From an uncultured bacterium (GTDB lineage: Bacteria > Verrucomicrobiota > Verrucomicrobiia > Verrucomicrobiales > DEV007), in contig CAXBMO010000024.1 of the NCBI GenBank assembly GCA_963977015.1, positions 31,551-95,550 on the forward strand: a stretch of DNA of 64,000 nt. Reading direction: 5' to 3'. Both the position numbers and the translations under genes were made by a program. The stretch's first letter is position 1. Each line of letters starts with the position of its first letter. The notes beneath the pieces are model-generated. The model was not told the origin of the DNA, did not search any database, and saw only the letters and a list, made by a program, of their open reading frames with translations. Positions 1-64,000 of this stretch are shown one piece after another.

Positions 1-176
1 GCGACCGACCACTGCGCAAATGGATGATGAATGATGTTGGAGGGTTGGGCCAATTCCTCCTCAGCCTGATGAATCGTCATTTCGAGCCGGTGAGAAAATT
101 CCAAGCTCGGTTGCGAAGGGCGGAGCTGCGATAGTCGCTCTTCGAGTTGTTCTAAGCTGATTTCAGACTGTTTCAT
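1..176 (-). CDS. Partial hypothetical protein (N-terminus only; runs off the window start)
   Basis: ATG at 176 opens a frame MKQSEISLEQLEERLSQLRPSQPSLEFSHRLE... that stays open to position 1. It is absent from the ORF track because it is truncated. Confidence 0.6.
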   Translation of the reverse strand, partial: MKQSEISLEQLEERLSQLRPSQPSLEFSHRLEMTIHQAEEELAQPSNIIHHPFAQWSV

Positions 177-374
177 ACTTGTTGTCGTGTCTGAAGCGAA
201 GATGCCCGGATCATTTGTCTAAATAACTGCAAAAAAAATACAACCACCTTCGCCCACCCCTCCCAGCCGGAGACAACGGCACGGAAAACTTCTCCCACCG
301 CAATTCCGTTCCGCAAGCTCCGTAAGGATTCCCGGTTGACCGCACCAAATCCAGATTCGACATAACGCCATCTC

Positions 375-1613
375 ATGGAATTCAACGCCTACTTTTTCAT
401 CATCCTGCTTACCGTCGTCGGTCTCTACAAACTCGACTTGTTCTCGGAGATCCTCAACATGAAGGCGCTGCGTTCCGAACCGCCGGAGGACTTCAAAGAC
501 GTCTATGACGCGGACAAATATGCCGAAAGCCAGGAATACACGAAGGTGAAGACCTACTTCGGAATCATCGAATCCACTTTTTCCCTCGTTGTCTTCCTCC
601 TTTTCTGGCTCCTGGGAGGGTTCGCCTGGCTCGATGGCATCGTGCGCGGGTATGTCGAGGCTCCGGTTTTGCGAGGTCTCCTCTACGTTTGCCTGCTTTA
701 CCTCGGCAACATGATCCTCAGTCTCCCGTTTGAGATTCACAACACCTTCAAAATCGAGGAACGGTTTGGCTTCAACAAAACCACCCCCAAAACCTTCGTC
801 ATCGATCACCTCAAAGGGCTCGCGCTCGGCGCGATTCTTGGCCTGCCCATTCTCGCTCTCATCCTTTGGCTCTTTGGAAAATGGGACCTCGCCTGGCTTT
901 ACGCCTTCATCCTCGTCACTGTATTTTCGCTCGTGCTCAGCTACGTGGCTCCAACCTGGATCATGCCGCTCTTCAACAAGTTCGAGCCACTCGAAGATGG
1001 CGAACTGAAGGATGAGATCCACAAAATGGCCGCGAAATGCGACTTTCCACTCACCGAGGTTTCCATCATGGACGGCAGCAAACGTTCCGCCAAATCGAAC
1101 GCATTCTTTACCGGTTTCGGGAAAAACAAGAAAATCGCGCTGTTCGACACACTGGTCGAAAAACACAGCGTCGCGGAACTCGTTGCCGTTCTCGCTCACG
1201 AAATCGGCCACTACAAGCGAAAGCACATCGTGCAAAGCATGGTTCTGGGCATCCTTCAAACCGGCATCACGTTTTACCTGTTAAGCCTTTTCCTGAACAA
1301 CGAAGGTCTGTTCGCGGCGTTTGGCGTCCCCGAAACCTCCGTCTATCTCAGCCTCATCTTCTTCGGCCTTCTCTACACGCCGATCAGCAAGATCATCTCC
1401 ATCTTTATGACGATGCTGAGCCGGAAAAACGAGTTCGAGGCCGACGCCTACGCCGCCGAGGTCACTGGTGAACCGGAGACGATGATCACCGCATTGAAGA
1501 AGTTGAGCAAAGACAACCTTAGCAACCTCACCCCCCACCCTTTCTACGTCTTCCTCAACTACTCGCACCCTCCCGTGCCGGAGCGAATCGCAGCCTTGCG
1601 CAGCGGAACCTGA
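375..1613 (+). CDS. M48 family (Ste24/CAAX-type) membrane zinc metalloprotease
   Basis: Multiple TM segments, HEIGH zinc motif, NAFFTG, EFEAD and the C-terminal SHPP motif. Confidence 0.93.
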   Translation: MEFNAYFFIILLTVVGLYKLDLFSEILNMKALRSEPPEDFKDVYDADKYAESQEYTKVKTYFGIIESTFSLVVFLLFWLLGGFAWLDGIVRGYVEAPVLRGLLYVCLLYLGNMILSLPFEIHNTFKIEERFGFNKTTPKTFVIDHLKGLALGAILGLPILALILWLFGKWDLAWLYAFILVTVFSLVLSYVAPTWIMPLFNKFEPLEDGELKDEIHKMAAKCDFPLTEVSIMDGSKRSAKSNAFFTGFGKNKKIALFDTLVEKHSVAELVAVLAHEIGHYKRKHIVQSMVLGILQTGITFYLLSLFLNNEGLFAAFGVPETSVYLSLIFFGLLYTPISKIISIFMTMLSRKNEFEADAYAAEVTGEPETMITALKKLSKDNLSNLTPHPFYVFLNYSHPPVPERIAALRSGT

Positions 1614-1624
1614 TCTTCTATCAT
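1596..1624 (+). promoter_or_regulatory. Putative sigma70 promoter for a leaderless Uma2 transcript
   Basis: TTGCGC (1596-1601), 17 nt spacer, TATCAT (1619-1624), then 6 nt to the ATG at 1631. No Shine-Dalgarno. Confidence 0.5.
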
Positions 1625-1630
1625 CTCCCC

Positions 1631-2203
1631 ATGCTCGAAATTTTGGCCATTCCCGACGTTCGCGAACGAATCGCGCCGATCACGATCGAGCGCTATCACC
1701 GCATGATCGACCTCGGCGTGTTTGCGGATTGGAATGTGGAGTTGTTAAACGGAGTCCTCGTCGAGAAAATGTCCAAGTCCGCCCTGCACATGTTTGTCAT
1801 TGATTGTCTGTTGGAATTGCTCCAGCAACATTGTCCGAAATCGGACTACCTGGTTCGCCAGGAAGGAGCCATCACGATCGGCGATTCCGAACCGGAGCCA
1901 GATGTTTCCGCCGTGTTGGGTGCACGTAGCCAATTCAAAAATACCAAGCCCAACACTGCCCAATTTGTGGCCGAAGTGGCGATCAGTTCCCTGGCCATTG
2001 ATCGCGCCAAAGCTCCCACCTACGCCCAAGCCGGAATCCCGGAATACTGGATCGTCCAGCCGGAAACCCGCGCTACCGAAGTCTACCGCAACCCGGCCAA
2101 CGGCGAATACACCGAAAAAACCGAAGTCCCCGCCGAAACCACGCTCGAATCCAGCGCGCTACCCGGTTTCACCTTCAATCTGGCTGAAACGTTGGCGGAA
2201 TAG
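1631..2203 (+). CDS. Uma2/DUF820 family putative endonuclease
   Basis: VELLNG, EPEPDV, VAEVA.SSL..DR.K...YA.AGIPEYWIV signature. Confidence 0.9.
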   Translation: MLEILAIPDVRERIAPITIERYHRMIDLGVFADWNVELLNGVLVEKMSKSALHMFVIDCLLELLQQHCPKSDYLVRQEGAITIGDSEPEPDVSAVLGARSQFKNTKPNTAQFVAEVAISSLAIDRAKAPTYAQAGIPEYWIVQPETRATEVYRNPANGEYTEKTEVPAETTLESSALPGFTFNLAETLAE

Positions 2204-2265
2204 CCACTTGTGATGGGCCTCGTCTATCGGCGAGTTTGCCAGCCAATCCAACTCCCTTAAATTCT

Positions 2266-3657
2266 CTAATCCGCCCGCCGAAAATCGTAGCAACGCAACC
2301 TCGGCGAACTGCCCGTCTTCATCTCCCGCTGATTCTGGCAAACGTAGAGGAGTCCCTTGCTGATCGCGGGGAGGGTCCAGCTTTGCTGAGCACTGAAGAG
2401 CTCGACACGGTGGTTTTCGGTGACGCCATCCGGAGTGAGTTCAAGCGTGGAAAACGTTCCCAATTCGCCAAGCGCGTAAACCCGGCCGTCAGCCCGAAGC
2501 AAACTGCCGCGAAAGTAACTCCATCCAAAGGTGCGACCGTCGATCTCCGTCTTCCAAAACATTTCTTCCCGCCATTTCCGTTCGCCCGTCGCCGCGTCCC
2601 AGCAGTCCAATCCCGCATCGGGTTCGTTCCGTCCCGTGAAAGCGTAAAGATGACCGTCCATGAACAGGGGTTGGCTCCAATGACACTTCAGTTCTTCAGC
2701 CGTCCAAACCTTGGATAGCGTGAAGTCTTCGCCAACCTGAAGCAGGCAGCCTCCTATTTCATACGTCTCTGTGATGAGGACGCGGTTGCCGGGAATGATC
2801 AAAGGAGTGGAGGCATTGACCGATTCGTACTTTTCCGCCCGCCACGGGAAACTGTCGTGGAGTTCGCCGGTTTTGGGATCAATCAGCAGCAACCCTCCGG
2901 TGGAGGGGCGACTCTCCCCACCGCAGTAGACGAGCAGCTTCTCCTGGCCATGAAACGTCGCCAAAATGGGAGACGCATAGCTGGATCCCCAAGCGTGAGG
3001 GGTCTCCCAAACCGTTTCGCCAGTTTTGGCATCAAAGGCGGCCACGCCGATGCCTTTGCTGCCGCCAAGATTCATGAACACCTTGCCGTCGGAGACGAGC
3101 GGATTGGGACCATGCCCGAAAAAATACTGCGGAATGCCATAGTCGGTCGCCAAATCACGAACCCAGACCTGTTCCCCGCTTTCCAGATTCAGGCAACGCA
3201 TCCAACTATTGGGCGCGAGGGTGTAAATATGCCCATCTGCAATTACCGCGCTGGCTCGTGGCCCGTTCGAATAGCCGAAACGGTCGCGATAGCGATTGGG
3301 CTCCTCAAAACTCCAATACCGTTTGCCGGTCTCAGGATGAAGGCACTCAATGATGTCAACATCCTTGAGATTGTGATAGAGCACGAGACGCTCGCCAACA
3401 ATCACCGGGCAGGCATAGCCTTCGCCTTTTTCGACTTCCCAGACGAGCGTCGGCCCCGATTCCGGCCATTCGGACAGAAGGTGGGTTTCCCCGCTGGTCG
3501 CGTCGTCGTTGAGACCGAGAAAGCGCGGCCAATCCTCAGTCTTGGCCTCTTTGGAAAGCGGTTTGGCCGCCGTGTGAAACGTAAGCCGATCAAAGTCGTC
3601 CTGTGCCGAAGCCAGGGCGACCGATAGACCAATCAGCAAAATGCTGAAGCGTTTCAC
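2266..3657 (-). CDS. Secreted PQQ-like beta-propeller repeat protein (BamB-like)
   Basis: Signal peptide, DWPRFLG, and repeated A.D..TG...W units. The GTG start at 3657 overlaps the upstream stop (GTGA). Confidence 0.85.
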
Positions 3658-4154
3658 GCGTCGAGAACCTTGTTCCACTTCGCCAACTGATCCGCTTGAT
3701 CTGCGAAAAGTGCCTCGGTGGAATCCGCAATCTTGATGGCTTTGATTTTGTCACCCTTCTCAATCGCGTCGACCACGTCTTGTCCTTCATCCACTTTCCC
3801 AAACACGGTGTGTTTTCCGTTCAACCAATCGGTGGCGACGTGGGTGATGAAAAACTGGCTTCCGTTGGTTCCCGGACCTGCGTTTGCCATGGAAAACACT
3901 CCAGGACCATCGTGCTTGAGACCGGTATTGACTTCATCGCCAAATTTGTAGCCGGGGCCGCCGGAGCCGGTTCCGGTTGGATCGCCGCCTTGGACCATGA
4001 AATCAGGAATCACGCGATGAAACGTGAGCCCGTCGTAGTAACCACGGGTTGCCAGGTTCAGAAAATTCGCGCAGGTCATCGGAGCTTTATCGGCATAAAG
4101 CGTGGCTTTGATGTCACCTTTGGAGGTTTCGAGGGTAATACGGATATCGCTCAC
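3654..4154 (-). CDS. Cyclophilin-type peptidyl-prolyl cis-trans isomerase (cytoplasmic)
   Basis: [37 protein letters not shown]. Start reassigned to GTG at 4154. Confidence 0.93.
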
Positions 4155-4191
4155 AGGAGTAGGTAGTTTTGTAGTTGAAATTTGAGACTGG

Positions 4192-4809
4192 TTATTCAGC
4201 AGAAACGCGTTTCGCCGACGTGATGACGACGTCTTCGCTGGGCACGTCGCGGAAAGGACGCTCGGAAAGAGATCCATCCATGCCGCGTGCCGAAATGACT
4301 TTCTGGCCCGTGGAAACCGCGCCGATTGCTTCCACAACGTCGATTCCCTCGACCACCTTTCCAAACACCGCGTATCCCCAACCATCCTGACCTGGATAAT
4401 CCAAAAATCCGTTTTCCTTCAGATTGATGAAAAATTGGGCCGAAGCGCTATGCGGATCACCGGTCCGTGCCATCGCCAGTGTTCCAAACTTATTCTTAAG
4501 GCCGTTCTTCGCCTCATTCTGAATCGGATCACGCACCTCTTTCTGATAAATCTTTCCACCTTCGGCCAACGCAAAACCGCCCGTCTGAATCATGAAGTCC
4601 TCAATCACCCGATGAAAAACGATGCCATTGTAGTGCCCGTCATCGACATACTTCAGGAAATTCGCGACCGTCTTCGGCGCTTTCTCATCATTCAACTCTA
4701 CGACAATTTTTCCTTTGGTCGTATCGAACTCAACTTTAGGACCGGCGACCGCGCTGCTGATAGCAAAGAGTCCAAGGACCGAGGCGATGAACGCTTTCGA
4801 AAGTTTCAT
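4192..4809 (-). CDS. Cyclophilin-type PPIase with signal peptide (PpiA-like)
   Basis: N-terminal signal peptide, [38 protein letters not shown]. Confidence 0.92.
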
Positions 4810-4881
4810 GTAACAATTTATGGGTGTTTTGGTAGACTACAGGGATTGGCACCGTAGATAGACTTCGACCTCACGCAAGGG

Positions 4882-5568
4882 ATGATTATTCTGATTACGA
4901 ACGATGACGGGATTGACGCAGACGGGCTCAACGCGCTGAAGAATGCGGCCTCAGGTCTCGGTGAAATTTTTACGGTGGCCCCCGCCGGAGCCATGTCGCA
5001 AGTCGGTCACCGGGTCACGACAGACCAGCCGATTCCAGTCGAAGAACGCGGCGAACGAGCCTGGGCGGTGGACGGTACACCGGCGGATTGCGTGCGGGTC
5101 GCCATCACCAAGCTTCTCCCCAAGAGACCGGATTGGGTTCTCAGCGGAATCAATCACGGCGGCAATATGGGCCATGATATCTACATTTCCGGCACTGTCG
5201 CCGCCGTTCGCGAAGCGGCCTACCACGGACTCCAGGGCATCGCGGTTTCCCACTACATCCGAAACGGCGTTCCCTTGAATTGGGACGTCTCCAGTCGGCG
5301 CGCCGCGGCCGTCATTGAAACGCTGGTGAGCAACCCGCTCGATCCGGGAGAGCACTGGAATGTCAATCTGCCCCACATTTACGAGCACGATCCGGAACCT
5401 GAATCCCAGCACACGGAACCGGATCCAGCCCCGTTGCCCGTCGATTTTGACGACTCCGCCGAAGGGCTTCGCTACAAGGGCGTTTACGGCGATCGGCTAC
5501 GAGCGCCGGGCTCGGATGTCGCCGTTTGTTTTGGCGGACAAATCAGCGTTTCAAAATTGAAAATCTGA
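4882..5568 (+). CDS. surE: 5'/3'-nucleotidase SurE
   Basis: ILITNDDGI, GTPADCV, SGIN.G.N, SGTVAA motifs. Confidence 0.93.
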   Translation: MIILITNDDGIDADGLNALKNAASGLGEIFTVAPAGAMSQVGHRVTTDQPIPVEERGERAWAVDGTPADCVRVAITKLLPKRPDWVLSGINHGGNMGHDIYISGTVAAVREAAYHGLQGIAVSHYIRNGVPLNWDVSSRRAAAVIETLVSNPLDPGEHWNVNLPHIYEHDPEPESQHTEPDPAPLPVDFDDSAEGLRYKGVYGDRLRAPGSDVAVCFGGQISVSKLKI

Positions 5569-5751
5569 AACGTCAGGGCGCCGGTTTACTCTCCGCGATC
5601 CACTTCTTTTACGATCTGTTCCATCACGGCCGGGTACTCGGCAAACGCGGTCTTCCCACATCCGTCAACGAACACTTGATCGTCGCTCGTCCGACAAACT
5701 GCGGCACTTATTTCGAACGGCAAATGGGTCCCCGAAAATGCCTAACGCTCC

Positions 5752-6672
5752 TTACTCCGTAGCGGAGGCTGCACTCACCGGCGTCAAGTCCTCCGGAGAA
5801 GCAATGGGCTTCGCTTGGGGAGCTGCTTGAGCGGTTTGTCCCTGATTTCCCAGTTGGATCAATTGGGAGACGGTCACGAACTTGAAGCCTTTTGCGAGCA
5901 ATCGATCGAAGGTCGAAGGCATCGCGTCAATCGTGGATTTGTGAATGTCGTGCGCCAGTAAAATTCCGCCATTGCGAGCTCCGGCGACCAATCGATCTGC
6001 GACGACAGAAACTCCCGGCTTTTTCCAGTCGAGCGGATCGACATTCCACAAAATGGTCGGGTACCCATACTCTGATTTCATGAACGACTTCAGACTGGAG
6101 GAAACGGCCCCGTACGGCGGACGATACGACTTTGGCTGCACCCCTGTTGCGGCAACAATCGCATCGCGCGTTCTTTCCATTTCACTGCGAATCCCCGCCT
6201 GCGAAAGCTTGGTGAGGTCCGCATGGGTCCACGTATGATTCGCAACCTCGTGACCTTCCGCAATCATCCGCTTCAAGATGGACGGGTAACTCCTCGCATT
6301 TGGCCCGACGACATAGAAGGTCGCTTTGATGTTGCGTTGCTTCATCATGTCCAACAAGCGCGGCGTGTTGCTCGGGTGCGGTCCGTCGTCAAACGTCATC
6401 GCAATGTAGGGCTGACTGATTTTGACGGAAGAGTAGGTCGTTCCGGCCACTTTCATGTTTGCCGGAGGAATGCTCGGAGCTTGGTTCCATCCAGGTTTCG
6501 TCGCCTGTTTTTCCTGCGCATTGGTGTAGTTTTCCCGCCATTTTTCGTTTGAGGCGAATTCAGGCTTGTCGTCCTTCTCCAATTTCTTGGATTGGAGCGA
6601 TTGGCAACTGGTGAAGGAAGACGCAGCGCCGAGGGCAAGAAGAACGATGGTCAAATGACGAATGAGAAACAT
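5752..6672 (-). CDS. Polysaccharide deacetylase (CE4/NodB) lipoprotein
   Basis: TFDDGP, NHTWTH, RPPYG, DPLDW, LAHD motifs. Lipobox-like FTSC follows a hydrophobic leader starting at ATG 6672. Confidence 0.9.
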   Translation of the reverse strand: MFLIRHLTIVLLALGAASSFTSCQSLQSKKLEKDDKPEFASNEKWRENYTNAQEKQATKPGWNQAPSIPPANMKVAGTTYSSVKISQPYIAMTFDDGPHPSNTPRLLDMMKQRNIKATFYVVGPNARSYPSILKRMIAEGHEVANHTWTHADLTKLSQAGIRSEMERTRDAIVAATGVQPKSYRPPYGAVSSSLKSFMKSEYGYPTILWNVDPLDWKKPGVSVVADRLVAGARNGGILLAHDIHKSTIDAMPSTFDRLLAKGFKFVTVSQLIQLGNQGQTAQAAPQAKPIASPEDLTPVSAASATE

Positions 6673-6776
6673 GGCAGGATGGGTGGGCGCAATTTTAGAC
6701 GTGAATTCGAGAATTGACCATGAAAAGTTCTCGATCGGGGTGTCTTTGTGAGACCGACTTCTTAATAGCTTGGAAA

Positions 6777-7640
6777 TTACAGAAATCTGGACAACACCGG
6801 GCGCAATTTTTCCACGGTTTCCGGCGGCCAAAGGCTCTTGTCCGTGATGATTGCCGTATCCAATGCCTGATGCTCCGGCCAGGTTGGCTCGGTTGGGATT
6901 CGCGGAATCGCGGCTGCGAGAATCTTCTTCGCATTCTCCGCGTTGGCCATGAGGTGGCCGATGACCATTTCCACGTTCACATCTTCCTCATCCTGCTTCC
7001 AGCAGTCGTAATCCGTAATCATGGCCAACGTCGAAAGCGCGATCTCCGCTTCCCGAGCCAATTTCGCTTCGGGAACATTGGTCATGCCGATGACGTCGAA
7101 TCCCAATTGCCGGTTGGCGTTGGACTCTGCCCGGGTCGAGAAAGCCGGTCCATCCATGTTCACGTAAGTCGCCCCGTTGTGGACTGGAAGCCCCATTTCC
7201 GAGACCGTTTCGTGAAGGATGCCGCGAAGATCAGAGCTGATCGGCTCGGCAAAACTAATGTGCCCCACAATCCCGCTGCCAAAAAACGTGTGATTCTCCC
7301 GGCGGCTGGTCCGATCGAAAAACTGGTCTGGCAGAACGATATCTCTCGGCTTGTACTGCTCTTGAAGGCTGCCAACGGCGGTCACGGATATGATCCAGCG
7401 CACATTCAGCGAACGCATCGCCCAAATGTTGGCCTGGTGGTTCAGTTCCGTCGGTAAAATGCGATGCCCCTTTCCATGCCGTGGCAAAAAATACACCTGA
7501 CGTCCTCCCAAGGTGCCGGAAACCAAGGCCTCGGACGGCGCCCCAAACGGCGTATCCACCTGGATCTCCTCTGCATTCTCCAGTCCCTCGATCTGGTAAA
7601 GACCGCTTCCGCCGATAATTCCGATAGCCGGTGAACTCAT
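6777..7640 (-). CDS. mtnP: S-methyl-5'-thioadenosine phosphorylase
   Basis: IGIIGGSGLY, LPRHG..H, GPAFSTRAES, GMT..PEAKLAREAE, TDYDCW. Confidence 0.93.
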   Translation of the reverse strand: MSSPAIGIIGGSGLYQIEGLENAEEIQVDTPFGAPSEALVSGTLGGRQVYFLPRHGKGHRILPTELNHQANIWAMRSLNVRWIISVTAVGSLQEQYKPRDIVLPDQFFDRTSRRENHTFFGSGIVGHISFAEPISSDLRGILHETVSEMGLPVHNGATYVNMDGPAFSTRAESNANRQLGFDVIGMTNVPEAKLAREAEIALSTLAMITDYDCWKQDEEDVNVEMVIGHLMANAENAKKILAAAIPRIPTEPTWPEHQALDTAIITDKSLWPPETVEKLRPVLSRFL

Positions 7641-7682
7641 GAGGCGACTTCAGGGCAGAAACCCGATTGCTCAAGAAAAATC

Positions 7683-8228
7683 TCAGCTGGCCACACGCTC
7701 GATGCCGACGAGAAAGGGAGCCGCCTTGCGCGAATTCAGCGGATCGTAGCGCATCGCTCGAAACTTCGCAGAATCGAGGTTCTCGCAAAATCTCAGGATC
7801 GATTCCGATTCCTCCAGACCGCCGAGGTGACCAACATAAACCACCAAGGTAACGATCCCTCCGGCAGAGAGGCTCTCCAAGGCGCCTTTCAATGCCGGAA
7901 TCGTCGTTTCCGCTTTGGTGATCTGCGTTTTGTCGCTGCCCGGCAAATAGCCCAGGTTGAACATGACCGCCTTGATCGCGGTAGTTCCCACATGGGCCGA
8001 CAGGTTTTCATGCCCGTCAAGAATCAGCCGGGTTTGCTCAAGACAACCGGAATCGCTCAGTCGCTTCTTCGCGACCTCAAGCGCTTTGCTCTGAACATCA
8101 AACGCGAAGACCAGACCGCTGTCGCCGACCAAGCCAGCAAGAAACGCCGTGTCGTGGCCGTTGCCGACCGTCCCATCAATAACCGAGTCGCCCGAGATGA
8201 CTCTCGCGGCGACCCATTGATGAGCCAA
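7683..8228 (-). CDS. Class I SAM-dependent methyltransferase (YtqB/MnmM-like)
   Basis: IDGTVGNGHDT, FAFDVQ, FNLGYLPG, Y.GH.GG.EE. The true start may be a few codons upstream. Confidence 0.82.
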   Translation of the reverse strand: MAHQWVAARVISGDSVIDGTVGNGHDTAFLAGLVGDSGLVFAFDVQSKALEVAKKRLSDSGCLEQTRLILDGHENLSAHVGTTAIKAVMFNLGYLPGSDKTQITKAETTIPALKGALESLSAGGIVTLVVYVGHLGGLEESESILRFCENLDSAKFRAMRYDPLNSRKAAPFLVGIERVAS

Positions 8229-8266
8229 CTCCGTTGCTCGCGGGAAGCTCAGTTTGGCGCCCCGGC

Positions 8267-10357
8267 TTACTTCTTCTTGGCCTCTTCGCGTTCCTTGGCT
8301 TCGGCGATCACCTTCTCAGTGATGTTGCGAGGACATGGCGCGTAGTGAGAGAACTCCATCGAGAACTGACCCCGGCCGGATGTCATGGTGCGAAGGTCAC
8401 CAATGTAACCAAACATTTCACCAAGTGGAGCATCCGCTTTCACCCGAATTCCGGTTGGCACCGTCATCTGCTCTTTGATGAGACCGCGACGACGGTTCAA
8501 ATCGCCAATCACGTCACCAACGTGATCTTCCGGCGTAAAGACGTCGAGCTTCATGATCGGCTCAAGCAGTTGCGCACCGGCTTTGGGAACCGTCTGGCGA
8601 TAGGCAGCCTTGGCCGCGAGTTCGAACGCAATCGCTGAGGAGTCAACGGCGTGGTTGCCACCGTCCGTAAGCGTCACCTTGAGGTCGATCATCGGATAAC
8701 CGGCGAGCACCCCTTTTTCGGTCGACATCCGGAAGCCCTTCTCAACCGCAGGCCAGAATTCGCGGGGAACGTTTCCACCGACAACCTTCGATTCGAAGGC
8801 ATAACCTTCGCCGGGTTCATTGGGCTCAATCACGTAGTCAATCTTCGCATATTGCCCCGAACCACCAGACTGCTTCTTGTGGGTGTAGGAATCTTCGGTC
8901 CGCTGCGTGATCGTTTCGCGATACGCAACTTGAGGTTCGCCAACTTCCACCTCCACTTTGTGGGTCCGCTTCAGAATATCGACTTTGATGTCGAGGTGCA
9001 GCTCACCCATTCCCTTGAGAATGGTTTCTCCACTATCCAGATCGGTTTCAACGCGGAAGGAAGGATCCTCCTGAACCATCTTTCCGATGGCGACACCAAG
9101 CTTCTCAGCGTTGGCTTTGTCTTTCGCGGCAACGGCCATGGAAATCACCGGATCCGGGAACACCATCGGCTCGAGAGTCGCCGGATTCTTCGGATCACAA
9201 AGGGTGTGTCCGGTTTGGATCGTCTTCAGTCCGACCAAAGCGACAATGTCACCGGCCTGGGCTCGATCCAGTTCGTTCCGGTCGTCAGCGTGCATTTCCA
9301 CAATCCGTCCAACCCGCTCGGTCTTGCCGGTAGCGGTGTTCAGGATGCTCGTGCCTTTCTCCAAAACCCCGGAGTAGATGCGGGTGAAGGTCAGCGCACC
9401 GTATTGGTCATCCATGATCTTGAACGCCAAGGCGCGAAGCGGAGCATCGGGATCCACGATCGCAACTTTTCCAGTTTCGTTACCTTCCATGTCCACCTCG
9501 GGCTGAGGCTTCACCTCAGTCGGGCAAGGGAGATAGTCGATCACGGCATCCAAAACGAGCTGAACACCTTTGTTTTTGAAGGACGATCCGCAATAGGTTG
9601 GGAAGAAGTCCAGAGCGATGGTTCCTTTGCGGATACAACGCTTGATGGTGTCGATATCGGGCTCTTCGCCGTCGAGATATTTCTCCATCACTTCGTCATC
9701 CTGCTCAACCGCCGTCTCAATCAGCATCTCGCGATACTGCTCCACCTTCTCCTTCATATCCTCGGGAACTTCCTCGATCGTGTAGTTCTCAGGATTCCCG
9801 GAATCATCCCAGATCCAGGCTTTGCGAGTCAAAAGATCGACCATTCCGATGAAATCGTTTTCGATTCCGATGGGAAGAACCATGACCACGGGCTTGGCCG
9901 CCAGAATGTTTTCGACCTGGTCGACGACGCGATAAAAATCAGCACCGATACGGTCCAACTTGTTCACGTAAATGATTCGAGCGACTTCGGAGTCGTTCGC
10001 GTAACGCCAGTTGGTCTCGGACTGGGGCTCAACACCGCCGGATCCACAAAAGACGCCAACGCCGCCATCGAGAACCTTCAACGAACGATACACCTCAATC
10101 GTGAAGTCGACGTGTCCGGGAGTGTCAATGATGTTGAAGCGATAGTCTTTCCAGAAACACGTGGTGGCAGCCGATTGAATCGTAATACCGCGCTCCTGTT
10201 CCTGCTCCATGAAGTCAGTCGTAGCCGCTCCGTCATGTACTTCCCCTAACTTGTGAATTTTACCGGTGAGCTTGAGGATTCGCTCGGTGGTAGTGGTCTT
10301 GCCCGCATCAACGTGGGCGAAGATGCCAATGTTGCGGTATTTGGAGAGATCTGTCAT
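8267..10357 (-). CDS. fusA: Elongation factor G (stand-alone copy, not in an str operon)
   Basis: [37 protein letters not shown]. Full length at 696 aa. Confidence 0.96.
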
Positions 10358-10513
10358 GACTAGAGATGGTTACAGGGAACTTTTGGTCCCGATTTTTCGG
10401 GCGGTATTTCTAGTTCAAATCCGTGATTTGGCAACTGGTTTGCGCAAACCGAATATTTGACGCCCTAAAATCGCGAGATTCCCGCGTGAATTCTATCAAT
10501 ATATTCAAGGGCT

Positions 10514-13500
10514 CTAACCAAGCAACCGAGCGAGCGATTGATGGGCTGAATCAACCCATCCTTGGTCCGGGAGAGCGTAGGGACGGAAGGTTTCAAGGTA
10601 TCCTTCCTGTTCATTGTAGAACAACGCCCGGTTCAATCCCAGATTGCTGGCCTTGGGCGAATCAATGAGGCTGGATGAGTCGTTTGCGCTCATTTGGAAC
10701 AGCACCCGCATTTCAAACTCACTCAACGCCTTGCGGCTCATCCCGCGACTGATGTTGTTGAAGTTGTCGAACATCGCAATGGTGTGGATGCCCACAGCGG
10801 GACCTTCAGTGATCAAATCATTCAACTGAGCTCCGGGCGCAGGAGCGGATTCGGCATCGAGCGAGAAACTGAAGTCTTCCTCATAACGCAGCTTCTTGAA
10901 CTTCTGAAGCCCCTGGATGATGACGAACGTCGTTGGCGCCTCGGCGGCGGCGGCCTCGTCTTCGGTCCGTGCCTTCATGTCGGACGCCAAATCGGCCATC
11001 ACCGGCTCAACATCGGAGTTCTGAGCCAATTGAACGTGGTGCTGGAGTCCGGCGCAAACCCGGTGAAGGAAGGCGCGCTCGGGCGTTTCCGGCGCGGTGC
11101 CGTCAAAAACCACGAACTTGAGTTTTCCGGCCGCAAACTGCGCGCTGAGGGAAACGAGCGAAACCGCCAGAATCGCGAGGGCCGACTCATCCCGCTGACC
11201 AACGACGAGCAAATTGTTCCCGCTCTGACGCTGAAACGCGGCTTCCGTTGGGCCCTTGATGGAATTGGGCGCTCCCAGGTAGGCGCGGACGACGCCACTG
11301 GTTGGCGCGATGGATTCCGCGCCGAGCATTTGCTCCAACGCCGAATTCTCGCGAACGTTGCCCGGCGCGTTGCCCTCGAAAACGACCGGACCGGCATATT
11401 TTTTGCCCGAATCGTCGGCGAGTTGGCGAACCTTGGTCAAATAACGCTCGCGGGTACCGTCGTTGAGCCAAACGACCTGAAACGGATTGTTTCCTTCCAC
11501 GGCCCCGGCGTTGTCGTTGTAAATTCCCTCTCCGGGACGCGAAAGCAGACGCGCCGCCGGGTTGTTGTCGTCCATGATGAGGTAGGAATCCGCCTCATTA
11601 CACTGCAGCGCGATCCGGATGACCATTTGTCCCAGGGTGGAGCGCGCCAAGGTGAACGCACCGCCCAACGTCTGCGACCCAAGGATCACATGAATCCCGA
11701 AGGCTCGACCTTGACGAACAATCCGGTCCAAGAGCAGGGCTGCGTTTTGCGAAACGCGATCGTCCTCCACAAAATATTCCTGAAACTCATCAATGAGGAG
11801 GAGACTCCGCGGCATTTTTTCCGTTCCGCCCGCGGCTTTGTAGCCGGGAATGTCCTGAACGCCAAGCTGGCGGAAGAGATCACCGCGACGCTTCAATTCA
11901 TCATCGACCCGCTGCAACACGCTGAGTCCGAATTCCCGATCACTCTCGATCGCGATGACCTTGGCGTGCGGAAGCCGATGCGTGGCGTAGGCCTTGAATT
12001 CGACCCCTTTTTTGAAATCGATCAGGTAAAACTCGACCTCATCCGGACTGAACCAAGACGCCAGGTTGGTGATCATGACGTGAAACAACGTCGATTTGCC
12101 GGAACCGGTCTTCCCTGCAACCAACGCGTGCTGCTGGGTTCCCTTCCCGATCGCCAGTTGCTGCAATTTCGTCGCTCCCGTCCTCCCGATCGGCACTTTC
12201 AACTCCTTGGTCGTATCCAGACTCCAGAACTGCTCATCGGTCGGGGCGATGGTTTCGAACGGCACTTCCACGCGCGTTGAGTCGACGCTGGCCTGACCAA
12301 CTTTGTGGATGAAATTGATCGCGTAATCCGGATCTGGCGCCGCCTCCGGGACAATTGAAGCTCCGCGGATCGCATCGTCCGTGAAGATGACGCTGTCGGT
12401 TTTGCAGGTGAGACAGGCCGCAGTGTTGCGAAGGTCCTGCGGCTTAAAACCGGAAGGAGCCGGGCTGCGCGTGTCCCAGTGAATCAGGGCATAAACACCA
12501 CACCGCGCTCCGCTTTGCACGATGCTCATGAGGCGTTTCACCGCCATATCGCTGAATCCGTTCGGGAAATCCGCGACCACCAGGTAGTGGTATTTTTCGG
12601 CAATATTCCCGGCCGCCTCGTTGTATTCCGTGATCGTGCTGTAGTCGTTTCGCAGATACATCTGGATCACCTTCTCCATGTGCTCGTTCAGCTCACCGAG
12701 GCGTTTGTCGATGTGCTCGGATTGCGTCCAAATCCGGCTGTTGATCAAGCTTTCCTCGTAATCCGCCATGTGCATGATCCCGGCGAAATTTTCGCCCAAA
12801 CTCACGGGATCCAGAATCGTGAAACTCAGCCGCCCGGGCGGAGTCAGCGACATGAGCCGCAAAATCACATTGTTCAGCGTGCTGATCCCGACCTCACGAC
12901 CAACGTTGCCGCTTTCCACCAAAACGCTGCCTTGGTCGGGGATTTTGAGGGTCAGCGGAATCGACAACTCAGCCGGTCCCGGAAGCGCCAATTTCGGACT
13001 TTCCGGAAGCTCTCCGGCCAATTCCGCGACATCGACATTCACGGTCCCAAGATTGGCGACGTTGTGGAATTCGGTCGGGCTTTGCCAATTCTCAATAAAT
13101 TCCTGAGTCCACGGCGGAAACAGCTCGGAACTGGCCGCATTCGCAGCGCCCACGGCCTGGTAAATGCCGGTCATCTCCGCGTTCCATTCCGCGATCAAAT
13201 TCTCCCAATTCGTTTCGTAGTTGGAGCCAACTTCGCTCAAGCCGCCCTGCATCGACTGAATCAAGGTCTGCTTGGTCGACTCCGCCTGAGATTTGAGCGA
13301 AGCGAGCTGATTCTCCAAACTGCTGTTCAACTCAGCCAGCTTTCGTTCGCGAATGCTGTCGAATTTGCCCATCACCCGAACATTCTGATCCTCGATCTTT
13401 TTCGGGTAGGTCGCCTTCATGGCTTCGGCTTCCTGGAGAGCAACATTGTAGTTTCGCTTCAGCTCGGCGATTCGATCGGTGTGCGCGCCTTCAATCAACG

Positions 13501-14422
13501 CGACCTGCTGCTGATAATGCGCGTCGGAATCCAGGGAACAGGCATCGACCAATTGCCGCGACCGACCCATCGCTTTGGCGATTTTCGCGGCGGCCCCGGT
13601 CGCGTTCTTCTTTCCGGCAAAATAGAAAAAGCAGGTCAGGATCAGAAGCCACAATGCCGAAACGCCGACGGCCCCGACATACAGCATCTCGACTTCGTTG
13701 TAGAGCAGGAGCCCCGCAACCGCGCCGTGAACCAGGAGAATCAGGATGATCAGCAACGAAACCGGCAAGGCGCCGAAAAAGCGCGGCATCACGTATTTCT
13801 TGAAGTCGTTCAACTCCGCCGCGGCCGTGTTCATTTCTCCGCGATAGACATCCATCATCGCCTCCACATCCTCTGAGATCTCAGCCACCGGCACCTTCCG
13901 TTCCTTCGCCATCATGCGACGAAATGCGCTGTAACCGCGCGTTGCCCGCTTCGCGGCCTTCTCCATCCGCACCAGATCCTTATGATCGTCGCCCACGATG
14001 GTTCGCAGTGCTTCGACCCGCTCCCAGGCCTTGCCGAAGGCCGCGTCCCTCTCGCGATCCGCCATCATGCGGTTCTTCTGCATCTCGTAGGTCCCCTGCC
14101 CTTCGCGCGCCGCGATCACTTCGCGAACGCGTTGGCGGCTGTTCATGTAAGCCTGGTTGATCCGCGCTTTTCGCTGCTCGAACCGTTGCTCCACTTGAAC
14201 CACCTTGTTGGCATGCAGCTCCTCGACCTGCTGCAACTGCTTCTCAAGCTTCTTGTCCTCAACCTCCAGCGCCTCCTCAGTTTCCGTCTCAAGGCGGGAA
14301 GTATTCACCCGGGAACCAGACTCGACACGAGATTCGCGTTTCGCGAAATCGGCGACGCTGGTTTTGAGGCGATCGATGAGTTCGCGCGTCTGGCGAACTG
14401 TCAAAAAGTCGTCGTTATTCAC
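10514..14422 (-). CDS. Membrane-anchored FtsK/SpoIIIE-family ATPase (EccC/EssC-like)
   Basis: N-terminal coiled coil, TM hairpin, second coiled coil, and an intact FtsK domain (HALVAGKTGSGKST, LIDFK, LLLIDEFQ, GRAFGIHVILGSQ) flanked by two degenerate repeats. Confidence 0.88.
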   Translation of the reverse strand: MNNDDFLTVRQTRELIDRLKTSVADFAKRESRVESGSRVNTSRLETETEEALEVEDKKLEKQLQQVEELHANKVVQVEQRFEQRKARINQAYMNSRQRVREVIAAREGQGTYEMQKNRMMADRERDAAFGKAWERVEALRTIVGDDHKDLVRMEKAAKRATRGYSAFRRMMAKERKVPVAEISEDVEAMMDVYRGEMNTAAAELNDFKKYVMPRFFGALPVSLLIILILLVHGAVAGLLLYNEVEMLYVGAVGVSALWLLILTCFFYFAGKKNATGAAAKIAKAMGRSRQLVDACSLDSDAHYQQQVALIEGAHTDRIAELKRNYNVALQEAEAMKATYPKKIEDQNVRVMGKFDSIRERKLAELNSSLENQLASLKSQAESTKQTLIQSMQGGLSEVGSNYETNWENLIAEWNAEMTGIYQAVGAANAASSELFPPWTQEFIENWQSPTEFHNVANLGTVNVDVAELAGELPESPKLALPGPAELSIPLTLKIPDQGSVLVESGNVGREVGISTLNNVILRLMSLTPPGRLSFTILDPVSLGENFAGIMHMADYEESLINSRIWTQSEHIDKRLGELNEHMEKVIQMYLRNDYSTITEYNEAAGNIAEKYHYLVVADFPNGFSDMAVKRLMSIVQSGARCGVYALIHWDTRSPAPSGFKPQDLRNTAACLTCKTDSVIFTDDAIRGASIVPEAAPDPDYAINFIHKVGQASVDSTRVEVPFETIAPTDEQFWSLDTTKELKVPIGRTGATKLQQLAIGKGTQQHALVAGKTGSGKSTLFHVMITNLASWFSPDEVEFYLIDFKKGVEFKAYATHRLPHAKVIAIESDREFGLSVLQRVDDELKRRGDLFRQLGVQDIPGYKAAGGTEKMPRSLLLIDEFQEYFVEDDRVSQNAALLLDRIVRQGRAFGIHVILGSQTLGGAFTLARSTLGQMVIRIALQCNEADSYLIMDDNNPAARLLSRPGEGIYNDNAGAVEGNNPFQVVWLNDGTRERYLTKVRQLADDSGKKYAGPVVFEGNAPGNVRENSALEQMLGAESIAPTSGVVRAYLGAPNSIKGPTEAAFQRQSGNNLLVVGQRDESALAILAVSLVSLSAQFAAGKLKFVVFDGTAPETPERAFLHRVCAGLQHHVQLAQNSDVEPVMADLASDMKARTEDEAAAAEAPTTFVIIQGLQKFKKLRYEEDFSFSLDAESAPAPGAQLNDLITEGPAVGIHTIAMFDNFNNISRGMSRKALSEFEMRVLFQMSANDSSSLIDSPKASNLGLNRALFYNEQEGYLETFRPYALPDQGWVDSAHQSLARLLG

Positions 14423-14627
14423 AGTCTTTCCGGACCTTGGCTACAATTTTGTCAAGCTTATCGATGACAGTGACGGCCGTGTCCACATTTTCAAACAACC
14501 CACTGAGATAACGCGCCTCAAATTCAAGCGCTTTTTGGTCGCGCCAGTAAGCCCTGGTCGCCTCCCACTTGCGAGAGAGCTCCTTGGTCGATCCGGCCAA
14601 CCTCGCTTTACTGGCATTCATATTCAT
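14415..14627 (-). CDS. Small helical WXG100-like protein (70 aa)
   Basis: Helix-turn-helix pattern with central YWRDQ. Overlaps both neighbouring genes. Confidence 0.72.
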   Translation of the reverse strand: MNMNASKARLAGSTKELSRKWEATRAYWRDQKALEFEARYLSGLFENVDTAVTVIDKLDKIVAKVRKDCE

Positions 14628-15199
14628 TGCTCATCCTCCTTTGTCTCTGGAGCATCCACCTGTGACTCGGCAGCTGCGGCATCCTCTGAGGTTGCCAGAG
14701 TCGTCGTCGTATCACCGGCCGACGTCCGCGCCGTGCCCGCATATTCATCCAGGCTCTTGACCGCCTGCGCCAGATACGCGACCGCCTTCGGCAAATCGTT
14801 GCCCACCATGTTGCGCAACCGCTCCAGATTCCGCGCCATTGGCTCCACCTGGCTGTCGAACGAGCGAATCCAACTCTGCGTCGCCCGCAGCTTCGTTTCC
14901 GCCTCGCGCAACGCCTCCTCGCAACGCTCCACCTGACGCTTTTGCAAGGTCGTCGAATCCATCATGCTGGACAACTCGGCGCTGAACAGCTCCTGCTGTG
15001 CATCGTTCAACTTCCGCGTTCGACGCCGGATCTCCGTTTTCCAATGCGGAATCTGGTTGTTCAGCAACCAAACCCGAAGCCGCGTCACCTCATCGCTCAC
15101 CTCGGCAAGCGACATCCCCGCCTTTTCCATGTAGGTGATGAGCGAGGCTCGAAAGTCCTCCAACGCATCAACCCGGGAGATGTTCGCCTTGTCTGCCAT
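14624..15199 (-). CDS. Coiled-coil protein, 191 aa, in the WXG100/FtsK operon
   Basis: Predicted all-helical heptad pattern with an acidic low-complexity tail. ATGA overlap with the downstream gene. Confidence 0.75.
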   Translation of the reverse strand: MADKANISRVDALEDFRASLITYMEKAGMSLAEVSDEVTRLRVWLLNNQIPHWKTEIRRRTRKLNDAQQELFSAELSSMMDSTTLQKRQVERCEEALREAETKLRATQSWIRSFDSQVEPMARNLERLRNMVGNDLPKAVAYLAQAVKSLDEYAGTARTSAGDTTTTLATSEDAAAAESQVDAPETKEDEQ

Positions 15200-15207
15200 C
15201 GTCCCGT

Positions 15208-15480
15208 CTAACGTTGGCTCAGGTAATCCTCAATCCGCTGGGCCTTCCGAAGCAGGAGCGGCGCATGCCGGTTCGACGCTTCGAGAAATTTCTTCAGCGC
15301 CTTGCTCGTATCCTGAAACTCCTCGGCAAATTGCTGGTGCTCCTGATCCTGCCAAGTATCACCCAGCGCCGAAAACCGCGCCTGCAGCGAACTCATCCGG
15401 TTTTGGAGATCTCCGTTAAACCGCTTCAATTCTTCAGCGAAACGCCGAACTTCTTCTGGATCAATAATTGCCTGGGCCAT
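15208..15480 (-). CDS. WXG100-family (EsxA-like) protein, 90 aa
   Basis: IDPEEVRRFAEEL N-terminus, central LGDTWQDQ turn, about 90 aa two-helix pattern. Confidence 0.85.
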   Translation of the reverse strand: MAQAIIDPEEVRRFAEELKRFNGDLQNRMSSLQARFSALGDTWQDQEHQQFAEEFQDTSKALKKFLEASNRHAPLLLRKAQRIEDYLSQR

Positions 15481-15504
15481 AGCTGTGGGATTCGTCTTTG
15501 GACG

Positions 15505-15534
15505 ACTCTAACAGGGAAATCTTGAAGACTCCAA
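15505..15534 (-). promoter_or_regulatory. Candidate promoter for the WXG100/FtsK operon
   Basis: Minus strand reads TTGGAG, 18 nt, TAGAGT, with TG one base upstream of the hexamer (extended -10 pattern). Confidence 0.35.
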
Positions 15535-15553
15535 GACTGTTTTTTGGGAAGGG

Positions 15554-16729
15554 TTAGCTCGGCACGCCTGGAGCCTCAACAGGCGATTCAGCCTCCTCAG
15601 GTTCCTCCACTTCCCGAATCTTGACTTCCATGCCCTCGATGACGGCTTCGATGGGGGTGAGGCAGATTCGTTCGCCCTGATCGAGACCGGCGGTGACGAT
15701 GGCTTCGTCGCCCTGACGCCGGAGAACGTTGACGGTGCGGAACTTGAGCCGGTTGTCCGGACCGACGAGGACGAGGCGGTCTTCGCCGTAGAAGGCTTTG
15801 AGGGGGACGCGGACGGCGTCGCGAATCGTGCGGCCTTCCACCGCCGCCTGGACGAAGAGGCCGGGTTGCATGATGGCGATGTCGCTGGGGCGCGGGCTGA
15901 CTTCGGCCACGAGGTAAACGGAGCGACTGGCCCGATCGATGACGCCTTCCTGCCTAACGACGTTGCCATTCCATTCGAAGGTTTGGCCGCCAGCTTGGGT
16001 TTTGAGCACCGCCTTGGGGTTGTCGCCCACGAGGGCAAATTCATCGAGGGAAAGCGGGAGACGGATCTCGAACGGGGCGACGGCGTAGACGTTGGCGACG
16101 GGGGCGCCCGGGGTGAGGAAGGAACCCAGTTCGACACTGATTTTCTCCAAACGGCTGTCGTAATCCGCTTTGATCTCGGTTCGCACCAAATCGCGCTGGG
16201 CTTTCTCCACATTCGCCTTCGCAGCTTCGATGCGGGCCTTGGCACTGGCGATTTGAGGTTTGCGCAGGGTCAGATCGGTCGGCTTTCCTCCGCGCCCAAG
16301 CCGCTGCCAGTCGCGATATGCTTTTTCAGCCTGGGCCTCTTCCGTTGCGAGCATCAATTCGGCCTCGGCTTTGGTGGCTTTGGCCTGGGCGAGGGCGGAT
16401 TCGTAGTCAGCCTTTTCCAGCCGAATCATGGGCTCGCCCTTGGTGAATTGACCACCGGCCTCAAATTTCTCTGAAACCCAGACGACTTTGCCGGCGACTT
16501 CGGCGGCAAGTTGCGTTTCGCGCGCAGGCTCGACCATGCCCTGGGAGGGAAGCTCCAATTTCAGCGTCTCTTTCTCGACGCTGGCGACTTCGACAACCGG
16601 AAGCGCCCGAACAGTCGGCGCCTTCTCAGCCTCCGGCTTCAGCTTCAGGAGAACCACCGCCGCTGCCACTCCGGCGCCTAAAACGATCAAGCACAGAACT
16701 AGCTGAGTCAGCTTCAGGGAGAGTTTCAC
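15554..16729 (-). CDS. RND-type periplasmic adaptor (membrane fusion protein)
   Basis: N-terminal TM anchor, AAEVAGKV lipoyl half-motif, helical hairpin, RTEIKA, PGLFVQA, GLDQGERI. Confidence 0.9.
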   Translation of the reverse strand: MKLSLKLTQLVLCLIVLGAGVAAAVVLLKLKPEAEKAPTVRALPVVEVASVEKETLKLELPSQGMVEPARETQLAAEVAGKVVWVSEKFEAGGQFTKGEPMIRLEKADYESALAQAKATKAEAELMLATEEAQAEKAYRDWQRLGRGGKPTDLTLRKPQIASAKARIEAAKANVEKAQRDLVRTEIKADYDSRLEKISVELGSFLTPGAPVANVYAVAPFEIRLPLSLDEFALVGDNPKAVLKTQAGGQTFEWNGNVVRQEGVIDRASRSVYLVAEVSPRPSDIAIMQPGLFVQAAVEGRTIRDAVRVPLKAFYGEDRLVLVGPDNRLKFRTVNVLRRQGDEAIVTAGLDQGERICLTPIEAVIEGMEVKIREVEEPEEAESPVEAPGVPS

Positions 16730-18251
16730 GTTTCTTGTTTACGATTTCAGATGGTTCATGGCTGCGAAAATCGCCGCCGAGAGCGACATGCAGATCAACT
16801 CGATTGTCTAGACGTTGTCGACGGGCATCGATTAACGCGGATTCAGAATTGATCAACTGTTGTTGCGCACGGAGAAGCGTTAACACATCGCCGACGCCTC
16901 CGACATAGTCGTCCCGGGCGCGATCCAGCGCGTCGCGGCCCAGAGCGACGGCCTTTTGCAAGGCGGCAACGCGTTTGGCCTGGTATGAGTCGGCGGCCAA
17001 TGCTTCCTCGACTTCGCGAAAGGCAGTCAATGCGGTTTGCTCAAAGTTTGCCAATGCGGCTTCGGCCTCGGCTTCGCGGAGTTGCACGGTTGCGCGGAGG
17101 CGTTTTCCGTCGAGCAACGGCTGGGCGGCGCGACCGGCAATGCTCCAGACGGTGAAGTCGGTGTCGAAAATGTCGCTCAGGTCTTCGGTCGACGTTCCGT
17201 AGGCTCCGGTGAGCGTCACCGCCGGAAGGAGGCTGCGTTTGGCCTGAACGATGCGCTCGTCGCTGGCGGAGAGGCGGCGCTCAGCGGCGACGAGGTCGGG
17301 ACGACGCTCCAGAAGTTCGGCGGGAATTCCAGCCGGAGGCGCGCCGGGCATGCTCGGCAGACGCGAGGCCGACCGCAATTCACTGGAGGGATAACGCCCC
17401 AAAATGACTTCCAGCAATTTGTTGGAGCGCATGAGTTCCTCCTGGCGCTGGTAGACGGCTGCGCGGGAGTTTTCGACGTCGGCCAGCGCGAGTTGCAGCT
17501 CTCCGGCCGCATTTTCGCCCAACCCTTTCTCAAATTCCGTCCGAATGATCTCCTGGGTTTGGTTGAAGATCTGCAGGGCCCGCTCCGAAAGTTCGGTTTG
17601 CTCCTTGGCGGCGATCAACGCGAACCAGCCCTTGGCGGTTTGCGACGCAATCGAAAGTTGAGCGGCGCGAAAATCGGCTTCCGAAGCCTGGAGCTCCGCC
17701 AACGACGCGGATTTTGCCGCCGCGACCCGTCCCCAGAGATCCAATTCCCAGGTCAGGTTGAGATCGAGACCAAAGCTATTGCTCAACGTTGTCTGGACCG
17801 TTTCGACAGGCGCGGCACCATCCGTCGTGGTTCCTGACGTTCCCCGCGGAAAACCGATGAAGTTTCGCTGCGTGCGAACGCCATCGAACTCTCCGCTCAC
17901 CTGGGGTTTACGGTCGGCGCCGGCGATGATCACGTTGGAGCGGGCCTGGCGAATGCGGGCGGCAGTGGACTTGAGATCGTAGTTGTTGGCCAGGGCCTCA
18001 TCGACGATCTGCTTCAGCTTGGGATCGCGAAAGGTCGTAACCCACTCGGCGTCAGCCATCGGCTTGTTGGCGGCGCGCTCGGTCCATCCTTCCGGAATTT
18101 TCAGGCCCAGTTTCTCGTAATCGGGCTCAGGTGTGGTGACACACCCAGCCAGGAGCAGAGTGCACAAAAACGCAGCCGGGATCGCTGCGAACAAATGCGC
18201 AGCCCCCTCGTGCTCGCGGCAGGGGCGAGTCGAAGCCTCAGGGTTCTTCAT
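16626..18251 (-). CDS. Outer-membrane efflux lipoprotein (NodT/OprM/TolC family)
   Basis: Lipobox LLLAGC, WELDLWGR, PAELLERRPDL.AAE, AFREVE, LHVALGG. Start taken at ATG 18251. Confidence 0.92.
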   Translation of the reverse strand: MKNPEASTRPCREHEGAAHLFAAIPAAFLCTLLLAGCVTTPEPDYEKLGLKIPEGWTERAANKPMADAEWVTTFRDPKLKQIVDEALANNYDLKSTAARIRQARSNVIIAGADRKPQVSGEFDGVRTQRNFIGFPRGTSGTTTDGAAPVETVQTTLSNSFGLDLNLTWELDLWGRVAAAKSASLAELQASEADFRAAQLSIASQTAKGWFALIAAKEQTELSERALQIFNQTQEIIRTEFEKGLGENAAGELQLALADVENSRAAVYQRQEELMRSNKLLEVILGRYPSSELRSASRLPSMPGAPPAGIPAELLERRPDLVAAERRLSASDERIVQAKRSLLPAVTLTGAYGTSTEDLSDIFDTDFTVWSIAGRAAQPLLDGKRLRATVQLREAEAEAALANFEQTALTAFREVEEALAADSYQAKRVAALQKAVALGRDALDRARDDYVGGVGDVLTLLRAQQQLINSESALIDARRQRLDNRVDLHVALGGDFRSHEPSEIVNKKRETLPEADSASSVLDRFRRRSGSGGGSPEAEAGG

Positions 18252-18396
18252 CGTCTCAAAAAAAGGGAGTCGGGTGTGGTCGGCAAAAAGAGGGGTGAGG
18301 ATATTTCGCACATGTTAGACATTTTACGAGTGTAAAGTGAGGAAGCGCCGTCAAAAACTCCTTGGCGGAGTCCGCAGAATGGTGAATGGCTCTAAC

Positions 18397-19224
18397 ATGG
18401 CCACCACTCTAGCAGGCACGAGATTCGACCTCCGATTTGGAGATTGCATCGCAGGCATGAAAAAGCTGCGAGACGAATCCATCGATCTCGTCGTCACGTC
18501 TCCGCCTTACAATCTCGGGACGAACTATGGCAAATACAAAGACAACAAATCGGTCGAGGAGTATCTGGAATGGTGCAAAACCTGGGCCGGCCAAATTCAG
18601 CGCATTCTCAAACCCGACGGCTCGTTTTTTCTGAACATCGGGGCTTCGCCAGCCAACCCCTTGCTCCCCCATCAGCTCCTTCTGGCGCTGACGCCCGAAC
18701 TCTTTACGCTGCAAAACACATTTCACTGGGTGAAATCCATCACCGTCGAAACTCGAGCGGGCGAGGAAGTGTCTGTGGGTCATTTCAAGCCGATCAATTC
18801 GAAGCGATTCGTGAACGATTGCCACGAATTTGTTTACCACTTCACGCTCGAGGGCAATATCCCGCTCGACCGGCGTGGGATCGGGGTGGAATACGTACAC
18901 AAGAGCAATATTTCGCGCTGGGGCCACACCGGAGGAGAAGACAAACGCTGTCGCGGCAACAACTGGTTTGTGCCCTATGAAACCATCCAAAAGCGCAGCA
19001 AGGAGCGCCCGCATCCGGCAACGTTTCCGGTGAAACTCGCCTCAATGTGCATCGGCATCATGGATCGTGATCCGAGTGCCATCACGATGCTGGATCCCTT
19101 TCTCGGGATTGGCCACGCCGCGATTGCCGCTGAAAACGAAGGCGTTGACCGGTTTATCGGCTTCGAAATTGATAAGAAGTATTTCAAGGAAGCGAAATCC
19201 CGACTCGCCCCGCCCGAAGAATGA
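18397..19224 (+). CDS. Orphan N4-cytosine/N6-adenine DNA methyltransferase (beta-class motif order)
   Basis: Catalytic TSPPY near the N-terminus, HPATFP, and SAM-binding LDPFLGIG near the C-terminus. Confidence 0.9.
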   Translation: MATTLAGTRFDLRFGDCIAGMKKLRDESIDLVVTSPPYNLGTNYGKYKDNKSVEEYLEWCKTWAGQIQRILKPDGSFFLNIGASPANPLLPHQLLLALTPELFTLQNTFHWVKSITVETRAGEEVSVGHFKPINSKRFVNDCHEFVYHFTLEGNIPLDRRGIGVEYVHKSNISRWGHTGGEDKRCRGNNWFVPYETIQKRSKERPHPATFPVKLASMCIGIMDRDPSAITMLDPFLGIGHAAIAAENEGVDRFIGFEIDKKYFKEAKSRLAPPEE

Positions 19225-20816
19225 AACGTTTCACCAAGGGCGATCTCGACGGGTTTTTCGCACTCGGGTTGGACAACCTGCTGATGCTCATCCTGATGAG
19301 CGGGTTGTGTCTCGGCTTCCCACTCAACTTCGATCCCGACTTATTTTACGGGCGGGTCTTGCCCGGAGCAGCGATTGGCCTGCTGATCGGCAACCTGTTT
19401 TACGCGCGCCAGGCGCTCCGACTCGCCGCTCGCGAAAATCGCAATGACGTCTGCGCCCTCCCCTACGGCATCAATCTGATCACCATTTTCGTCCACGTTT
19501 TCCTGGTGATGTGGCCAGCTCAACAAATCGCAATGAGCCAGGGACTGGAGAAGCCGGAAGCGGATTTGATGGCGTGGAAAGCGGGAATTGTCGCCTGCCT
19601 TGGCTCGGGTTTGATCGAGTTTCTGGGCTCGTTCGTGGTCGATCGCATCCGCAGAATCACCCCGCGCGCCGCCCTTCTCGCCGCGCTGGGGGGAATTGGG
19701 CTCGCGTTCATCGGGATGGATTTCGTGTTTCGAGCCTTCACCTATCCGCTCGTTGGATTCACCACGCTCGCGATCACCCTGATCGCTTATTTTGGCAAAG
19801 TCCGCTTCAAGTTCGGGCTGCCCGCCGGGCTCGTAATTGTCGTCATTGGCTGCGCGATTGCCTGGGCGACGGGAGTCGCACCCGTCGGCGAAGCGCGAGC
19901 CGCTGGAATCTGTCTGCCCGTCCCCAGATTTGGCGCGCTGTTTGGATCTTTGGGGAATTTATGGATCTACGCCCCGGTCATTTTGCCGATGGGAATCCTG
20001 AGTTTGGTGATGTCGCTCCAGAATATCGAATCCGCCGAAGCGGCCGGCGATCGCTACGAACCCAAACCCGCCCTTGCCTTCAACGGGATCGGCTCCATTG
20101 GCGCCGCGCTGTTCGGCTGCCCCTTTCCCACCACCATTTACATCGGCCATCCCGGTTGGAAGTCGCTCGGTGCCCGGGCCGGCTACTCTACTCTCAACGC
20201 AGTCGTCCTCTCCCTGATCTGTTTTACCGGCACCCTCAGTTACATTGTCTACGTCGTGCCGCTCGAAGCCGGTATGGCGATTTTGATCTGGATTGGAGTG
20301 GTGATGGCGGCCCATGCCTTCCAAGCCGTCCCCAAGGAACACGCGCCCGCCGTGGTGATGGGATTCGTTCCCGCCCTTGGTGGTTTTGCTGCGCTCATGC
20401 TCAAAGCCGGGCTCGGTGCCGGCGGTTACGGCATGCCCGACAAGCCATTTGATCCCGAAATCGCGACCGTTCTGGCTCAGACTCGAAACGTCTTTGCCGA
20501 GGGAATTTTCGCGCTCGATCAGGGCTTCGTTTACACCAGCATTCTCTTTGCGGCGACGACCGTGGCCATCATCGAACGGAAGTTCCGCATCGCGGCAGCC
20601 TGGTGTCTGGCGGGCGGATTTCTCGCGGCGATCGGGCTCATTCACGCCCATCAATACACACCGGGAGACGTCGTCGGACGACTGTCGGCCGGGTTTGAAC
20701 TCGATGAATCCGGAAACCTGATGGCGGCCCAGGGCTGGAAGTGGACCTGGGGTTACCTGGTGATGGCCGGCGTCTTTTTCGTGGCGCCCTGGGTCACGGA
20801 GAAAAGCGAGAACTAA
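19221..20816 (+). CDS. NCS2/AzgA-like nucleobase permease
   Basis: [41 protein letters not shown]; many TM helices. Confidence 0.82.
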
Positions 20817-20824
20817 GCCGTTCG

Positions 20825-21877
20825 CTAGATCTCCAGTTCCAGCTGCTCGCCACCTTCTCCGGAAGTCGCAAACCGGACCCCGGCTCCGATCAATCGAACC
20901 GTCCGCCCGCGACGTCGCTCCCAACCTTCATTCAGGAGGTTCTCGTAAATCTCGGGGAGCACTGAACTTGCCGCACACTCCGCCGTGGTCGTCTGGAAGT
21001 CGTTGAATTTGAGCTTGATGAACGATTTTGCGATCTGGAGATCCTCGATTTTCTCCAAATCGTGGACGAGTTCTTCAAGAAGTGGGTCCAAGGTGCCGCG
21101 ACACTCTTCCAGCGTGGTCAAATCCTGCGAAAACGTGCGCTCATTGCTTAAACTCTTGCGCTCCCGATCCACCCGGACCGGTCGATGGTCTTCGCCCCGG
21201 CAAAGTTGGTAGAGTTCCACCCCAAACTTCCCAAAATCCCGCGTCAGCCGCGACAAATCCCAGGTTTGCAGATCGCCGCAAGTCTTCGCTCCCAACCGCT
21301 CCAGCTTTTCGGCAGTCCGTTTCCCCACTCCCCAGATCTCTCGAACCGGCAAATCGACCATGAAGCCGGCAATCTCACTCTCGCGGACCTCAAATTGCCC
21401 ATTCGGCTTTCGCCAATCGCTCGCGATCTTGGCGAGAAACTTGTTCGGCGCAATCCCGGCGCTCGCCGCCAACCCGGTCGTTTCAAAAATCCGGGCGCGA
21501 ATCTCCGCCGCGACGTTCGCGCCACTTGAACGCAGATGGCTGACATCGAGATAAGCTTCATCGAGGGAAAGCGGCTCAATCGTTGGCGTGAACTGCTCGA
21601 AAATCTGTCGAATCCGGCGCGATTCCTCGCGATAGAGATCAAAACGAACCGGCAAAACGATCAACCGCGGGCAGAGCTGCATCGCCTTGAAGGTCGGCAT
21701 GGCTGATCGGCAGCCGAACTTGCGGGCCTCATAGTTCGCCGTCGTCAACACGCCCCGGTTGGAAGATCGCCCGCCAACCGCGACCGGTTTTCCCACCAGT
21801 TCCGGATTCTCACGCAATTCGATGGCTGCGTAAAAGCAGTCCATGTCGATATGAATGATTTTTCGGGTCTCGGGCAC
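20825..21877 (-). CDS. dinB: DNA polymerase IV
   Basis: IIHIDMDCFYA, ANYEARKFG, SLDEAYLD, NKFLAKIASD..KPNG. Confidence 0.96.
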   Translation of the reverse strand: MPETRKIIHIDMDCFYAAIELRENPELVGKPVAVGGRSSNRGVLTTANYEARKFGCRSAMPTFKAMQLCPRLIVLPVRFDLYREESRRIRQIFEQFTPTIEPLSLDEAYLDVSHLRSSGANVAAEIRARIFETTGLAASAGIAPNKFLAKIASDWRKPNGQFEVRESEIAGFMVDLPVREIWGVGKRTAEKLERLGAKTCGDLQTWDLSRLTRDFGKFGVELYQLCRGEDHRPVRVDRERKSLSNERTFSQDLTTLEECRGTLDPLLEELVHDLEKIEDLQIAKSFIKLKFNDFQTTTAECAASSVLPEIYENLLNEGWERRRGRTVRLIGAGVRFATSGEGGEQLELEI

Positions 21878-21975
21878 AGCAATCCCACTGTATCCACGGT
21901 TGAAGATTGGTCGACCACATCAAAAGCCTCTCGTTCATAGGCAGGATTCCCGAATATTAAAGAAAACTTAGCGAA

Positions 21976-21999
21976 ATTGTTCATTTTGATTTGAACAAT
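21976..21999. promoter_or_regulatory. Perfect 8-bp inverted repeat (ATTGTTCA-N8-TGAACAAT), candidate operator
   Basis: Lies in the AT-rich divergent intergenic region between dinB and the GbsR-type regulator. A TATAAT is at 22018-22023. Confidence 0.55.
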
Positions 22000-22025
22000 A
22001 TATTTTTTAATGGAACTTATAATAA

Positions 22026-22529
22026 GTGCAACCTGCAACCGAACCTCCGATCCCCAAATCCACTCCCCCAGAGCTTTCTCCGGTGGAGGTCGAAGTGATC
22101 GATCTGTTCGTCAACGCCGCCAAGCTGCTCGCCCTTCCCAAATCGGTCGCTGAGATCTACGGCCTCCTCTTTATTTCACCGGAGCCCTGCTCGCTTGATG
22201 ATTTGGTCACAAAGTTGCGCATGAGCAAGGGATCCGGCAGCCAGGGCATTCGACTTTTGCGAACGATGGGCGCGATTCAGTCCGTCTACGTTCCCGGGAG
22301 CCGGTGCGATCATTTTGCCGCCGTGACCGAACTCAGGAAACTGGTCTCAGGCTACTTTCGAGGCCAGGTTCAAGAGCATCTCGACAATGGTGATGTCCGG
22401 CTTCAGCGCATTACTGAGGCGGCAAACGAAGATTCTTCCGAATTTTACGAGCAGCGGATTGAGAAATTGGAGCAATGGTATGGTCGAGCCCAAACACTGC
22501 TGCCGATGGCGCAGAAAATCCTGGGTTAA
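22026..22529 (+). CDS. GbsR/MarR-family transcriptional regulator
   Basis: LPKSVAEIYGLLF...P.SLDDL...L.MSKGS.SQG.R.L winged-helix pattern. Start uncertain. Confidence 0.82.
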   Translation: MQPATEPPIPKSTPPELSPVEVEVIDLFVNAAKLLALPKSVAEIYGLLFISPEPCSLDDLVTKLRMSKGSGSQGIRLLRTMGAIQSVYVPGSRCDHFAAVTELRKLVSGYFRGQVQEHLDNGDVRLQRITEAANEDSSEFYEQRIEKLEQWYGRAQTLLPMAQKILG

Positions 22530-22546
22530 CCGCAAGAAATACGACC

Positions 22547-23119
22547 ATGAGTGATCCAGCCCCCTATCAGCCCAAAGAGGAAGACATCCATTGGTATGCG
22601 ATTCATACCAAGGCAAAGAGCGAACATATCGCCACGGCACACCTCAAGCTTCTGGATCCGGAAATGCAGGTTTTCTGCCCGCGGATCCGTTTTCAAAAGA
22701 AGACCAAACGCGGCAAGATCTGGTTCGTCGAAGCCATGTTCCCCGGCTACACCTTTGCCCGCTTCGATCTGGGCGAGTGGCTCCGCGGCGTCAACGCAAC
22801 CACCGCGGTGCTCGGTGTCGTCCGATTTGGAACGGAATACCCGTTTGTGCCCGACGAAGCCGTCGAAGAATGGCGCAACACGGTGGACGACCAGGCAATC
22901 ATCACGGTCGAAGAAAAGCTCGAGGAAGGCGATGAAATCGAAATCATCGAGGGACCGATCATGGGGCTCAAGGCGATCATCACCAAGGTGATGCCGGGCG
23001 CGGAACGCGTAAGTATTTTGATGGATATGCTGGGACAAACTCGAGAAGTCGAGATTTCCCGCGATGCCATCAGCCGCAAGAAAGACATCCGAGTGGCTTC
23101 CACGCCGACTGACGGGTGA
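22547..23119 (+). CDS. NusG paralog, RfaH/UpxY-type antiterminator
   Basis: WYAIHTK, AMFPGYTF (NGN domain) and GDEIEIIEGP..G (KOW domain). Heads a polysaccharide operon. Confidence 0.88.
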   Translation: MSDPAPYQPKEEDIHWYAIHTKAKSEHIATAHLKLLDPEMQVFCPRIRFQKKTKRGKIWFVEAMFPGYTFARFDLGEWLRGVNATTAVLGVVRFGTEYPFVPDEAVEEWRNTVDDQAIITVEEKLEEGDEIEIIEGPIMGLKAIITKVMPGAERVSILMDMLGQTREVEISRDAISRKKDIRVASTPTDG

Positions 23120-23295
23120 TTCTGGTGGAAACAGCCTGAGAGCACGGACTCGTCATGGAGTTCGGCTTTTCGGCACCTGACTGACACCTTTCCAAAAACG
23201 GTTTCGCCAAATCCAATGCGCGATTGACCAGGGGCGGCAGCTTCAGGCAAATTTCAGTTTCCACTTGGCGATTTTCAGGTTCGGTTAGCGCACGA

Positions 23296-24300
23296 ATGAC
23301 TCGAGATCGAATTCATCAACTCCTGACGCAGTTTGAGCAAAAGCGCGTCCTCGTCATCGGCGACATCATGCTGGACCGTTTCTTGTGGGGCAGCGTGACC
23401 CGAATCTCTCCCGAGGCGCCCGTTCCAGTCGTTCATGTGCAACGCGAAGAATTCTATCCGGGAGGCGCAGCGAACGTCGCTCGCAATCTGGCTCCGTTCA
23501 CCAAATTCACCTCCCTGGTTGGAATTGCGGGTGAAGACGAATACGCCAAAACGCTCCAATCCGAACTTTCGAACGGAAACATCGCCAACGATGGAATCCT
23601 CCTCGATCCCAACTTCGAGACGATCGTCAAAACCCGCATTTTCGCGCGACAACAGCAGGTGGTCCGAGTCGATCGCGAACGGCCGGGCGCGCTGACCGAG
23701 GAACAGCAACAAGCCGTTCTCGACTACCTGATGACAAAGGCGGAGCAACTGGACGCCATCATTCTGGAAGACTACGGCAAGGGAATGATGCAACAGCCGC
23801 TTGTTGATCAGATCGTCGAAATCGCTTCCTCAAAGGGAATTCAGGTCACGGCGGACCCGAATCCGAACAACCAGCTCAATTGGAACGGTGTCACGGTATT
23901 GAAACCCAATCGCCTTGAGGCGTTTCGGATGGCGGACACTCCCGAGCCGCCTGCCCATGAGGATCCGCTCCAGGACCAGGCCCTGCTCGATGTCGGGGAA
24001 CAACTCCTTCAAAAATGGGCCGCCAAGATGATTCTGATCACGCTCGGCGAACATGGAATGATGCTTTTTGAACGTGATGCAGCCCCACAACACGTTCCGG
24101 TCCGGGCCCGCGAGGTCTTTGACGTTTCGGGAGCCGGCGACACCGCCATCGCCCTTCTCACTCTGGCCCTGACCGCTGGAGCCACACCGATCGAAGCGGT
24201 CGAAGTCTCCAACTACGCCAGTGGCACCGTGGTCGGCAAACTCGGAACCGCAACCCTCTCACCCGACGAGTTGCGGGATGCGGTTCCCGCTGCTAAGTGA
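23296..24300 (+). CDS. rfaE1: D-glycero-beta-D-manno-heptose-7-phosphate kinase (HldE kinase domain only)
   Basis: GDIMLDRF..G...RISPEAPVPVV, GGAANVA, DVSGAGDT, VVGKLGTA. Confidence 0.92.
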   Translation: MTRDRIHQLLTQFEQKRVLVIGDIMLDRFLWGSVTRISPEAPVPVVHVQREEFYPGGAANVARNLAPFTKFTSLVGIAGEDEYAKTLQSELSNGNIANDGILLDPNFETIVKTRIFARQQQVVRVDRERPGALTEEQQQAVLDYLMTKAEQLDAIILEDYGKGMMQQPLVDQIVEIASSKGIQVTADPNPNNQLNWNGVTVLKPNRLEAFRMADTPEPPAHEDPLQDQALLDVGEQLLQKWAAKMILITLGEHGMMLFERDAAPQHVPVRAREVFDVSGAGDTAIALLTLALTAGATPIEAVEVSNYASGTVVGKLGTATLSPDELRDAVPAAK

Positions 24301-24304
24301 ACCC

Positions 24305-24865
24305 ATGAAGTCGATTTTCGTCGAACGCCTCCAAGAGCATCATGAAGTGATGCGCTCCATCGAATCGCAGGCCGAGTTGTTCGAGGAAATTGCCTCCAAG
24401 ATGGTCGACGCGATCAAGGCCGGCGGAAAAATCTGCTTTATGGGCAACGGCGGCAGCGCGGCGGACTCCCAACACCTGGCGGCGGAGTTGGTCGGTCGCT
24501 TCCAGAAAGAACGAGCCGCGATGCCATCCATCGCCTTCACCACCGACACCTCAATTTTGACCGCCGTCGCGAACGACTACGGCTACGACGCCATTTTCGA
24601 GCGCCAGGTCGAAGGCCTCTGCGGACCGAACGACGTCGTCGTCGGTCTTTCCACCTCTGGCAACAGCCCCAACGTGCTCCGCGGCATCGAAGCGGCCAAA
24701 AAGATGGGAGTTTTCACGATTGGCATGGCAGGAAAGGACGGCGGCAAGCTCAAGGACACTGCGGACCTGACCTTCGTCGTTCCATCGCCCAAAGCCGCCC
24801 GCACCCAGGAAGCCCATATCTTCATTGGGCACACCCTTTGCGAGGTGATCGAGGACAGCCTTTGA
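24305..24865 (+). CDS. gmhA: D-sedoheptulose-7-phosphate isomerase
   Basis: GNGGSAADSQHLAAE, ANDYGY, STSGNS.N, QEAH. Confidence 0.94.
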   Translation: MKSIFVERLQEHHEVMRSIESQAELFEEIASKMVDAIKAGGKICFMGNGGSAADSQHLAAELVGRFQKERAAMPSIAFTTDTSILTAVANDYGYDAIFERQVEGLCGPNDVVVGLSTSGNSPNVLRGIEAAKKMGVFTIGMAGKDGGKLKDTADLTFVVPSPKAARTQEAHIFIGHTLCEVIEDSL

Positions 24866-24920
24866 TTCCTGCAACCTGATTTGGATCAGGCGGGCCGAGT
24901 ATTCTCTTTCCAACTCCTTC

Positions 24921-26228
24921 ATGTTCGGCAGAAAAGAGAGTCGAGCCATCCTTTGGCTTGGATTCGAAAAAATGGCGGCTCTAGGCCTCTCGTTTTTGGC
25001 AACGATTGTCGTCGCTCGGCATCTGGGCCCCGCCAACCTGGGCATTTTAGCCAGCGGGCTCGCCATCGTATCCATTCTCTCCCCACTTGCCAGCCTCCTG
25101 ATCGATAAAGCGCTCGTACGACGGTTTTCCAGAGAGCCCGAGCAACGCGACTACTTGCTATTCCTGGCACGTCATATTGTCGTAAGGGCCAGTATTCTGA
25201 CGTTTCTTGTTGGCCTTGTTCTGATCGCAATCTTGTCGACCAGCAGTGACGGAACCAGCGGCCTGCGATTTCTGGTGGGCCTATCCGCCTTGCTCTCTCT
25301 TCTGATCTTTCCTTTTCTGGTCCCGCTCCGGAGTTTCTGTGAATCCATCACCAACGGAAAAATATTGGCGACGTCGAATCTCTCGGGATCGGTTGGAGCG
25401 TCACTATTCCGCCTGGTCATGGTCGCCATCGGCGCGCCCCTGCCTCTCTTCGCGTTCAGCGGAGCCGTTGGCGCGGCCCTTTCCGCAGGAGTACTTCGGG
25501 CGCACTTCGGCCGAATCGGCAAATGGTTCCTCCCCGATTTCAAGGCCGCGCGACGTGAAAAAACGTTCCTTGCCGAAGGCAGCATTCTCGCCTTCGCGGC
25601 GCTGACAAACCTGATTCATCGCAATGTCGACATCATCATGGTCGAGCGCCTGGCCAACTCGACCGAAGCCGGCAACTACGCAGCCTCGGCACGCCTGGCC
25701 GAGATCACCTATCTGATCCCCGTAATCCTGGCGACTGTCTATTTACCGCTATTGTCCCGTAGCCGGGATAATGCCTCCAGCTTTCATAACTCGACGCTGA
25801 ACTTCTTTCGACTGAACACCCTTTTCGCCCTGGTAATCACTATGGCCGGCCTTCTTTGTGGGAAACCGATCATCGATCTGCTCTATGGCAGCCAATTCAG
25901 CATGGTCGGAACGATCTTCCTGATTCATATCGCAAGCATCTGGTTCATCTTTATCGACCACGCGAAAGGAACCGTTCTAACGTCCAACCGGGGAAACCCC
26001 GTGGTCATCTGGTGCAACGCCATTGCAATCACGGTCAACGTTGGTCTCAACTTCCTCCTGATTCCCAAATACGGCGGAATCGGAGCGGCTTCCGCAACCT
26101 TTGTATCCTATTCTCTGATTGGAGCGATCCTCCCCTTTCTTTTCGCCGAAACCCGCAAGCTTGCAAGAATGCAGATCAGGGCACTGATTTCTCCGATTCA
26201 AGTCCTCGGGCAGCTTCGGTCCAGCTAA
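24921..26228 (+). CDS. Wzx-type oligosaccharide flippase
   Basis: ARHLGP...G near the N-terminus, D..M......AGNY, LNFLLIPKYG.IGAA.AT; about 12 TM helices. Confidence 0.85.
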   Translation: MFGRKESRAILWLGFEKMAALGLSFLATIVVARHLGPANLGILASGLAIVSILSPLASLLIDKALVRRFSREPEQRDYLLFLARHIVVRASILTFLVGLVLIAILSTSSDGTSGLRFLVGLSALLSLLIFPFLVPLRSFCESITNGKILATSNLSGSVGASLFRLVMVAIGAPLPLFAFSGAVGAALSAGVLRAHFGRIGKWFLPDFKAARREKTFLAEGSILAFAALTNLIHRNVDIIMVERLANSTEAGNYAASARLAEITYLIPVILATVYLPLLSRSRDNASSFHNSTLNFFRLNTLFALVITMAGLLCGKPIIDLLYGSQFSMVGTIFLIHIASIWFIFIDHAKGTVLTSNRGNPVVIWCNAIAITVNVGLNFLLIPKYGGIGAASATFVSYSLIGAILPFLFAETRKLARMQIRALISPIQVLGQLRSS

Positions 26229-26277
26229 CTCTCATTCAGTGAACGAGACACTCGTCCTTTCGTCTCGGACCATCACC

Positions 26278-26318
26278 CCGCAGTTTTTCGGAACTGGCTC
26301 ACAGGATTCCCCGCAAGG
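26278..26318 (+). repeat. Imperfect direct repeat, copy 1 (partner at 27383-27422)
   Basis: ccgcagtttttcggaactggctcacaggattccccgcaagg aligns to copy 2 at 34 of 41 positions with one gap (manual alignment). Confidence 0.7.
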
Positions 26319-26370
26319 ACCGCGCATATCCTGAAGGACTGGGTCTATATCCCGGCGTCCTTTTGAAAGA

Positions 26371-27473
26371 ATGAATACCACCCTTTCTATTCGGCTGGAA
26401 CTGCTGAGAATCGGCGCGGCGCTGACCGTATTCTGGCCCATTTTTCCTATCTCGGCTACAGCGGCCCCGGCTCGGGATTTATGCGGAACTACGGTCACGA
26501 TGCGGTCATCATTTTCTTTGTCCTTTCCGGATACGTCATCGCCTACGTGTCGGATCGCCGGCACGGCAATTTCAGGAGCTATTTCTCCGCACGATTGTCG
26601 CGCCTTCTCTCAGTCATGCTGCCGGTGATGCTGCTGACGATTCTGCTCGATGCAACCGGTTCCAGATTGGATTCCTACGTCTACGGCACCGTGCCGACTG
26701 ACCGGCCAGTCCAAAGAATTGCGTCCAACTTGTTCTTTCTATCGCAATCATTCGGCCACAACCTGAAGTTTTTCTCCAACGGCCCGATGTGGTCCCTCTC
26801 TTATGAGTTCTGGTACTACGCGATCTTCGGCCTTTGGGTCTATCTTCCAAAAGGCAAAGCCAGATTTTTTGGAGTAGCCGCAGCAGCCTGCATCGCCGGC
26901 ACCAAAATTCTCCTTCTGTTTCCGATCTGGTTGCTCGGAGTCGCCGCCTATCACTTGCACCAGCAGAAAAACCTCCGATTCCACGGGTCCGTCACCATTT
27001 TGGCCTGGAGTTGCATCGCCATTCTGCTCCTGGCCCTCAATCAAGTTCCCGGCTTACTTTCGATTCAACAATCTCTCTCCCTGAACGATGGGCTGGGATT
27101 TTCAAAATACCTCTATACCGACTATCTCACGGGTTTGGCGGTTTTTGCAGGAGTCGTCATGTTAAACCCCAGGAGTTCCAAATTGGTCAGCGACAACCTG
27201 AAGGCGAACATCCGAAAAATCGCCGGAGCAACCTTTCCCCTGTATCTCCTTCATGTCCCGCTTATCCTTTTCATTGCGAGTATCACGCCCCAACTGAGTT
27301 CTCACCCCCTACTCGCAACGATCTCGGCATTTGTTACGATTTACGTTTGTTATCGCATCACCCCACTGACTGAGGCTATCAACCGCATTTTTCGAGGCTG
27401 GTTCACAGGATTCTCCGCAGGGCTAATGGAACCACCCGAGTTGCAGCCTCAACCCCCTAACCATGGTCCGTAG
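26371..27473 (+). pseudogene. Acyltransferase-3 (OafA-like O-acyltransferase) with a 1-nt frameshift near 26434
   Basis: The N-terminal LELLRIGAALTVF is in one frame. The expected continuation AHFSY...GHDAVIIFFVLSGY...WSLSYEFWYY is in another frame. Confidence 0.8.
27383..27422 (+). repeat. Imperfect direct repeat, copy 2 (within the 3' end of the acyltransferase)
   Basis: ccgcatttttcgaggctggttcacaggattctccgcaggg; see copy 1. Confidence 0.7.
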
Positions 27474-29760
27474 CATGAAGTCGGCATTAGCATCGCTCTA
27501 CTCTCTGGCCCTGGCGGCTCCGCGCGATAAGCCGCTACTGCCGCGCGTCATTCAGTTTCCGGTCAACGACATCTGCAATTCCAAGTGCCAGATGTGCGAG
27601 ATCTGGAAGCAGAAGAAGTCGGAAGAAGTATCTCCCGACGCGCTCCGAAGCATTCTAACCCAACCCCTGTTCCGCGAAGTGCGTGGAATCGGTTTCAACG
27701 GCGGCGAGCCAACCCTTCGCCCCGACTTGCCGGAATTGATCGAAGCTGCCGCGGACACGCTCCCCAAGCTGGGCGGCGTCTCCCTGATTACGAACGCGAT
27801 TCGGGCACCGCACGTCATTCGGAACATCGACGCCATCGGAAGCCTTCTCAAGAATCGCGGCATTCACCTTGACGTGATGGTGTCCCTGGACGGAGTCGGT
27901 GATGTGCATGACCGAGTGCGCGGGCGGGCAGGAAATTTCGCCAGCGCGGTGCAGGTTCTCGAACACCTGCGCGACCGCCAACCCGCCGACAGTTTCCGAA
28001 TCGGTTGCACGATTATTCGGGAAAACGTGCTTCAGGTGGAGGAAGTGTTGAACTGGGCTCAGGACTTCGGTGTTTACGCCCGTTTCCGGGTCGGAATTCC
28101 TCACCAGCGTCTTTATACCGCGGAGAAGGTCGATCCGTTTGCGCTGACTCAGGGCGAGCGGTTTCACCTCGCAAACTTTCTCCAGACTCTCGAGCAATCC
28201 TACGAAACAAATCTGCTGCGCAGGCACTTTTATCACAGTCTGCGTCGTCAGGTCGCCTATGGGGAGAATCGCACCGCGGGCTGCGATTGGAAGGACCGCG
28301 GAGTCACCCTGTTCGCGTCCGGCGACATCGGATACTGCGCCGTCAAGAGTCGCAACATTGCTTCCCCGCTTCGCGGTGATGACGCCCTCGCGGCCTACCA
28401 TGCCAACGTCGATCATCTTCGTGAGATCCGCGACAACCATTGTGCAACCTGTCACCATGATTACGAGGGAATTCCGAATCGCGCATTCTTTATCAAATCC
28501 AGGCTGAAACAGAGCAAGGACAAGATTCCAGCTCCTTTGCGATCGCGGGCGCAGAGTTGGAAGGCGGAATATCACGAACAGCGTTCCAAGCGTCGCCTGC
28601 GGCGTCTTTCCAAGCCAGCATCGCCGATTCAACCACATCGAATCCCGAACTCCGATCCTCACATCCTCCTTTGCGGCTGGTATGGAACCGAGACGCTCGG
28701 CGACCGGGCCATCCTGGCCGGTGTCATCACCGCCATTCGCGAGGCCAATCCATCCAGCAGGATCACGATTGCGTCTCTGGAGCCCTACGTGACCGAGCAA
28801 ACCCAGCGGTTGATGCCGGAACTTGAAGGCAGCTCGATCATTTCCTATCCCGAGGCCCTCACGAATCTGAAATCGTCCGGATTTGATTCCGTGCTGATGG
28901 CCGGCGGCCCACTAATGTCTCCGGTGAATGAGTGTCTGGATATCCTGGAACTGTTCCATGCCGCCAAATCCAAGGGCATCCCGACCGGACTCTTCGGGGG
29001 CGGGGTGGGGCCGCTCCAATCCGGATGGCGATCCGAGATGATCGCGGCGATCATCCGCAACAGCGACCACCTTTCGTTTCGCGATTCCCGTTCCCTGGAT
29101 CTGTCCAGAAAACTGACCGGCGCGGACCTTGACGCCAGCGTCATCCCTGACCCATCCCGCTACTGGCTGCGGCGCCATCACGAAGCGCTCAAACGGATCG
29201 AACGCGACCCAAAACGCATCCTTTTTGGCCTGCGCGACTGGCATCCCCAGGTTTATGCCAATGAGTTGAGCGAATCCGAGGGCCAAGCCATCAAGGACAC
29301 CTTCGAAGCAGAGATCAAGACCTACACCCGGGAAAAACTCGCCTCCGGCTATACCATCATTCCGTTCTGTATGCACAAGCAACCGGTGGGCGGAGACGAC
29401 CGGTTCTATTATCAACGGCTTTTTCAGGACGAACCTGAAATTCTCCGGCACCTGGACTGGCAACATCGCCCTCCCGGCGACGACTTTGCCGAGTTTCATC
29501 GGGCGTCCTTTGCCCTCACGATGCGATTTCATTCCACGGTCTTTGCCCTCGAGGCAGAGATTCCCTTTCTGGCGATCGACTACACTCGGGGCGGGAAAGT
29601 TGGCGCGCTCTGCGAAGAAAGCGGATTGGCCGACCAATGCCTTCCGATCGACCAGATCACTGCCGATTCGCTTCAAAACCCGGTTCCTGATTCAGCACCT
29701 CGGAATCCGGATTTGAGTTCCCTTACCGCCTTTGCCGAACATTGCCTTCAATCTCACTAA
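27463..29760 (+). CDS. Radical SAM/SPASM-like domain fused to a polysaccharide pyruvyl transferase domain
   Basis: CNSKCQMC, GGEP, SLDG and extra Cys (AGC, GYC, CATC) in the N-half. GWYG...LGD.AIL, AGG, FRD..S, MRFH (CsaB/WcaK-like) in the C-half. Confidence 0.85.
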   Translation: MVRSMKSALASLYSLALAAPRDKPLLPRVIQFPVNDICNSKCQMCEIWKQKKSEEVSPDALRSILTQPLFREVRGIGFNGGEPTLRPDLPELIEAAADTLPKLGGVSLITNAIRAPHVIRNIDAIGSLLKNRGIHLDVMVSLDGVGDVHDRVRGRAGNFASAVQVLEHLRDRQPADSFRIGCTIIRENVLQVEEVLNWAQDFGVYARFRVGIPHQRLYTAEKVDPFALTQGERFHLANFLQTLEQSYETNLLRRHFYHSLRRQVAYGENRTAGCDWKDRGVTLFASGDIGYCAVKSRNIASPLRGDDALAAYHANVDHLREIRDNHCATCHHDYEGIPNRAFFIKSRLKQSKDKIPAPLRSRAQSWKAEYHEQRSKRRLRRLSKPASPIQPHRIPNSDPHILLCGWYGTETLGDRAILAGVITAIREANPSSRITIASLEPYVTEQTQRLMPELEGSSIISYPEALTNLKSSGFDSVLMAGGPLMSPVNECLDILELFHAAKSKGIPTGLFGGGVGPLQSGWRSEMIAAIIRNSDHLSFRDSRSLDLSRKLTGADLDASVIPDPSRYWLRRHHEALKRIERDPKRILFGLRDWHPQVYANELSESEGQAIKDTFEAEIKTYTREKLASGYTIIPFCMHKQPVGGDDRFYYQRLFQDEPEILRHLDWQHRPPGDDFAEFHRASFALTMRFHSTVFALEAEIPFLAIDYTRGGKVGALCEESGLADQCLPIDQITADSLQNPVPDSAPRNPDLSSLTAFAEHCLQSH

Positions 29761-29778
29761 CTACCTACCACTCCTGCC

Positions 29779-30555
29779 ATGCTTGACTCGAATACCCTGT
29801 TGGACCTCGCCGAAGCGAACCGGGAATCGTTCCGCTCCGCCGAACCTTTTCCCCATGTCGTGATCGACAACTTCCTGCCGCTGGATCTTGCCGAGGAAAT
29901 TCACGATCTGTTCCCTTCCTTCGAGGAAGCGGACCCTCGAACTTATCAGCGCGAGGAAAACAAGATTGCGACTCGCCCGGACGTTCCGACCTGCCCCGAG
30001 CGACTTCGGCAAATCATGTATGCGCTCAATTCTCACGAGATCATTACCCCCCTGGAGGTGATGACCGGGATCAACGGCCTGTTGCCCGATCCGCACTTTT
30101 TTGGCGCCGGACTGCAGCAAACCGGGCCGGGCGGAAAGCTCGGCATTCACGTCGATTTCAACAAGCACAAACACCTGCGACTCGACCGCCGGCTCAACCT
30201 GCTGATCTATTTCAACAAAGACTGGAAAGAAGAATGGGGCGGACATTTCGAGCTTTGGGACAAGGACATGACCGCCTGCCAAAAGAAGATCCTGCCGATC
30301 TTCAACCGGATGGTGGTTTTCGCCACAACCGACGAATCCTATCACGGTCTGCCGGATCCGATTCAATGCCCCGAAGGTGAATCCCGGAAATCGCTCATTC
30401 TGTTCTTTTATTCCAACGGGCGGGAAGACGGAGCGGCGGAAGTCGGCTGGACCCAGCACCAGAAACGTCCCAACGCCCACGATTACAAGTTTGTCGAAAA
30501 AGGCCCCTTTCGGCGAAGCATCAACAAGGTCGGACTGATGCTCTCCAATATCTGA
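29779..30555 (+). CDS. 2OG-Fe(II) oxygenase (prolyl-hydroxylase-like)
   Basis: PFPHVVIDNFL, IHVDFN (HxD), SYHG and a distal RKS motif. Confidence 0.88.
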   Translation: MLDSNTLLDLAEANRESFRSAEPFPHVVIDNFLPLDLAEEIHDLFPSFEEADPRTYQREENKIATRPDVPTCPERLRQIMYALNSHEIITPLEVMTGINGLLPDPHFFGAGLQQTGPGGKLGIHVDFNKHKHLRLDRRLNLLIYFNKDWKEEWGGHFELWDKDMTACQKKILPIFNRMVVFATTDESYHGLPDPIQCPEGESRKSLILFFYSNGREDGAAEVGWTQHQKRPNAHDYKFVEKGPFRRSINKVGLMLSNI

Positions 30556-30564
30556 TCTCCAATC

Positions 30565-31383
30565 ATGAACACCGAAGACTACATCGCCCAGCTTAAGAAG
30601 AACGGCTTCGTGGTGATTTCCAAGGTCATCGCGGAAGACCGGCTTCTGGCCCTGCGAAACCTGACCGATCGCATCATGGCCTACGCCGATCGTGGCCTGG
30701 AGGATCCCTTCGCGCCCTACTATCTTCCGCATCGGAGCGACCAAGGCGTCCTCTATGACCTGTTCCACCGGCATCCGGAGTTCCAGGAAGCAGCCAGGCT
30801 CCCCCAAATGCTGGACGTTCTCGAAGGCGTTCTCGGCCCGAACATCTTTCTCTATGAGAACAGCCTGGTTTCCAAGCCCAAAGGCCGCTCCAACGGAGTC
30901 CCGTGGCATCAGGACTTCATGTCACGACCTGACGAGCCGAAAAAGTACATTACCTGGATCGCGCTCGACGATGTCCGCGTGGAGAACGGAGCTCTCCGGG
31001 TGATCCCCGGTTCGCACCTGAACGGCTACGTTCCGTATCACGTCGTTCCCGGCGAAACCCACCACACCCGGGCCAACCCCGACACAGTCGACGAGTCACA
31101 AGCGGTCCATGTGGAAATGGACGCTGGTTCCGGATTCATCTTCGACTGTCAGATTCTTCACGGCAGCGATGAGGTTCACGCCGATTCCCCGCGCCGGGCT
31201 TTCCGGGTTTCCTACCAGGGTTTCGAACAGATCTACACTCCACGGGCCACTCCAATCGTGGTCCGCGGCGGAGATCCTGAAGACTTGGGACGACTCTTCC
31301 CCAATAAGCCTATCGCACCAAGAAAACGGTCAGCTACGATCAGAGCCCTCAACAAGATCGGTAGAGTCTTGGCGCGGGTTTAG
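30565..31383 (+). CDS. Phytanoyl-CoA dioxygenase (PhyH) family protein
   Basis: PWHQD, WIALDD....NGAL.VIPGSH, HGS, RR motifs. Confidence 0.88.
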   Translation: MNTEDYIAQLKKNGFVVISKVIAEDRLLALRNLTDRIMAYADRGLEDPFAPYYLPHRSDQGVLYDLFHRHPEFQEAARLPQMLDVLEGVLGPNIFLYENSLVSKPKGRSNGVPWHQDFMSRPDEPKKYITWIALDDVRVENGALRVIPGSHLNGYVPYHVVPGETHHTRANPDTVDESQAVHVEMDAGSGFIFDCQILHGSDEVHADSPRRAFRVSYQGFEQIYTPRATPIVVRGGDPEDLGRLFPNKPIAPRKRSATIRALNKIGRVLARV

Positions 31384-31399
31384 CAATTCCGGCATCCTT

Positions 31400-32680
31400 A
31401 TGAGAGCTCTGCACATTAACTTCAGCGACACCCAAGGTGGAGCCTCAGTCGCCGCGTGGAGAACACACCGCGCGTTGCGAGAAATTGGAGTCGATTCGTT
31501 GATGGCAGTTCTCGATAAACAATCTTCGAGTGAACATGTTTATCCGCTGCTCCAATCCCGCTCACATCAAAGATGGAGTACGTTTCAGGATAAAGCGGAG
31601 CGGGGCCTTGCCAAAGCCTTGGGGCTGAGAGGAAAGGCCGCGTGTGGTCGCCACGGGGGCTGGATCCCCTCGCTCACGGCGGAGCGAATCAATAGTTTTG
31701 AGGCAGACATCGTTCACCTTCATTGGATCAACCACGGCGTGATCAGTGTTCCAGAACTCCTTCAAATCCAGGCTCCCATCGTTTGGACACTTCACGACAT
31801 GTGGCCATTTAGTTGTGGTTACAACTACCTTGGCTCGTTTCAAAATGATCCAATCGGACTGTCTCAATACCAACAGTCGTTTTTTGGCAGCCTTAACCTC
31901 AGGCTCAAACGGCAATCCATCCACCGAAAGGACATTCGATTCATTGCACCTTCCCAGTGGATCGCGTCAGAACTCTTGGAATCAGAACTAGCCCCGTCAT
32001 CCAATATTTCTATCATTCCCAACGGCCTCGACGTCGACCAGTTCTCTTGTCATCCAAACAAGAAAGAGCAATTCCGCAATGAGCTAGGCCTCCCAACTGG
32101 CCGCAAGCTAATCCTGGCAGGAGCGGTCGGGCTCAACGCAGATCGAAGAAAAGGCTTCGACCTCCTATTGCAGTCTCTCAACGTGATTCAAAATTCGACC
32201 GCATTTTCGACAAAACCCGCGTTGGTTGTCTTTGGGAACGACGAGTCGATACATAAGTTCGATTTCAGTGGAATCGATGTTTTTGCCCTGGGCAAAATCT
32301 CAAATGAAGAAGACCTAATCAAACTCTATAACGGTTGCGATTGTTTCGCCCTCCCGTCACGGGAAGACAACTTGCCCAACGTGATTCTGGAAAGTTTTGC
32401 CTGCGGACTTCCATGCGTTGGATTTCGAGTCGGAGGGGTTCAGGAGATGATCAAGCATCGCGTGAACGGCTACCTTGCATCCCCCTTCGATCCCGAAGAG
32501 TTTGCAAATGGCATCATCGAAGCCATGAACGCCACCGGATGGAAACCGGCAGCCAGACAAGAGGCTCTCCTCAAGTATTCTGACACCAATCACGCCAACC
32601 AAGTCTCCGAACTCTACCGTTCGATCGCGGCCACGCCTCGCAATCGTTTTCCGAAACGTCAACTCTTGAAAGCTGCGTAG
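31400..32680 (+). CDS. Glycosyltransferase family 4 (WcaC-like)
   Basis: GGA..AA, IVHLHW, WTLHDMW, RKG, DNLPNVILES.ACG.P. Confidence 0.9.
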   Translation: MRALHINFSDTQGGASVAAWRTHRALREIGVDSLMAVLDKQSSSEHVYPLLQSRSHQRWSTFQDKAERGLAKALGLRGKAACGRHGGWIPSLTAERINSFEADIVHLHWINHGVISVPELLQIQAPIVWTLHDMWPFSCGYNYLGSFQNDPIGLSQYQQSFFGSLNLRLKRQSIHRKDIRFIAPSQWIASELLESELAPSSNISIIPNGLDVDQFSCHPNKKEQFRNELGLPTGRKLILAGAVGLNADRRKGFDLLLQSLNVIQNSTAFSTKPALVVFGNDESIHKFDFSGIDVFALGKISNEEDLIKLYNGCDCFALPSREDNLPNVILESFACGLPCVGFRVGGVQEMIKHRVNGYLASPFDPEEFANGIIEAMNATGWKPAARQEALLKYSDTNHANQVSELYRSIAATPRNRFPKRQLLKAA

Positions 32681-32685
32681 TTAGT

Positions 32686-33504
32686 ATGCAACGCCCGAAG
32701 TTCTCCATTATTTCTCCGACTCTCGAAGGCTTTGATTACCTCGAACGCCATTTGAATTCCGTACGTTCACAAGGCCTGCCAGCACACGAAGTTGAGCATT
32801 GGATTATTGACGGTGGATCCAAGGATGGAAGCCGAGCCTATCTGACGGCACAACGAGACATTCGCTTTGTATCCGAGCCTGACCGCGGCCTCTCCCACGC
32901 GGTCAACAAAGGAATTGAACGGGCTACCGGGGATTGGATCATCTGGCTAAACGTCGATGATCAACTTGCTCCGAATTCTCTGCAATCCTTCCTGGATCAC
33001 GTCAAAGAGGATGAAGCGTCCGAAATCGTTTGCGGCGCTCAAGAAGTCCGCGACTACGAAGGTAATACGGTCGAAATTTCTCCCCCTTGGAAATATACGG
33101 CAAGCCAGCTCCTCAAAACGCGAACGGCAATTATCCAAGCTTCGACGTTCGTTCACCGCTCCGTTTACGAATCCGTGGGAGGCATGGATGAGTCATACAA
33201 ATTCGCCATGGATTATGAATGGATGGTTCGAGCTTCCCTACAGTTCAAATGCCGAACCATTCCCTCTGTTCTGACCATCTATAACCGAAGAAAAGGTTCC
33301 ATTACGGACGTTGGAACCGCCAAACAACACCGCGAGTTTCTTCGAGTCCGGCGTAAGTATAAGTGCTCTTTCCTCGAAACGATGGAGTGGAAATTGCGAT
33401 TCTACCTTGCCACTGAGCCACTACGTAAAGTTCGATGGTTCCGACGTTTTGTTCAACTCCTCAAGCAGTATCCTTCGAGTGCCTGCCACGCAACAAAGGC
33501 CTGA
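32686..33504 (+). CDS. Glycosyltransferase family 2
   Basis: FSIISP, IIDGGSKDGS, SEPDRG...AVNKG, LNVDD, MDYE. Confidence 0.9.
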   Translation: MQRPKFSIISPTLEGFDYLERHLNSVRSQGLPAHEVEHWIIDGGSKDGSRAYLTAQRDIRFVSEPDRGLSHAVNKGIERATGDWIIWLNVDDQLAPNSLQSFLDHVKEDEASEIVCGAQEVRDYEGNTVEISPPWKYTASQLLKTRTAIIQASTFVHRSVYESVGGMDESYKFAMDYEWMVRASLQFKCRTIPSVLTIYNRRKGSITDVGTAKQHREFLRVRRKYKCSFLETMEWKLRFYLATEPLRKVRWFRRFVQLLKQYPSSACHATKA

Positions 33505-33514
33505 ACCGCCTTCC

Positions 33515-34582
33515 TTGGAAATCCTTCACATCCTTTGCGGAAACAGCCTCAAAGGTGGAGCTGAAACCGTAGTCAGGGAGATGATGCAACTGTCCTTACC
33601 TGGTTGCCGACAAAGGCTGTGGATGCACCGAGGCTTCTCCGGTCCAGATCAAATGACCGTCAATGGAGGAGTCGCTCAATACGCCAATCTCTCGATTTTC
33701 CATGACCTCTGGCATGGAGTTCGGGAAGCCATTGCCCTCACTCGCTGGATTGGAGGACAAAGAGATTTCGTTCTTCATGCTCATTCAAGAGTTGGGATCA
33801 TCGCCGCTTCCATTGCCGGCAGAATACTCGGACTTCCAGTTATCCATCATTGCCATACTTTGCCAGCACACTTGTGGATTTACGATGCGCTGCTTCGCCT
33901 GTGCCGCGGAACGCGTATCTTTAACTCAGGAAAAACTCGGTCACATTTTAAGAATTTACCATCCGGTGGAATTACCGTCATGCCAGGGGTTAACCATTGG
34001 CCCTCACCAGCCCCTCGGAATTCTGGTTCAGTCTCCCGATTTGTTGCATCAGGATCTTTCACGCAAGGAAAACACCTTCTCGAATTGATCGATGCATTTC
34101 TAATCTTCAGCAAGAACCGCGACGATACGGAACTGCACCTTTACGGCTCAAAGGAAGACGATGAGAACGCCTACGAGAAAATGGTGCTGCAATCATCCAA
34201 ACAGAGTTCTGCGATCAAGATCCACCCTTGGACAGAAGAATGGGCAGCAGAACTTCGCTTCAATGATATCTTCGTTCATCTTGGCAACCCAGAGTCGTTT
34301 GGCATTGTTATATTGGAAGCATTTGCCCGCGGACTTCGACTGGTTGTTCTCCCTGATACCTTCCTCGAAGAAATCGCGTGCTCGAGCCTTCCCGACGGGA
34401 TCACCACGATCGGGTCTACCGATCCAAACGAAATCTGCAAAGGCCTCAAACGCTCATTCGCCATTTCACCAGACACAGGCTGGTATGATCGCCGGCTCCA
34501 ATACGCCCCTCTTTTTGGTGCCGCAGGCAAAAGAGAATCTCTCCAACACCTCTATCTGACGATTCAACAGACATCAATATGA
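33515..34582 (+). CDS. Glycosyltransferase family 4
   Basis: GGAE, LHAHS, ESFGIVILEA. Start taken at TTG 33515. Confidence 0.8.
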   Translation: MEILHILCGNSLKGGAETVVREMMQLSLPGCRQRLWMHRGFSGPDQMTVNGGVAQYANLSIFHDLWHGVREAIALTRWIGGQRDFVLHAHSRVGIIAASIAGRILGLPVIHHCHTLPAHLWIYDALLRLCRGTRIFNSGKTRSHFKNLPSGGITVMPGVNHWPSPAPRNSGSVSRFVASGSFTQGKHLLELIDAFLIFSKNRDDTELHLYGSKEDDENAYEKMVLQSSKQSSAIKIHPWTEEWAAELRFNDIFVHLGNPESFGIVILEAFARGLRLVVLPDTFLEEIACSSLPDGITTIGSTDPNEICKGLKRSFAISPDTGWYDRRLQYAPLFGAAGKRESLQHLYLTIQQTSI

Positions 34583-35664
34583 AGGTATCCGTCTACTTAG
34601 CCGACCAGAACCCCCAGCGAGACCGCAGTGTCGGAATCTCCAAAATGACCGATTGCCTCCTTCACGGGCTGTCACAGCATTCTGCGATTGAGCTCAACGC
34701 CTTGGTCTCCAAGTCCTCGGTCCGCGCCCCCGAAGGAATTCCTGAGAGAACCCTTCCATGGCGAACGGATCAGGCACTCGCACGGTTGATCACCGATCAT
34801 TTCCACGCTCTCTCCAACGAAGATGCTGATATTTTTTACTATCCCAAAGGTTTCGTTGGACTTGTCGCCCCCCCGTTTGGGAAGACTGTGGTGACGATTC
34901 ACGATACGATTATTCAGCACTACTCAGACCATTATCCCGATTCAAGATCTTCTCTCGATTTTCAATATTGGATCGGACTGATGAAACACACGCTTCGTGT
35001 TGCCGACCTGGTCCTCACGGTTTCCCAGAATTCGAAGCTTCAGATCCTCAAGTTCTGTAGCCGCCACCACATTTCTCCACCTCAGATCAATGTGACCTAT
35101 GAGGCCTCGTCCTACGAGAACTGGAAGCCCGATCATCTCAAAGCAAAGAGTGACTATGTTGTTCTGCTCGCGTCAAAAGAGCCTCACAAAAGAACCATTG
35201 AGACGATCCAGTTTTGGAAGCGGTATGATCAACGCCTCCCTGAGCTTCGAATCATCGGTTCCCTTTCCGAGGAGGCCGAACAACTCCTTGAGTCGGCAAA
35301 TCATATTACGCAGCATCCATTTCTTCCAGAAGCCCTGTTTGTGGAGCAAATCAGCAATGCCGGCGCACTCTTTTTCCCTTCGGAAATAGAAGGGTTCGGA
35401 CTTCCTGCGATTGAATCCTACTTCCTCGGCACCCCCTGTTGTGTCGGTACCGAAACGGCAATGGACGAAGTACTGAAGGTTGCGACTTCCAAGGGGCGAT
35501 TCGATCTCAACGACGATGCCAGCGCCCTTCACGCACTCGAGGAAACATTAAGCATGTCTCCCCAGGAAGTTGAAGAGATCGGGGACAATCTCAAAGAAAC
35601 CTATTCCGCCGAAAATTTTGCGAAATCAGTCGCATCCGCCTTCGAATGCGCCCTGGCGAACTAG
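34579..35664 (+). CDS. Glycosyltransferase family 4
   Basis: VVTIHD, LTVS..SK, EPHK, FPS..EGFGLP.IE. Confidence 0.85.
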   Translation: MKVSVYLADQNPQRDRSVGISKMTDCLLHGLSQHSAIELNALVSKSSVRAPEGIPERTLPWRTDQALARLITDHFHALSNEDADIFYYPKGFVGLVAPPFGKTVVTIHDTIIQHYSDHYPDSRSSLDFQYWIGLMKHTLRVADLVLTVSQNSKLQILKFCSRHHISPPQINVTYEASSYENWKPDHLKAKSDYVVLLASKEPHKRTIETIQFWKRYDQRLPELRIIGSLSEEAEQLLESANHITQHPFLPEALFVEQISNAGALFFPSEIEGFGLPAIESYFLGTPCCVGTETAMDEVLKVATSKGRFDLNDDASALHALEETLSMSPQEVEEIGDNLKETYSAENFAKSVASAFECALAN

Positions 35665-35704
35665 AATTCCCGAATCCGAAATCCATCTCCAAATTTTGCC
35701 GAAC

Positions 35705-35729
35705 GCCCGCTTGCCCAAGCGGGCTTTTT
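35705..35729 (+). terminator. Intrinsic terminator closing the polysaccharide operon
   Basis: GCCCGCTT-gccc-AAGCGGGC 8-bp stem followed by TTTTT. Confidence 0.7.
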
Positions 35730-35746
35730 CGTGCTCTCTGATAGCG

Positions 35747-36064
35747 ATGATCACCCCAGAGAACATTCAGTGTGTCGGAGATGTCGTTGCGATTCGATGG
35801 TCGGATGAAACCGAAGACTATTTCCCGATGGAGAGGCTCAGAGCGTTCTCGCCAAGTGCCGAACAGCAAGGAGAACGAGATCTCTTGGGTCGCCAATATG
35901 GAGGAACCGACCAGGCAAACTTTCCCGGTGTGGTCGTAACCAGTTGGCAACCGGTCGGCGGATACGCCCTGCAGTTCTTTTTCAGCGATGGTCACCAAAC
36001 GGGAATTTACTCCTTCGATTACCTCAAGAAAATCGCTGAAGCGCTCCGTCAACAGGAGTCCTGA
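35747..36064 (+). CDS. DUF971 (GBBH N-terminal-like) protein
   Basis: I.WSD, LR..SPSAE, VGGYALQ..FSDGH.TGIYS..YL. Confidence 0.85.
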   Translation: MITPENIQCVGDVVAIRWSDETEDYFPMERLRAFSPSAEQQGERDLLGRQYGGTDQANFPGVVVTSWQPVGGYALQFFFSDGHQTGIYSFDYLKKIAEALRQQES

Positions 36065-36118
36065 GTTCCCTGTCGTTTGGCTTGACGCCCCAGCCTTCGG
36101 AAAGTTGATTCCGAAGCA

Positions 36119-37825
36119 ATGAACCCCGTCCACCTGTTTTCCGTTTTCCTGGCTTTCGCCATTCCGCTGAGCGCAGCACCCCATCAACCCAACATCATCT
36201 ACATACTATCCGATGACATGGGGTTTTCCGATATCGGATGCTATGGAAGCGAGGTCCAGACTCCAAATCTGGATGCCCTCGCCGCCAACGGGCTCCGTTT
36301 CACTCAGTTTTACAACACGGGCCGTTGTTGCCCGACCAGGGCCAGCCTGCTGACAGGACTCTACCCTCACCAGGCGGGTGTTGGTCACATGATGAATGAC
36401 CGCGGCTACAATGGCTATCGGGGAGACCTCAACCGAAACTGCGTCACCATTGCTGAGGCACTTAAACCCGCCGGTTACCGAAGCTACATTTCCGGCAAAT
36501 GGCATGTAACGCCCAAAGTTGATCCCAAGAACGAAGACGAAAAGTACAACTGGCCACTGCAACGGGGTTTTGACCGCTTTTATGGCACCATTCATGGGGC
36601 TGGCAGTTTCTTCGATCCCAACTCCCTGACGAGAGACAATCAACTCATCTCTCCCTACGCGGATCCTGAATATACTCCCAAGCAATATTACTACACAGAC
36701 GCAATCAGCGATCATGCGGTGCGATTCATCAGAGAACACCGTCTTCAACACGAAGCGCAGCCATTCTTTCTCTATGTCTCCTACACGGCCGCACACTGGC
36801 CCATGCACGCCCTGAAGAAGGATATCGCCAAATATGAGGGCAAATATGATCAAGGCTATTCCGCGATTCGGAACGCAAGGTATGAGCGAATGGTTGAGAT
36901 GGGATTGATTGATGAGGAATCGACTGTGAACTCGCAAATCCCAGAAGAATGGAAGGAGTCTGAGTATCTTGAGTGGGACATCAAAAACATGGAGGTGTAC
37001 GCGGCAATGATCGATAACATGGATCAAGGGATTGGCCGAATCGTCGAATCCCTCAAACAGACCAACCAGTTTGAGAATACGCTGATCTGCTTTTTGCAGG
37101 ACAACGGAGGTTGCGCCGAAAACTACGGGAGAAGCGGTGGCCCCAATGGTCCGCGCTCTCCTGTCCCCACCCTTCCTCCGCTGGCCAACGACTATCTTCA
37201 GCCTGACATGAACCCCAAACAAACGCGCGACGGCTTTGTGGTGAGACGCGGCAAGGGAGTGATGGCCGGACCGGCCGACACGCTGATTGGCTATGGCAGA
37301 GGCTGGGCCACGGTGTCGAACACTCCATTCCGAGAGTACAAGCATTGGGTGCATGAAGGCGGAATCTCCACCCCCTTGATCGCACATTGGCCCGCCAGGA
37401 TTCAGCGCAAGGGAGAGCTTGAAGATACCCCCGGACATTTGATCGACCTCCTGGCCACCGCTGTAGATATCAGCAACGCCACTTACCCAAGTTCCTATCA
37501 TGGCGACCACCCGATCAAGCCAATGGAAGGTGTTAGTTTGCTACCCACCTTCTTGGGAGAAGAGATTGAGCGGGAGGCCATTTACTGGGAACATGAGGGG
37601 AATCGGGCAGTCCGCGTTGGGAATTTTAAACTGGTCGCCAAAGGGGCAAAAGGTTCATGGGAACTGTATCATATCGCGAAAGATCGATCTGAGCAGAACA
37701 ACCTGGTCGAAGCTCAACCTGAAATGGCCCAGAAACTCGCCGAGATGTGGCAATCCTATGCGGAGCGCGCCGACGTTCTGCCTCTAAATCCAAATTCGAA
37801 GCAAACGTCAAAACCGAAAAAATAG
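36119..37825 (+). CDS. Arylsulfatase (S1 family), secreted
   Basis: PNII.ILSDD, CCPTRASLLTG (CxPxR), GKWH, DNG. Confidence 0.93.
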   Translation: MNPVHLFSVFLAFAIPLSAAPHQPNIIYILSDDMGFSDIGCYGSEVQTPNLDALAANGLRFTQFYNTGRCCPTRASLLTGLYPHQAGVGHMMNDRGYNGYRGDLNRNCVTIAEALKPAGYRSYISGKWHVTPKVDPKNEDEKYNWPLQRGFDRFYGTIHGAGSFFDPNSLTRDNQLISPYADPEYTPKQYYYTDAISDHAVRFIREHRLQHEAQPFFLYVSYTAAHWPMHALKKDIAKYEGKYDQGYSAIRNARYERMVEMGLIDEESTVNSQIPEEWKESEYLEWDIKNMEVYAAMIDNMDQGIGRIVESLKQTNQFENTLICFLQDNGGCAENYGRSGGPNGPRSPVPTLPPLANDYLQPDMNPKQTRDGFVVRRGKGVMAGPADTLIGYGRGWATVSNTPFREYKHWVHEGGISTPLIAHWPARIQRKGELEDTPGHLIDLLATAVDISNATYPSSYHGDHPIKPMEGVSLLPTFLGEEIEREAIYWEHEGNRAVRVGNFKLVAKGAKGSWELYHIAKDRSEQNNLVEAQPEMAQKLAEMWQSYAERADVLPLNPNSKQTSKPKK

Positions 37826-37838
37826 TAGCCTTGGCTGG

Positions 37839-38354
37839 CTACTCATCCCAGGTTTTTGCATAGAGCATACTGTCAAGAACTTCACCATTCTTGAAGGCAT
37901 TCTTTCGCAGGATCCCCTCAAGATCAAACCCAGCCTTCTCCAGCACTCTCCCTGAAGCTTGGTTGCTGGAAAACGGCTCAGCATAAATGCGAAGCAGCCC
38001 GAACTTCGAATGGGCGAAATCGGTAAAACAGCGAACTGCCTGCGACATGATTCCCCTTCCCCAGAAGGGTTCACCTAACCAATACCCCAACTCCGCTGTT
38101 TTACAGTGAACATCGACTCCAATTTCCAGGCCGATGATTCCAATGCACTCCTGCGATGTGCAAATTGCCAAAATCTGACCTTCTTGAAGCGTTTGACAGA
38201 GAGTGATGAATTGCTCGGCATCGTCTTGTTGATAGGGAGACGGAAACCGGTCCCGAAGATTGAGCCATACCTTCCGATTATTGGCATAAAGAGCCAGAGA
38301 TGAGGCATCTTGCTCGCAAAGGGGCCGTAAACTATAATCGCCAAAGCTAAGCAT
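37839..38354 (-). CDS. GNAT N-acetyltransferase (RimJ/RimL type)
   Basis: AELGYWLG..FWGRG, N.AS.RVLEKAGF..EG. Confidence 0.9.
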   Translation of the reverse strand: MLSFGDYSLRPLCEQDASSLALYANNRKVWLNLRDRFPSPYQQDDAEQFITLCQTLQEGQILAICTSQECIGIIGLEIGVDVHCKTAELGYWLGEPFWGRGIMSQAVRCFTDFAHSKFGLLRIYAEPFSSNQASGRVLEKAGFDLEGILRKNAFKNGEVLDSMLYAKTWDE

Positions 38355-39876
38355 CGTTCTTCTTCAGGATTGCCTCCACCGTCCGCAAAACGATCGGCTC
38401 GTCGGGTTGGAGGCGTTGCTTTTCTTTAACCAATTGCATTGCCACATCGTTATAGGCTTTCGAAACGCCATGCTGCGTTTCGAGGATTTCCATGACATAG
38501 CGAATACTCCGGTCGATCAGTTTGAAATTATTTGCGCTTACATAGGTCATGACATTTCCCGCATACCGTCCCAAGCGCCCCATCACCAAGGTAGAATGGA
38601 CATTGAGCAACATCTTGATCAGTAGATTTTCCCCCAAGGAATCCATCTCCCCGGGAACAGGAATCCTCGCGTCCAACCCACCAAACGCCCAAACGATGTC
38701 GGCTTTATCCCGCGAAAATCGAAAACACCTTTGGGGCGCCTTGTTCAATCGTCGATCCCGGGCAACCTGGTTGTGGCGGGAAAAATCAAACTTGGCCAGC
38801 GCTTCTGCATTGGTGAGATGTTTCAATTCCCCCCATTCAAGCGGACGGGGATTTCTCCCCAACAAGTCAAGCCAGGCAGCTTCAGCAGATTGAGCCTCGG
38901 GAATCCTTAGATAGCACAATGACGGCTTCTCTCCCTCTCCGTTTCGTTCAAACGGTGTCAGCGTAAACGTTGGAGACCGCTCCGTTGTATCCGTGAGAAT
39001 GGTGATACCATAGGGCCCGGGATCGTAGGTAAGATACTCACCCTTTTGATAAGCCTGAGATTCTGCTTCGATGAACGCGGCAAGAAAATTCCAATCAACC
39101 TCCTTCAATGCCCAGTTCTGCCAGTATTGAAAACTCTCCTTCAACCCTGCAGGATTCCGCTGCATCGCGAATCCAATGGCAGCCATGAGGACCGTGCTTG
39201 CCTGCATCCGCGTACTGCCGCTCAGCGCCATCGGTCCGACCGCCAGATTCACCTTCCTGACCGATTGGTTATCGAGAACGGCTCGCGACCTCTCAACATG
39301 TTCGCGGAGCTCGCGATCGGGATTGCAATAGAGAAAGTAGGGCGGCTCGACAGATACCTTTGCAGCCGCTTCCGTCGCTCCAATGACAAACGGAGTCTCC
39401 CCGCCTTCCGTTGAAGATATCAGCAAATCACCGTTGGAGAACCCCAATTCCAGAAGCTGTCGTTCGCCAAAATCGGGTCGGTCCTCGAATCTTTCGATCG
39501 AACGAATCAGAGCGGCATCGCCACCTGCCATGAAGCCGATGACATTGTTGTCGGTCGCCCCTTTGAGAAGGCCACCTCTCGCAAAGATCTCCAACGAAAT
39601 CGAAAGCCGCCCCGTGGCACCACAACCACAGAGGAAAACCTTGTCTCCGCGATCAAGAGTTTGCCGGATCGCAACCGCCAGCCCTTCCAACTTGTCAATC
39701 CGGCCTTCGAACAACGCCAGCGCATCCTGATCAACTTCCTTGAGCACTTGAATTGCTCTGGAAAGATCGCTCCTGGCCCATGACGACAGGTTTTTCGTCT
39801 TTGGATGCGGACGCTCGGTGTCCAGCATTCCAAGTTGAAATTGAGCGCCGACCTCAAGAAAATCCGGCTCTGACAT
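38347..39876 (-). CDS. SIS-domain protein, MurQ/glucokinase-regulator-like
   Basis: TE..HP, GCGATGRL, AGGD.A, GSTRM, and a C-terminal KMLLN..ST.VM...G....N.M...N.KL..R block. About 200 aa longer than MurQ. Confidence 0.75.
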   Translation of the reverse strand: MSEPDFLEVGAQFQLGMLDTERPHPKTKNLSSWARSDLSRAIQVLKEVDQDALALFEGRIDKLEGLAVAIRQTLDRGDKVFLCGCGATGRLSISLEIFARGGLLKGATDNNVIGFMAGGDAALIRSIERFEDRPDFGERQLLELGFSNGDLLISSTEGGETPFVIGATEAAAKVSVEPPYFLYCNPDRELREHVERSRAVLDNQSVRKVNLAVGPMALSGSTRMQASTVLMAAIGFAMQRNPAGLKESFQYWQNWALKEVDWNFLAAFIEAESQAYQKGEYLTYDPGPYGITILTDTTERSPTFTLTPFERNGEGEKPSLCYLRIPEAQSAEAAWLDLLGRNPRPLEWGELKHLTNAEALAKFDFSRHNQVARDRRLNKAPQRCFRFSRDKADIVWAFGGLDARIPVPGEMDSLGENLLIKMLLNVHSTLVMGRLGRYAGNVMTYVSANNFKLIDRSIRYVMEILETQHGVSKAYNDVAMQLVKEKQRLQPDEPIVLRTVEAILKKNDA

Positions 39877-39911
39877 TGGCCAAATATTCCACAGATTTCC
39901 GAAAACGCCCT

Positions 39912-40205
39912 CTACTTTGCAGGCTCTTTAACGCCCTTGCTTTTGGATGCGCGATTCGTGTCCCTCAGTTCCTCCACTTTCCGGAATCGCCATGCGAACC
40001 AACCAAAGCGCGCATTCCGAAAGGTCTTCGGCCTTGCCGGCATCCCAACGAGGCTAACCGCAAAAATGATATCATTGTCAGACCAACAGTCCTCGATGCA
40101 ATAAAGCTGATTTTCGATCGGGTGCTTTCCGCCGTGAATCTTGATACCCAATGGATCGATATCCCGATCATTTACACATATGACTTTGTCTCCTGGTTCA
40201 AACAT
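39912..40205 (-). CDS. Hypothetical protein, 97 aa
   Basis: Clean ORF filling the gap between co-oriented genes; MF.PGDKVICV...RFRK pattern. Confidence 0.6.
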   Translation of the reverse strand: MFEPGDKVICVNDRDIDPLGIKIHGGKHPIENQLYCIEDCWSDNDIIFAVSLVGMPARPKTFRNARFGWFAWRFRKVEELRDTNRASKSKGVKEPAK

Positions 40206-40314
40206 GGACTCCGCGTCGTAACAAAATCACGAATTACCACAACTTGTATTCAAGCGCCAGTAGGGAAGCCCTTGGGCTTCCATTTTTTGGGAATCTCAGA
40301 TCGAAAATCGGCGG

Positions 40315-41850
40315 CTACATCAATTTGGCACCCGCTTCTGCGAGATCACTCCGTTCTCCTTTTTCCAGCGAAATGTGGGCGGCAAATGGCTGCCCACGCA
40401 GTCTCCGGCGCGTGTAAACCAAGCCATTACTCCGGCTATCCACATAAGGGTTGTCAATCTGCGCAGGATCCCCGACCAGAATGAGCTTTGCTCCTTTTGA
40501 CATTCGGGTAACCACCGTCTTCGCCTCCAGAGGCGTCATTTGCTGGGCCTCATCCAGAATGAAGAAGCGGTTGGGAATTGAACGCCCCCGAATGAAACAA
40601 AGCGCCTCAATCTCGATGAGCTTCTGCTGAATGAGATCTTCGTAGGGACTCTTGGCGGTGGTTTGCACGGGAACTTTCTGGCCATTGGCATTCCCTTTTT
40701 TTCCACCGCCACCGGGAGGCATCAGGTAGTCCAATGCATCATAAATTGGCTGGAGCCACGGACGCATTTTCTCTTCCAGGTCTCCCGGGAGAAAGCCAAC
40801 GGAATCCCCCATTGGCACAACAGGCCGGCTGATCGTCAAACCTGTATAGTTGCGCTCAAAAACACCGTGCAATCCAGCGGCGGCGGCAACCAACGTCTTT
40901 CCTGTTCCGGCGGCGCCAAAGCAGGTAACCAGAGAGATGTCCGGATTCAACAACGCGTCCAACAGGCAGTGCTGACCAAGGTTTACCGGCTTGAGCCGAA
41001 TGCCTTTCGGATTGCGAAGCGCGTCAGGAATCTGCAACTTCACGAAGCAACCACTACCGGTATGGCGCGCTGGCATGGTTCGTTTTTCACCAGCTTGAAG
41101 CAACACATATTGGTTCACATCAAGCTTCGGGATCCGGTCGTCTCCAAATTCAATCGAGCCAGTGCTGGCAAATCGCTGCATTTCGTTGGTCGCGACCTCG
41201 ATTCGAACCAATCCAGTTTGGCTTAGTTCTGCCGGTGTGATTTTGTCGTTCTGATAGTCCTCACAAGCAATCCCCAAGGCACGTGCCTTGAGCTGCATAT
41301 TAAGGTCTTTGGTGACCAGGACGGTCGGTGCTGAATTCGCCTCACTTACGAGCAGCGTGCAGGCGATGATTCGGTTGTCCACCTGCTCATCATCAGGGAG
41401 GATTCGGCGAAAACGCGTCAATTGCTGACGGGCCGCATTCTTTGAGGAATCCGCGACCACCAATCGCAACGTACCACTGCCGGAGGTCGGCACTCCGACC
41501 GTGATCAACTCCTGACGATTTTCAAACGCAGCGGTCAGGACCCGGTGAACTTCCCGGGCACTCGCACCACGATCACTTTGCTCGTTTTTGAAACGATCCA
41601 GTTCCGAGAGAACCTCAAAGGGAATACAAACGTGATTGTCGGCAAATCGCTCGATACAATGAGGGTCGTGAATCAGGACGTTCGTATCGATCACGAAGTT
41701 CTTCCCGTGGGCGGAAGGGGCCTTAAGACCGGAAGGCGGCTCTTTCTTTTTGGTTTTCGTCTTTGAACTAGTGGACTCTGCGGCGTTGAATAAAACAGGG
41801 GAAACCAACTCCGAGGCGGCGTTGGCGTGAGCAGGATTCTTGGAACTCAT
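40315..41850 (-). CDS. PIN-PhoH (PhoH2-type) protein
   Basis: PIN: VIDTNVL, ELD, DNRI, TKD.N. PhoH: GAAGTGKT, GFLPG, IRGRS, LDEAQ, GDPAQID. Confidence 0.92.
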   Translation of the reverse strand: MSSKNPAHANAASELVSPVLFNAAESTSSKTKTKKKEPPSGLKAPSAHGKNFVIDTNVLIHDPHCIERFADNHVCIPFEVLSELDRFKNEQSDRGASAREVHRVLTAAFENRQELITVGVPTSGSGTLRLVVADSSKNAARQQLTRFRRILPDDEQVDNRIIACTLLVSEANSAPTVLVTKDLNMQLKARALGIACEDYQNDKITPAELSQTGLVRIEVATNEMQRFASTGSIEFGDDRIPKLDVNQYVLLQAGEKRTMPARHTGSGCFVKLQIPDALRNPKGIRLKPVNLGQHCLLDALLNPDISLVTCFGAAGTGKTLVAAAAGLHGVFERNYTGLTISRPVVPMGDSVGFLPGDLEEKMRPWLQPIYDALDYLMPPGGGGKKGNANGQKVPVQTTAKSPYEDLIQQKLIEIEALCFIRGRSIPNRFFILDEAQQMTPLEAKTVVTRMSKGAKLILVGDPAQIDNPYVDSRSNGLVYTRRRLRGQPFAAHISLEKGERSDLAEAGAKLM

Positions 41851-42025
41851 GTGTTATTTTGTAGCGCGTGGCAAATTGCGGATTGGTTGAAACTTCAGCC
41901 AAGCCAAAAGATGCCGGGATGGGAAAGAGCGGTAGCAAAGAAATGCAACGGTTCTGAAAGACTAACAAAGCCAAACTACATATCCACCAAAACGCAAGCA
42001 GACAAATCTGATTTTAGACCAGACC

Positions 42026-43387
42026 TCACATGGTCCCATTCAATAACATAAACGCTTTCACCGCTTCATCCGTCGGTTCCAAATCATAGCGAACCTGCCT
42101 CTTTTCACGAAGTTGCTCCAACGCAGGATGCTTCGGACGAATGCCGGTAGCTCTCTCAATAACATCGGGGAATTTGGCCGGATCAGCGGTCGCCAAAATG
42201 ACGGTATTCGCCTCTGGATCGATATCTTGAAAGCCACAGGCGGTGTGGGGATCGACGATGTAATCGTATTTCTCGTGCACCATTTTGATGTTCTCGAGAA
42301 TTTCCGGATCGCTGGTTCGCGTCGCTCTGAAGGCTCCACGATCGAAATTTGGAATCTCCAGATTCCCGGTTTCCCGAACCTGCTGCATCATCTTCCGGAC
42401 CGCTTCGCCATCTCCATCCTGCGAAAAATAGAGGAATCGCTCAAAATTGGAGGCGACCTGAATGTCCATCGAAGGCGCGAAACTCGGCGAGACTTTCCCT
42501 TGTTTATAAACCCCTGTATTGAAGAAGTTGTAGAGAATGTCGTTCTGGTTGGTGGCAACAACGAACTTGTTGCAGGGCACTCCCATCTCTGAGGCTAGCC
42601 AACCCGCAAAAACATTGCCAAAGTTCCCGGTCGGAACCACGAATTCCACATTGTCCGAGCGATCAGCCGGTAGCTGCATGAAGGCGTGAAGGTAGTAGAC
42701 CGACTGTGCCAAAACTCGCGCCAGGTTGATGGAGTTGATCGCGGAAAGTCGAACCTGCGACCGGAACTCCTCATCGCCAAACAGGTCTTTCACCAACCGC
42801 TGAGCGTCATCGAAGGTGCCATCGATCGGAATGGGGTAAATGTTCTTCGCTTCCGTGCACGTCATCTGGCGTTCCTGCCATTCGGAAATTCGCCCCTTGG
42901 GATAGAGAACGAAAACGTTGACCCCTTCTTTTCCTGCCAACCCATGAATGGCGGCTGATCCAGTGTCGCCTGACGTTGCCCCCAATACATTGATCGGGTC
43001 CTGGGTTTTGCGAATTTGGTCCTCAAACAGATTGCCGACCAACTGAAGCCCAAAATCCTTGAACGAGAGCGTCGGCCCGTGAAAAAGCTCCAAGACGAAG
43101 AGATTCTCATCCAACTGCCGAAGCGGCGCTGTCGCCATATCGCTGAAATTCGAATACGAACGGTCAGCAAGCTTGAAGACCTCGCTCGCTTCATGATCAT
43201 TATCAAAAAGCGACAGAACTTCGACAGCCAGCGCTGGATACGGCTCGGGGTCGCCACTCACCAAATCCGGCGAAAGGTCTGGAATTTCTGCGGGCACATA
43301 AAGTCCGCCATCCGGGGCCAAGCCGTTGGCAAAGGCTTCAGGAAACGACACCTCAGGTGCTTGTTTGCGGGTGCTTACGTAGCGCAT
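42026..43387 (-). CDS. thrC: Threonine synthase
   Basis: MRYVSTR, GLAPDGGL, ELFHGPT.SFKD, ATSGDTG, NSIN..R, VPTGNFG, DPHTA. Confidence 0.95.
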   Translation of the reverse strand: MRYVSTRKQAPEVSFPEAFANGLAPDGGLYVPAEIPDLSPDLVSGDPEPYPALAVEVLSLFDNDHEASEVFKLADRSYSNFSDMATAPLRQLDENLFVLELFHGPTLSFKDFGLQLVGNLFEDQIRKTQDPINVLGATSGDTGSAAIHGLAGKEGVNVFVLYPKGRISEWQERQMTCTEAKNIYPIPIDGTFDDAQRLVKDLFGDEEFRSQVRLSAINSINLARVLAQSVYYLHAFMQLPADRSDNVEFVVPTGNFGNVFAGWLASEMGVPCNKFVVATNQNDILYNFFNTGVYKQGKVSPSFAPSMDIQVASNFERFLYFSQDGDGEAVRKMMQQVRETGNLEIPNFDRGAFRATRTSDPEILENIKMVHEKYDYIVDPHTACGFQDIDPEANTVILATADPAKFPDVIERATGIRPKHPALEQLREKRQVRYDLEPTDEAVKAFMLLNGTM

Positions 43388-43446
43388 TTTTGAATAGGAA
43401 TTTTCGAATTAAGGTCGCTGAACTTGGAGCGTTCCCCTGTTAAGTC

Positions 43447-43473
43447 AAAATTCGAAATTCAAAATTCAAATTC
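43447..43473 (+). repeat. Short tandem repeat, about 4 x (R)AAATTC
   Basis: aaaattc gaaattc aaaattc aaattc in the thrC/GH26 divergent intergenic region. Confidence 0.7.
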
Positions 43474-43499
43474 GGAAAGCCGATGCTTCATTGGAGACC

Positions 43500-45176
43500 A
43501 TGCGACTCTTGACGGTCCTCGTTGCCTTAGTCACCACCAATCTCTGCCAGGGCGAATTGCTCATCAATGGAGATTTTGAGAGTCCACGCCAGGATGGCTG
43601 GAATTACCAGGGTGAAAACGATGGCTCCCATGGCGTGTTTTCAGAGCCCTCCCGCCCAGGGACCTTGACGTATCTCTTGCAGCTGGCGGGAAGCGGGAAA
43701 CTGGGATTCAGCGCGATTTCCCAGAAATTTGCGGTGACGCCGGGCCAGACCTATCGATTGAGTCTCGAGGTTTTCGATGGGGTCCCGGTCTCCAGCAATG
43801 CCGACTTGAGGCATTCAGCCTATCTGGATGGCCAACTGGTTTTCGAGAAAAAGCCGCGTTTGGGCCATCCCGTGACCGGATGGTATCGTCGCCAGGCGAC
43901 GTTCCGAGCCCAACGCTCCGAGGCGGAGATTCTGATCAAACTGAATGGTGTGGCAGGTCGAGAGGAATCAACCACGCTGATCGACAACGTGCGAGTCTTA
44001 CCAATTGAGCGCGAAGTGCCAGCCCCTCTGCTTCGCGGCAAACCGCTGAGGTTTCCGGAGTCCAGCGATCGGCTGGCGGTCGCAATCGGCTACGCGAAAC
44101 CCGGGGGAGGAATGTACGGTGGGTTCGAACCTCTCGAACGCCATCTCGATTTTACCGGTCACTACCCTCCCCTCTGCGTTATCAGGGGGGATTGGGACTT
44201 GGTGAGGAAGGACCTGGAATCGTTTTCCAAGATGATTCCAGCAATTCAACCGTGGGTCAGAAGCGGTGTCGTCCCGATCATCAACGTCCATTCTTCGCTG
44301 GCGAAGGTTCGAGACATCTCCAGCCGCAAACACGATGACTTTTTTCGGGCATGGGCCCGACAGGCCCGGAATTGGGGCTATCCACTGGTGTTGCGGCCGT
44401 GGGCAGGAATGGACCACGAGCCCGATCTGAACTCCGGAGAGTTTGTCAGCGCGTGGAAACATGTTCACGAGATTTTCGCCGCACAAGATGCCCGCAACGT
44501 GCTTTGGTATTGGACCCCGAGGGAGTTGAATGGCGAGTCACGTCGTTTTTTCCCGGGAATCTCCCAGGTGGACCTTGTCGGTTGTGATGGCCTTGAGCCC
44601 ACCGCAATTTATGCCGAACATTTAAAACACACCGGGCGAACCCCGTTCGCGTTTTCGGGTGATTTTGCTCTGGATGCCCTTCCGGTCTGGTTGGCCAACA
44701 AGCCGGAAGATGTTGTCGCGAACTTCCCCTCTGCGCAGTTTTACACCCACCCCCATTTGGAGATGGTTGAAACCTGGCCCAAAGCTGCCGAAGCGTATGC
44801 ACACTTGATGGCCGGTTCTACGTCCATCAAACGGCTGGACCAGGCGACTCCGCCAGAGCTCGGGGTTGAAGTTTCCCGCAAAGGAGAGGCCGCAATGGTC
44901 GCCATTGAGAATAAGGGCGGGCAACACGCGCTTCGCCAATCTCGACTGAAAGTGCAATTCTGGTCGGCGAATCCAACCATTCCCGCAATGAATGCGCAGG
45001 AGGTGGGAAAGGCCCGGTGGATTACGCTGAGACAAGGAGAAAAACGCGTGCTCCGCCAAAACTGGGCCGACCAGGGAACTTCGCCAGTCTTTGCGACGAT
45101 TGACCGGTCTACCGACAGCACCTTCCTATCCGGCGTGACGGACGATGGAGATACGCTGGTCTTCCACGAATCGTAG
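43500..45176 (+). CDS. Secreted CBM-like plus GH26-like TIM-barrel protein, probably non-catalytic
   Basis: Signal peptide, LINGDFE...IDNV CBM-like module, then GH26-type G.HD..F..WA, LRP, F..AW..V..IF, NV.W.W.P, PG...VD.VG.D. Confidence 0.7.
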   Translation: MRLLTVLVALVTTNLCQGELLINGDFESPRQDGWNYQGENDGSHGVFSEPSRPGTLTYLLQLAGSGKLGFSAISQKFAVTPGQTYRLSLEVFDGVPVSSNADLRHSAYLDGQLVFEKKPRLGHPVTGWYRRQATFRAQRSEAEILIKLNGVAGREESTTLIDNVRVLPIEREVPAPLLRGKPLRFPESSDRLAVAIGYAKPGGGMYGGFEPLERHLDFTGHYPPLCVIRGDWDLVRKDLESFSKMIPAIQPWVRSGVVPIINVHSSLAKVRDISSRKHDDFFRAWARQARNWGYPLVLRPWAGMDHEPDLNSGEFVSAWKHVHEIFAAQDARNVLWYWTPRELNGESRRFFPGISQVDLVGCDGLEPTAIYAEHLKHTGRTPFAFSGDFALDALPVWLANKPEDVVANFPSAQFYTHPHLEMVETWPKAAEAYAHLMAGSTSIKRLDQATPPELGVEVSRKGEAAMVAIENKGGQHALRQSRLKVQFWSANPTIPAMNAQEVGKARWITLRQGEKRVLRQNWADQGTSPVFATIDRSTDSTFLSGVTDDGDTLVFHES

Positions 45177-45194
45177 ATCGGCCAACGCAGGGCC

Positions 45195-46130
45195 TCAACG
45201 GCGCTTCATGTAGGTTTCCATCGCTTTCCCTGCCGAACTGCTGCCGCCTTCGAACGCCTTGTAGTTTTCAATGCTGGTTCCGGTCCAGAAGTAACAATTT
45301 TCCTCTTTGTCCGGGTCACCCGTAGGATCAATGGGAATCTCAGCAATCTTCGTCCGCTCCACATGGCCGTCCATGAATCCAACATGGACGTAGCGCCCGC
45401 CGTAACGTTTCGCGCCCTCCTCGATCTGCTCTTCATCGCCAAAACCGATGCTGTTTTTATCCCCCTCATCCCCTTCGATCAAGAGCATGGTAGCGGCGTC
45501 ATCCACAAACAGACTGCGTTTCCGTGGAGTGAACTCCCAATCTCCTGAACCTGCCTGGGAGGAATCGGTAATCAGGCTCCGATTGAGGCAGAACGACATG
45601 TCATAGTAGGTTTTGTCATCTTCAGCGGCATAGAGCAATCGAGCCGCATCAACAAGAAACACCGTGTCCTTCAGGTGCGATCCGTCTCCGCCTGAGCCGT
45701 CACGAGTGTTGTTGTCCGAAGAGTCTCCCGTGTTACCAAGCGCTCCCCCGGAGGTTTCATTCGCGTCAGCTGCGCTTCCCAAATCCGTGGCCGCAGTCCT
45801 GTCCGGATAGACCTGTGCGTAAATCGTGGAATCCAACCAGCGGGCCTCTCCGGTCCGGGTCTCTCCCGTCTGCGAGGCCGAACTGGAAGCATCACCCGGA
45901 AAATAAGCTGGGGGAAAATACTCGTTGTGAGCGGCCGCGTAGTCGTGAAATCCCGCCAAAATCGCCTTCATGTGCGGCGCGGTCTTGGTTGCCACCGCCA
46001 TGTTGCGGAGCCTCGTATAAACTGGAAGCATGAGAGACGCGATCACCCCAATGATGATCAACGCTACCATGATCTCGATGAAACTGAATCCGCGCCGTGA
46101 CGCTCGGGGAGTTGATGCAAAACCGTTCAT
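45195..46130 (-). CDS. Prepilin-type N-methylation domain protein with C-terminal H-X9-DG-like motif
   Basis: RRGFSFIEIMVALIII cleavage site and VGFMDGHVE near the C-terminus. Confidence 0.85.
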   Translation of the reverse strand: MNGFASTPRASRRGFSFIEIMVALIIIGVIASLMLPVYTRLRNMAVATKTAPHMKAILAGFHDYAAAHNEYFPPAYFPGDASSSASQTGETRTGEARWLDSTIYAQVYPDRTAATDLGSAADANETSGGALGNTGDSSDNNTRDGSGGDGSHLKDTVFLVDAARLLYAAEDDKTYYDMSFCLNRSLITDSSQAGSGDWEFTPRKRSLFVDDAATMLLIEGDEGDKNSIGFGDEEQIEEGAKRYGGRYVHVGFMDGHVERTKIAEIPIDPTGDPDKEENCYFWTGTSIENYKAFEGGSSSAGKAMETYMKRR

Positions 46131-46326
46131 GGGGAAGAGAGAAATGTAGGGTGCCGAAGTTTTGGGCACTTCAATTGTGATTACATCGTAAATTTAGCTC
46201 CCCGTCCAGTCAAGACAGAGCAATTCCTTTGGAATTTTCGCGAACGCCAGCCGGTTCCTGGAAATGCGGGTTGCTTCCGACCTGGAGAAGCCCCTAGTTT
46301 TTTGCCAAATCACCCCTTTCAGCCCC

Positions 46327-48084
46327 ATGCTCAAATCCGCCCTTTCTGGACTCTGCCTCGCCCTTATCACGGCAATCGCCTACGCCGATCAACCCAATGT
46401 GGTTTTCATCATCACCGATGATCAGGGCTACCCGGAAATTGCCGCCAACGGAAATCCCATCATCAAAACGCCGAATCTGGATCAGCTCCACCGCGAAGCC
46501 GTGCGCCTGGAAGACTATCATGTGGCGCCAACCTGTTCCCCAACCCGCGCCGGACTCATCACCGGCCACTGGACGAACCGGACCGGAGTCTGGCACACGA
46601 TCATGGGACGCTCCATGATCCGCAAAAACGAGGTGACGATTGCCCAACACCTCAAGGATGGCGGCTACCAAACCGCAATGTTCGGGAAGTGGCATCTGGG
46701 GGACAATTACCCGTTTCGCCCCGAGGACCGTGGGTTTGAAGAGGTGTTGCGCCACGGCGGCGGCGGCGTTGGCCAAACTCCTGACTACTGGGACAACGCG
46801 TATTTCGATGGAGCCTACTTTCACAACTCCAAAGCAGAAGCCGTGAAAGGGTTCTGCACGGACGTGTATTTTGACTACGCAAAACAGTTCATCCTCGCCA
46901 ACAAAGGCAGCGGCAAGCCCTTCTTCGCCTACATCAGCACCAATGCGCCGCACGGGCCGATGCATGCCCCCGAAGAATATTCCAAACTCTATCCCAATCT
47001 CGATACGGCCATGGCCAACTACTACGGAATGATCACCAACATCGATGAAAACGTTGGGAAAATGCGGGAGTTCCTGCGGGAGAACGGCCTCGAAGAGAAC
47101 ACCATTTTCGTCTTCTGCACGGACAACGGATCGGTTGGCACCAAAGTCTATGACGCAAACATGCGCGGCGGCAAAGGCAGCGAATACGACGGCGGCCATC
47201 GCGTCCCGTTCTTCATTTACTGGCCCAAAGGCAACTTGAAGAGACGTGTCGTGACCGAGATCTGCGGTCATGTCGACATCACCCCAACGTTGCTGGACCT
47301 CTGCGGAGTCGAAAACAAGGCCAAGGTGAAATTCGATGGCGTATCCATTCGTCCTCTGCTGGAAGGCAAAGCGCAAAGCTGGCCCGACCGCCTCCTCGTA
47401 ACGGACAGCCAACGCGTGCGCGACCCGATCAAATGGCGAAAGAGCTCGGTCATGACGAATCAATGGCGCCTCATCAACGGCGAAGCGCTCTACGACATCA
47501 AGGCGGATCCCAAGCAGGCGACCGACGTTGCCGGCAAACATCCCGAAGTCGTCAAAACGCTTCGTCAGTTTTATGACGATTGGTGGGCAGATCTGGAACC
47601 TGGTTTCAAGGTTCCCGCGCAGATCATTTTGGGGAATCCCGCAGAGAATCCGTCCATCCTGACGTGCCATGACTGGATCACCGATGGATCGACGCCGTGG
47701 AACCAAAGCCATGTCCGCGCCGGTCTGGATAAGCCGGGAACGCAGGGATTCTGGTACGTTTGGGTGGAACAAGCCGGCGAATACGAGATTGAGCTTCGTC
47801 GCTGGCCCCGCGAATCCGACCAGGCCATTTCGGCATCGCTTCCCCCGGGCGCCCCGGTTCCCGGAGTCAAAGCCTATCGGGAAACGCCGGGTCGCGGGAT
47901 CAACGTCGTCAAAGCCAGCCTGAAAATCGGCGATGCCGAAGCGGAAATCAACGTGCCCAGCGGCGCCAAATCGGTGACGCTGAAAGTCAACCTCACCGAG
48001 GGCGCCCATGAGTTCTGGACGACATTCGAAACCGCGGAAGGCGGCACCTTGGGAGCCTACTACGCCTACGTTCGGAAGTTGTAG
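46327..48084 (+). CDS. Arylsulfatase (S1 family), secreted
   Basis: PNVVFIITDDQG, CSPTRAGLITG, GKWHLG, DNG, GGHRVP. Confidence 0.93.
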   Translation: MLKSALSGLCLALITAIAYADQPNVVFIITDDQGYPEIAANGNPIIKTPNLDQLHREAVRLEDYHVAPTCSPTRAGLITGHWTNRTGVWHTIMGRSMIRKNEVTIAQHLKDGGYQTAMFGKWHLGDNYPFRPEDRGFEEVLRHGGGGVGQTPDYWDNAYFDGAYFHNSKAEAVKGFCTDVYFDYAKQFILANKGSGKPFFAYISTNAPHGPMHAPEEYSKLYPNLDTAMANYYGMITNIDENVGKMREFLRENGLEENTIFVFCTDNGSVGTKVYDANMRGGKGSEYDGGHRVPFFIYWPKGNLKRRVVTEICGHVDITPTLLDLCGVENKAKVKFDGVSIRPLLEGKAQSWPDRLLVTDSQRVRDPIKWRKSSVMTNQWRLINGEALYDIKADPKQATDVAGKHPEVVKTLRQFYDDWWADLEPGFKVPAQIILGNPAENPSILTCHDWITDGSTPWNQSHVRAGLDKPGTQGFWYVWVEQAGEYEIELRRWPRESDQAISASLPPGAPVPGVKAYRETPGRGINVVKASLKIGDAEAEINVPSGAKSVTLKVNLTEGAHEFWTTFETAEGGTLGAYYAYVRKL

Positions 48085-48162
48085 GAACCTAAACCAAGCT
48101 CAAACCGCCGGGCCATCCCCATCAAAGGCGGATTCTCGTGAATATCCATTCTGACTGCGTGT

Positions 48163-50046
48163 TCAACGCTGGTCGCTTGGATCGCTTTTTTCTGAGACGC
48201 CCCATTGAAAGATCGGCTCTTTGGCGAACGGACCGGCGTCTTCGACCGCATTGTTTTCTGCCGACAAATCGCTGATATTTTGCAGCACGATGCCATGGTT
48301 CGCGCCTTTCAGGGAATCCTTCGATGCCGGGGCCATTCCATAGCCCTTGATCTCGTTGTTGGATAATTCAAGGCCGTTGACTCCGCGGGCAATGATGGCC
48401 GCGCCCTGGCTATCGTTGATCCGGTTGCCCGTCATCGAGATATCCCGGGCGACCTGGCGATTTTCATAGTCGCCATCCGCGATGCGGATCGCTGCCTTGT
48501 CTTTGCTTTTCCCTTCGAGCCCTCCGAAGGCGATGGAGTTGTTTCGCACGATTACGGAGTGAACGTAGGGACCTTCGCCCCAAAAGCTGGCGTGACCTTG
48601 CAGTGATATTGCCGGCCCCATGGTATGGGAGATGGAATTGTTTTCGATGCGTGCTCCCGGACTTTGCATCCGGATTCCTCGGGCCAGGGAGCCAGTCATG
48701 GAGTTGTTCCGGATGATGGCATTTGCCCCGGAAAATGTTTCGCAGGCGATGACGACGTCCTCGGTGATCGTGAGAGGCTCATCCAGGGTGAGTTTGAGGA
48801 GAGTCTGCGTGCTCCCATAAGTGAGACCGGCGGCGGTTCCTGAGTGCCAACGGTGGGTGAGGTCTGCAAGGCAACGGTCTTTCTCGATCGTCCATTTCAG
48901 GGGAGCTGAGGTGATCCTTCGCTTGCCCAAGGATTCCAGAGTGCTGCGGTTGAGGAACTCGACTTCAATGGGCTCCGTGATGGTGCCACGATAATTCAAG
49001 ATGCTGCAGATGACTTCGGTCGGGCTGTTCTGCCAGATCACTCTGGAAAGGTGCCCATGGACGTTGATGAAATCATCGCCCATGTTCTCGATAACGCAGT
49101 CTTCAATGATGGGACCTTCGACGGAATTGGCGATATTGATTCCATCGGCATTCCCTGCCATCAAACGATCGGTTCCCGGGCGCCGAACGATTTTGCAGCC
49201 TCGGAAAATCGGCCCATGATCGCCCGTTGTCGCATTGGCGGCAAAAGCAACAAAGGGGCTGCTGTAGAGGGTGATGTTTTCCATCACGGAATGACTGCCG
49301 CCTTCGATTCTTACGGCGCGCCGCATCCGTTTGAGGATTGCGATCGCGTCACCGACTTCAATGTTCGACTCGACGATGGGGATCTCGTAGAACCCGCGGT
49401 ATTTTATGCGGTAAGTGCCGTTATCGTTTTGCCGGTTCCAATCGAGGCTGAGCGTGAAACCGGTTTGCCCCGCTTTCAGGACCCGGGTGTTGGCATTGAA
49501 GAGCATGCCACGCAATCCGCCCTGCGAGCCTTTGCTCGCCGACATGCCGGGGACGACCTTCTCGTAGCCGGGATCGATCCGAACATCAAAAGAGCTCGAC
49601 TCAGGATGGACTGCCGTAACGATGCCCTGTGTAAAGGGAAGCGGATCCCAATCGAGAATGGCGTTCTTAAGGGTTAGATTTTCGGTTTTACTGGTTACGA
49701 TGCCGGTGGCTTCGCTTTCAAACCATAGGGTGGATCCCTGGAAGTCGACCGTGAAGTCATTGATTCCCCTCAAATGGATAAAGTAGGGGCGATTGCCTCC
49801 AGCGGTTTCCGCAAATCGATAGTGGCCGGTCGGGACTTTGATTTCAGGCAGTCCAGCTTCGGCTGCTTCCCGAATCTGCTGGATGATCGCCTTGCCGGCT
49901 TGCCGCTGGCTTTCTTTGGTGGCTTCGCTCCACTCCGATATTTCTGGAGGGAGAGGGGCCGATTGGAGCCCCTGCACGAGCAAAAGCAGAGGGATGAGAA
50001 CGCTGATGCGGAGCGTTTGAGGGAAATGCGTCGTTTCTTGTTTCAT
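48163..50046 (-). CDS. Right-handed parallel beta-helix glycosidase, GH110-like
   Basis: Signal peptide, D.DPLPFTQG, NADG, MGDDFINVHG, ARG, W.EG and many beta-helix turns. Confidence 0.72.
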   Translation of the reverse strand: MKQETTHFPQTLRISVLIPLLLLVQGLQSAPLPPEISEWSEATKESQRQAGKAIIQQIREAAEAGLPEIKVPTGHYRFAETAGGNRPYFIHLRGINDFTVDFQGSTLWFESEATGIVTSKTENLTLKNAILDWDPLPFTQGIVTAVHPESSSFDVRIDPGYEKVVPGMSASKGSQGGLRGMLFNANTRVLKAGQTGFTLSLDWNRQNDNGTYRIKYRGFYEIPIVESNIEVGDAIAILKRMRRAVRIEGGSHSVMENITLYSSPFVAFAANATTGDHGPIFRGCKIVRRPGTDRLMAGNADGINIANSVEGPIIEDCVIENMGDDFINVHGHLSRVIWQNSPTEVICSILNYRGTITEPIEVEFLNRSTLESLGKRRITSAPLKWTIEKDRCLADLTHRWHSGTAAGLTYGSTQTLLKLTLDEPLTITEDVVIACETFSGANAIIRNNSMTGSLARGIRMQSPGARIENNSISHTMGPAISLQGHASFWGEGPYVHSVIVRNNSIAFGGLEGKSKDKAAIRIADGDYENRQVARDISMTGNRINDSQGAAIIARGVNGLELSNNEIKGYGMAPASKDSLKGANHGIVLQNISDLSAENNAVEDAGPFAKEPIFQWGVSEKSDPSDQR

Positions 50047-50107
50047 CGATCGGATAATTTGATTCCAAGTCCGGATTCGGGTTCAGCTGCCGGAGAAGCG
50101 GGCCCAC

Positions 50108-52684
50108 TCACTTCTGCCGAAACAGGTCGCTCTCCACACATGCCAGGATGAGATCGCGAAGCCTGTATCCGTCCGGTTTCGTCGTGGCCAACACCTTCCG
50201 GATGTGAGGACGGTCCGTGACGGCGAGTTCGCGGCCGAGCGCCTGAATGAACAACTTCTCCACGAAGTTGCGGGCAAAATCATCTTCGCGTTTGAGGAGA
50301 AGCCGCTTGAACTCAACAATGTCCGCGAAGTCCTCCCCGCGGAAGGTGCTGCTGGAATCGATGGGCGGATACTTCTTCCCAATCGGGTAATGCCCGCGCC
50401 ATCCGCCGATGGGATCGAACTTCTCCAAGGCAAATCCGGGCGGGTCGATGTAGGCATGGCAGGAGCGGCAGGCCGAGTTGTCGCGGTGCTTCTGGAGCTG
50501 GTCGCGAATCGTCTTGGCGCCGCGAATGTCGGGCTCGATCGCGGGGACTCCGGGCGGTGGAGGATTGGGTGGCGTGCCGAGGATGTTCTCCAACAGCCAG
50601 ACGCCTCGAATCACGGGAGAGGTATCGACGCCGTTCGCGGTCAGGGTCAGCACGCTGGCCTGGCCGAGAATGCCGCCGCGCCCTGCCTGCTGGTGAGCAA
50701 CCCGGGCAAAGCGCATTGAGGGAGCGTCTCCCGCCCCGTCCGCCCGGAGGAGCCGGGAATCCACGCCTTCGATCTCCTTGCCGACCGCTTCGGCGACGGC
50801 TTCCGCGCCGATCTTGTAGTGCTCGGCGAGTTCCTTGTTCGCGTAGGTGTAATCCGAGTCGAGAAAGAGCCGCAACGGGCCGTTGGTGTGCAGGATCTCG
50901 TGAAAGTAGAGCCGCGTTTCCTGGCGCATGGCCGGTTCGAGCTTGTCGCTGTAATACTTCGCGAACCTGCGCACGTCCGGCGCCATGGAGCCGAGTTTGC
51001 GCAGATGCAGCCAGCCATCGAGAAACTCGGAGACGAACCCTTCGGACCTGGGATCCTCGAGCAAGCGCATGGCCTCGGTGCGGAGAACGTCGGGATCGCT
51101 GAGTTCGCCTTTGGCGGCCCGTTGCCGAAGCGCCTCGTCAGGCATCGACGCCCAGAGGAAGTAGGACAGTCGCGACGCCAGTTCGTCACCGCTGAGTTGA
51201 TCCTGCCGTTCCTCGCGAAACAGAAACTCCGGCGAGCAGAGGATCGCTTTGATCCCTTCGCGGATCGCGTCTTCCGCAGAAAGCCCGTTTTTCTCCGCGT
51301 TGCGGACGTGCTCGACGACCAGCTCAACCTCGGCGGGCTCGGCATCCCGACGCCACGCCTTCGAGGCAAACTGTTGCAACACTTCCCCGGCGCGATCGGA
51401 CGCGTAGGGCTCATCCCCGAAAATCGCGCGGTGACTCGCGGGCGGCCACGACTCGTTCAGCGGCCCCTCAACCAGGATGCGGTGAACCTGAATGCGGGGC
51501 GATTCAAACATGCGGAACACGCCATTGTTCCCATTGCGCGCCTCGAAAGCGGCGAACTCCTCCTCATCGAGAAACTCCTTGGCGTTGTCTATGAAATAAC
51601 TCAGCAGCCGATTGTTCGAGCTGCTCGGACCATTGGGGAAACCCAACTTTAAGAATTGGTCTTCCCGGAGCCAAACCTTGCATTCCACCCAAACGAGTTC
51701 GTCGTCCGGAAGGTCCCAGATTGCGAGCTGGCGCTGGTCGGCCTGCCGACGATGGGTGGCGTCTTTGAGGGCGTCCCTGTTCGTGGGATCAATCCCGCGC
51801 AAGGTTCCCGTGAAGAGCGCCAGCCGAAGCGGTTCCGTCCCATCCCAGAGTGAGTTGTGGGGCTTGAACCTTTCCGGGTCGATCGCGTGGCGAAACTTGG
51901 CCTCGGCCTGGATCCGAATCGTGTACCAACCGCTCTTCCCCACCCCGTTCTTCATCTCATTGACGGGATGGTAGCCGCCCTCAGGAATTCCCCTAATGCG
52001 CGCGAAGATGCTTTGATAGGGCTGAGGGATGCCCAAGGTCTTCTTGTAATACGAGAGCTCCCCGCCCTGCTGGCTGTTCAGCTCCACATCGAATGGCGGC
52101 TTCAGATCCCACGTCCCCACTTCGGGCTTCTCCTCGAAGTGAACCGCCTGGCCGACGATTTTTTCCGCCGCTTCGAGATACTGGCGAAGCAGGAAGCTGG
52201 ACGTCACCAACTTCTCGCCGTCCGTGGCGAATCCGTGATGGCGTTCATCTGCCGGGAAGCTCGATGTCGGGTCATCAATTTCGAGGTCGAGATGGAGCAG
52301 GTCGCGAATCGTAAATTTGTATTCCGTCGTATTGAGCCGACGCAAAACCGCAGGATGACGCGGCTGCTTCGCATAATAAGCAACCAATCGCTCTTCCAGA
52401 TCCAGAACCGCAGCCTCGCGCTCCTCGTCACTGGGTTGCGGCTTCTTCGCTGGAGGCATGAAACCTCGTTCGATTTGCTCCATGCACTTCTTCCAGATCT
52501 CGGCGTTGGATTCGTCGATCTCGAACGCCAACGGCTCCAGGGAAAGCCCTCCCTTCTCGGACGCATCATCGTGGCAATCCAGACAACTCTCGGACAGCAA
52601 CGTCTCAAACGCGCTTTCCTCGGCATGAAGCCCGGAAAGCAGGGTAAAAAGGACCGGCAGGACGAAAAACGATTCTCTGATCAT
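50108..52684 (-). CDS. DUF1592-family multidomain protein with CxxCH motifs
   Basis: CLDCH, LRRLN..EY..TIRDL, ELASRLSYFLW, TSPV.RG.W, CRSCH..IDPPGFALE.FD. Confidence 0.9.
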   Translation of the reverse strand: MIRESFFVLPVLFTLLSGLHAEESAFETLLSESCLDCHDDASEKGGLSLEPLAFEIDESNAEIWKKCMEQIERGFMPPAKKPQPSDEEREAAVLDLEERLVAYYAKQPRHPAVLRRLNTTEYKFTIRDLLHLDLEIDDPTSSFPADERHHGFATDGEKLVTSSFLLRQYLEAAEKIVGQAVHFEEKPEVGTWDLKPPFDVELNSQQGGELSYYKKTLGIPQPYQSIFARIRGIPEGGYHPVNEMKNGVGKSGWYTIRIQAEAKFRHAIDPERFKPHNSLWDGTEPLRLALFTGTLRGIDPTNRDALKDATHRRQADQRQLAIWDLPDDELVWVECKVWLREDQFLKLGFPNGPSSSNNRLLSYFIDNAKEFLDEEEFAAFEARNGNNGVFRMFESPRIQVHRILVEGPLNESWPPASHRAIFGDEPYASDRAGEVLQQFASKAWRRDAEPAEVELVVEHVRNAEKNGLSAEDAIREGIKAILCSPEFLFREERQDQLSGDELASRLSYFLWASMPDEALRQRAAKGELSDPDVLRTEAMRLLEDPRSEGFVSEFLDGWLHLRKLGSMAPDVRRFAKYYSDKLEPAMRQETRLYFHEILHTNGPLRLFLDSDYTYANKELAEHYKIGAEAVAEAVGKEIEGVDSRLLRADGAGDAPSMRFARVAHQQAGRGGILGQASVLTLTANGVDTSPVIRGVWLLENILGTPPNPPPPGVPAIEPDIRGAKTIRDQLQKHRDNSACRSCHAYIDPPGFALEKFDPIGGWRGHYPIGKKYPPIDSSSTFRGEDFADIVEFKRLLLKREDDFARNFVEKLFIQALGRELAVTDRPHIRKVLATTKPDGYRLRDLILACVESDLFRQK

Positions 52685-53934
52685 GCCGAAAAAGCGTCGA
52701 GCGTTCCGTTGCTGTGACCAAAGCGATCCGTCTCCACCCCGAATTGCTGAGCAACCGACAGGAACAGATTGGAAAGGGGAACTCGCTTGCTTTTCTCCGT
52801 TGGAAGCACGGAATGCGTGGCATGCTTGTGCGTTCCACCAGCCAGTAAAATGGGCAGCTTCTGGTTCGTGTGCGCGCTGCCGTCGCCCATTCCGCTCCCG
52901 AAGAGGACTTGCGTGGTGTCGAGCAATCCCCGTTCATCCAGTTTGGAGAGAAATGCCGAGATCTGCTCGATCTGATACTGCTCAATCCGGCGCATCCCCG
53001 CCATCAGCGTCTCGTCCTTGCCATGGTGGGAGTAGGCATGGTAGCCCTTCGGCTCGATCCCGACGCCCTTGGCATCAAACGCGCCGGGAACCTCGATCGT
53101 CGCCACCCGAGTGGAATTCGTCTCGAGCGCCAGCGTCACCAGGTCGAACAAGATGGGAAGCTGTTGGGAAACCGTCCCGTCTTTGGGCTCGCTGATCTCC
53201 ACCTCCGGGCGCGGTTGATGCACCCAGTCCTGCTCCTGCTGGATCGCGACCTCCACCTCACGCACCGAGGTGAAGTATTGATCCATCTTCGCCTGGTCCA
53301 GCTTGCTGAGGCGGCGGTACATTGCCCTGGCTTGGGCGGAAACGGTGTCGAGAATCGATCCCTGCCGATCGTAGCGCTGACTCCGCGCCTTCATCTGTTC
53401 AGGCGTCTCGTTCACGAAGAGTAGCTTGAAGAGTTGGCTGACCCGTTGGATCGCCGGAACCAGCACCCCGGATCGCGTCCAACTCAACTCACAGCTTCCG
53501 CCGCTGTTGCTGCCGGCCGAAGTGTTGAGCACCGGAAACCTCGTTTGCCCCGCCACCTGTTCGGCCAGGAACTGGTCGAGCGAAATGTTGCCGTCCGGCA
53601 TGGCGCCAGACTCCGTGGATCGCACGCCGGAGAGAAACGTGTGCGTCGCCGAGTGACCACCGTTGTAGCCATGGTCCAGATTCGAAAATACGGTGAATTT
53701 CCCACGATGTGGCTCCAACGAAGCCAGGTTTGTGGGGAGCGTGGCGTCGTGACCTGCCTCGTCCGGAAAAAAGGCGTCGCGAATCATCCCAAAAGGGTTG
53801 GCCACGCAAACAAACCGGGGCGTCACCGGCGGCGAGTCGGACTTTGCATAGGTTTCCAAAAACGGTAAGGCGAGGCATACACCGGTCCCTCTTAAAAATT
53901 GGCGGCGATGCAGGGAGTTTTGAGGTCGAGACAT
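52681..53934 (-). CDS. DUF1552-family Tat-exported protein
   Basis: RRQFLRG Tat motif, ISLDQ, H.YSHH, GSGM....H....LP.LLAGG. ATGA-coupled to the DUF1592 gene. Confidence 0.9.
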   Translation of the reverse strand: MSRPQNSLHRRQFLRGTGVCLALPFLETYAKSDSPPVTPRFVCVANPFGMIRDAFFPDEAGHDATLPTNLASLEPHRGKFTVFSNLDHGYNGGHSATHTFLSGVRSTESGAMPDGNISLDQFLAEQVAGQTRFPVLNTSAGSNSGGSCELSWTRSGVLVPAIQRVSQLFKLLFVNETPEQMKARSQRYDRQGSILDTVSAQARAMYRRLSKLDQAKMDQYFTSVREVEVAIQQEQDWVHQPRPEVEISEPKDGTVSQQLPILFDLVTLALETNSTRVATIEVPGAFDAKGVGIEPKGYHAYSHHGKDETLMAGMRRIEQYQIEQISAFLSKLDERGLLDTTQVLFGSGMGDGSAHTNQKLPILLAGGTHKHATHSVLPTEKSKRVPLSNLFLSVAQQFGVETDRFGHSNGTLDAFSA

Positions 53935-54078
53935 TTTCAGGTGAAACAACAGGTTTTTCGCGTTCGGCGACGGGGACCGTTACGGGTGGGAACCTGCGAT
54001 TTCAAGACCGAACCCTGGACTGATTTCCGCCCGGACAAAGGCCGGTTATTGCAACTGCATATCAGGGTTTCCCGACCG

Positions 54079-54996
54079 CTACCGGCTCAAGAAATAGAGG
54101 TAGCAATACATGATCGGCGCAGTGAAGAGAATGCTGTCGATCAGGTCGAGCACGCCTCCAATTCCCGGCATCACGTGGCCCGAATCCTTGGTGATGAGGC
54201 TGCGCTTGACGATGGATTCCGCAAGATCGCCCAAAATGGCGGCCAGACCGATGATCACGGCCAACACACAGGTGTGCAGCGTGGTCAAAAGCGGCATGTC
54301 ATCCCCAAAAAAGCCCGTCACGACAAAGGCGGCGACAAAGGCGCCCAAAAACGCCCCCGCAAAACCTTCCCACGTTTTCCCGGGACTGATATGGGGAATC
54401 ATCTTGTGCTTCCCGATGAGCGAACCAATCGCGTAGGCTCCGGCATCGGTGAATTTGGTGACCGCGAGAAGGAAGAACAGGTATCCGCGCCCCGGAACTT
54501 CGTTGGTGTGGAACCCGTCCTGAAAGAAGGAGATCCGCGTCACGAAATTGAAGAGAAAGGCGATGTAGATGAACCCGAAAACCGAGGCCATCACGGAAAT
54601 ATGGCTGCGCCCGGGTTTGATCGGAAAGTTCAAATTGACCCCGAAGGCCACGAAGATCACTGCGACAATCGCGAGGCTGTCAAAAAAGCCAAAATGGTCA
54701 TACCGCCCGTGCGCTGCCAGCCAAAAGCAGGCGCTGCAATGCCCCACCGCAATGAGAGTCGTAAAAATGCCTTCCCAGAGGACCCTCGCGCTGCGCAAGA
54801 TCCGGAAATACTCGATCATCCCCAGGAGCACAAACGTGAGGATCAGAAAGTAGAACAGAACCGGATGAGCCGAGATGAGTCCGGCACCAACCAGCCCCCA
54901 AAGACAGAGCGTTGAAATGATTCGGCTTCGAAACGCTGCTTTTTTGCGATCGCTGGCAGATTGGGTTGAGGAGTTTTTGTCGTCGGCTTTGGACAT
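54079..54996 (-). CDS. cdsA: Phosphatidate cytidylyltransferase
   Basis: D.GAY..G...GKHK....ISPGKTWEG, GDLAES..KR....KDSG..MPG.GGVLD..DS. Confidence 0.93.
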   Translation of the reverse strand: MSKADDKNSSTQSASDRKKAAFRSRIISTLCLWGLVGAGLISAHPVLFYFLILTFVLLGMIEYFRILRSARVLWEGIFTTLIAVGHCSACFWLAAHGRYDHFGFFDSLAIVAVIFVAFGVNLNFPIKPGRSHISVMASVFGFIYIAFLFNFVTRISFFQDGFHTNEVPGRGYLFFLLAVTKFTDAGAYAIGSLIGKHKMIPHISPGKTWEGFAGAFLGAFVAAFVVTGFFGDDMPLLTTLHTCVLAVIIGLAAILGDLAESIVKRSLITKDSGHVMPGIGGVLDLIDSILFTAPIMYCYLYFLSR

Positions 54997-55095
54997 GATG
55001 GGCTCAGAACAGCCGGGCCAATCGAACTTCCTAGAGGCGCATCTGGCAAGCCTAACATCGGGAAAAAGTTGCCAGCTTTCTCGCTCCAAGGCATT

Positions 55096-55533
55096 TTAGG
55101 GCTCTGCGCCCCGTTTCTTCCATTGGTGAAACTGAAACGTTCCCAGCATTCCCCGAAAAAACACGATCATGAAGATGATCGCGAGAATGCCTCCATGAAA
55201 TTGCCCGGTCTCGATTCCGAGCCAGATTTTTGAGAGAACAAAGTAAAGGAACATGATCGTCGCGCAGACCCGGTTCCGTTTGGCGATTCCAAAGGCCAGC
55301 ATCAAAATCAGGAAGACGTCGATCAGGTTCCAGAGGTTAAAGAGCGGATTCTCCATCTCTCCTGCCGCCATCACCAATGAGAGAATCAACGTCATTCCTG
55401 CTGAAATCGTCGCCGCAATCCACGCCGTCCGAATTTTCGTTAGAATCGCGGAAGGAACTTTATCCTCAACCTTGACCGGCTGGCCCAAATCTGACGAAGG
55501 CGCTTGATAGGGATTGATTGGCTGCTGGTCCAT
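55096..55533 (-). CDS. Hypothetical 4-TM membrane protein
   Basis: NPYQAP N-terminal motif followed by four hydrophobic helices. Confidence 0.75.
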   Translation of the reverse strand: MDQQPINPYQAPSSDLGQPVKVEDKVPSAILTKIRTAWIAATISAGMTLILSLVMAAGEMENPLFNLWNLIDVFLILMLAFGIAKRNRVCATIMFLYFVLSKIWLGIETGQFHGGILAIIFMIVFFRGMLGTFQFHQWKKRGAEP

Positions 55534-55694
55534 AATCGCAAAATTCAGAGAAAGGCTGGCGGCGGGATGGGAAGTCGTCAAACCCGATTGCATGACCATA
55601 ACGCCCTGAGAACGAGGCCGAACAAGCGTCGCCCCTCTACCAAACCAGCCCTTCCGGCCCTGTTTTTGATCCGCAGATCCGCCCATGATGCCGA

Positions 55695-55949
55695 CTACGG
55701 AGACAAATCCAGCAATTGGAAATAGGCGTCGTAAAAATCCCCCACCCAATCGACGTTTTCGTAAAGAAAGGCCAAGGGCGACAAGACCGAAACTGACCCT
55801 GCGATCAGCCAATTGGGGAGATCGAGATCGGACTCATAAATCAGCCAAAGCAGCGGACCCGGCGACAACACATAGAGGATCGGAATCGCGATGGCGAGCA
55901 CCAGCCCCGTTTCGTGGAGGCGCCGCGTCGATGAATCCTCAGCTCTCAC
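55695..55949 (-). CDS. Small hypothetical membrane protein
   Basis: Hydrophobic helix ending in LYVLS.GP, then P L..L...Y pattern. Start uncertain. Confidence 0.55.
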   Translation of the reverse strand: MRAEDSSTRRLHETGLVLAIAIPILYVLSPGPLLWLIYESDLDLPNWLIAGSVSVLSPLAFLYENVDWVGDFYDAYFQLLDLSP

Positions 55950-56301
55950 TCTGTCTGCTTAGACGGGCATCTGCCGTTTACCAGCTTAAACAAAGGCTCA
56001 CATTTCCATTTTTCCGCTGGAATGAGTCCCGTTTCTCGCTTGTGGTTAGGACGCAAAAAGTTCACTTCCCCAGCATCAAACTCTTCCCAATCCTGGTCAG
56101 GCTGGACCCAATGGAGAAATTGAAGAAGGCATCGAAACTTCCGTCGAACCTTGAAGGAATTAGCTGAAACCGCTGGCTTCTTGAGGTAAGCCTGAGTTTT
56201 TCCCTCGAAATCCATCCAGATTAGTGTTGCCATTGCCCCCCCGTTGCCCTTAAAACGGCGTGACTTTTAGACCCAGAATTTTCTCAAAACATCCAAACTT
56301 C

Positions 56302-56922
56302 ATGAAATCCCTCCTGCGATTGCCTTCTACACTTCTCCTAACCCTGACCGCGTTGTTGTTAGCACAGTCCTTCAGTTTTGGCCAAGCCTGGGCGCCGACC
56401 CAGGTCGCGGCGGACATCAAGGACGTCAACATCATCATGCAGAAGACTCCACAGTTCGACGCTCAGGTTTCTGACAGCAAGAAAGACGGGAAGCGGCGTG
56501 AATATCTCGAAGTCGAGGTCGAGTTCGAAACGAAATCGAATTCCAAGATCAAGATTGTTCCGGAATTGATGATTCAGTACTATCTCGCCGTAAAAGGGAT
56601 TGAGCAGCAGGTTCTCACGGACTCCTACCGCTATCGGAACATCGAGGATGATGAGGAAGCCTTCTCAATCGTTTACGTCTCTCCGGCATCCCTGACGCAA
56701 ATCGCCGGAGAAAAGGGAAAATTCAAGGAAAGCGATGTCGTCGCCTGGGGAGTTGAGATTCTTTACAAGGGACGGGTTGTCGCCACCGCATCGAGCAGCG
56801 GCAACAAGCCATGGTGGACGGCAACGAACGCTCAAACCACCTCAGGGCTGATGATGCCCAAGGAAAAGACGCCTTTTCAACTCCTCTGGATCGATCGCCA
56901 CGCCGAAACCATCCTCGATTAA
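56302..56922 (+). CDS. Amuc_1102-family pilus-like protein
   Basis: Signal peptide, TPQF, LEVEVEF, VYVSP, K.KTPF..LW.DR. First gene of the PilM/N/O-like cluster. Confidence 0.72.
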   Translation: MKSLLRLPSTLLLTLTALLLAQSFSFGQAWAPTQVAADIKDVNIIMQKTPQFDAQVSDSKKDGKRREYLEVEVEFETKSNSKIKIVPELMIQYYLAVKGIEQQVLTDSYRYRNIEDDEEAFSIVYVSPASLTQIAGEKGKFKESDVVAWGVEILYKGRVVATASSSGNKPWWTATNAQTTSGLMMPKEKTPFQLLWIDRHAETILD

Positions 56923-56997
56923 TCTGTTGGTTAGCCAACAACTTGCTCGTAGTGGTTCTGTGGCTTAAGAACCATTGACGTATCCTATCACTCACTC

Positions 56998-58809
56998 ATG
57001 GCATCGGACAAAAACATCGCAATTGACTTGGGAGCCCAATCCGTTGGAGCGGCGCTTTTCAGTCAAACGGGCAACGACCAGCTTGTCCTTGAGCAGTTCC
57101 TAAGCGAAGAACTTCTGGCGGATCCCGCGGCCGACGGCGCCCGGCTCGATCAAACCAAAGTCTCGATCGGGCAAATCGTCAAAGCGCTCAAGATCCGCAA
57201 GCAGTCGGTTCGCTACGCGCTCTCGACCCAGTCGGTGTTTACCCGTTTTGTCACCCTGCCACCACTTGAGTTTGATCAGGTTGATCAAATCGTCGGTTTC
57301 GAAGCTCAGCAACAGGTTCCCTTTCCGCTCGAGGAAGCAGTCTGGGATTACCAAACACTCGGCAGCCCTGATGACATTGAAGTTGAGGTGGTTTTGGTCG
57401 CGATTAAGGCGAACGAGCTGACGTCCATCGACAACACCATCCGCTCAAACGGGATGGAAACCGAAACGGTTGATCTCGCGCCTTTCGCGCTCTTCAACGC
57501 GTTTCGTTACAACTATCCCGACGTCGATAGCCCCGTCGTGCTGATCGACATCGGAGCGCGGACCACCAACCTGATTTACGTCGAGGGGAACAAGGTCTTT
57601 GTCCGCAGCATCAACGTCGGCGGAAGGGAAATTACCCAGGCGATTGCGAAGGAGTTCGATATCTCCTTTCAGGAGGCGGAACAACGCAAGATCGAGGACG
57701 GTTTCGTCGCCCTCGGCGGCGGCTATGCGGATCACGACGATCCGGAAATTGCGGCGATGTCGAAAGTCATTCGAAATGCGTCGACTCGCCTCCACTCTGA
57801 AATTGTCAGGACCAACAACTTCTACCGAAGCAATCAGGGCGGAAGCGCCCCGGCCATGGCTTTCCTTTGCGGCGCGGGCGCCGGCCTTCCCTACCTCAAC
57901 GAGTTCTTTCAGGAGAAGCTCAAGATTCCGGTCGAATACTTCAACGCGCTGCGGAACGTGAAACTCGGCAAGCGGGTTGATGAGCCGACCGTTACCCACA
58001 ATGCCCACGCCATGGGTGAGCTGATCGGCCTGGGTCTTCGCGGCCTGGGCAATTGCCCGATGGAACTGGACATGGTTCCTCCCATCGTTCAGCGCGAGCG
58101 GGACATTGCCAGACGAGCTCCCTACTTCTGGATTTCGACCATTGCTGCGGCACTCATGATTTTGGCGTCGGGGTTTTGGTTCAAACAAGCGGCCTCCTTT
58201 TCGGAGCGCAAATCGTCTGAGATCCGGGACAAAGTTGCCCAACTGCAATCCATCAACGACAAGATCGAGGCGGAAAACAAGCGCCTGGCGTCCATCAAAC
58301 AGCGCAGCGATCCTTACTCAGCAGCCATCTTCGATCGCGTTTATTGGATCGAGACCTTCCGCGAACTCAACGACGCAATGGTCGATGACAAGGTCTGGTT
58401 CGTTCAACTTCAGCCGCTTTCCGGCGACATGGCGCTGCTTCCGGAAGCGGGACCTTCTTCCGGCGACATCCTGGAACAGGGTGCCCTGGCTCAGGCCGGT
58501 GCCGGTAAGCACAAGATTGATTGGATCGAACTCAAAGGACTGTGGCGCGACAATGAAGCGCAGCAAAACCGGGTTGTTTATCAATACCTTGATCAGTTGC
58601 GTCAGGCCAAGGATGGTCGATTCGACATTGCCGAACGGGATGAGTTTCGCGCCCTCAAACGCGACACGGATGGCGAAATCATTAAGAAATATTCGGATGG
58701 AGAGCTCCTGCCTTTCCTGAATATGGGAACCAGCGGCGATCGACACGCCTGGCCCTTCACCCTGCGACTTCCGCTTCCGGAAGGGTATCAACTGCAATAT
58801 ACCAAATAA
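56998..58809 (+). CDS. Amuc_1101-family PilM-like actin-fold protein fused to a PilN-like region
   Basis: IAIDLG, FEAQQQVPFP...WDY, IDIGA.TTN, GG..IT.AI, LCGAGA, then a TM helix and coiled coil. Confidence 0.88.
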   Translation: MASDKNIAIDLGAQSVGAALFSQTGNDQLVLEQFLSEELLADPAADGARLDQTKVSIGQIVKALKIRKQSVRYALSTQSVFTRFVTLPPLEFDQVDQIVGFEAQQQVPFPLEEAVWDYQTLGSPDDIEVEVVLVAIKANELTSIDNTIRSNGMETETVDLAPFALFNAFRYNYPDVDSPVVLIDIGARTTNLIYVEGNKVFVRSINVGGREITQAIAKEFDISFQEAEQRKIEDGFVALGGGYADHDDPEIAAMSKVIRNASTRLHSEIVRTNNFYRSNQGGSAPAMAFLCGAGAGLPYLNEFFQEKLKIPVEYFNALRNVKLGKRVDEPTVTHNAHAMGELIGLGLRGLGNCPMELDMVPPIVQRERDIARRAPYFWISTIAAALMILASGFWFKQAASFSERKSSEIRDKVAQLQSINDKIEAENKRLASIKQRSDPYSAAIFDRVYWIETFRELNDAMVDDKVWFVQLQPLSGDMALLPEAGPSSGDILEQGALAQAGAGKHKIDWIELKGLWRDNEAQQNRVVYQYLDQLRQAKDGRFDIAERDEFRALKRDTDGEIIKKYSDGELLPFLNMGTSGDRHAWPFTLRLPLPEGYQLQYTK

Positions 58810-58821
58810 CTATTTTCCCGT

Positions 58822-59733
58822 ATGAAAGGATCTAAAGAACAATCGTTCTGGATTGGCTTTGCGATGGTCACGCTTCTCCTGGTTGGTGGAGCCATCTATT
58901 TTTTAATGACCTCACTGGGGACCTACCAGCTGTCGAGAGGCGACTTTGACAGCAAGGCTTCCCAACTTCGCGGACTGGAGCGATCAGCCCTGTATCCAAG
59001 CGAAGAAAACCTGACAAAACTCTCTGAGCAGATTGCGGGATTCGAGGTCGAAGTGAACAAGGTTCACGATCAACTCAAGGCGTTCCAGAAACCTCTCCCC
59101 TTGGTTTCCGATCAGGAGTTCCCGCCGCAATTGCGCGCCGCCAAGGAAGAATTCGAGCGGTATGCCATTCAAAACCTGGTGGTGACCCCATCAGATTTCT
59201 ATCTGGGAATGGGAACCTACCAAACCCAGCTCCCACGCCCGGGCGCGACCGGCATTCTAGCCTACGAGCTTGAGGCGATTCAGCACATCCTCAAAATCAT
59301 CATCGACAACGGAGCGACTGAGATCTATTCGCTCGACCGCGAGCAGACTGCGGTCGAATTGGGCCAGCCTGATCCTGAGCAGAGCGAACGCGTCGTCAAA
59401 TACACCTTCCAGGTGAGTTTTGAAACCACGCACCAGGGTTTTCAGGATTTCCTCAACAAAGTAAGCAACGATGACTCCTACTTCTTTATCGTGCGTGTCC
59501 TCCGGGTCGATAACGAGGAGAAACAGGGCCCTGAAAAAGTCGTGGCAAGACCTGTCGTCGTCCGGGACAAGGACGGCAATCCCGTGACCGATATTGAGGT
59601 GGACGGTGATGGAAATCCAATCTCCACCGACGATTACAAGGTCGAAGACGCAACCGTCATCTTTGGAGACGAAAAGCTCCGTGTCACCGCCGTCATTGAT
59701 CTCTGCCGCTTTCCCGAAACACCCGAGTCCTGA
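58822..59733 (+). CDS. Amuc_1100-family PilO-like protein
   Basis: N-terminal TM, coiled coil, YP..ENL, FYLG...Y, FF.VR..RV.NE, G.EKL; position follows the PilM-like gene. Confidence 0.75.
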   Translation: MKGSKEQSFWIGFAMVTLLLVGGAIYFLMTSLGTYQLSRGDFDSKASQLRGLERSALYPSEENLTKLSEQIAGFEVEVNKVHDQLKAFQKPLPLVSDQEFPPQLRAAKEEFERYAIQNLVVTPSDFYLGMGTYQTQLPRPGATGILAYELEAIQHILKIIIDNGATEIYSLDREQTAVELGQPDPEQSERVVKYTFQVSFETTHQGFQDFLNKVSNDDSYFFIVRVLRVDNEEKQGPEKVVARPVVVRDKDGNPVTDIEVDGDGNPISTDDYKVEDATVIFGDEKLRVTAVIDLCRFPETPES

Positions 59734-59760
59734 CACGACCGGATCCAATCCCTTTATTTG

Positions 59761-60771
59761 ATGAAGAAGAATAACTGGCTCGAACACAATTACGAAAAAG
59801 TCGTCATCTCGGTGGTGGCGCTTATTTGCCTCATTTTTGGCGTCAAAACCATCTTGAGCGCGACTTCGTTTTCCGAAACGTTTGTCCTGACGTCTCCTGC
59901 GCCCAAGAGCCAAATGCCAGAGGATGAGTCCTTCAAAATGAAGCTTTCTTCGGCGATCCTCAATGGTTCCTCCAGCTGGAAGGATCAGGAAATCAACATC
60001 GCCCCCGGCGCCGACAAAGAAGTGACCTTGTTGCGGTCCGTATGGATCATTGAGCACAACGGAAAACTCTTTGACCTCTCGAATCCCGAGGAAGAAATGC
60101 TTCGCCCTCCCATCGAAAACACCTGGTTGATCGAACACAAGGTCGATTTTTTGAGCCGTTCGGTGCTTGAAGATGATCCGGATGGGGACGGATACAGCAA
60201 CCTCGAAGAATGGGCCTCCAAAACCATTCCGGTCGACTCGGAAAGCCACCCTCCTTACACGGACAAACTCATGTTCGTGCAGCGTCAGCAACAGAGCTTC
60301 ATGATCACGTTCGCGGCGAGCAACCCTCCGGACTTTCAGATCAATACGGTGAGCTTCAGCGGAAAGCGCGACAGTGGATTCTACAAAATCGGGGACTCGT
60401 TTGAGAAAGGCCGGTTTACGATCCTTTCCTTCGAGGAAAAAGAAGCCATCAACAACGTCGGCATCAAAGACGATGTCTCCGAACTGACGGTCAAAGACAA
60501 CATGACCGAGCGGACTTTCAAACTCGTCCGCAAAGTGAAGACGAACTGGCCAACCTACTTTGCCGAATTCAACTTCACGCTGGTCCCCGAGCAGAGCAAA
60601 TTCTACGTTCGCGAAGGCCAAACCTTCACCCTGAATCTTGCTCCAACCAAGCCCTACAAGCTGTTGTCCGTTTCGGATACCGAAGCCACCATCCAAGCCG
60701 CTGGAGATAAGCCGGTGACGCTGAGCAAGGGTGCCCTCACGGCTCCCGGCAATGGTCTGGACGGATTCTAG
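59761..60771 (+). CDS. Amuc_1099-family pilus-system protein
   Basis: NYEK then a TM helix; DPDGDGYSNLEE...T.P Ca-binding-like repeat; cluster position. Confidence 0.7.
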   Translation: MKKNNWLEHNYEKVVISVVALICLIFGVKTILSATSFSETFVLTSPAPKSQMPEDESFKMKLSSAILNGSSSWKDQEINIAPGADKEVTLLRSVWIIEHNGKLFDLSNPEEEMLRPPIENTWLIEHKVDFLSRSVLEDDPDGDGYSNLEEWASKTIPVDSESHPPYTDKLMFVQRQQQSFMITFAASNPPDFQINTVSFSGKRDSGFYKIGDSFEKGRFTILSFEEKEAINNVGIKDDVSELTVKDNMTERTFKLVRKVKTNWPTYFAEFNFTLVPEQSKFYVREGQTFTLNLAPTKPYKLLSVSDTEATIQAAGDKPVTLSKGALTAPGNGLDGF

Positions 60772-60783
60772 CGCATCAGGCAA

Positions 60784-62958
60784 TCAGGAATACTTCACCT
60801 TTTTGCGCTTGGACTTCTTGACCTTCACTTGAGGCATCTTGGAGTTCTCCAATCCTGCCCGTTTGCGGAGTTCGGTGATTTGATCGCGCAACAGCGCCGC
60901 TCTTTCGAATTCCAGTCCTTGAGCAGCTTCCTGCATTTCTTCTTCCAGTTCCCGAAGCACTTCCAGAACATCGAAGTCTTCCCCCGTTTCCTTGACGACT
61001 GAACTCGCTTTGTCGGTTCCGCCCAAGACGATCCGGAGCCCTTCTTGAACCGCGCGCTTCACGCTCTTGGGTTCGATCCCGTGCTCTTCGTTGTATTCCT
61101 GCTGCTTGGTTCGTCGATATTCGCTGATGTCGATGAGCCGTTGCATGCTCTTGGTCACTTTATCGGCAAAGAGGACCACTTTCCCGTTCACATGACGGGC
61201 CGCTCTTCCCGCCGTCTGAATCAGGGACGTCTCACTGCGCAGGTAGCCCTCCTTGTCGGCGTCCAAAATACAAACAAGACTGACCTCCGGCAAATCCAGG
61301 CCTTCCCGCAACAGGTTGATGCCTACCAGGATGTCGAATTCGGCAGCCCGCAGTGCCCGCAGAATTTCAACCCGCTCCACCGCATCAATCTCGCTGTGCA
61401 GGTAGCGAACTTTCAGCCCCACGTTTCGCAGGTAGTCCGTTAAATCCTCGGCCGTGCGCTTGGTCAGCGTGGTAATGAGAACCCGCTCCTCCACTTCGAC
61501 GCGTTGCCGGCAATACTCGATCGTTTCATCAATCTGCCCACTCAAGGGCCGCAAATCGATGACGGGATCAAGCAAACCAGTTGGCCGAATGATCTGCTCC
61601 ACGATCAAGTCTTTGCCCGGCGTCGAAACATCAAATTCTGAAACGTCCTGCGCACTGCCGGACAATCTGGGGAGCCGCTCCGGAGTCGTTTCCACATCCC
61701 CAATCTTTTTCTTGCGGTGAGGGATGTAGCCAGTGTTCCCCACCCTGCTGTTCTCAATCTCAAATTTGGCCGGCGTCGCACTGACATACAGACGCTGATA
61801 GGTCATGTCCATGAACTCCTCAAACTTCAGCGGACGGTTGTCGAGCGCACTTGGCAGGCGGAACCCAAAATCCACCAGCGTCGTCTTTCGAGACCGATCT
61901 CCCTCATACATTCCGCCGACCTGGGGAACGGTCGCATGCGACTCATCAATCACCGTCAAAAAGCCCTCCGGAAAAAAGTCGATCAGGGTGTAGGGCTTTG
62001 ATCCCGGCGGTCGGTTCGTCAGGTGCCGACTGTAATTCTCAATCCCCTGACAGAATCCCATTTCCTGCATCATCTCGATGTCGTAATCCGTCCGCATCTT
62101 GATGCGCTGAGCTTCGAGGTATTTCCCCTCCCGCTCAAACTTCTCAATCACCTCCGTCAGCTCATCGCGGATCGCCTTGACCGCACGAGCCATTTTCTCT
62201 TTCGCAGTCACGAACTGCTTGGCCGGCCAGAAGGTGAATCGATCTACTTCGCCCTTCGAGTGCCCGCTCAACGGGTCAATAATCGAAATCCGATCAATCT
62301 CATCGCCAAAAAACTCCACCCGAACCGCTTCATTCTCCAACATCGCCGGATGAATCTCGACCACATCCCCGCGCACGCGAAACTTCCCCCGGCTGAACGC
62401 AATATCATTGCGCTCAAACAAAATGTCGACCAAGCCGCGAATCAATTCGTCGCGATCCATCTGTTGCCCCTTGACCACCGTCACCATCATCCCCTCGAAG
62501 TCCTCCGGTGATCCCAAGCCATAAATGCACGACACACTCGCGACCACCAACACATCTTCGCGAGTTAGAAGCGAGCCCATCGTTGAGAGGCGAAGCCGCT
62601 CAATTTCATCATTCACCGAGGAGTCCTTCTCGATGTAGGTATCGGTTCGCGGGATGTAGGCCTCGGGTTGGTAATAGTCGAAATAGCTGACGAAATACTC
62701 GACCGCGTTGTCGGGAAAAAAGTTCTTAAACTCGGAGTAGAGTTGCGCCGCCAACGTCTTGTTGTGGCTCATCACCAACGTCGGCTTTCCCAACTCGGCG
62801 ATGACGTTCGCCATCGTAAACGTCTTACCTGATCCCGTTACCCCAAGCAGGGTTTGGTGATGACTCCCGGCTTGAAGCGATTTGGTCAATTTCGCGATTG
62901 CCTGTCCCTGATCTCCTTGTGGGGAATACTCGCTGTTCAGGATGAAATTGGCTGGCAT
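60784..62958 (-). CDS. uvrB: Excinuclease ABC subunit B
   Basis: [35 protein letters not shown]-terminal FERAA..RD UVR domain. Confidence 0.97.
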
Positions 62959-62963
62959 GGCTG

Positions 62964-62995
62964 GTTCACGTTACGTTCAAAGGCCCATTCGGCAA
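62964..62995 (-). promoter_or_regulatory. Candidate uvrB promoter with a GAAC-N7-GAAC direct repeat around the -10
   Basis: Minus strand TTGCCG-N16-TAACGT. The plus strand shows GTTC(62964)-acgttac-GTTC(62975). Confidence 0.45.
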
Positions 62996-63095
62996 TCGCA
63001 GCTTCATCTACGCCCGCCGGTCGCAGCGAAAAAGCTCTTGCTGATTCATTCTAACGCAGCTACAAAATATCAAGACTTCTTAACTACCCTTTCAG

Positions 63096-63359
63096 ATGAC
63101 TAGCGAACTCACCCAAATTCTTATCGTCGGCATTTTGGCCGGCGTCATCATGGGCTCCATCCTTGCAGGAAAAGGCTTTGGCAAGATCGGCAATCTCCTC
63201 GTCGGTGTCGTTGGCGCGATCATTGGTTCCTATCTCACCAAATTCATCTCCATCAATCTCGGCTCGTTCACCTTGAATTTTGGCCAACTCGTTCTCGCGC
63301 TCATTGGCGCAACGATCTTCATTCTCCTGCTGAAGTTTTTCAGCCGGAAACGCGGCTGA
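63096..63359 (+). CDS. GlsB/YeaQ/YmgE (transglycosylase-associated) membrane protein
   Basis: Gly-rich three-helix pattern IVGILAG...GNLLVGVVGAIIG...ALIGA. Confidence 0.85.
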   Translation: MTSELTQILIVGILAGVIMGSILAGKGFGKIGNLLVGVVGAIIGSYLTKFISINLGSFTLNFGQLVLALIGATIFILLLKFFSRKRG

Positions 63360-63377
63360 CGCAACGCATCGCATCGC

Positions 63378-63510
63378 TCAAGCTGGAATCGCTTTTCCAG
63401 CATCAAATTGTCAATGGTCTGCCGTTGCGAATAACGAGGGCGACGTCTCCGTCGACCAGGATCTCGGCCGGAAGAGAGTGGGAGTTGTCGCCGGAGGCGA
63501 TCACAAAGCC
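63378..63510 (-). pseudogene. Decayed 3' fragment resembling diaminopimelate decarboxylase (LysA)
   Basis: With two frameshifts it reads GFVIASGDNSHSLPAEILVDGDVALVIR / RQTIDNL / AGKAIPA-stop, matching the LysA C-terminal pattern. Confidence 0.6.
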
Positions 63511-63614
63511 GGGGCACCGCTCCTCATGTACCTGAGCATTCACTACGGAGGCCCCACCCCTATTCGGGGAACTGGTTTTTCCGAGTCTTCCCCTGAACCT
63601 CTCACGCGGAATCG

Positions 63615-63642
63615 TTGACACCCCTCGCCGCAACCTCATATT
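63615..63642 (+). promoter_or_regulatory. Putative sigma70 promoter for a leaderless LRR gene
   Basis: TTGACA (63615-63620), 16 nt, CATATT (63637-63642), 6 nt, ATG at 63649. Confidence 0.5.
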
Positions 63643-63648
63643 CCGAGC

Positions 63649-64000
63649 ATGGGAGACAGCACAACCAAACTCACCCCCGAACAAGCCCTCGCCGAAGCGG
63701 AACGCCGCATCGCCGCAGCCCGGGAAACCGGGGCGAAATGGCTGGATTTGGGAGATCTGACGTTGGAGGAGTTGCCGGAGAGTTTGGGGACGTTGACGGG
63801 GTTGGAGACGTTGGCGCTGGGGTGGGTGCCGTTGGACAATCAAGGACAATGGGGTGATTGGCAATCTAAGCGAAACGCTTCCACCTTTTCCAACCTCGGG
63901 CCGCTGGCCGGGCTCAGCGCCCTCACCTCCCTCGACCTGATGGGGTGCAAGCAGGTGGGCGACCTCGGGCCGCTGGCCGGGCTCAGCGCCCTCACCTCCC
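63649..64000 (+). CDS. Partial leucine-rich-repeat protein (N-terminus; runs off the window end)
   Basis: MGDSTTKLTPEQALAEAERRIAAARETGAKWLDLGDLTLEELPESLGTLTGLETLAL...LGPLAGLSALTSLDLMGCKQVGDLGPLAGLSALTS. Confidence 0.85.
   Translation, partial: MGDSTTKLTPEQALAEAERRIAAARETGAKWLDLGDLTLEELPESLGTLTGLETLALGWVPLDNQGQWGDWQSKRNASTFSNLGPLAGLSALTSLDLMGCKQVGDLGPLAGLSALTS
63893..64000 (+). repeat. 69-bp-period tandem repeat encoding 23-aa LRR units
   Basis: 63893-63931 and 63962-64000 are identical over 39 nt. Confidence 0.9.

Follow-up and report, generated by a model that had tools for sequence, protein, structure and literature searches.

In the window, that is, the whole 64,000-nt stretch of DNA that was analysed, four minus-strand open reading frames (ORFs) of 90, 191, 70, and 1302 aa were arranged in the order WXG100-family protein, 191-aa protein (CC191), 70-aa protein (S70), and ATPase (Table 1). 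An 8-nt gap separated the first two genes, the CC191 and S70 genes overlapped by 4 nt (ATGA), and the S70 and ATPase genes overlapped by 8 nt (GTGAATAA). The four tightly coupled genes reported in the preliminary description were confirmed by these ORFs and junctions, and the cassette is real. Furthermore, the neighbourhood survey that had been suggested there indicated that the genes are conserved together. Of the 55 related loci with 1600 nt or more upstream of the ATPase gene, 51 had the same four genes in the same order (50 counted by script, plus L066, whose ATPase ORF was over-extended upstream), and the arrangement is therefore beyond chance.

Table 1 Coordinates of the cassette genes and of the ATPase regions in the window.
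Feature	Position	Strand	Basis
WXG100-family protein, 90 aa	15208..15480	-	Pfam WXG100 match
CC191, 191-aa long helical hairpin protein (modelled)	14624..15199	-	AlphaFold2 (AF2) model
S70, 70-aa helical hairpin protein (predicted)	14415..14627	-	Complex prediction and weak WXG100 likeness
FtsK/SpoIIIE-superfamily ATPase, 1302 aa	10514..14422	-	Pfam, NCBIfam, PDB, AF2 model, hydropathy
ATPase transmembrane (TM) hairpin, about aa 210-270	13613..13795	-	Kyte-Doolittle 19-aa means 2.71, 2.13
First P-loop-like domain, about aa 455-692, degenerate, no GK[ST]	12347..13060	-	AF2 model, family invariants
Middle domain, about aa 741-985, catalytically competent by motifs	11468..12202	-	Invariant Walker A/B; centre of the Pfam and PDB matches
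Third P-loop-like domain, about aa 1013-1302, degenerate	10517..11386	-	AF2 model

The 90-aa protein matched Pfam WXG100 with 44.9 bits (gathering score 27.3) and scored 33.6 bits against NCBIfam TIGR03930, under the cut-off of 44.85. When its family profile was compared with the PDB, Helicobacter pylori HP0062 (3fx7, E 2.9e-11) was the top match, followed by EsxB and EsxA; the best solved matches were ESAT-6-like dimers. The hairpin motif is W-Q-D, not W-x-G, and the C-terminal stretch contains the invariant residues L76, R78, K79, A80, I83, Y86, and L87. The 24 relatives in alignment A1 showed 57-97% identity to the protein. By profile comparison, it is a WXG100 hairpin of the ESAT-6-like kind, with HP0062 as its closest match.

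CC191 matched no family in Pfam and fell in unnamed clusters of the ESM Atlas, from Planctomycetota and Verrucomicrobiota. Its AF2 model (26 sequences, pLDDT 85.7) contained helices 8-76 and 80-171, followed by a tail (172-191) with pLDDT under 50, which in alignment A2 is variable, disordered, and acidic or Pro/Ala-rich; CC191 models as one long helical hairpin. In S70, W21, W28-x-D30, F36, and C69 are invariant. Weak likeness to WXG100 proteins was observed with hhalign against the WXG profile (E 0.0073 across the W-x-D turn), with Pfam WXG100, which touched 2 of 26 S70 members (best E 0.0022), and with Staphylococcus aureus EsxA (E 0.31), and S70 is probably a shortened WXG100-like protein. 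When S70 was predicted in complex with the WXG protein and CC191, the ipSAE was 0.80 in three runs, as against 0.02 for the best of three controls; in a calibration set unlike the present job, which used custom alignments and three chains, 116 of 157 solved complexes and 2 of 215 mismatched pairs came up to this ipSAE mark. The contacts, on residues 2-49 and 103-146 of CC191, agreed by at least 94% among the runs, with a partner pLDDT of at least 89. In this prediction, S70 closes off the CC191 hairpin at its open end, forming a four-helix bundle, which is new here. The preliminary description had called the 90-aa protein EsxA-like and required of its reading that the small proteins form helical-hairpin bundles; the Pfam score and the EsxB/EsxA matches bear out the former, and the ESAT-6-like dimers, the CC191 model, and the predicted packing of S70 on CC191 agree with the latter.

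The ATPase comprises a cytoplasmic coiled coil, a TM hairpin, a coiled-coil stalk, and three tandem P-loop domains, which were apparent in AF2 model m6899bb8720e5 (pLDDT 83.4). Few residues separate the TM helices, and almost nothing is exposed to the periplasm. Pfam FtsK_SpoIIIE (PF01580) matched residues 761-917 with 98.7 bits, and no FHA domain was found on the protein. Walker A (G770-S777) and Walker B (I877-Q881) are confined to the middle domain and were invariant in all 30 sequences of alignment A4; exactly one GxxGxGK[ST] was present in each of the 147 full-length representatives. The third domain has V-V-G-Q-R-D at the P-loop position and weakly matches the middle domain of the same protein, and the NCBIfam EccCb alignment extends to residue 1153; by analogy with EccC D3 (4n1a), this domain is likely to serve in substrate docking. 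Of 55 related ATPases, 37 have a similar TM segment, as do 145 of 147 full-length cluster representatives. The other 18 of the 55 were TM-less (17 from a Prosthecobacter-type clade and one frameshift fragment), with the cassette kept. Homologues on Caballeronia, Helicobacter, and Deinococcus plasmids were also without a convincing TM segment, and one from Rhodococcus was borderline. Because TM-less ATPases exist, the TM helices of the ATPase itself cannot be a universal channel. This absence of the anchor in the Prosthecobacter clade and in the plasmid homologues checked is new here.

We also compared the ATPase with EccC/EssC and FtsK. Using Foldseek, the best matches of the model were EccC 4nh0 (E 3e-32, 975 columns), 4n1a, EssC 4lya, and 5fv0, with FtsK (1.8e-15) and TcpA ranking behind. 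FtsK also scored lowest with NCBIfam (EccCa 106.6, EssC 100.6, EccCb 88.2, and FtsK 32.4 bits) and with PDB sequences (EccC 103.8, EccC5 83.6, YukB 77.7, and FtsK 39.4 bits), but the NCBIfam scores were far under the equivalog cut-offs (106.6 vs 509 and 100.6 vs 778). The middle domain alone gave similar scores with FtsK (61.8), a Bacillus plasmid FtsK-like protein (66.8), and EccC D1 (60.5 bits). In a single-domain tree of 20 rows, an FtsK clade (98/96) was apart from the clade of the ATPase family (89/89), whose place relative to EccC the tree does not fix. A separate true FtsK (207.7 bits) is encoded elsewhere in the host genome. These results indicate that the ATPase does not group with the FtsK/conjugation clade. 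Its earlier designation as EccC/EssC-like holds for its build, but not for membership, as it misses the equivalog cut-offs by far and forms its own clade.

Related loci were mostly from Verrucomicrobiota, with others from Planctomycetota. The cassette occurred patchily, in 12 of the 401 genomes that were sampled throughout the phylum, and its genomic place varied even inside one family. No gene family beyond the cassette was common to more than 14 of 66 loci, and nothing of the EccD, EccE, or MycP kind was conserved beside it in these loci. In the 95%-complete host genome, a single WXG100 match was obtained, and LXG, EccB, YukC/EssB, and YukD gave no match, which extends to the genome the earlier statement that EccB and EssB were not recognisable. 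PADLOC returned only generic P-loop and coiled-coil matches for the cassette, and no relative was found in the viral contigs searched. A NodT-type outer-membrane factor (OMF) and a BamB-like protein encoded in the window are consistent with a diderm host, and no outer-membrane route for the cassette was evident.

A Helicobacter sp. plasmid carried the gene order WXG (E 4.5e-17 against the A1 profile), 340-aa toxin protein, SUKH, 77-aa protein, and ATPase (823 aa, TM-less). The 340-aa protein has a helical N-terminus with WHH (44.6 bits) and colicin-DNase (36.4 bits) domains, and the gene after it encodes a SUKH immunity protein (29.1 bits). This toxin at the second-gene position, with an immunity gene next to it, is new here. 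The second-gene position therefore looks like a cargo position; since the toxin occupies the position of CC191, CC191 is read as toxin-less cargo, with no detectable homology between CC191 and toxin-bearing proteins at the same position. The Caballeronia plasmid homologue lay among genes for VWA (TerY), CARF, PP2C, a Ser/Thr kinase, and an SF1 helicase, and the Rhodococcus plasmid homologue adjoined TerD genes. Surroundings of this kind (TerY, PP2C, and kinase genes, or TerD genes), as seen for the proteobacterial and actinobacterial plasmid homologues, have been associated by comparative work with systems for stress or conflict, and not with plain secretion.

We lean, with modest confidence, towards a minimal T7SS-like cassette whose ATPase would carry CC191, together with its small partners, through the inner membrane. 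The ATPase would form a membrane-anchored ring, as EccC and EssC do, and may recognise the helical-bundle complex, with the WXG protein's invariant C-terminus and the degenerate last domain of the ATPase as the most likely means; the middle domain would then turn over ATP to drive the cargo across. A less probable but serious reading involves no secretion: a module for conflict or stress, located in the cytoplasm or at the membrane, whose FtsK-like ring would assemble, remodel, or release the helical proteins, e.g., so as to perturb the cell's own membrane or act on invading DNA; T7SS likeness would then reflect shared ancestry only. The cassettes with TM-less ATPases (18 of 55 loci and the Caballeronia, Helicobacter, and Deinococcus plasmids), the plasmid gene contexts, the patchy and variable occurrence, and the lack of an outer-membrane route or other T7SS membrane part among those sought all speak for it. 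Against this, 145 of 147 representatives are membrane-anchored, and a toxin with SUKH at the Helicobacter cargo position is what usually marks polymorphic toxins that are exported; the WXG protein, unlike arms-race sensors, shows strong conservation, and the generic PADLOC matches and the viral contigs lend no help.

It seems very unlikely that the ATPase, together with accessory proteins, translocates DNA or serves as a coupling protein in conjugation, in the manner of FtsK, TraB, or TcpA. Its Pfam family, the nearly equal middle-domain scores for FtsK and EccC D1, and the plasmid homologues are as expected of such a protein, but the clades are separate, two of the three tandem domains are degenerate as in EccC, no Ftsk_gamma, relaxase, or T4SS gene lies in or beside the cassette, the host has its own FtsK, and the WXG100 gene is constantly linked. 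Equally improbable is a canonical T7SSa or T7SSb with its remaining membrane components encoded elsewhere or too divergent to be recognised. A WXG100 protein and a multi-domain FtsK-like ATPase are indeed the core shared by both types; however, the genome-wide search, the 66 neighbourhoods, the missed equivalog cut-offs, the single active P-loop, and the lack of an FHA domain on the ATPase weigh against it. Least probable of all is that the ATPase replaces an RND pump, forming a trans-envelope duct with the products of the upstream genes, so that type VII-like cargo would take a type I-like route. Directly upstream of the WXG gene, at a distance of 73 nt, the same strand carries a NodT-type OMF gene (307 bits) and an RND adaptor gene (161.3 bits) and no pump gene; four genomes of the same family have an AcrB-type pump gene (536-558 bits) after the orthologous pair, at exactly the place of the cassette. 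However, this adjacency recurred in only 1 of 66 other loci (L002, same genus); the pump-less pair and the cassette are on different contigs in G401 of the same genus, and OMF-adaptor-pump genes and the cassette are at separate places in G410 and G417. The ATPase also offers an adaptor almost no periplasmic surface to grip, and numerous further RND pumps are encoded in the host genome, one of these on the same contig. Judged by gene arrangement, the efflux genes upstream came to adjoin the cassette recently and stand outside the system, a status that is new here.

Among known systems, FtsK/SpoIIIE translocases and TcpA/TraB coupling proteins share the P-loop superfamily (PF01580) but have a single motor domain and a separate clade, in contrast to the three domains here. 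EccC of T7SSa/ESX (Thermomonospora curvata 4nh0/4n1a; EccC5) gave the best structural and sequence matches and likewise has tandem P-loop domains after two TM helices; the cassette ATPase differs in flanking domains without P-loops, long coiled coils before and after the TM hairpin, and its own clade, and its genome has no EccB match. T7SSb of Bacillota comprises EssC/YukB, EsxA, and LXG toxins with small Lap targeting partners (mBio 2022, PMC9600955). The cassette resembles that set in the WXG100 protein, the membrane FtsK-like multi-domain ATPase, and the long helical protein with a predicted small helical partner, but it has no EssA, EssB/YukC, EsaA, YukD, or FHA and a single active P-loop, and CC191 has no Pfam LXG match or toxin domain. 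HP0062, an ESAT-6-like dimer (PDB 3fx7/2gts), is paired with the FtsK/SpoIIIE protein HP0066 in passages of two papers (PMC3397514, PMC4978471); among solved structures it matches the WXG profile best, and its turn, W-R-D, is also not W-x-G, but it belongs to another phylum. Closest is the class in footnote 6 to Table 1 of Zhang et al. 2012 (Biol Direct 7:18, PMC3482391), in which a solo WXG protein accompanies a YueA-like ATPase of a distinct kind, bearing three HerA/FtsK domains, the middle one alone active, and verrucomicrobia and planctomycetes are among the lineages named. Because this footnote describes the class, verrucomicrobia included, the preliminary description overrated the novelty of the locus. 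The single WXG100 gene, the three FtsK-like domains with the middle one active, the lineage, and the lack of other T7SS parts all agree with it, and the locus is a member of this class of minimal or 'mobile' T7SS relatives with a solo WXG and a three-module FtsK-like ATPase, here as a self-contained four-gene cassette in Verrucomicrobiota and Planctomycetota. Beyond the footnote, the cassette adds two further conserved helical genes, the N-terminal coiled coil and TM hairpin of the ATPase, and its TM-less forms.

The four-gene cassette in the window is well conserved and belongs to a minimal class of type VII-like systems known since 2012 from comparative genomics. Its minus-strand ORFs lie where the preliminary description had placed them; the WXG and 191-aa genes are 8 nt apart, and the next two junctions are overlaps of 4 and 8 nt. 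The fusA gene follows 156 nt downstream. No break in base composition was observed at the cassette, and the flanks of this copy contained no mobile-element genes. A promoter and terminator scan gave counts at the level of shuffled sequence, and no operon boundary could be called. A search for sequencing runs listed DNA runs only and none of RNA. Two plus-strand frames antisense to the ATPase gene were rejected as mechanical ORFs arising from a G+C-rich gene.

Positions of the cassette genes and of neighboring features in the window
Feature	Position	Strand	Remark
90-aa WXG gene	15208-15480	-	ORF
191-aa gene	14624-15199	-	ORF
70-aa gene	14415-14627	-	ORF
1302-aa ATPase gene	10514-14422	-	ORF
RND-type periplasmic adaptor	15554-16729	-	73 nt upstream of cassette
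NodT-type outer-membrane factor	16626-18311	-	upstream of cassette
Orphan efflux pair (the two preceding genes, without pump gene)	15554-18311	-	
N6/N4 DNA methylase, then overlapping 531-aa ORF	18337-20816	+	
528-aa frame	10694-12280	+	rejected
465-aa frame	12479-13876	+	rejected

The 90-aa protein matched Pfam WXG100 with 44.9 bits (cut-off, 27.3), as had been predicted for it, and was the only WXG100 match in the source genome; its score against NCBIfam TIGR03930 was 33.6 bits, which is below the cut-off of 44.85. When a profile of 25 members of this family was compared with solved structures, Helicobacter pylori HP0062 ranked first (3fx7, E 2.9e-11; 2gts, 1.4e-10), followed by Bacillus anthracis EsxB (3e-7) and Staphylococcus aureus EsxA (9e-4). 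The hairpin turn of the WXG protein is W-Q-D, and that of HP0062 is W-R-D (PMC3397514). Among the four proteins, the WXG protein was the best conserved, with 57-97% identity to its relatives and an invariant C-terminal stretch, the identities of the ATPase core, the 70-aa protein, and the 191-aa protein being 46-81%, 29-74%, and 23-70%, respectively.

No Pfam family was found for the 191-aa protein. Its structural model was one long helical hairpin (helices 8-76 and 80-171, pLDDT 85.7) with a disordered, variable tail, in agreement with the helical fold expected of the small proteins. Foldseek searches with this model returned generic coiled-coil hairpins only, none at E 0.001 or better, and profile alignment of the 191-aa family with the WXG family using hhalign gave nothing (E 0.18). 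LXG (PF04740) matched neither this protein nor any other in the source genome. The 70-aa protein had no family match; however, weak signals recurred, namely an hhalign E of 0.0073 (probability 5%) against the WXG profile, Pfam WXG100 matches for 2 of 26 family members (best E 0.0022), an E of 0.31 against EsxA, and cross-hits in small searches. These repeated weak hints suggest that the 70-aa protein may be of WXG100 ancestry.

A complex was predicted in which the 70-aa protein was the partner of two chains, the WXG protein and the 191-aa hairpin (residues 1-165). The complex score was 0.80 in each of three runs, with at least 94% contact agreement between runs and a partner pLDDT of at least 89, and the best of three controls scored 0.02. 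In the calibration set, 116 of 157 solved complexes and 2 of 215 mismatched pairs reached 0.80, although our job differed from this set in using its own alignments and three chains. The score was abolished when the hairpin protein was swapped out. The predicted contacts involved hairpin residues 2-49 and 103-146, which form its open end; those with the WXG protein were limited to residues 86-89, and the score does not cover the WXG placement. The models thus support a four-helix bundle formed by the 191- and 70-aa proteins.

From its N-terminus, the ATPase is built of a coiled coil (aa 1-209), a pair of hydrophobic helices (aa 210-270) with a few residues between them, a stalk that is again a coiled coil, and, in the AF2 model, three P-loop domains in tandem (about 455-692, 741-985, and 1013-1302). 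Walker A (G770-S777) and Walker B (I877-Q881) were found only in the middle domain and were invariant in 30 aligned relatives. Furthermore, the best 150 matches of a search of 1.84 billion proteins included 147 full-length representatives, each of which had exactly one canonical Walker A motif. The middle domain is accordingly predicted, from its motifs, to be the sole active one.

Foldseek searches with the ATPase model gave EccC 4nh0 (E 3e-32 over 975 columns of the three-domain EccC), 4n1a, and EssC 4lya and 5fv0; FtsK (1.8e-15) and TcpA ranked below these type VII ATPases, and sequence searches agreed. The middle domain alone scored about equally against type VII and FtsK-like proteins, with 60.5 bits against EccC D1, 61.8 against Anoxybacillus FtsK, and 66.8 against a Bacillus plasmid FtsK-like protein. 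In a 20-row single-domain tree, the cassette ATPases formed their own clade (89/89) with FtsK apart (98/96), but the tree did not firmly place the family relative to EccC or FtsK, and long branches meet in it. The ATPase also fell far short of every type VII equivalog cut-off in NCBIfam (TIGR03924, 106.6 bits against 509.15; TIGR03928, 100.6 against 778.4; TIGR03925, 88.2 against 346.55). Hence, the proposal that it is EccC/EssC-like holds for the best structural matches but not for equivalog membership, and the likeness to type VII comes from the three-domain build and the constant link to WXG100 rather than from orthology. As judged from its sequence, the protein also lacks the marks of an FtsK/SpoIIIE DNA translocase, i.e. 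a single motor with a gamma (KOPS-reading) domain and an equivalog score: Ftsk_gamma was absent among the Pfam matches up to E 1, and NCBIfam FtsK NF007615 gave 32.4 bits against a cut-off of 1566. A separate true FtsK (207.7 bits) is encoded elsewhere in the source genome.

A scan of one genome per species yielded 67 related loci, nearly all from Verrucomicrobiota and two from Planctomycetota. Fifty-five loci extended at least 1600 nt upstream of the ATPase, and 51 of them had the order WXG gene, long hairpin gene, 70-aa gene, and ATPase gene, which bears out the suggestion that the four genes are conserved together. Among the exceptions, L013 has its ATPase gene separated from the 70-aa gene by other genes spanning about 7.5 kb, and no small gene was found in the available sequence of L026, L041, and L064, even with profiles. 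No further gene family was common to more than 14 of 66 loci. The second protein was 159-195 aa long in PVC cassettes and had no toxin domain, and the scoring of 8000 candidates revealed no fused, longer forms of the 191-aa protein, a result that carries little weight. The 191-aa family occurred in 12 of 401 sampled genomes of the phylum and in 11 of 185 genera, three of these matches being weak. The class is abundant: in a wider search, 4189 cluster representatives matched the three-domain profile with an E of 1e-30 or lower, although some of them may be other FtsK-like families. No ATPase relative was found on viral contigs, and the PADLOC matches were all of a generic P-loop or coiled-coil kind (e.g. 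SspH, mad8, HerA, and ZorA). Two individual loci deserve mention: L013 (positions 1-7983) is an interrupted cassette in one Verrucomicrobial MAG, and L058 is a 4.3-kb contig binned as Bosea sp. with a Prosthecobacter-type ATPase fragment (63% identity), which was probably misbinned rather than transferred.

The upstream adaptor and outer-membrane factor were orthologues of the first two genes in the outer-membrane factor-adaptor-AcrB operons of four genomes of the same family, in which the AcrB pump scored 536-558 bits. In the source genus, this site lacks the pump gene, and in the source genome and in the related genome G402 the cassette stands there. In contrast to this placement, the cassette of G401 is on another contig, and G410 and G417 have an intact efflux operon plus a cassette elsewhere. 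This variable placement indicates that the adjacency is a recent rearrangement, and a conserved functional coupling of the cassette to the efflux pair was rejected. The cassette moves within one bacterial family. On the other side of the efflux pair, the DNA methylase (131.2 bits) was conserved in two of these relatives (L088 and L089); the ORF that follows it had no Pfam or NCBIfam match, and the two are possibly a restriction-modification pair.

When 72,556 plasmids were searched with the middle domain by tblastn, eight records had an E of 1e-20 or lower, with Caballeronia, Rhodococcus, Helicobacter, and Deinococcus among them. Caballeronia pSBC2-5 encodes, in order, a VWA protein, a WXG100 protein (E 1e-26 with the 25-member profile), 436-, 113-, and 76-aa proteins, and a 927-aa ATPase, followed by CARF, VWA, PP2C, Ser/Thr kinase, and SF1 helicase genes. 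This ATPase matched residues 516-1283 of the window ATPase at E 2.6e-92. Profile alignments of the 436-aa protein with the 191-aa family and of the 76-aa protein with the 70-aa family were not significant (E 0.14 and 0.058); their equivalence is one of position only. The Rhodococcus plasmid carries the ATPase gene together with genes for a WXG protein, a W-R-D protein of 73 aa, and a protein of 314 aa, and TerD genes adjoin. On the Deinococcus plasmid, the gene for a separate 142-aa coiled-coil protein stands before that for a 947-aa ATPase; two WXG-like genes come next, and then genes for a coiled-coil protein of 326 aa and a W-N-D protein of 144 aa. In this D. actinosclerus locus (L098, 6448-9728), the 142-aa protein has a C-terminal hydrophobic helix and directly precedes the TM-less ATPase, an arrangement that looks like a split form of anchor and motor; the ATPase has no canonical GxxGxGK[ST] motif. 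These gene orders indicate that the gene syntax is common far beyond the PVC group.

On the plasmid of a Helicobacter sp., the WXG gene (E 4.5e-17) is followed by the gene for a 340-aa protein, by a SUKH immunity gene (29.1 bits), and by genes for a 77-aa protein and an ATPase of 823 aa. The N-terminus of the 340-aa protein is helical, its C-terminal part matched WHH (44.6 bits) and colicin-DNase (36.4 bits), and none of the three small-protein profiles matched the protein. Among comparative arguments, this polymorphic toxin with its immunity gene is the strongest one for reading the second position as that of the cargo.

The membrane anchor proved variable. Among related ATPases of at least 1100 aa, 18 of 55 were TM-less, 17 of them belonging to a Prosthecobacter-type clade and one being a frameshift fragment. 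The Prosthecobacter-type ATPases are about 1149-1226 aa long, mostly 1214-1216, and hydrophilic where the TM hairpin would be; in three that were inspected, the top 19-aa hydropathy in the first 420 residues was about 0.8-1.0. The TM-less loci of this type (L027-L034, L036-L040, L043, L046, L049, L063, and L068) kept all four cassette genes, flanked by unrelated genes only; L043 is from the cultured Prosthecobacter fluviatilis KACC 12649. The Caballeronia, Helicobacter, and Deinococcus ATPases also had no convincing TM segment, and that of Rhodococcus was borderline. Since a TM-like segment was present in 145 of 147 full-length representatives among the best 150 matches, and the TM-less loci are intact, anchoring is the rule but is not needed to keep the cassette.

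The build of the ATPase, the gene syntax, and the toxin-bearing relatives together point to export of the helical proteins by the ATPase as the most likely mechanism, to which we would assign about half of our confidence. The TM-less ATPases with an intact cassette count against a simple secretion reading, and the main rival, a non-secretory role in conflict or stress, would take about a quarter. Going further, the cassette might be a complete, self-sufficient protein translocase, in which a ring of the ATPase, comprising the TM hairpins and a single active tier of P-loops, would be the whole inner-membrane machine and its own three-protein helical bundle the only cargo. In this reading, the bundle would be the toxin-less counterpart of the nuclease effector at the same position on the Helicobacter plasmid, and once exported would act in the periplasm or on the outer membrane. 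We regard this as rather unlikely; if true, no simpler form of type VII secretion would be at work, and it would be so in a diderm.

In this class, which is present in diderm phyla, type VII is reduced to a single ATPase with three small helical proteins. If export is real, it would reveal a minimal type VII translocon and helical-bundle cargo recognition; if there is no export, another use of the WXG100 and FtsK pairing would come to light. Either answer is reachable by ordinary genetics in cultured carriers, e.g. Prosthecobacter. Our literature searches turned up no experimental work on the form present in Verrucomicrobiota and Planctomycetota.

Understanding of type VII secretion is so far confined to Actinomycetota and Bacillota, and the distribution of WXG100 systems was reportedly treated by Sutcliffe in 2011. 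In canonical type VII systems, several membrane proteins surround the ATPase. The cassette shares the WXG100 substrate with these systems, but by the equivalog cut-offs it has no EccC/EssC orthologue. Of the further membrane components (EccB/D/E and MycP, or EssA/EssB/EsaA and YukD), the genome-wide search covered EccB (PF05108), YukC/EssB (PF10140), and YukD (PF08817), none of which had a match in the source genome while positive controls rang; for these three and LXG, the earlier statement that no other type VII part is recognizable nearby extends genome-wide. Compared with the T7SSb LXG effector and its Lap partner, the cassette has no LXG domain, and only the predicted binding of a small partner is alike. 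According to footnote 6 to Table 1 of Zhang et al. (2012, PMC3482391), systems with a solo WXG protein and a three-domain YueA-like ATPase appear to be mobile versions of T7SS. HP0062 and HP0066 are named by Uchiyama et al., who link a paralogous pair to a TerY-P triad island. The cassette agrees with this class in the solo WXG100 protein in the operon of the ATPase, the three HerA/FtsK-type domains of the ATPase model, a motif pattern consistent with activity of the middle domain only, and mobility, as seen in its patchy distribution, variable context, and plasmid homologues. The locus in the window is another member of this already published class.

Follow-up and report, generated by a model that had tools for sequence, protein, structure and literature searches.

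The gene at 27463..29760 (+ strand) of the window, by which we mean the whole stretch of 64,000 nucleotides of an uncultured bacterium analysed here, encodes a 765-amino-acid protein in which a radical SAM/twitch domain is joined through a basic linker to a pyruvyl-transferase domain (PF04230). We propose that this protein has two enzymatic functions and tailors a surface polysaccharide whose assembly depends on Wzx, a reading to which, in the full mechanistic form laid out below, we would attach a probability of roughly 55%. The proposal starts from the domains, their motifs and conservation, the linkage of the genes and a prediction that the halves dock, and proceeds to substrates, a membrane face and a chemistry that we infer from them.

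The reading frame is a single one, free of stops over its whole length, as the initial annotation had described it, and another possible start at 27475 would give a product of 761 amino acids (P0002). Both constituents of the claimed conserved fusion, the twitch-type radical SAM domain and PF04230, score above their Pfam cut-offs, far beyond chance. That two adjacent genes have merely been joined by misassembly or read-through can be regarded as refuted. One natural split (L059) and the occurrence of stand-alone radical SAM proteins of 370–400 amino acids, with 42–57% identity, would speak for an artefact, but a contig from a marine metagenome of another study (run X2) spans 28333-28730, linker included, with 0 differences and 0 gaps, and a relative from run X5, 95–99% alike, differs by 36 substitutions and no indel. 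Of these substitutions 25 are synonymous and 26 fall at third codon positions, a pattern typical of sequence that codes along its whole length. Independent DNA thus supports the domain junction, which it crosses without an indel. No RNA run was listed among the sequencing runs holding this DNA, a result that bears neither way on expression.

The initial annotation had also asked for a search of domain architectures, allowing that homologues might always be split, and it is the fused form that turned out to be dominant, with both domains in 119 of the 120 best homologues. The 119 listed relatives share 39–47% identity over 88–98% of the query, and at 50% identity and E<=1e-30 there are 364 matching clusters; most of the best 150 representatives align as one stretch (about residues 20–735), and family chains have about 720–820 amino acids with both domains, so that the fusion protein can be aligned end to end. 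In public genomes, 61–62 loci from many phyla gave 60 transferase-domain rows, 49 of which are intact fusions. L059 is the one true adjacent split, and its second gene has a ribosome-binding site of its own and a start codon 20 nt downstream. The stand-alone radical SAM proteins lie on long contigs, and short matches may end at contig ends; a metagenome scan with one of them (P0259) gave two distant loci only, one of which is another fusion. The family is widespread, not rare, and is already present in public databases as hundreds of clusters under generic names. One such source name is 'polysaccharide pyruvyl transferase family protein'.

No characterised enzyme with both domains had been known to the initial annotation, and our literature searches likewise found no characterised member of the radical SAM–PF04230 fusion family in published work; in a 2019 review of glycan pyruvylation, a search for the terms 'radical', 'iron-sulfur' and 'fused' gave 0 occurrences. 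A DNA search of 5,426 E. coli genomes with the gene of the Lelliottia homologue found nothing, and a plasmid search for the family gave partial mftC-type matches only. Every match of an NCBIfam profile to the fusion protein is far under its cut-off, and therefore no specific function can be transferred by orthology. In a quick tree the window's protein forms a long branch, and its placement is without support.

The N-terminal half matches Radical_SAM (PF04055) over residues 34–198 (E 2.2e-15; 57.6 bits against a Pfam cut-off of 29.5), and the best NCBIfam radical SAM model gives 68.4 bits against a cut-off of 306. The CxxxCxxC motif, C38-x3-C42-x2-C45, is found exactly where it was first reported (27574..27597, +) and is the predicted site of the radical SAM [4Fe-4S] cluster, its cysteine triad being retained in 78–79 of 81 aligned family members. 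G80-G81-E82 (27700..27708, +), which we take to be the 'GGE' motif, is predicted from conservation to bind SAM, with E82 invariant (81/81) and G80 and G81 each in at least 90% of the members. SPASM/twitch domains carry a CX9-15GX4C motif plus more cysteines, and the four further cysteines that had been noticed as typical of an auxiliary Fe-S site fit such a motif, C274-x12-G287-x4-C292 ... C327-x2-C330 (28282..28452, +), a predicted twitch-like auxiliary cluster site on the grounds of motif and conservation (C274, C327 and C330 in 81/81; C292 in at least 90%). A two-cluster SPASM domain has seven to eight auxiliary cysteines; the four found here would serve one cluster (i.e., twitch type), and the Pfam model of the full two-cluster domain (PF13186) has no match to the fusion protein at E<=0.01. 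Of the 'radical SAM/SPASM-like' assignment, the radical SAM core and a twitch-like cysteine site thus stand, and the SPASM model itself does not.

The solved structures nearest to the family profile include SkfB (1.3e-19), BlsE (6.4e-14), MoaA (5e-11) and anSME (6.3e-08). The fusion shares with them CxxxCxxC, GGE and a Cys-rich C-x12-G-x4-C ... CxxC extension, but it shows no orthology to any of them and differs in its glycan-transferase partner domain and in the missing SPASM match. Given the anSME similarity, the N half could be an anaerobic sulfatase-maturating enzyme (anSME/AslB type) serving the two sulfatases encoded within the window at 36119-37825 and 46264-48084, and JGI does label several homologues 'sulfatase maturation enzyme AslB'. 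We hold this to be very improbable, as a sulfatase homologue occurs in 0 of 62 related loci, the auxiliary cysteines are only four and the SPASM model is unmatched, and such a role leaves no place for fusion with a glycan enzyme and GT4. Nor is a peptide substrate gene evident in the fusion locus.

The linker (residues 336–400; 28468..28662, +) is poorly conserved but basic in composition, as claimed, with 17 K/R against 4 D/E and a net charge of +13; across the 81 members the charge of this region has a median of +8 and is at least +5 in 68. The pyruvyl-transferase domain follows at residues 401–720 (28663..29622, +; delimited by Pfam, conservation and the ESM Atlas model), and the transferase half thus begins at about residue 400, or nucleotide 28660, where a CsaB/WcaK-like domain had been placed. 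PS_pyruv_trans matches residues 412–707 with E 1.4e-23 and 84.6 bits (Pfam cut-off 25.3), covering profile positions 2–278 of 280. Invariant in this half are G408, E410, G413, D414, G481-G482-P483, R540, R591, G643, D646, R688, H690, Y707 and K712, with R540, R591, R688, H690 and K712 present in 81/81 aligned members. R688-F-H690 ... G711-K712 (29524..29598, +) would be PEP-binding residues. According to the available parts of the published work, PEP is bound by R148, R207, H308 and K328 of CsaB and by H339 of Pvg1p, and the R207D and H308A/R mutations of these PEP-site residues abolish CsaB activity; the C half seems to keep this Arg/His/Lys set, the correspondence being one of spacing and of a weak alignment (E 1.3) with DRLH..GK of Pvg1p (5ax7). 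Cys404 was considered as a MurA-like catalytic cysteine and rejected, not being conserved (C in 22/81, T in 25/81).

PF04230 is the domain of CsaB of Paenibacillus alvei, WcaK of E. coli colanic acid synthesis, Pvg1p of S. pombe and WbbZ of Klebsiella O1b, and none of the characterised PF04230 enzymes has the 340-residue radical SAM/twitch domain and basic linker of the fusion. WcaK aligns end to end with the C half (residues 401–753; E 6e-12), but at only 21% identity. With the CsaB equivalog (TIGR03609, NCBIfam) the score is 84.9 bits against a cut-off of 213.1, and the fusion protein, judged in this way from its sequence, is not a CsaB orthologue. The ESM Atlas holds a model of this exact protein (pTM 0.79, pLDDT 0.84), in which residues 397–765 superpose on a CsaB cluster over 338 residues (TM 0.81 by that row). 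A C half without the pyruvyl-transferase fold had been named as what would overturn the initial annotation; the PF04230 score above cut-off and the modelled superposition on the CsaB cluster both point to the fold being there.

The fold, of course, could serve another role (i.e., transfer of a different group, or mere binding of the lipid-linked glycan and its presentation to the radical SAM half). The low equivalog score is compatible with this, as are the great divergence of PF04230 (about 14–28% identity among known members, in the available part of the source) and the outcome of searching the PDB, where neither the sequence of the C half by itself nor two profiles significantly matched a solved pyruvyl transferase, 5ax7 coming out at E 1.3. 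A mere binding module, however, would not need the putative PEP-site residues, which are present in 81/81 and also in relatives devoid of radical motifs, and the gene order is the same as in wzxC-wcaK-wcaL, all of which makes another role unlikely.

When folded as a pair, the two halves are predicted to dock with an ipSAE of 0.83 (0.84, 0.83 and 0.78 in the single runs), the best of 3 controls scoring 0.00, and the runs share at least 92% of their contacts, with a partner pLDDT of at least 85. This score is the predictor's own confidence, from an alignment built in this analysis, and its mark is reached by 116 of 157 solved complexes and by 2 of 215 mismatched pairs. The predicted interface touches both transferase subdomains (residues 440–449 and 639–668) and is formed, on the N side, by outer helices of the radical SAM barrel; docking and degenerate relatives together delimit the packing segment to residues 186–266 (28018..28260, +). 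The degenerate relatives are seven proteins that have lost all radical SAM motifs and retain every transferase residue, and the interface segment is the only part of their N half still conserved, with 26–40% identity over residues 190–266 against 0–22% over residues 20–150 and 5–18% in the twitch region. As they keep the transferase residues, the transferase half can stand alone, and since they presumably function without radical chemistry, coupling of the two activities is not obligatory. The coupled chemistry proposed by the initial annotation is therefore suggested by confident predicted docking and by the adjacency of the split pair, and weakened by these seven relatives.

The same relatives, in which only a scaffold is left of the N half, together with an interface built from outer barrel helices, could be taken to mean that the radical SAM half is non-catalytic, a structural or redox-sensing Fe-S appendage on an ordinary pyruvyl transferase. 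But a scaffold needs no SAM-binding residues, and the window's protein, like 78–79 of 81 members, has retained the cluster cysteines, GGE and all four auxiliary ones, so that we give this interpretation little credence. Going by the alignment, the expected catalytic motifs of both halves are under selection in the 81 members.

The genes around the fusion, all on the + strand and assigned by Pfam, form a same-strand block headed by a NusG-like protein (22475-23119), a PfkB sugar kinase (23224-24300) and a SIS_2 isomerase (24221-24865), which recur in 0 of 62 related loci. There follow a Wzx-type flippase (Polysacc_synt; 24921..26228) and a membrane O-acyltransferase (Acyl_transf_3; 26481..27473) whose stop overlaps the start of the fusion gene. 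Behind the latter lie a 2OG-FeII_Oxy_3 oxygenase (29779..30555), a PhyH-family Fe(II)/2OG dioxygenase (30565..31383; H115-x-D117, H199 and R210 invariant in the alignment), the partner GT4 glycosyltransferase (31400..32680; family 1 of the clustering, its ATG at 31400 chosen from orthologue N-termini), a GT2 gene (32686-33504) and two GT4-type genes (33311-34582, start uncertain, and 34579-35664). The window also holds two sulfatase genes (36119-37825 and 46264-48084). A horizontally acquired island was rejected on composition, GC being 0.50–0.60 with no sharp break.

What recurs with the family is above all the GT4: a member of the same GT4 family is the next same-strand gene in 44 of the 58 loci having a downstream ORF, and 7 of 15 long relatives have a GT4 domain of their own, fused on after the transferase half (radical SAM–pyruvyl transferase–GT4). 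In 33 of 56 loci a Wzx gene precedes the fusion by at most three genes, the GT2 family is found in 35 of the related loci and the Acyl_transf_3 acyltransferase in 5. Both neighbouring dioxygenases had been suspected of taking part; both genes are real, but only PhyH recurs (9–10 of 62 loci, 49–55% identity), and 2OG-FeII_Oxy_3, with 0 of 62, is specific to the window's locus. The order flippase, pyruvyl transferase, GT4 matches that of wzxC-wcaK-wcaL in E. coli colanic acid. Orthology of the window's GT4 to WcaL and of its Wzx to WzxC was rejected, the similarity being only generic, at family level. In two loci (L060 and L061), distant radical SAM/SPASM relatives that match the full SPASM model lie between two GT4 genes and lack a pyruvyl transferase, and ESM Atlas neighbours of the N half include a fused radical SAM–GT4 cluster (808 aa; TM 0.81 by query). 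Such uncharacterised radical SAM–GT4/GT2 architectures in the databases are like the N half and GT4-linked, but have no pyruvyl-transferase domain and a full SPASM match.

In the proposed tailoring mechanism, both halves would be catalytically competent and would act at the cytoplasmic membrane face, on the lipid-linked repeat unit, at or beside the sugar added by the GT4 glycosyltransferase that is inherited along with the fusion. The C half would use phosphoenolpyruvate to place a pyruvate ketal, or an enolpyruvyl precursor of it, on that sugar. The N half would use its [4Fe-4S] cluster and SAM to generate a 5'-deoxyadenosyl radical that abstracts a hydrogen atom, the second, four-cysteine cluster taking care of the electron. 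The PhyH hydroxylase may add a further step in the window and in 9–10 related loci, and the Acyl_transf_3 acyltransferase another in 5 loci.

BtrN is a twitch/SPASM radical SAM enzyme, and the substrates of both BlsE and BtrN are sugars or cyclitols. Within the proposed mechanism, we would give about even odds that the radical step takes place on the sugar itself and not on the pyruvyl group, by a BtrN-, anSME- or BlsE-like oxidation, decarboxylation or epimerisation that makes or alters the residue to be pyruvylated. The sugar is pointed to by the distant radical SAM relatives that are flanked by GT4 genes where a pyruvyl transferase is lacking, by the fused radical SAM–GT4 clusters of the ESM Atlas, and by the place of BlsE, a sugar-acid decarboxylase, among the nearest solved relatives, after SkfB. 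It is possible, if rather doubtful, that the chemistry is instead directed at the pyruvyl group, the transferase making an enolpyruvyl ether or ketal and the radical SAM half then modifying the three-carbon unit into an undescribed pyruvate-derived substituent. This explains the tight fusion to a pyruvyl transferase just as well as the sugar-directed step does, since the fusion partner in hundreds of clusters is this and no other tailoring enzyme. It also suits the split form, which still has both genes side by side, and the predicted rigid docking, which contacts both transferase subdomains; furthermore, many of the nearest named NCBIfam families (MftC, BlsE, AhbC/D, NirJ; none of them anywhere near its cut-off) catalyse decarboxylation or have carboxylated side chains as substrates. 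Against it stand the GT4-associated relatives just mentioned, the relatives that lost the radical motifs and retain all transferase residues, and the fact that the term search found no modified pyruvate ketal in the 2019 review.

Pyruvyl-directed chemistry might proceed by hydrogen abstraction followed by C-C bond formation, by oxidative decarboxylation, or by attack of the 5'-deoxyadenosyl radical on the enol ether, as with MqnE. MqnE, the aminofutalosine synthase of the futalosine pathway, adds this radical to an enol ether, and to our knowledge no other radical SAM enzyme works on an enolpyruvyl ether. It can serve as a working model both for pyruvyl-directed chemistry and for the undescribed decoration pictured below, but it is of another radical SAM subfamily, its substrate is a small molecule (3-enolpyruvyl-benzoate, according to the abstract of PMC9672406), it lacks a transferase domain, and none of the searches done related its sequence to the fusion protein.

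Returning to the proposed tailoring enzyme, its product might tentatively be pictured as an uncatalogued sugar decoration, derived from pyruvate or dependent on it, that radical chemistry builds on the lipid-linked repeat unit (e.g., a pyruvyl unit that is C-C-bridged, has been decarboxylated or is rearranged in some other way, or a sugar that a radical has oxidised and a ketal locks). Surface polysaccharides of at least 10 phyla would carry it, among them those of enterobacteria, Aeromonas, Shewanella and bloom-forming cyanobacteria, and it would be elaborated further by the PhyH hydroxylase and the membrane acyltransferase in the window's sub-lineage. We lean away from this picture in all its detail, while considering it possible.

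Pyruvate ketals rank among the main determinants of charge and recognition in capsules, O antigens, exopolysaccharides and S-layer anchors, and the enzymes known to us to make them are single-domain. Radical SAM enzymes, in turn, are known from antibiotics, cofactors and peptides, and we found in the literature no characterised one in Wzx- or ABC-dependent polysaccharide assembly. Hundreds of clusters that join both domains, often with a glycosyltransferase, imply a recurrent glycan modification that has been missed structurally or has not yet been linked to genes, and the fusion probably makes a sugar decoration so far undescribed. The family offers natural controls in the form of intact fusions, a split pair, lineages without radical motifs and culturable hosts, so the question is directly testable by genetics and NMR/MS, and its outcome would make O-antigen and capsule loci easier to interpret across many genomes.

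The gene at window 27463-29760 (+) is a single open frame of 765 codons, and what the initial annotation had observed in its sequence is borne out in every detail. Pfam places a Radical_SAM domain at residues 34-198 (57.6 bits against a cut-off of 29.5) and a pyruvyl-transferase domain, PS_pyruv_trans, at residues 412-707 (84.6 bits against 25.3); the CxxxCxxC motif lies at nt 27574-27597 (C38-x3-C42-x2-C45), the four further cysteines are arranged as C274-x12-G287-x4-C292 and C327-x2-C330, and the linker (residues 336-400) is indeed basic, with a net charge of +13. Also read directly from the protein sequence is G80-G81-E82. The preceding gene, Acyl_transf_3, overlaps it at the start, and the following one begins 19 nt past its stop, so that the fusion sits inside an operon-like block. 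The single-gene junction is supported by independent DNA: a marine-metagenome contig of sequencing run X2 covers the linker junction (28333-28730) with no differences, and run X5, from another study, holds a relative 95-99% identical over window 27585-29589, with 36 substitutions and no indels. Twenty-five of these substitutions are synonymous and 26 fall at third codon positions; the 11 that change an amino acid do so mostly conservatively (e.g., N131D, V316I, L685I).

The fusion is a real and widespread family, not a peculiarity of the genome of the window. A word-index search with the protein, in which 8000 candidates were scored, gave 704 proteins at E<=1e-3, with PF04230 and PF04055 together in 119 of the 120 best listed homologues; these (the window's own protein included) are 708-816 aa long, 39-47% identical over 88-98% of the query, and named in the databases 'polysaccharide pyruvyl transferase family protein' or 'radical SAM protein'. 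In an exhaustive search of 1.84 billion representatives, matches numbered 8103 at E<=1e-3, falling to 1665 at E<=1e-10 and to 364 at E<=1e-30; most of the best 150 of the 8103 align as a single stretch across both halves. In the ESM Atlas the protein is present letter for letter, in a cluster of 339 members (99% with Radical_SAM, 98% with PS_pyruv_trans). Scanning genome contigs yielded 62 loci, whose hosts include Opitutaceae, other Verrucomicrobiota, Bdellovibrionota, Rhodothermota, Bacteroidota, Chloroflexota, Cyanobacteriota (Microcystis, Richelia, Mastigocoleus), Actinomycetota, Thermodesulfobacteriota, Mycoplasmatota and many Pseudomonadota (Yersinia alsatica, Lelliottia, Aeromonas, Shewanella, Novosphingobium, Hydrogenophaga). 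Culturable carriers of the fusion include Solimonas soli DSM 21787, Azohydromonas lata NBRC 102462, Plasticicumulans acidivorans DSM 23606 and Roseibacillus persicicus. Within its own lineage the gene is sporadic: it is single-copy in the window's genome, and a search of 60 relatives (3 congeners, 33 further members of the family and 24 of the order) found it in none at E<=1e-20. A second PF04230 gene of the same genome stands alone (G000:C4:169505-170425, 66.1 bits, open frame of 436 aa).

The surroundings of the gene are those of a polysaccharide locus. In the window, a NusG-like gene (22475-23119, 214 aa) heads the block, and its product might act as an antiterminator specific to this locus, in the manner of RfaH/UpxY; it is followed by PfkB kinase (23224-24300) and SIS_2 (24221-24865) genes, all three on the strand of the fusion, then by Wzx (24921-26228), Acyl_transf_3 (26481-27473), the fusion itself, 2OG-FeII_Oxy_3 (29779-30555), PhyH (30565-31383), GT4 (31400-32680), GT2 (32686-33504) and two further GT4 genes reaching 35664. 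An antisense ORF over both dioxygenase genes (29761-30909 (-), 382 aa, no family match) is most likely spurious, the genes that it overlaps being Pfam-supported. Just upstream of the block lie an N6_N4 DNA methylase gene (18337-19224), a 531-aa ORF without Pfam match (19221-20816) and, on the opposite strand, a DinB-type polymerase gene (20825-21877); elsewhere the window holds a small GBBH-like_N ORF (35570-36064), sulfatases (36119-37825 and 46264-48084), a PIN-PhoH fusion protein (40315-41850 (-)), a 561-aa ORF without Pfam match (43491-45176 (+)) and a protein with Planctomycete-type PSD/PSCyt domains (50108-52684). The GBBH-like_N ORF, the sulfatases and the PSD/PSCyt protein hint at a marine bacterium of the PVC group.

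When ORFs from the 62 public loci and the window were clustered, one GT4 family appeared in 49 loci; of the 58 loci with an ORF downstream of the fusion, 44 have it as the immediate next same-strand gene and 46 have it no more than two genes away. Flippases of one Wzx family occur in 35 loci (of 56 loci, 18 have one directly before the fusion and 33 no more than three genes before it), and a GT2 family is likewise present in 35; gmd/fcl-type, NUDIX and ManC genes are also found in the loci of enterobacteria, Aeromonas and Shewanella. The arrangement of flippase, pyruvyl transferase and GT4 follows wzxC-wcaK-wcaL of E. coli K-12, though the E. coli GT4 and Wzx are related to those of the fusion loci at the family level only. 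Among 15 long relatives scanned, seven have a GT4 domain following the transferase domain (P0175, P0191, P0198, P0200, P0205, P0215 and P0217), in some cases together with TPR, methyltransferase and GT2 modules, and reach lengths of up to 3783 aa (P0198); in their make-up, these giants resemble all-in-one enzymes known from ABC-dependent O-polysaccharide pathways.

Of the two neighbouring dioxygenases, whose involvement was initially proposed as a possibility, only one recurs with the fusion. PhyH recurs directly beside the fusion (9 loci by clustering, 10 of 62 by tblastn), its relatives being 49-55% identical to the window copy (33% in locus L044), which exceeds the identity of the fusion itself, and it is of the hydroxylase type, since H115-x-D117, H199 and R210 are invariant. 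2OG-FeII_Oxy_3, however, recurs in none of the 62 loci, and neither do the sulfatase, PfkB, SIS and NusG-like genes. The Acyl_transf_3 family is found in five loci (the window, L012, L019, L027 and L049), always with PhyH, which suggests that the two may be a hydroxylate-then-acylate sub-module travelling with the fusion.

Residue conservation, counted in an alignment of 81 full-length family members, argues that both halves are under selection for catalysis. The cluster cysteine triad is kept in 78-79 of the 81, E82 of the GGE motif and C274, C327 and C330 in all, C292 and G287 in at least 90%, and in the C half G408, E410, G413, D414, G481-G482-P483, R540, R591, G643, D646, R688, H690, Y707 and K712 are kept in every member. 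In CsaB, the PEP site is lined by R148, H308 and K328, with H339 of Pvg1p in the same role, and activity is abolished by R207D and by H308A/R (PMC10435577). The spacing of R540, R591, H690 and K712 fits this set, and the family profile 'mRfHs...GK' aligns with 'DRLHA...GK' of Pvg1p (5ax7); because that match is weak (E 1.3), we infer the four residues to be putative counterparts of the CsaB/Pvg1p PEP-site residues. The C half belongs to PF04230 but is not a CsaB orthologue, and E. coli WcaK is alignable over residues 401-753 (21% identity, E 6e-12). In the ESM Atlas model, the segment 397-765 can be superposed with a CsaB cluster (TM 0.81 by that row), and the segment 20-345 with radical SAM(/SPASM) clusters that stand alone (TM up to 0.93 by query).

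In a census of 60 transferase-domain rows from 61 loci, 49 are intact fusions and one is truly split: a Mollicutes MAG (L059) has a 384-aa radical SAM gene (L059:6526-7680) ending in TAA, then, within 20 nt, a GAGGGGG motif and a TTG start opening a 383-aa transferase gene in a different frame (7701-8852), with all motifs kept in both. Two ORFs are shortened at the N terminus (L014 and L051) and may be pseudogenes or sequencing errors, and one (L058) is cut by a contig end. The remaining seven rows (L052:7776-9704, L053:7779-9671, L054:7989-9824, the tandem copies L055:7908-9713 and 9772-11619, L062:7776-9695 and L056:7908-10109; 600-733 aa) have lost all seven cysteines and GGE, and retain every invariant transferase residue as well as the segment 186-270. 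L053 has an additional 298-aa fragment. In a quick maximum-likelihood tree of transferase domains, rooted with a distant outgroup, six of these rows group in a single clade (SH-aLRT 98) next to intact forms from Opitutaceae, and L056 falls within a cyanobacterial clade (SH-aLRT 99), a placing that fits secondary loss of the radical motifs at least two times. In the degenerate Verrucomicrobial loci there is an ABC transporter of Wzt type, Wzt_C domain included; chain-terminal pyruvate in a pathway of this kind has a precedent in WbbZ of Klebsiella O1b (PMC10629545).

The N and C halves are predicted to dock into a single body. Residues 20-345 folded against 398-745, each with its family alignment, gave an ipSAE of 0.83 (runs 0.84, 0.83 and 0.78), the best of three controls scoring 0.00; at least 92% of contacts were common to the runs, and partner pLDDT was at least 85. 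Among solved complexes 116 of 157 attain this mark, as do 2 of 215 mismatched pairs, counts that hold only roughly here because our own alignment was used. The predicted interface comprises residues 190-201, 230-246 and 265-266 of the N half and 440-449, 639-655 and 666-668 of the C half. The degenerate relatives are 0-22% identical to the window's protein over residues 20-150 and 5-18% over the twitch region; identity is 26-40% over residues 186-270, where F234, H235, A237 and N238 are retained, and reaches 40-41% across the transferase half; their N-half remnant is the piece predicted to pack against the transferase, which fits the docking.

Within the radical SAM superfamily, the N half is of the twitch type: its four auxiliary cysteines (C-x12-G-x4-C...CxxC) are arranged in the twitch pattern, and the full SPASM model has no match there. 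Auxiliary clusters of the BtrN/anSME type usually accept an electron in a net oxidation or support a rearrangement. The nearest solved enzymes by profile are SkfB (1.3e-19), BlsE (6.4e-14), MoaA (5e-11) and anSME (6.3e-08), and matches to NCBIfam models (PTO1314 family, N-twitch family, MftC and others) all score far below cut-offs, so that no function can be transferred by orthology. Stand-alone radical SAM proteins (370-400 aa, 42-57% identity) occur on contigs up to 85 kb.

We consider it about 80% probable that the fusion is a bifunctional glycan-tailoring enzyme, both halves of which would be active, working with the GT4 before flipping. As for the radical step, it could act on the three-carbon pyruvyl unit, in keeping with the specific fusion partner and the predicted rigid docking of the halves; this we regard as rather unlikely. 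A step directed at the sugar residue that receives the pyruvyl is moderately favoured, because distantly related stand-alone radical SAM/SPASM genes (L060:783-1790 and L061:7959-8969; 335-336 aa, ~29% identical to the N-half core) each have a GT4 gene on either side and no pyruvyl transferase, and radical SAM-GT4 fusions are among the structural neighbours in the ESM Atlas. L061 has a priming sugar transferase further downstream.

The architecture is already catalogued through automatic annotation. No characterised protein possessing it was found in the literature covered, outside of which most subscription journals fall, and in a review of glycan pyruvylation 'radical', 'iron-sulfur', 'fused' and 'F420' occur nowhere. 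Beyond this family, radical SAM enzymes appear to be a more general and unstudied component of polysaccharide loci.
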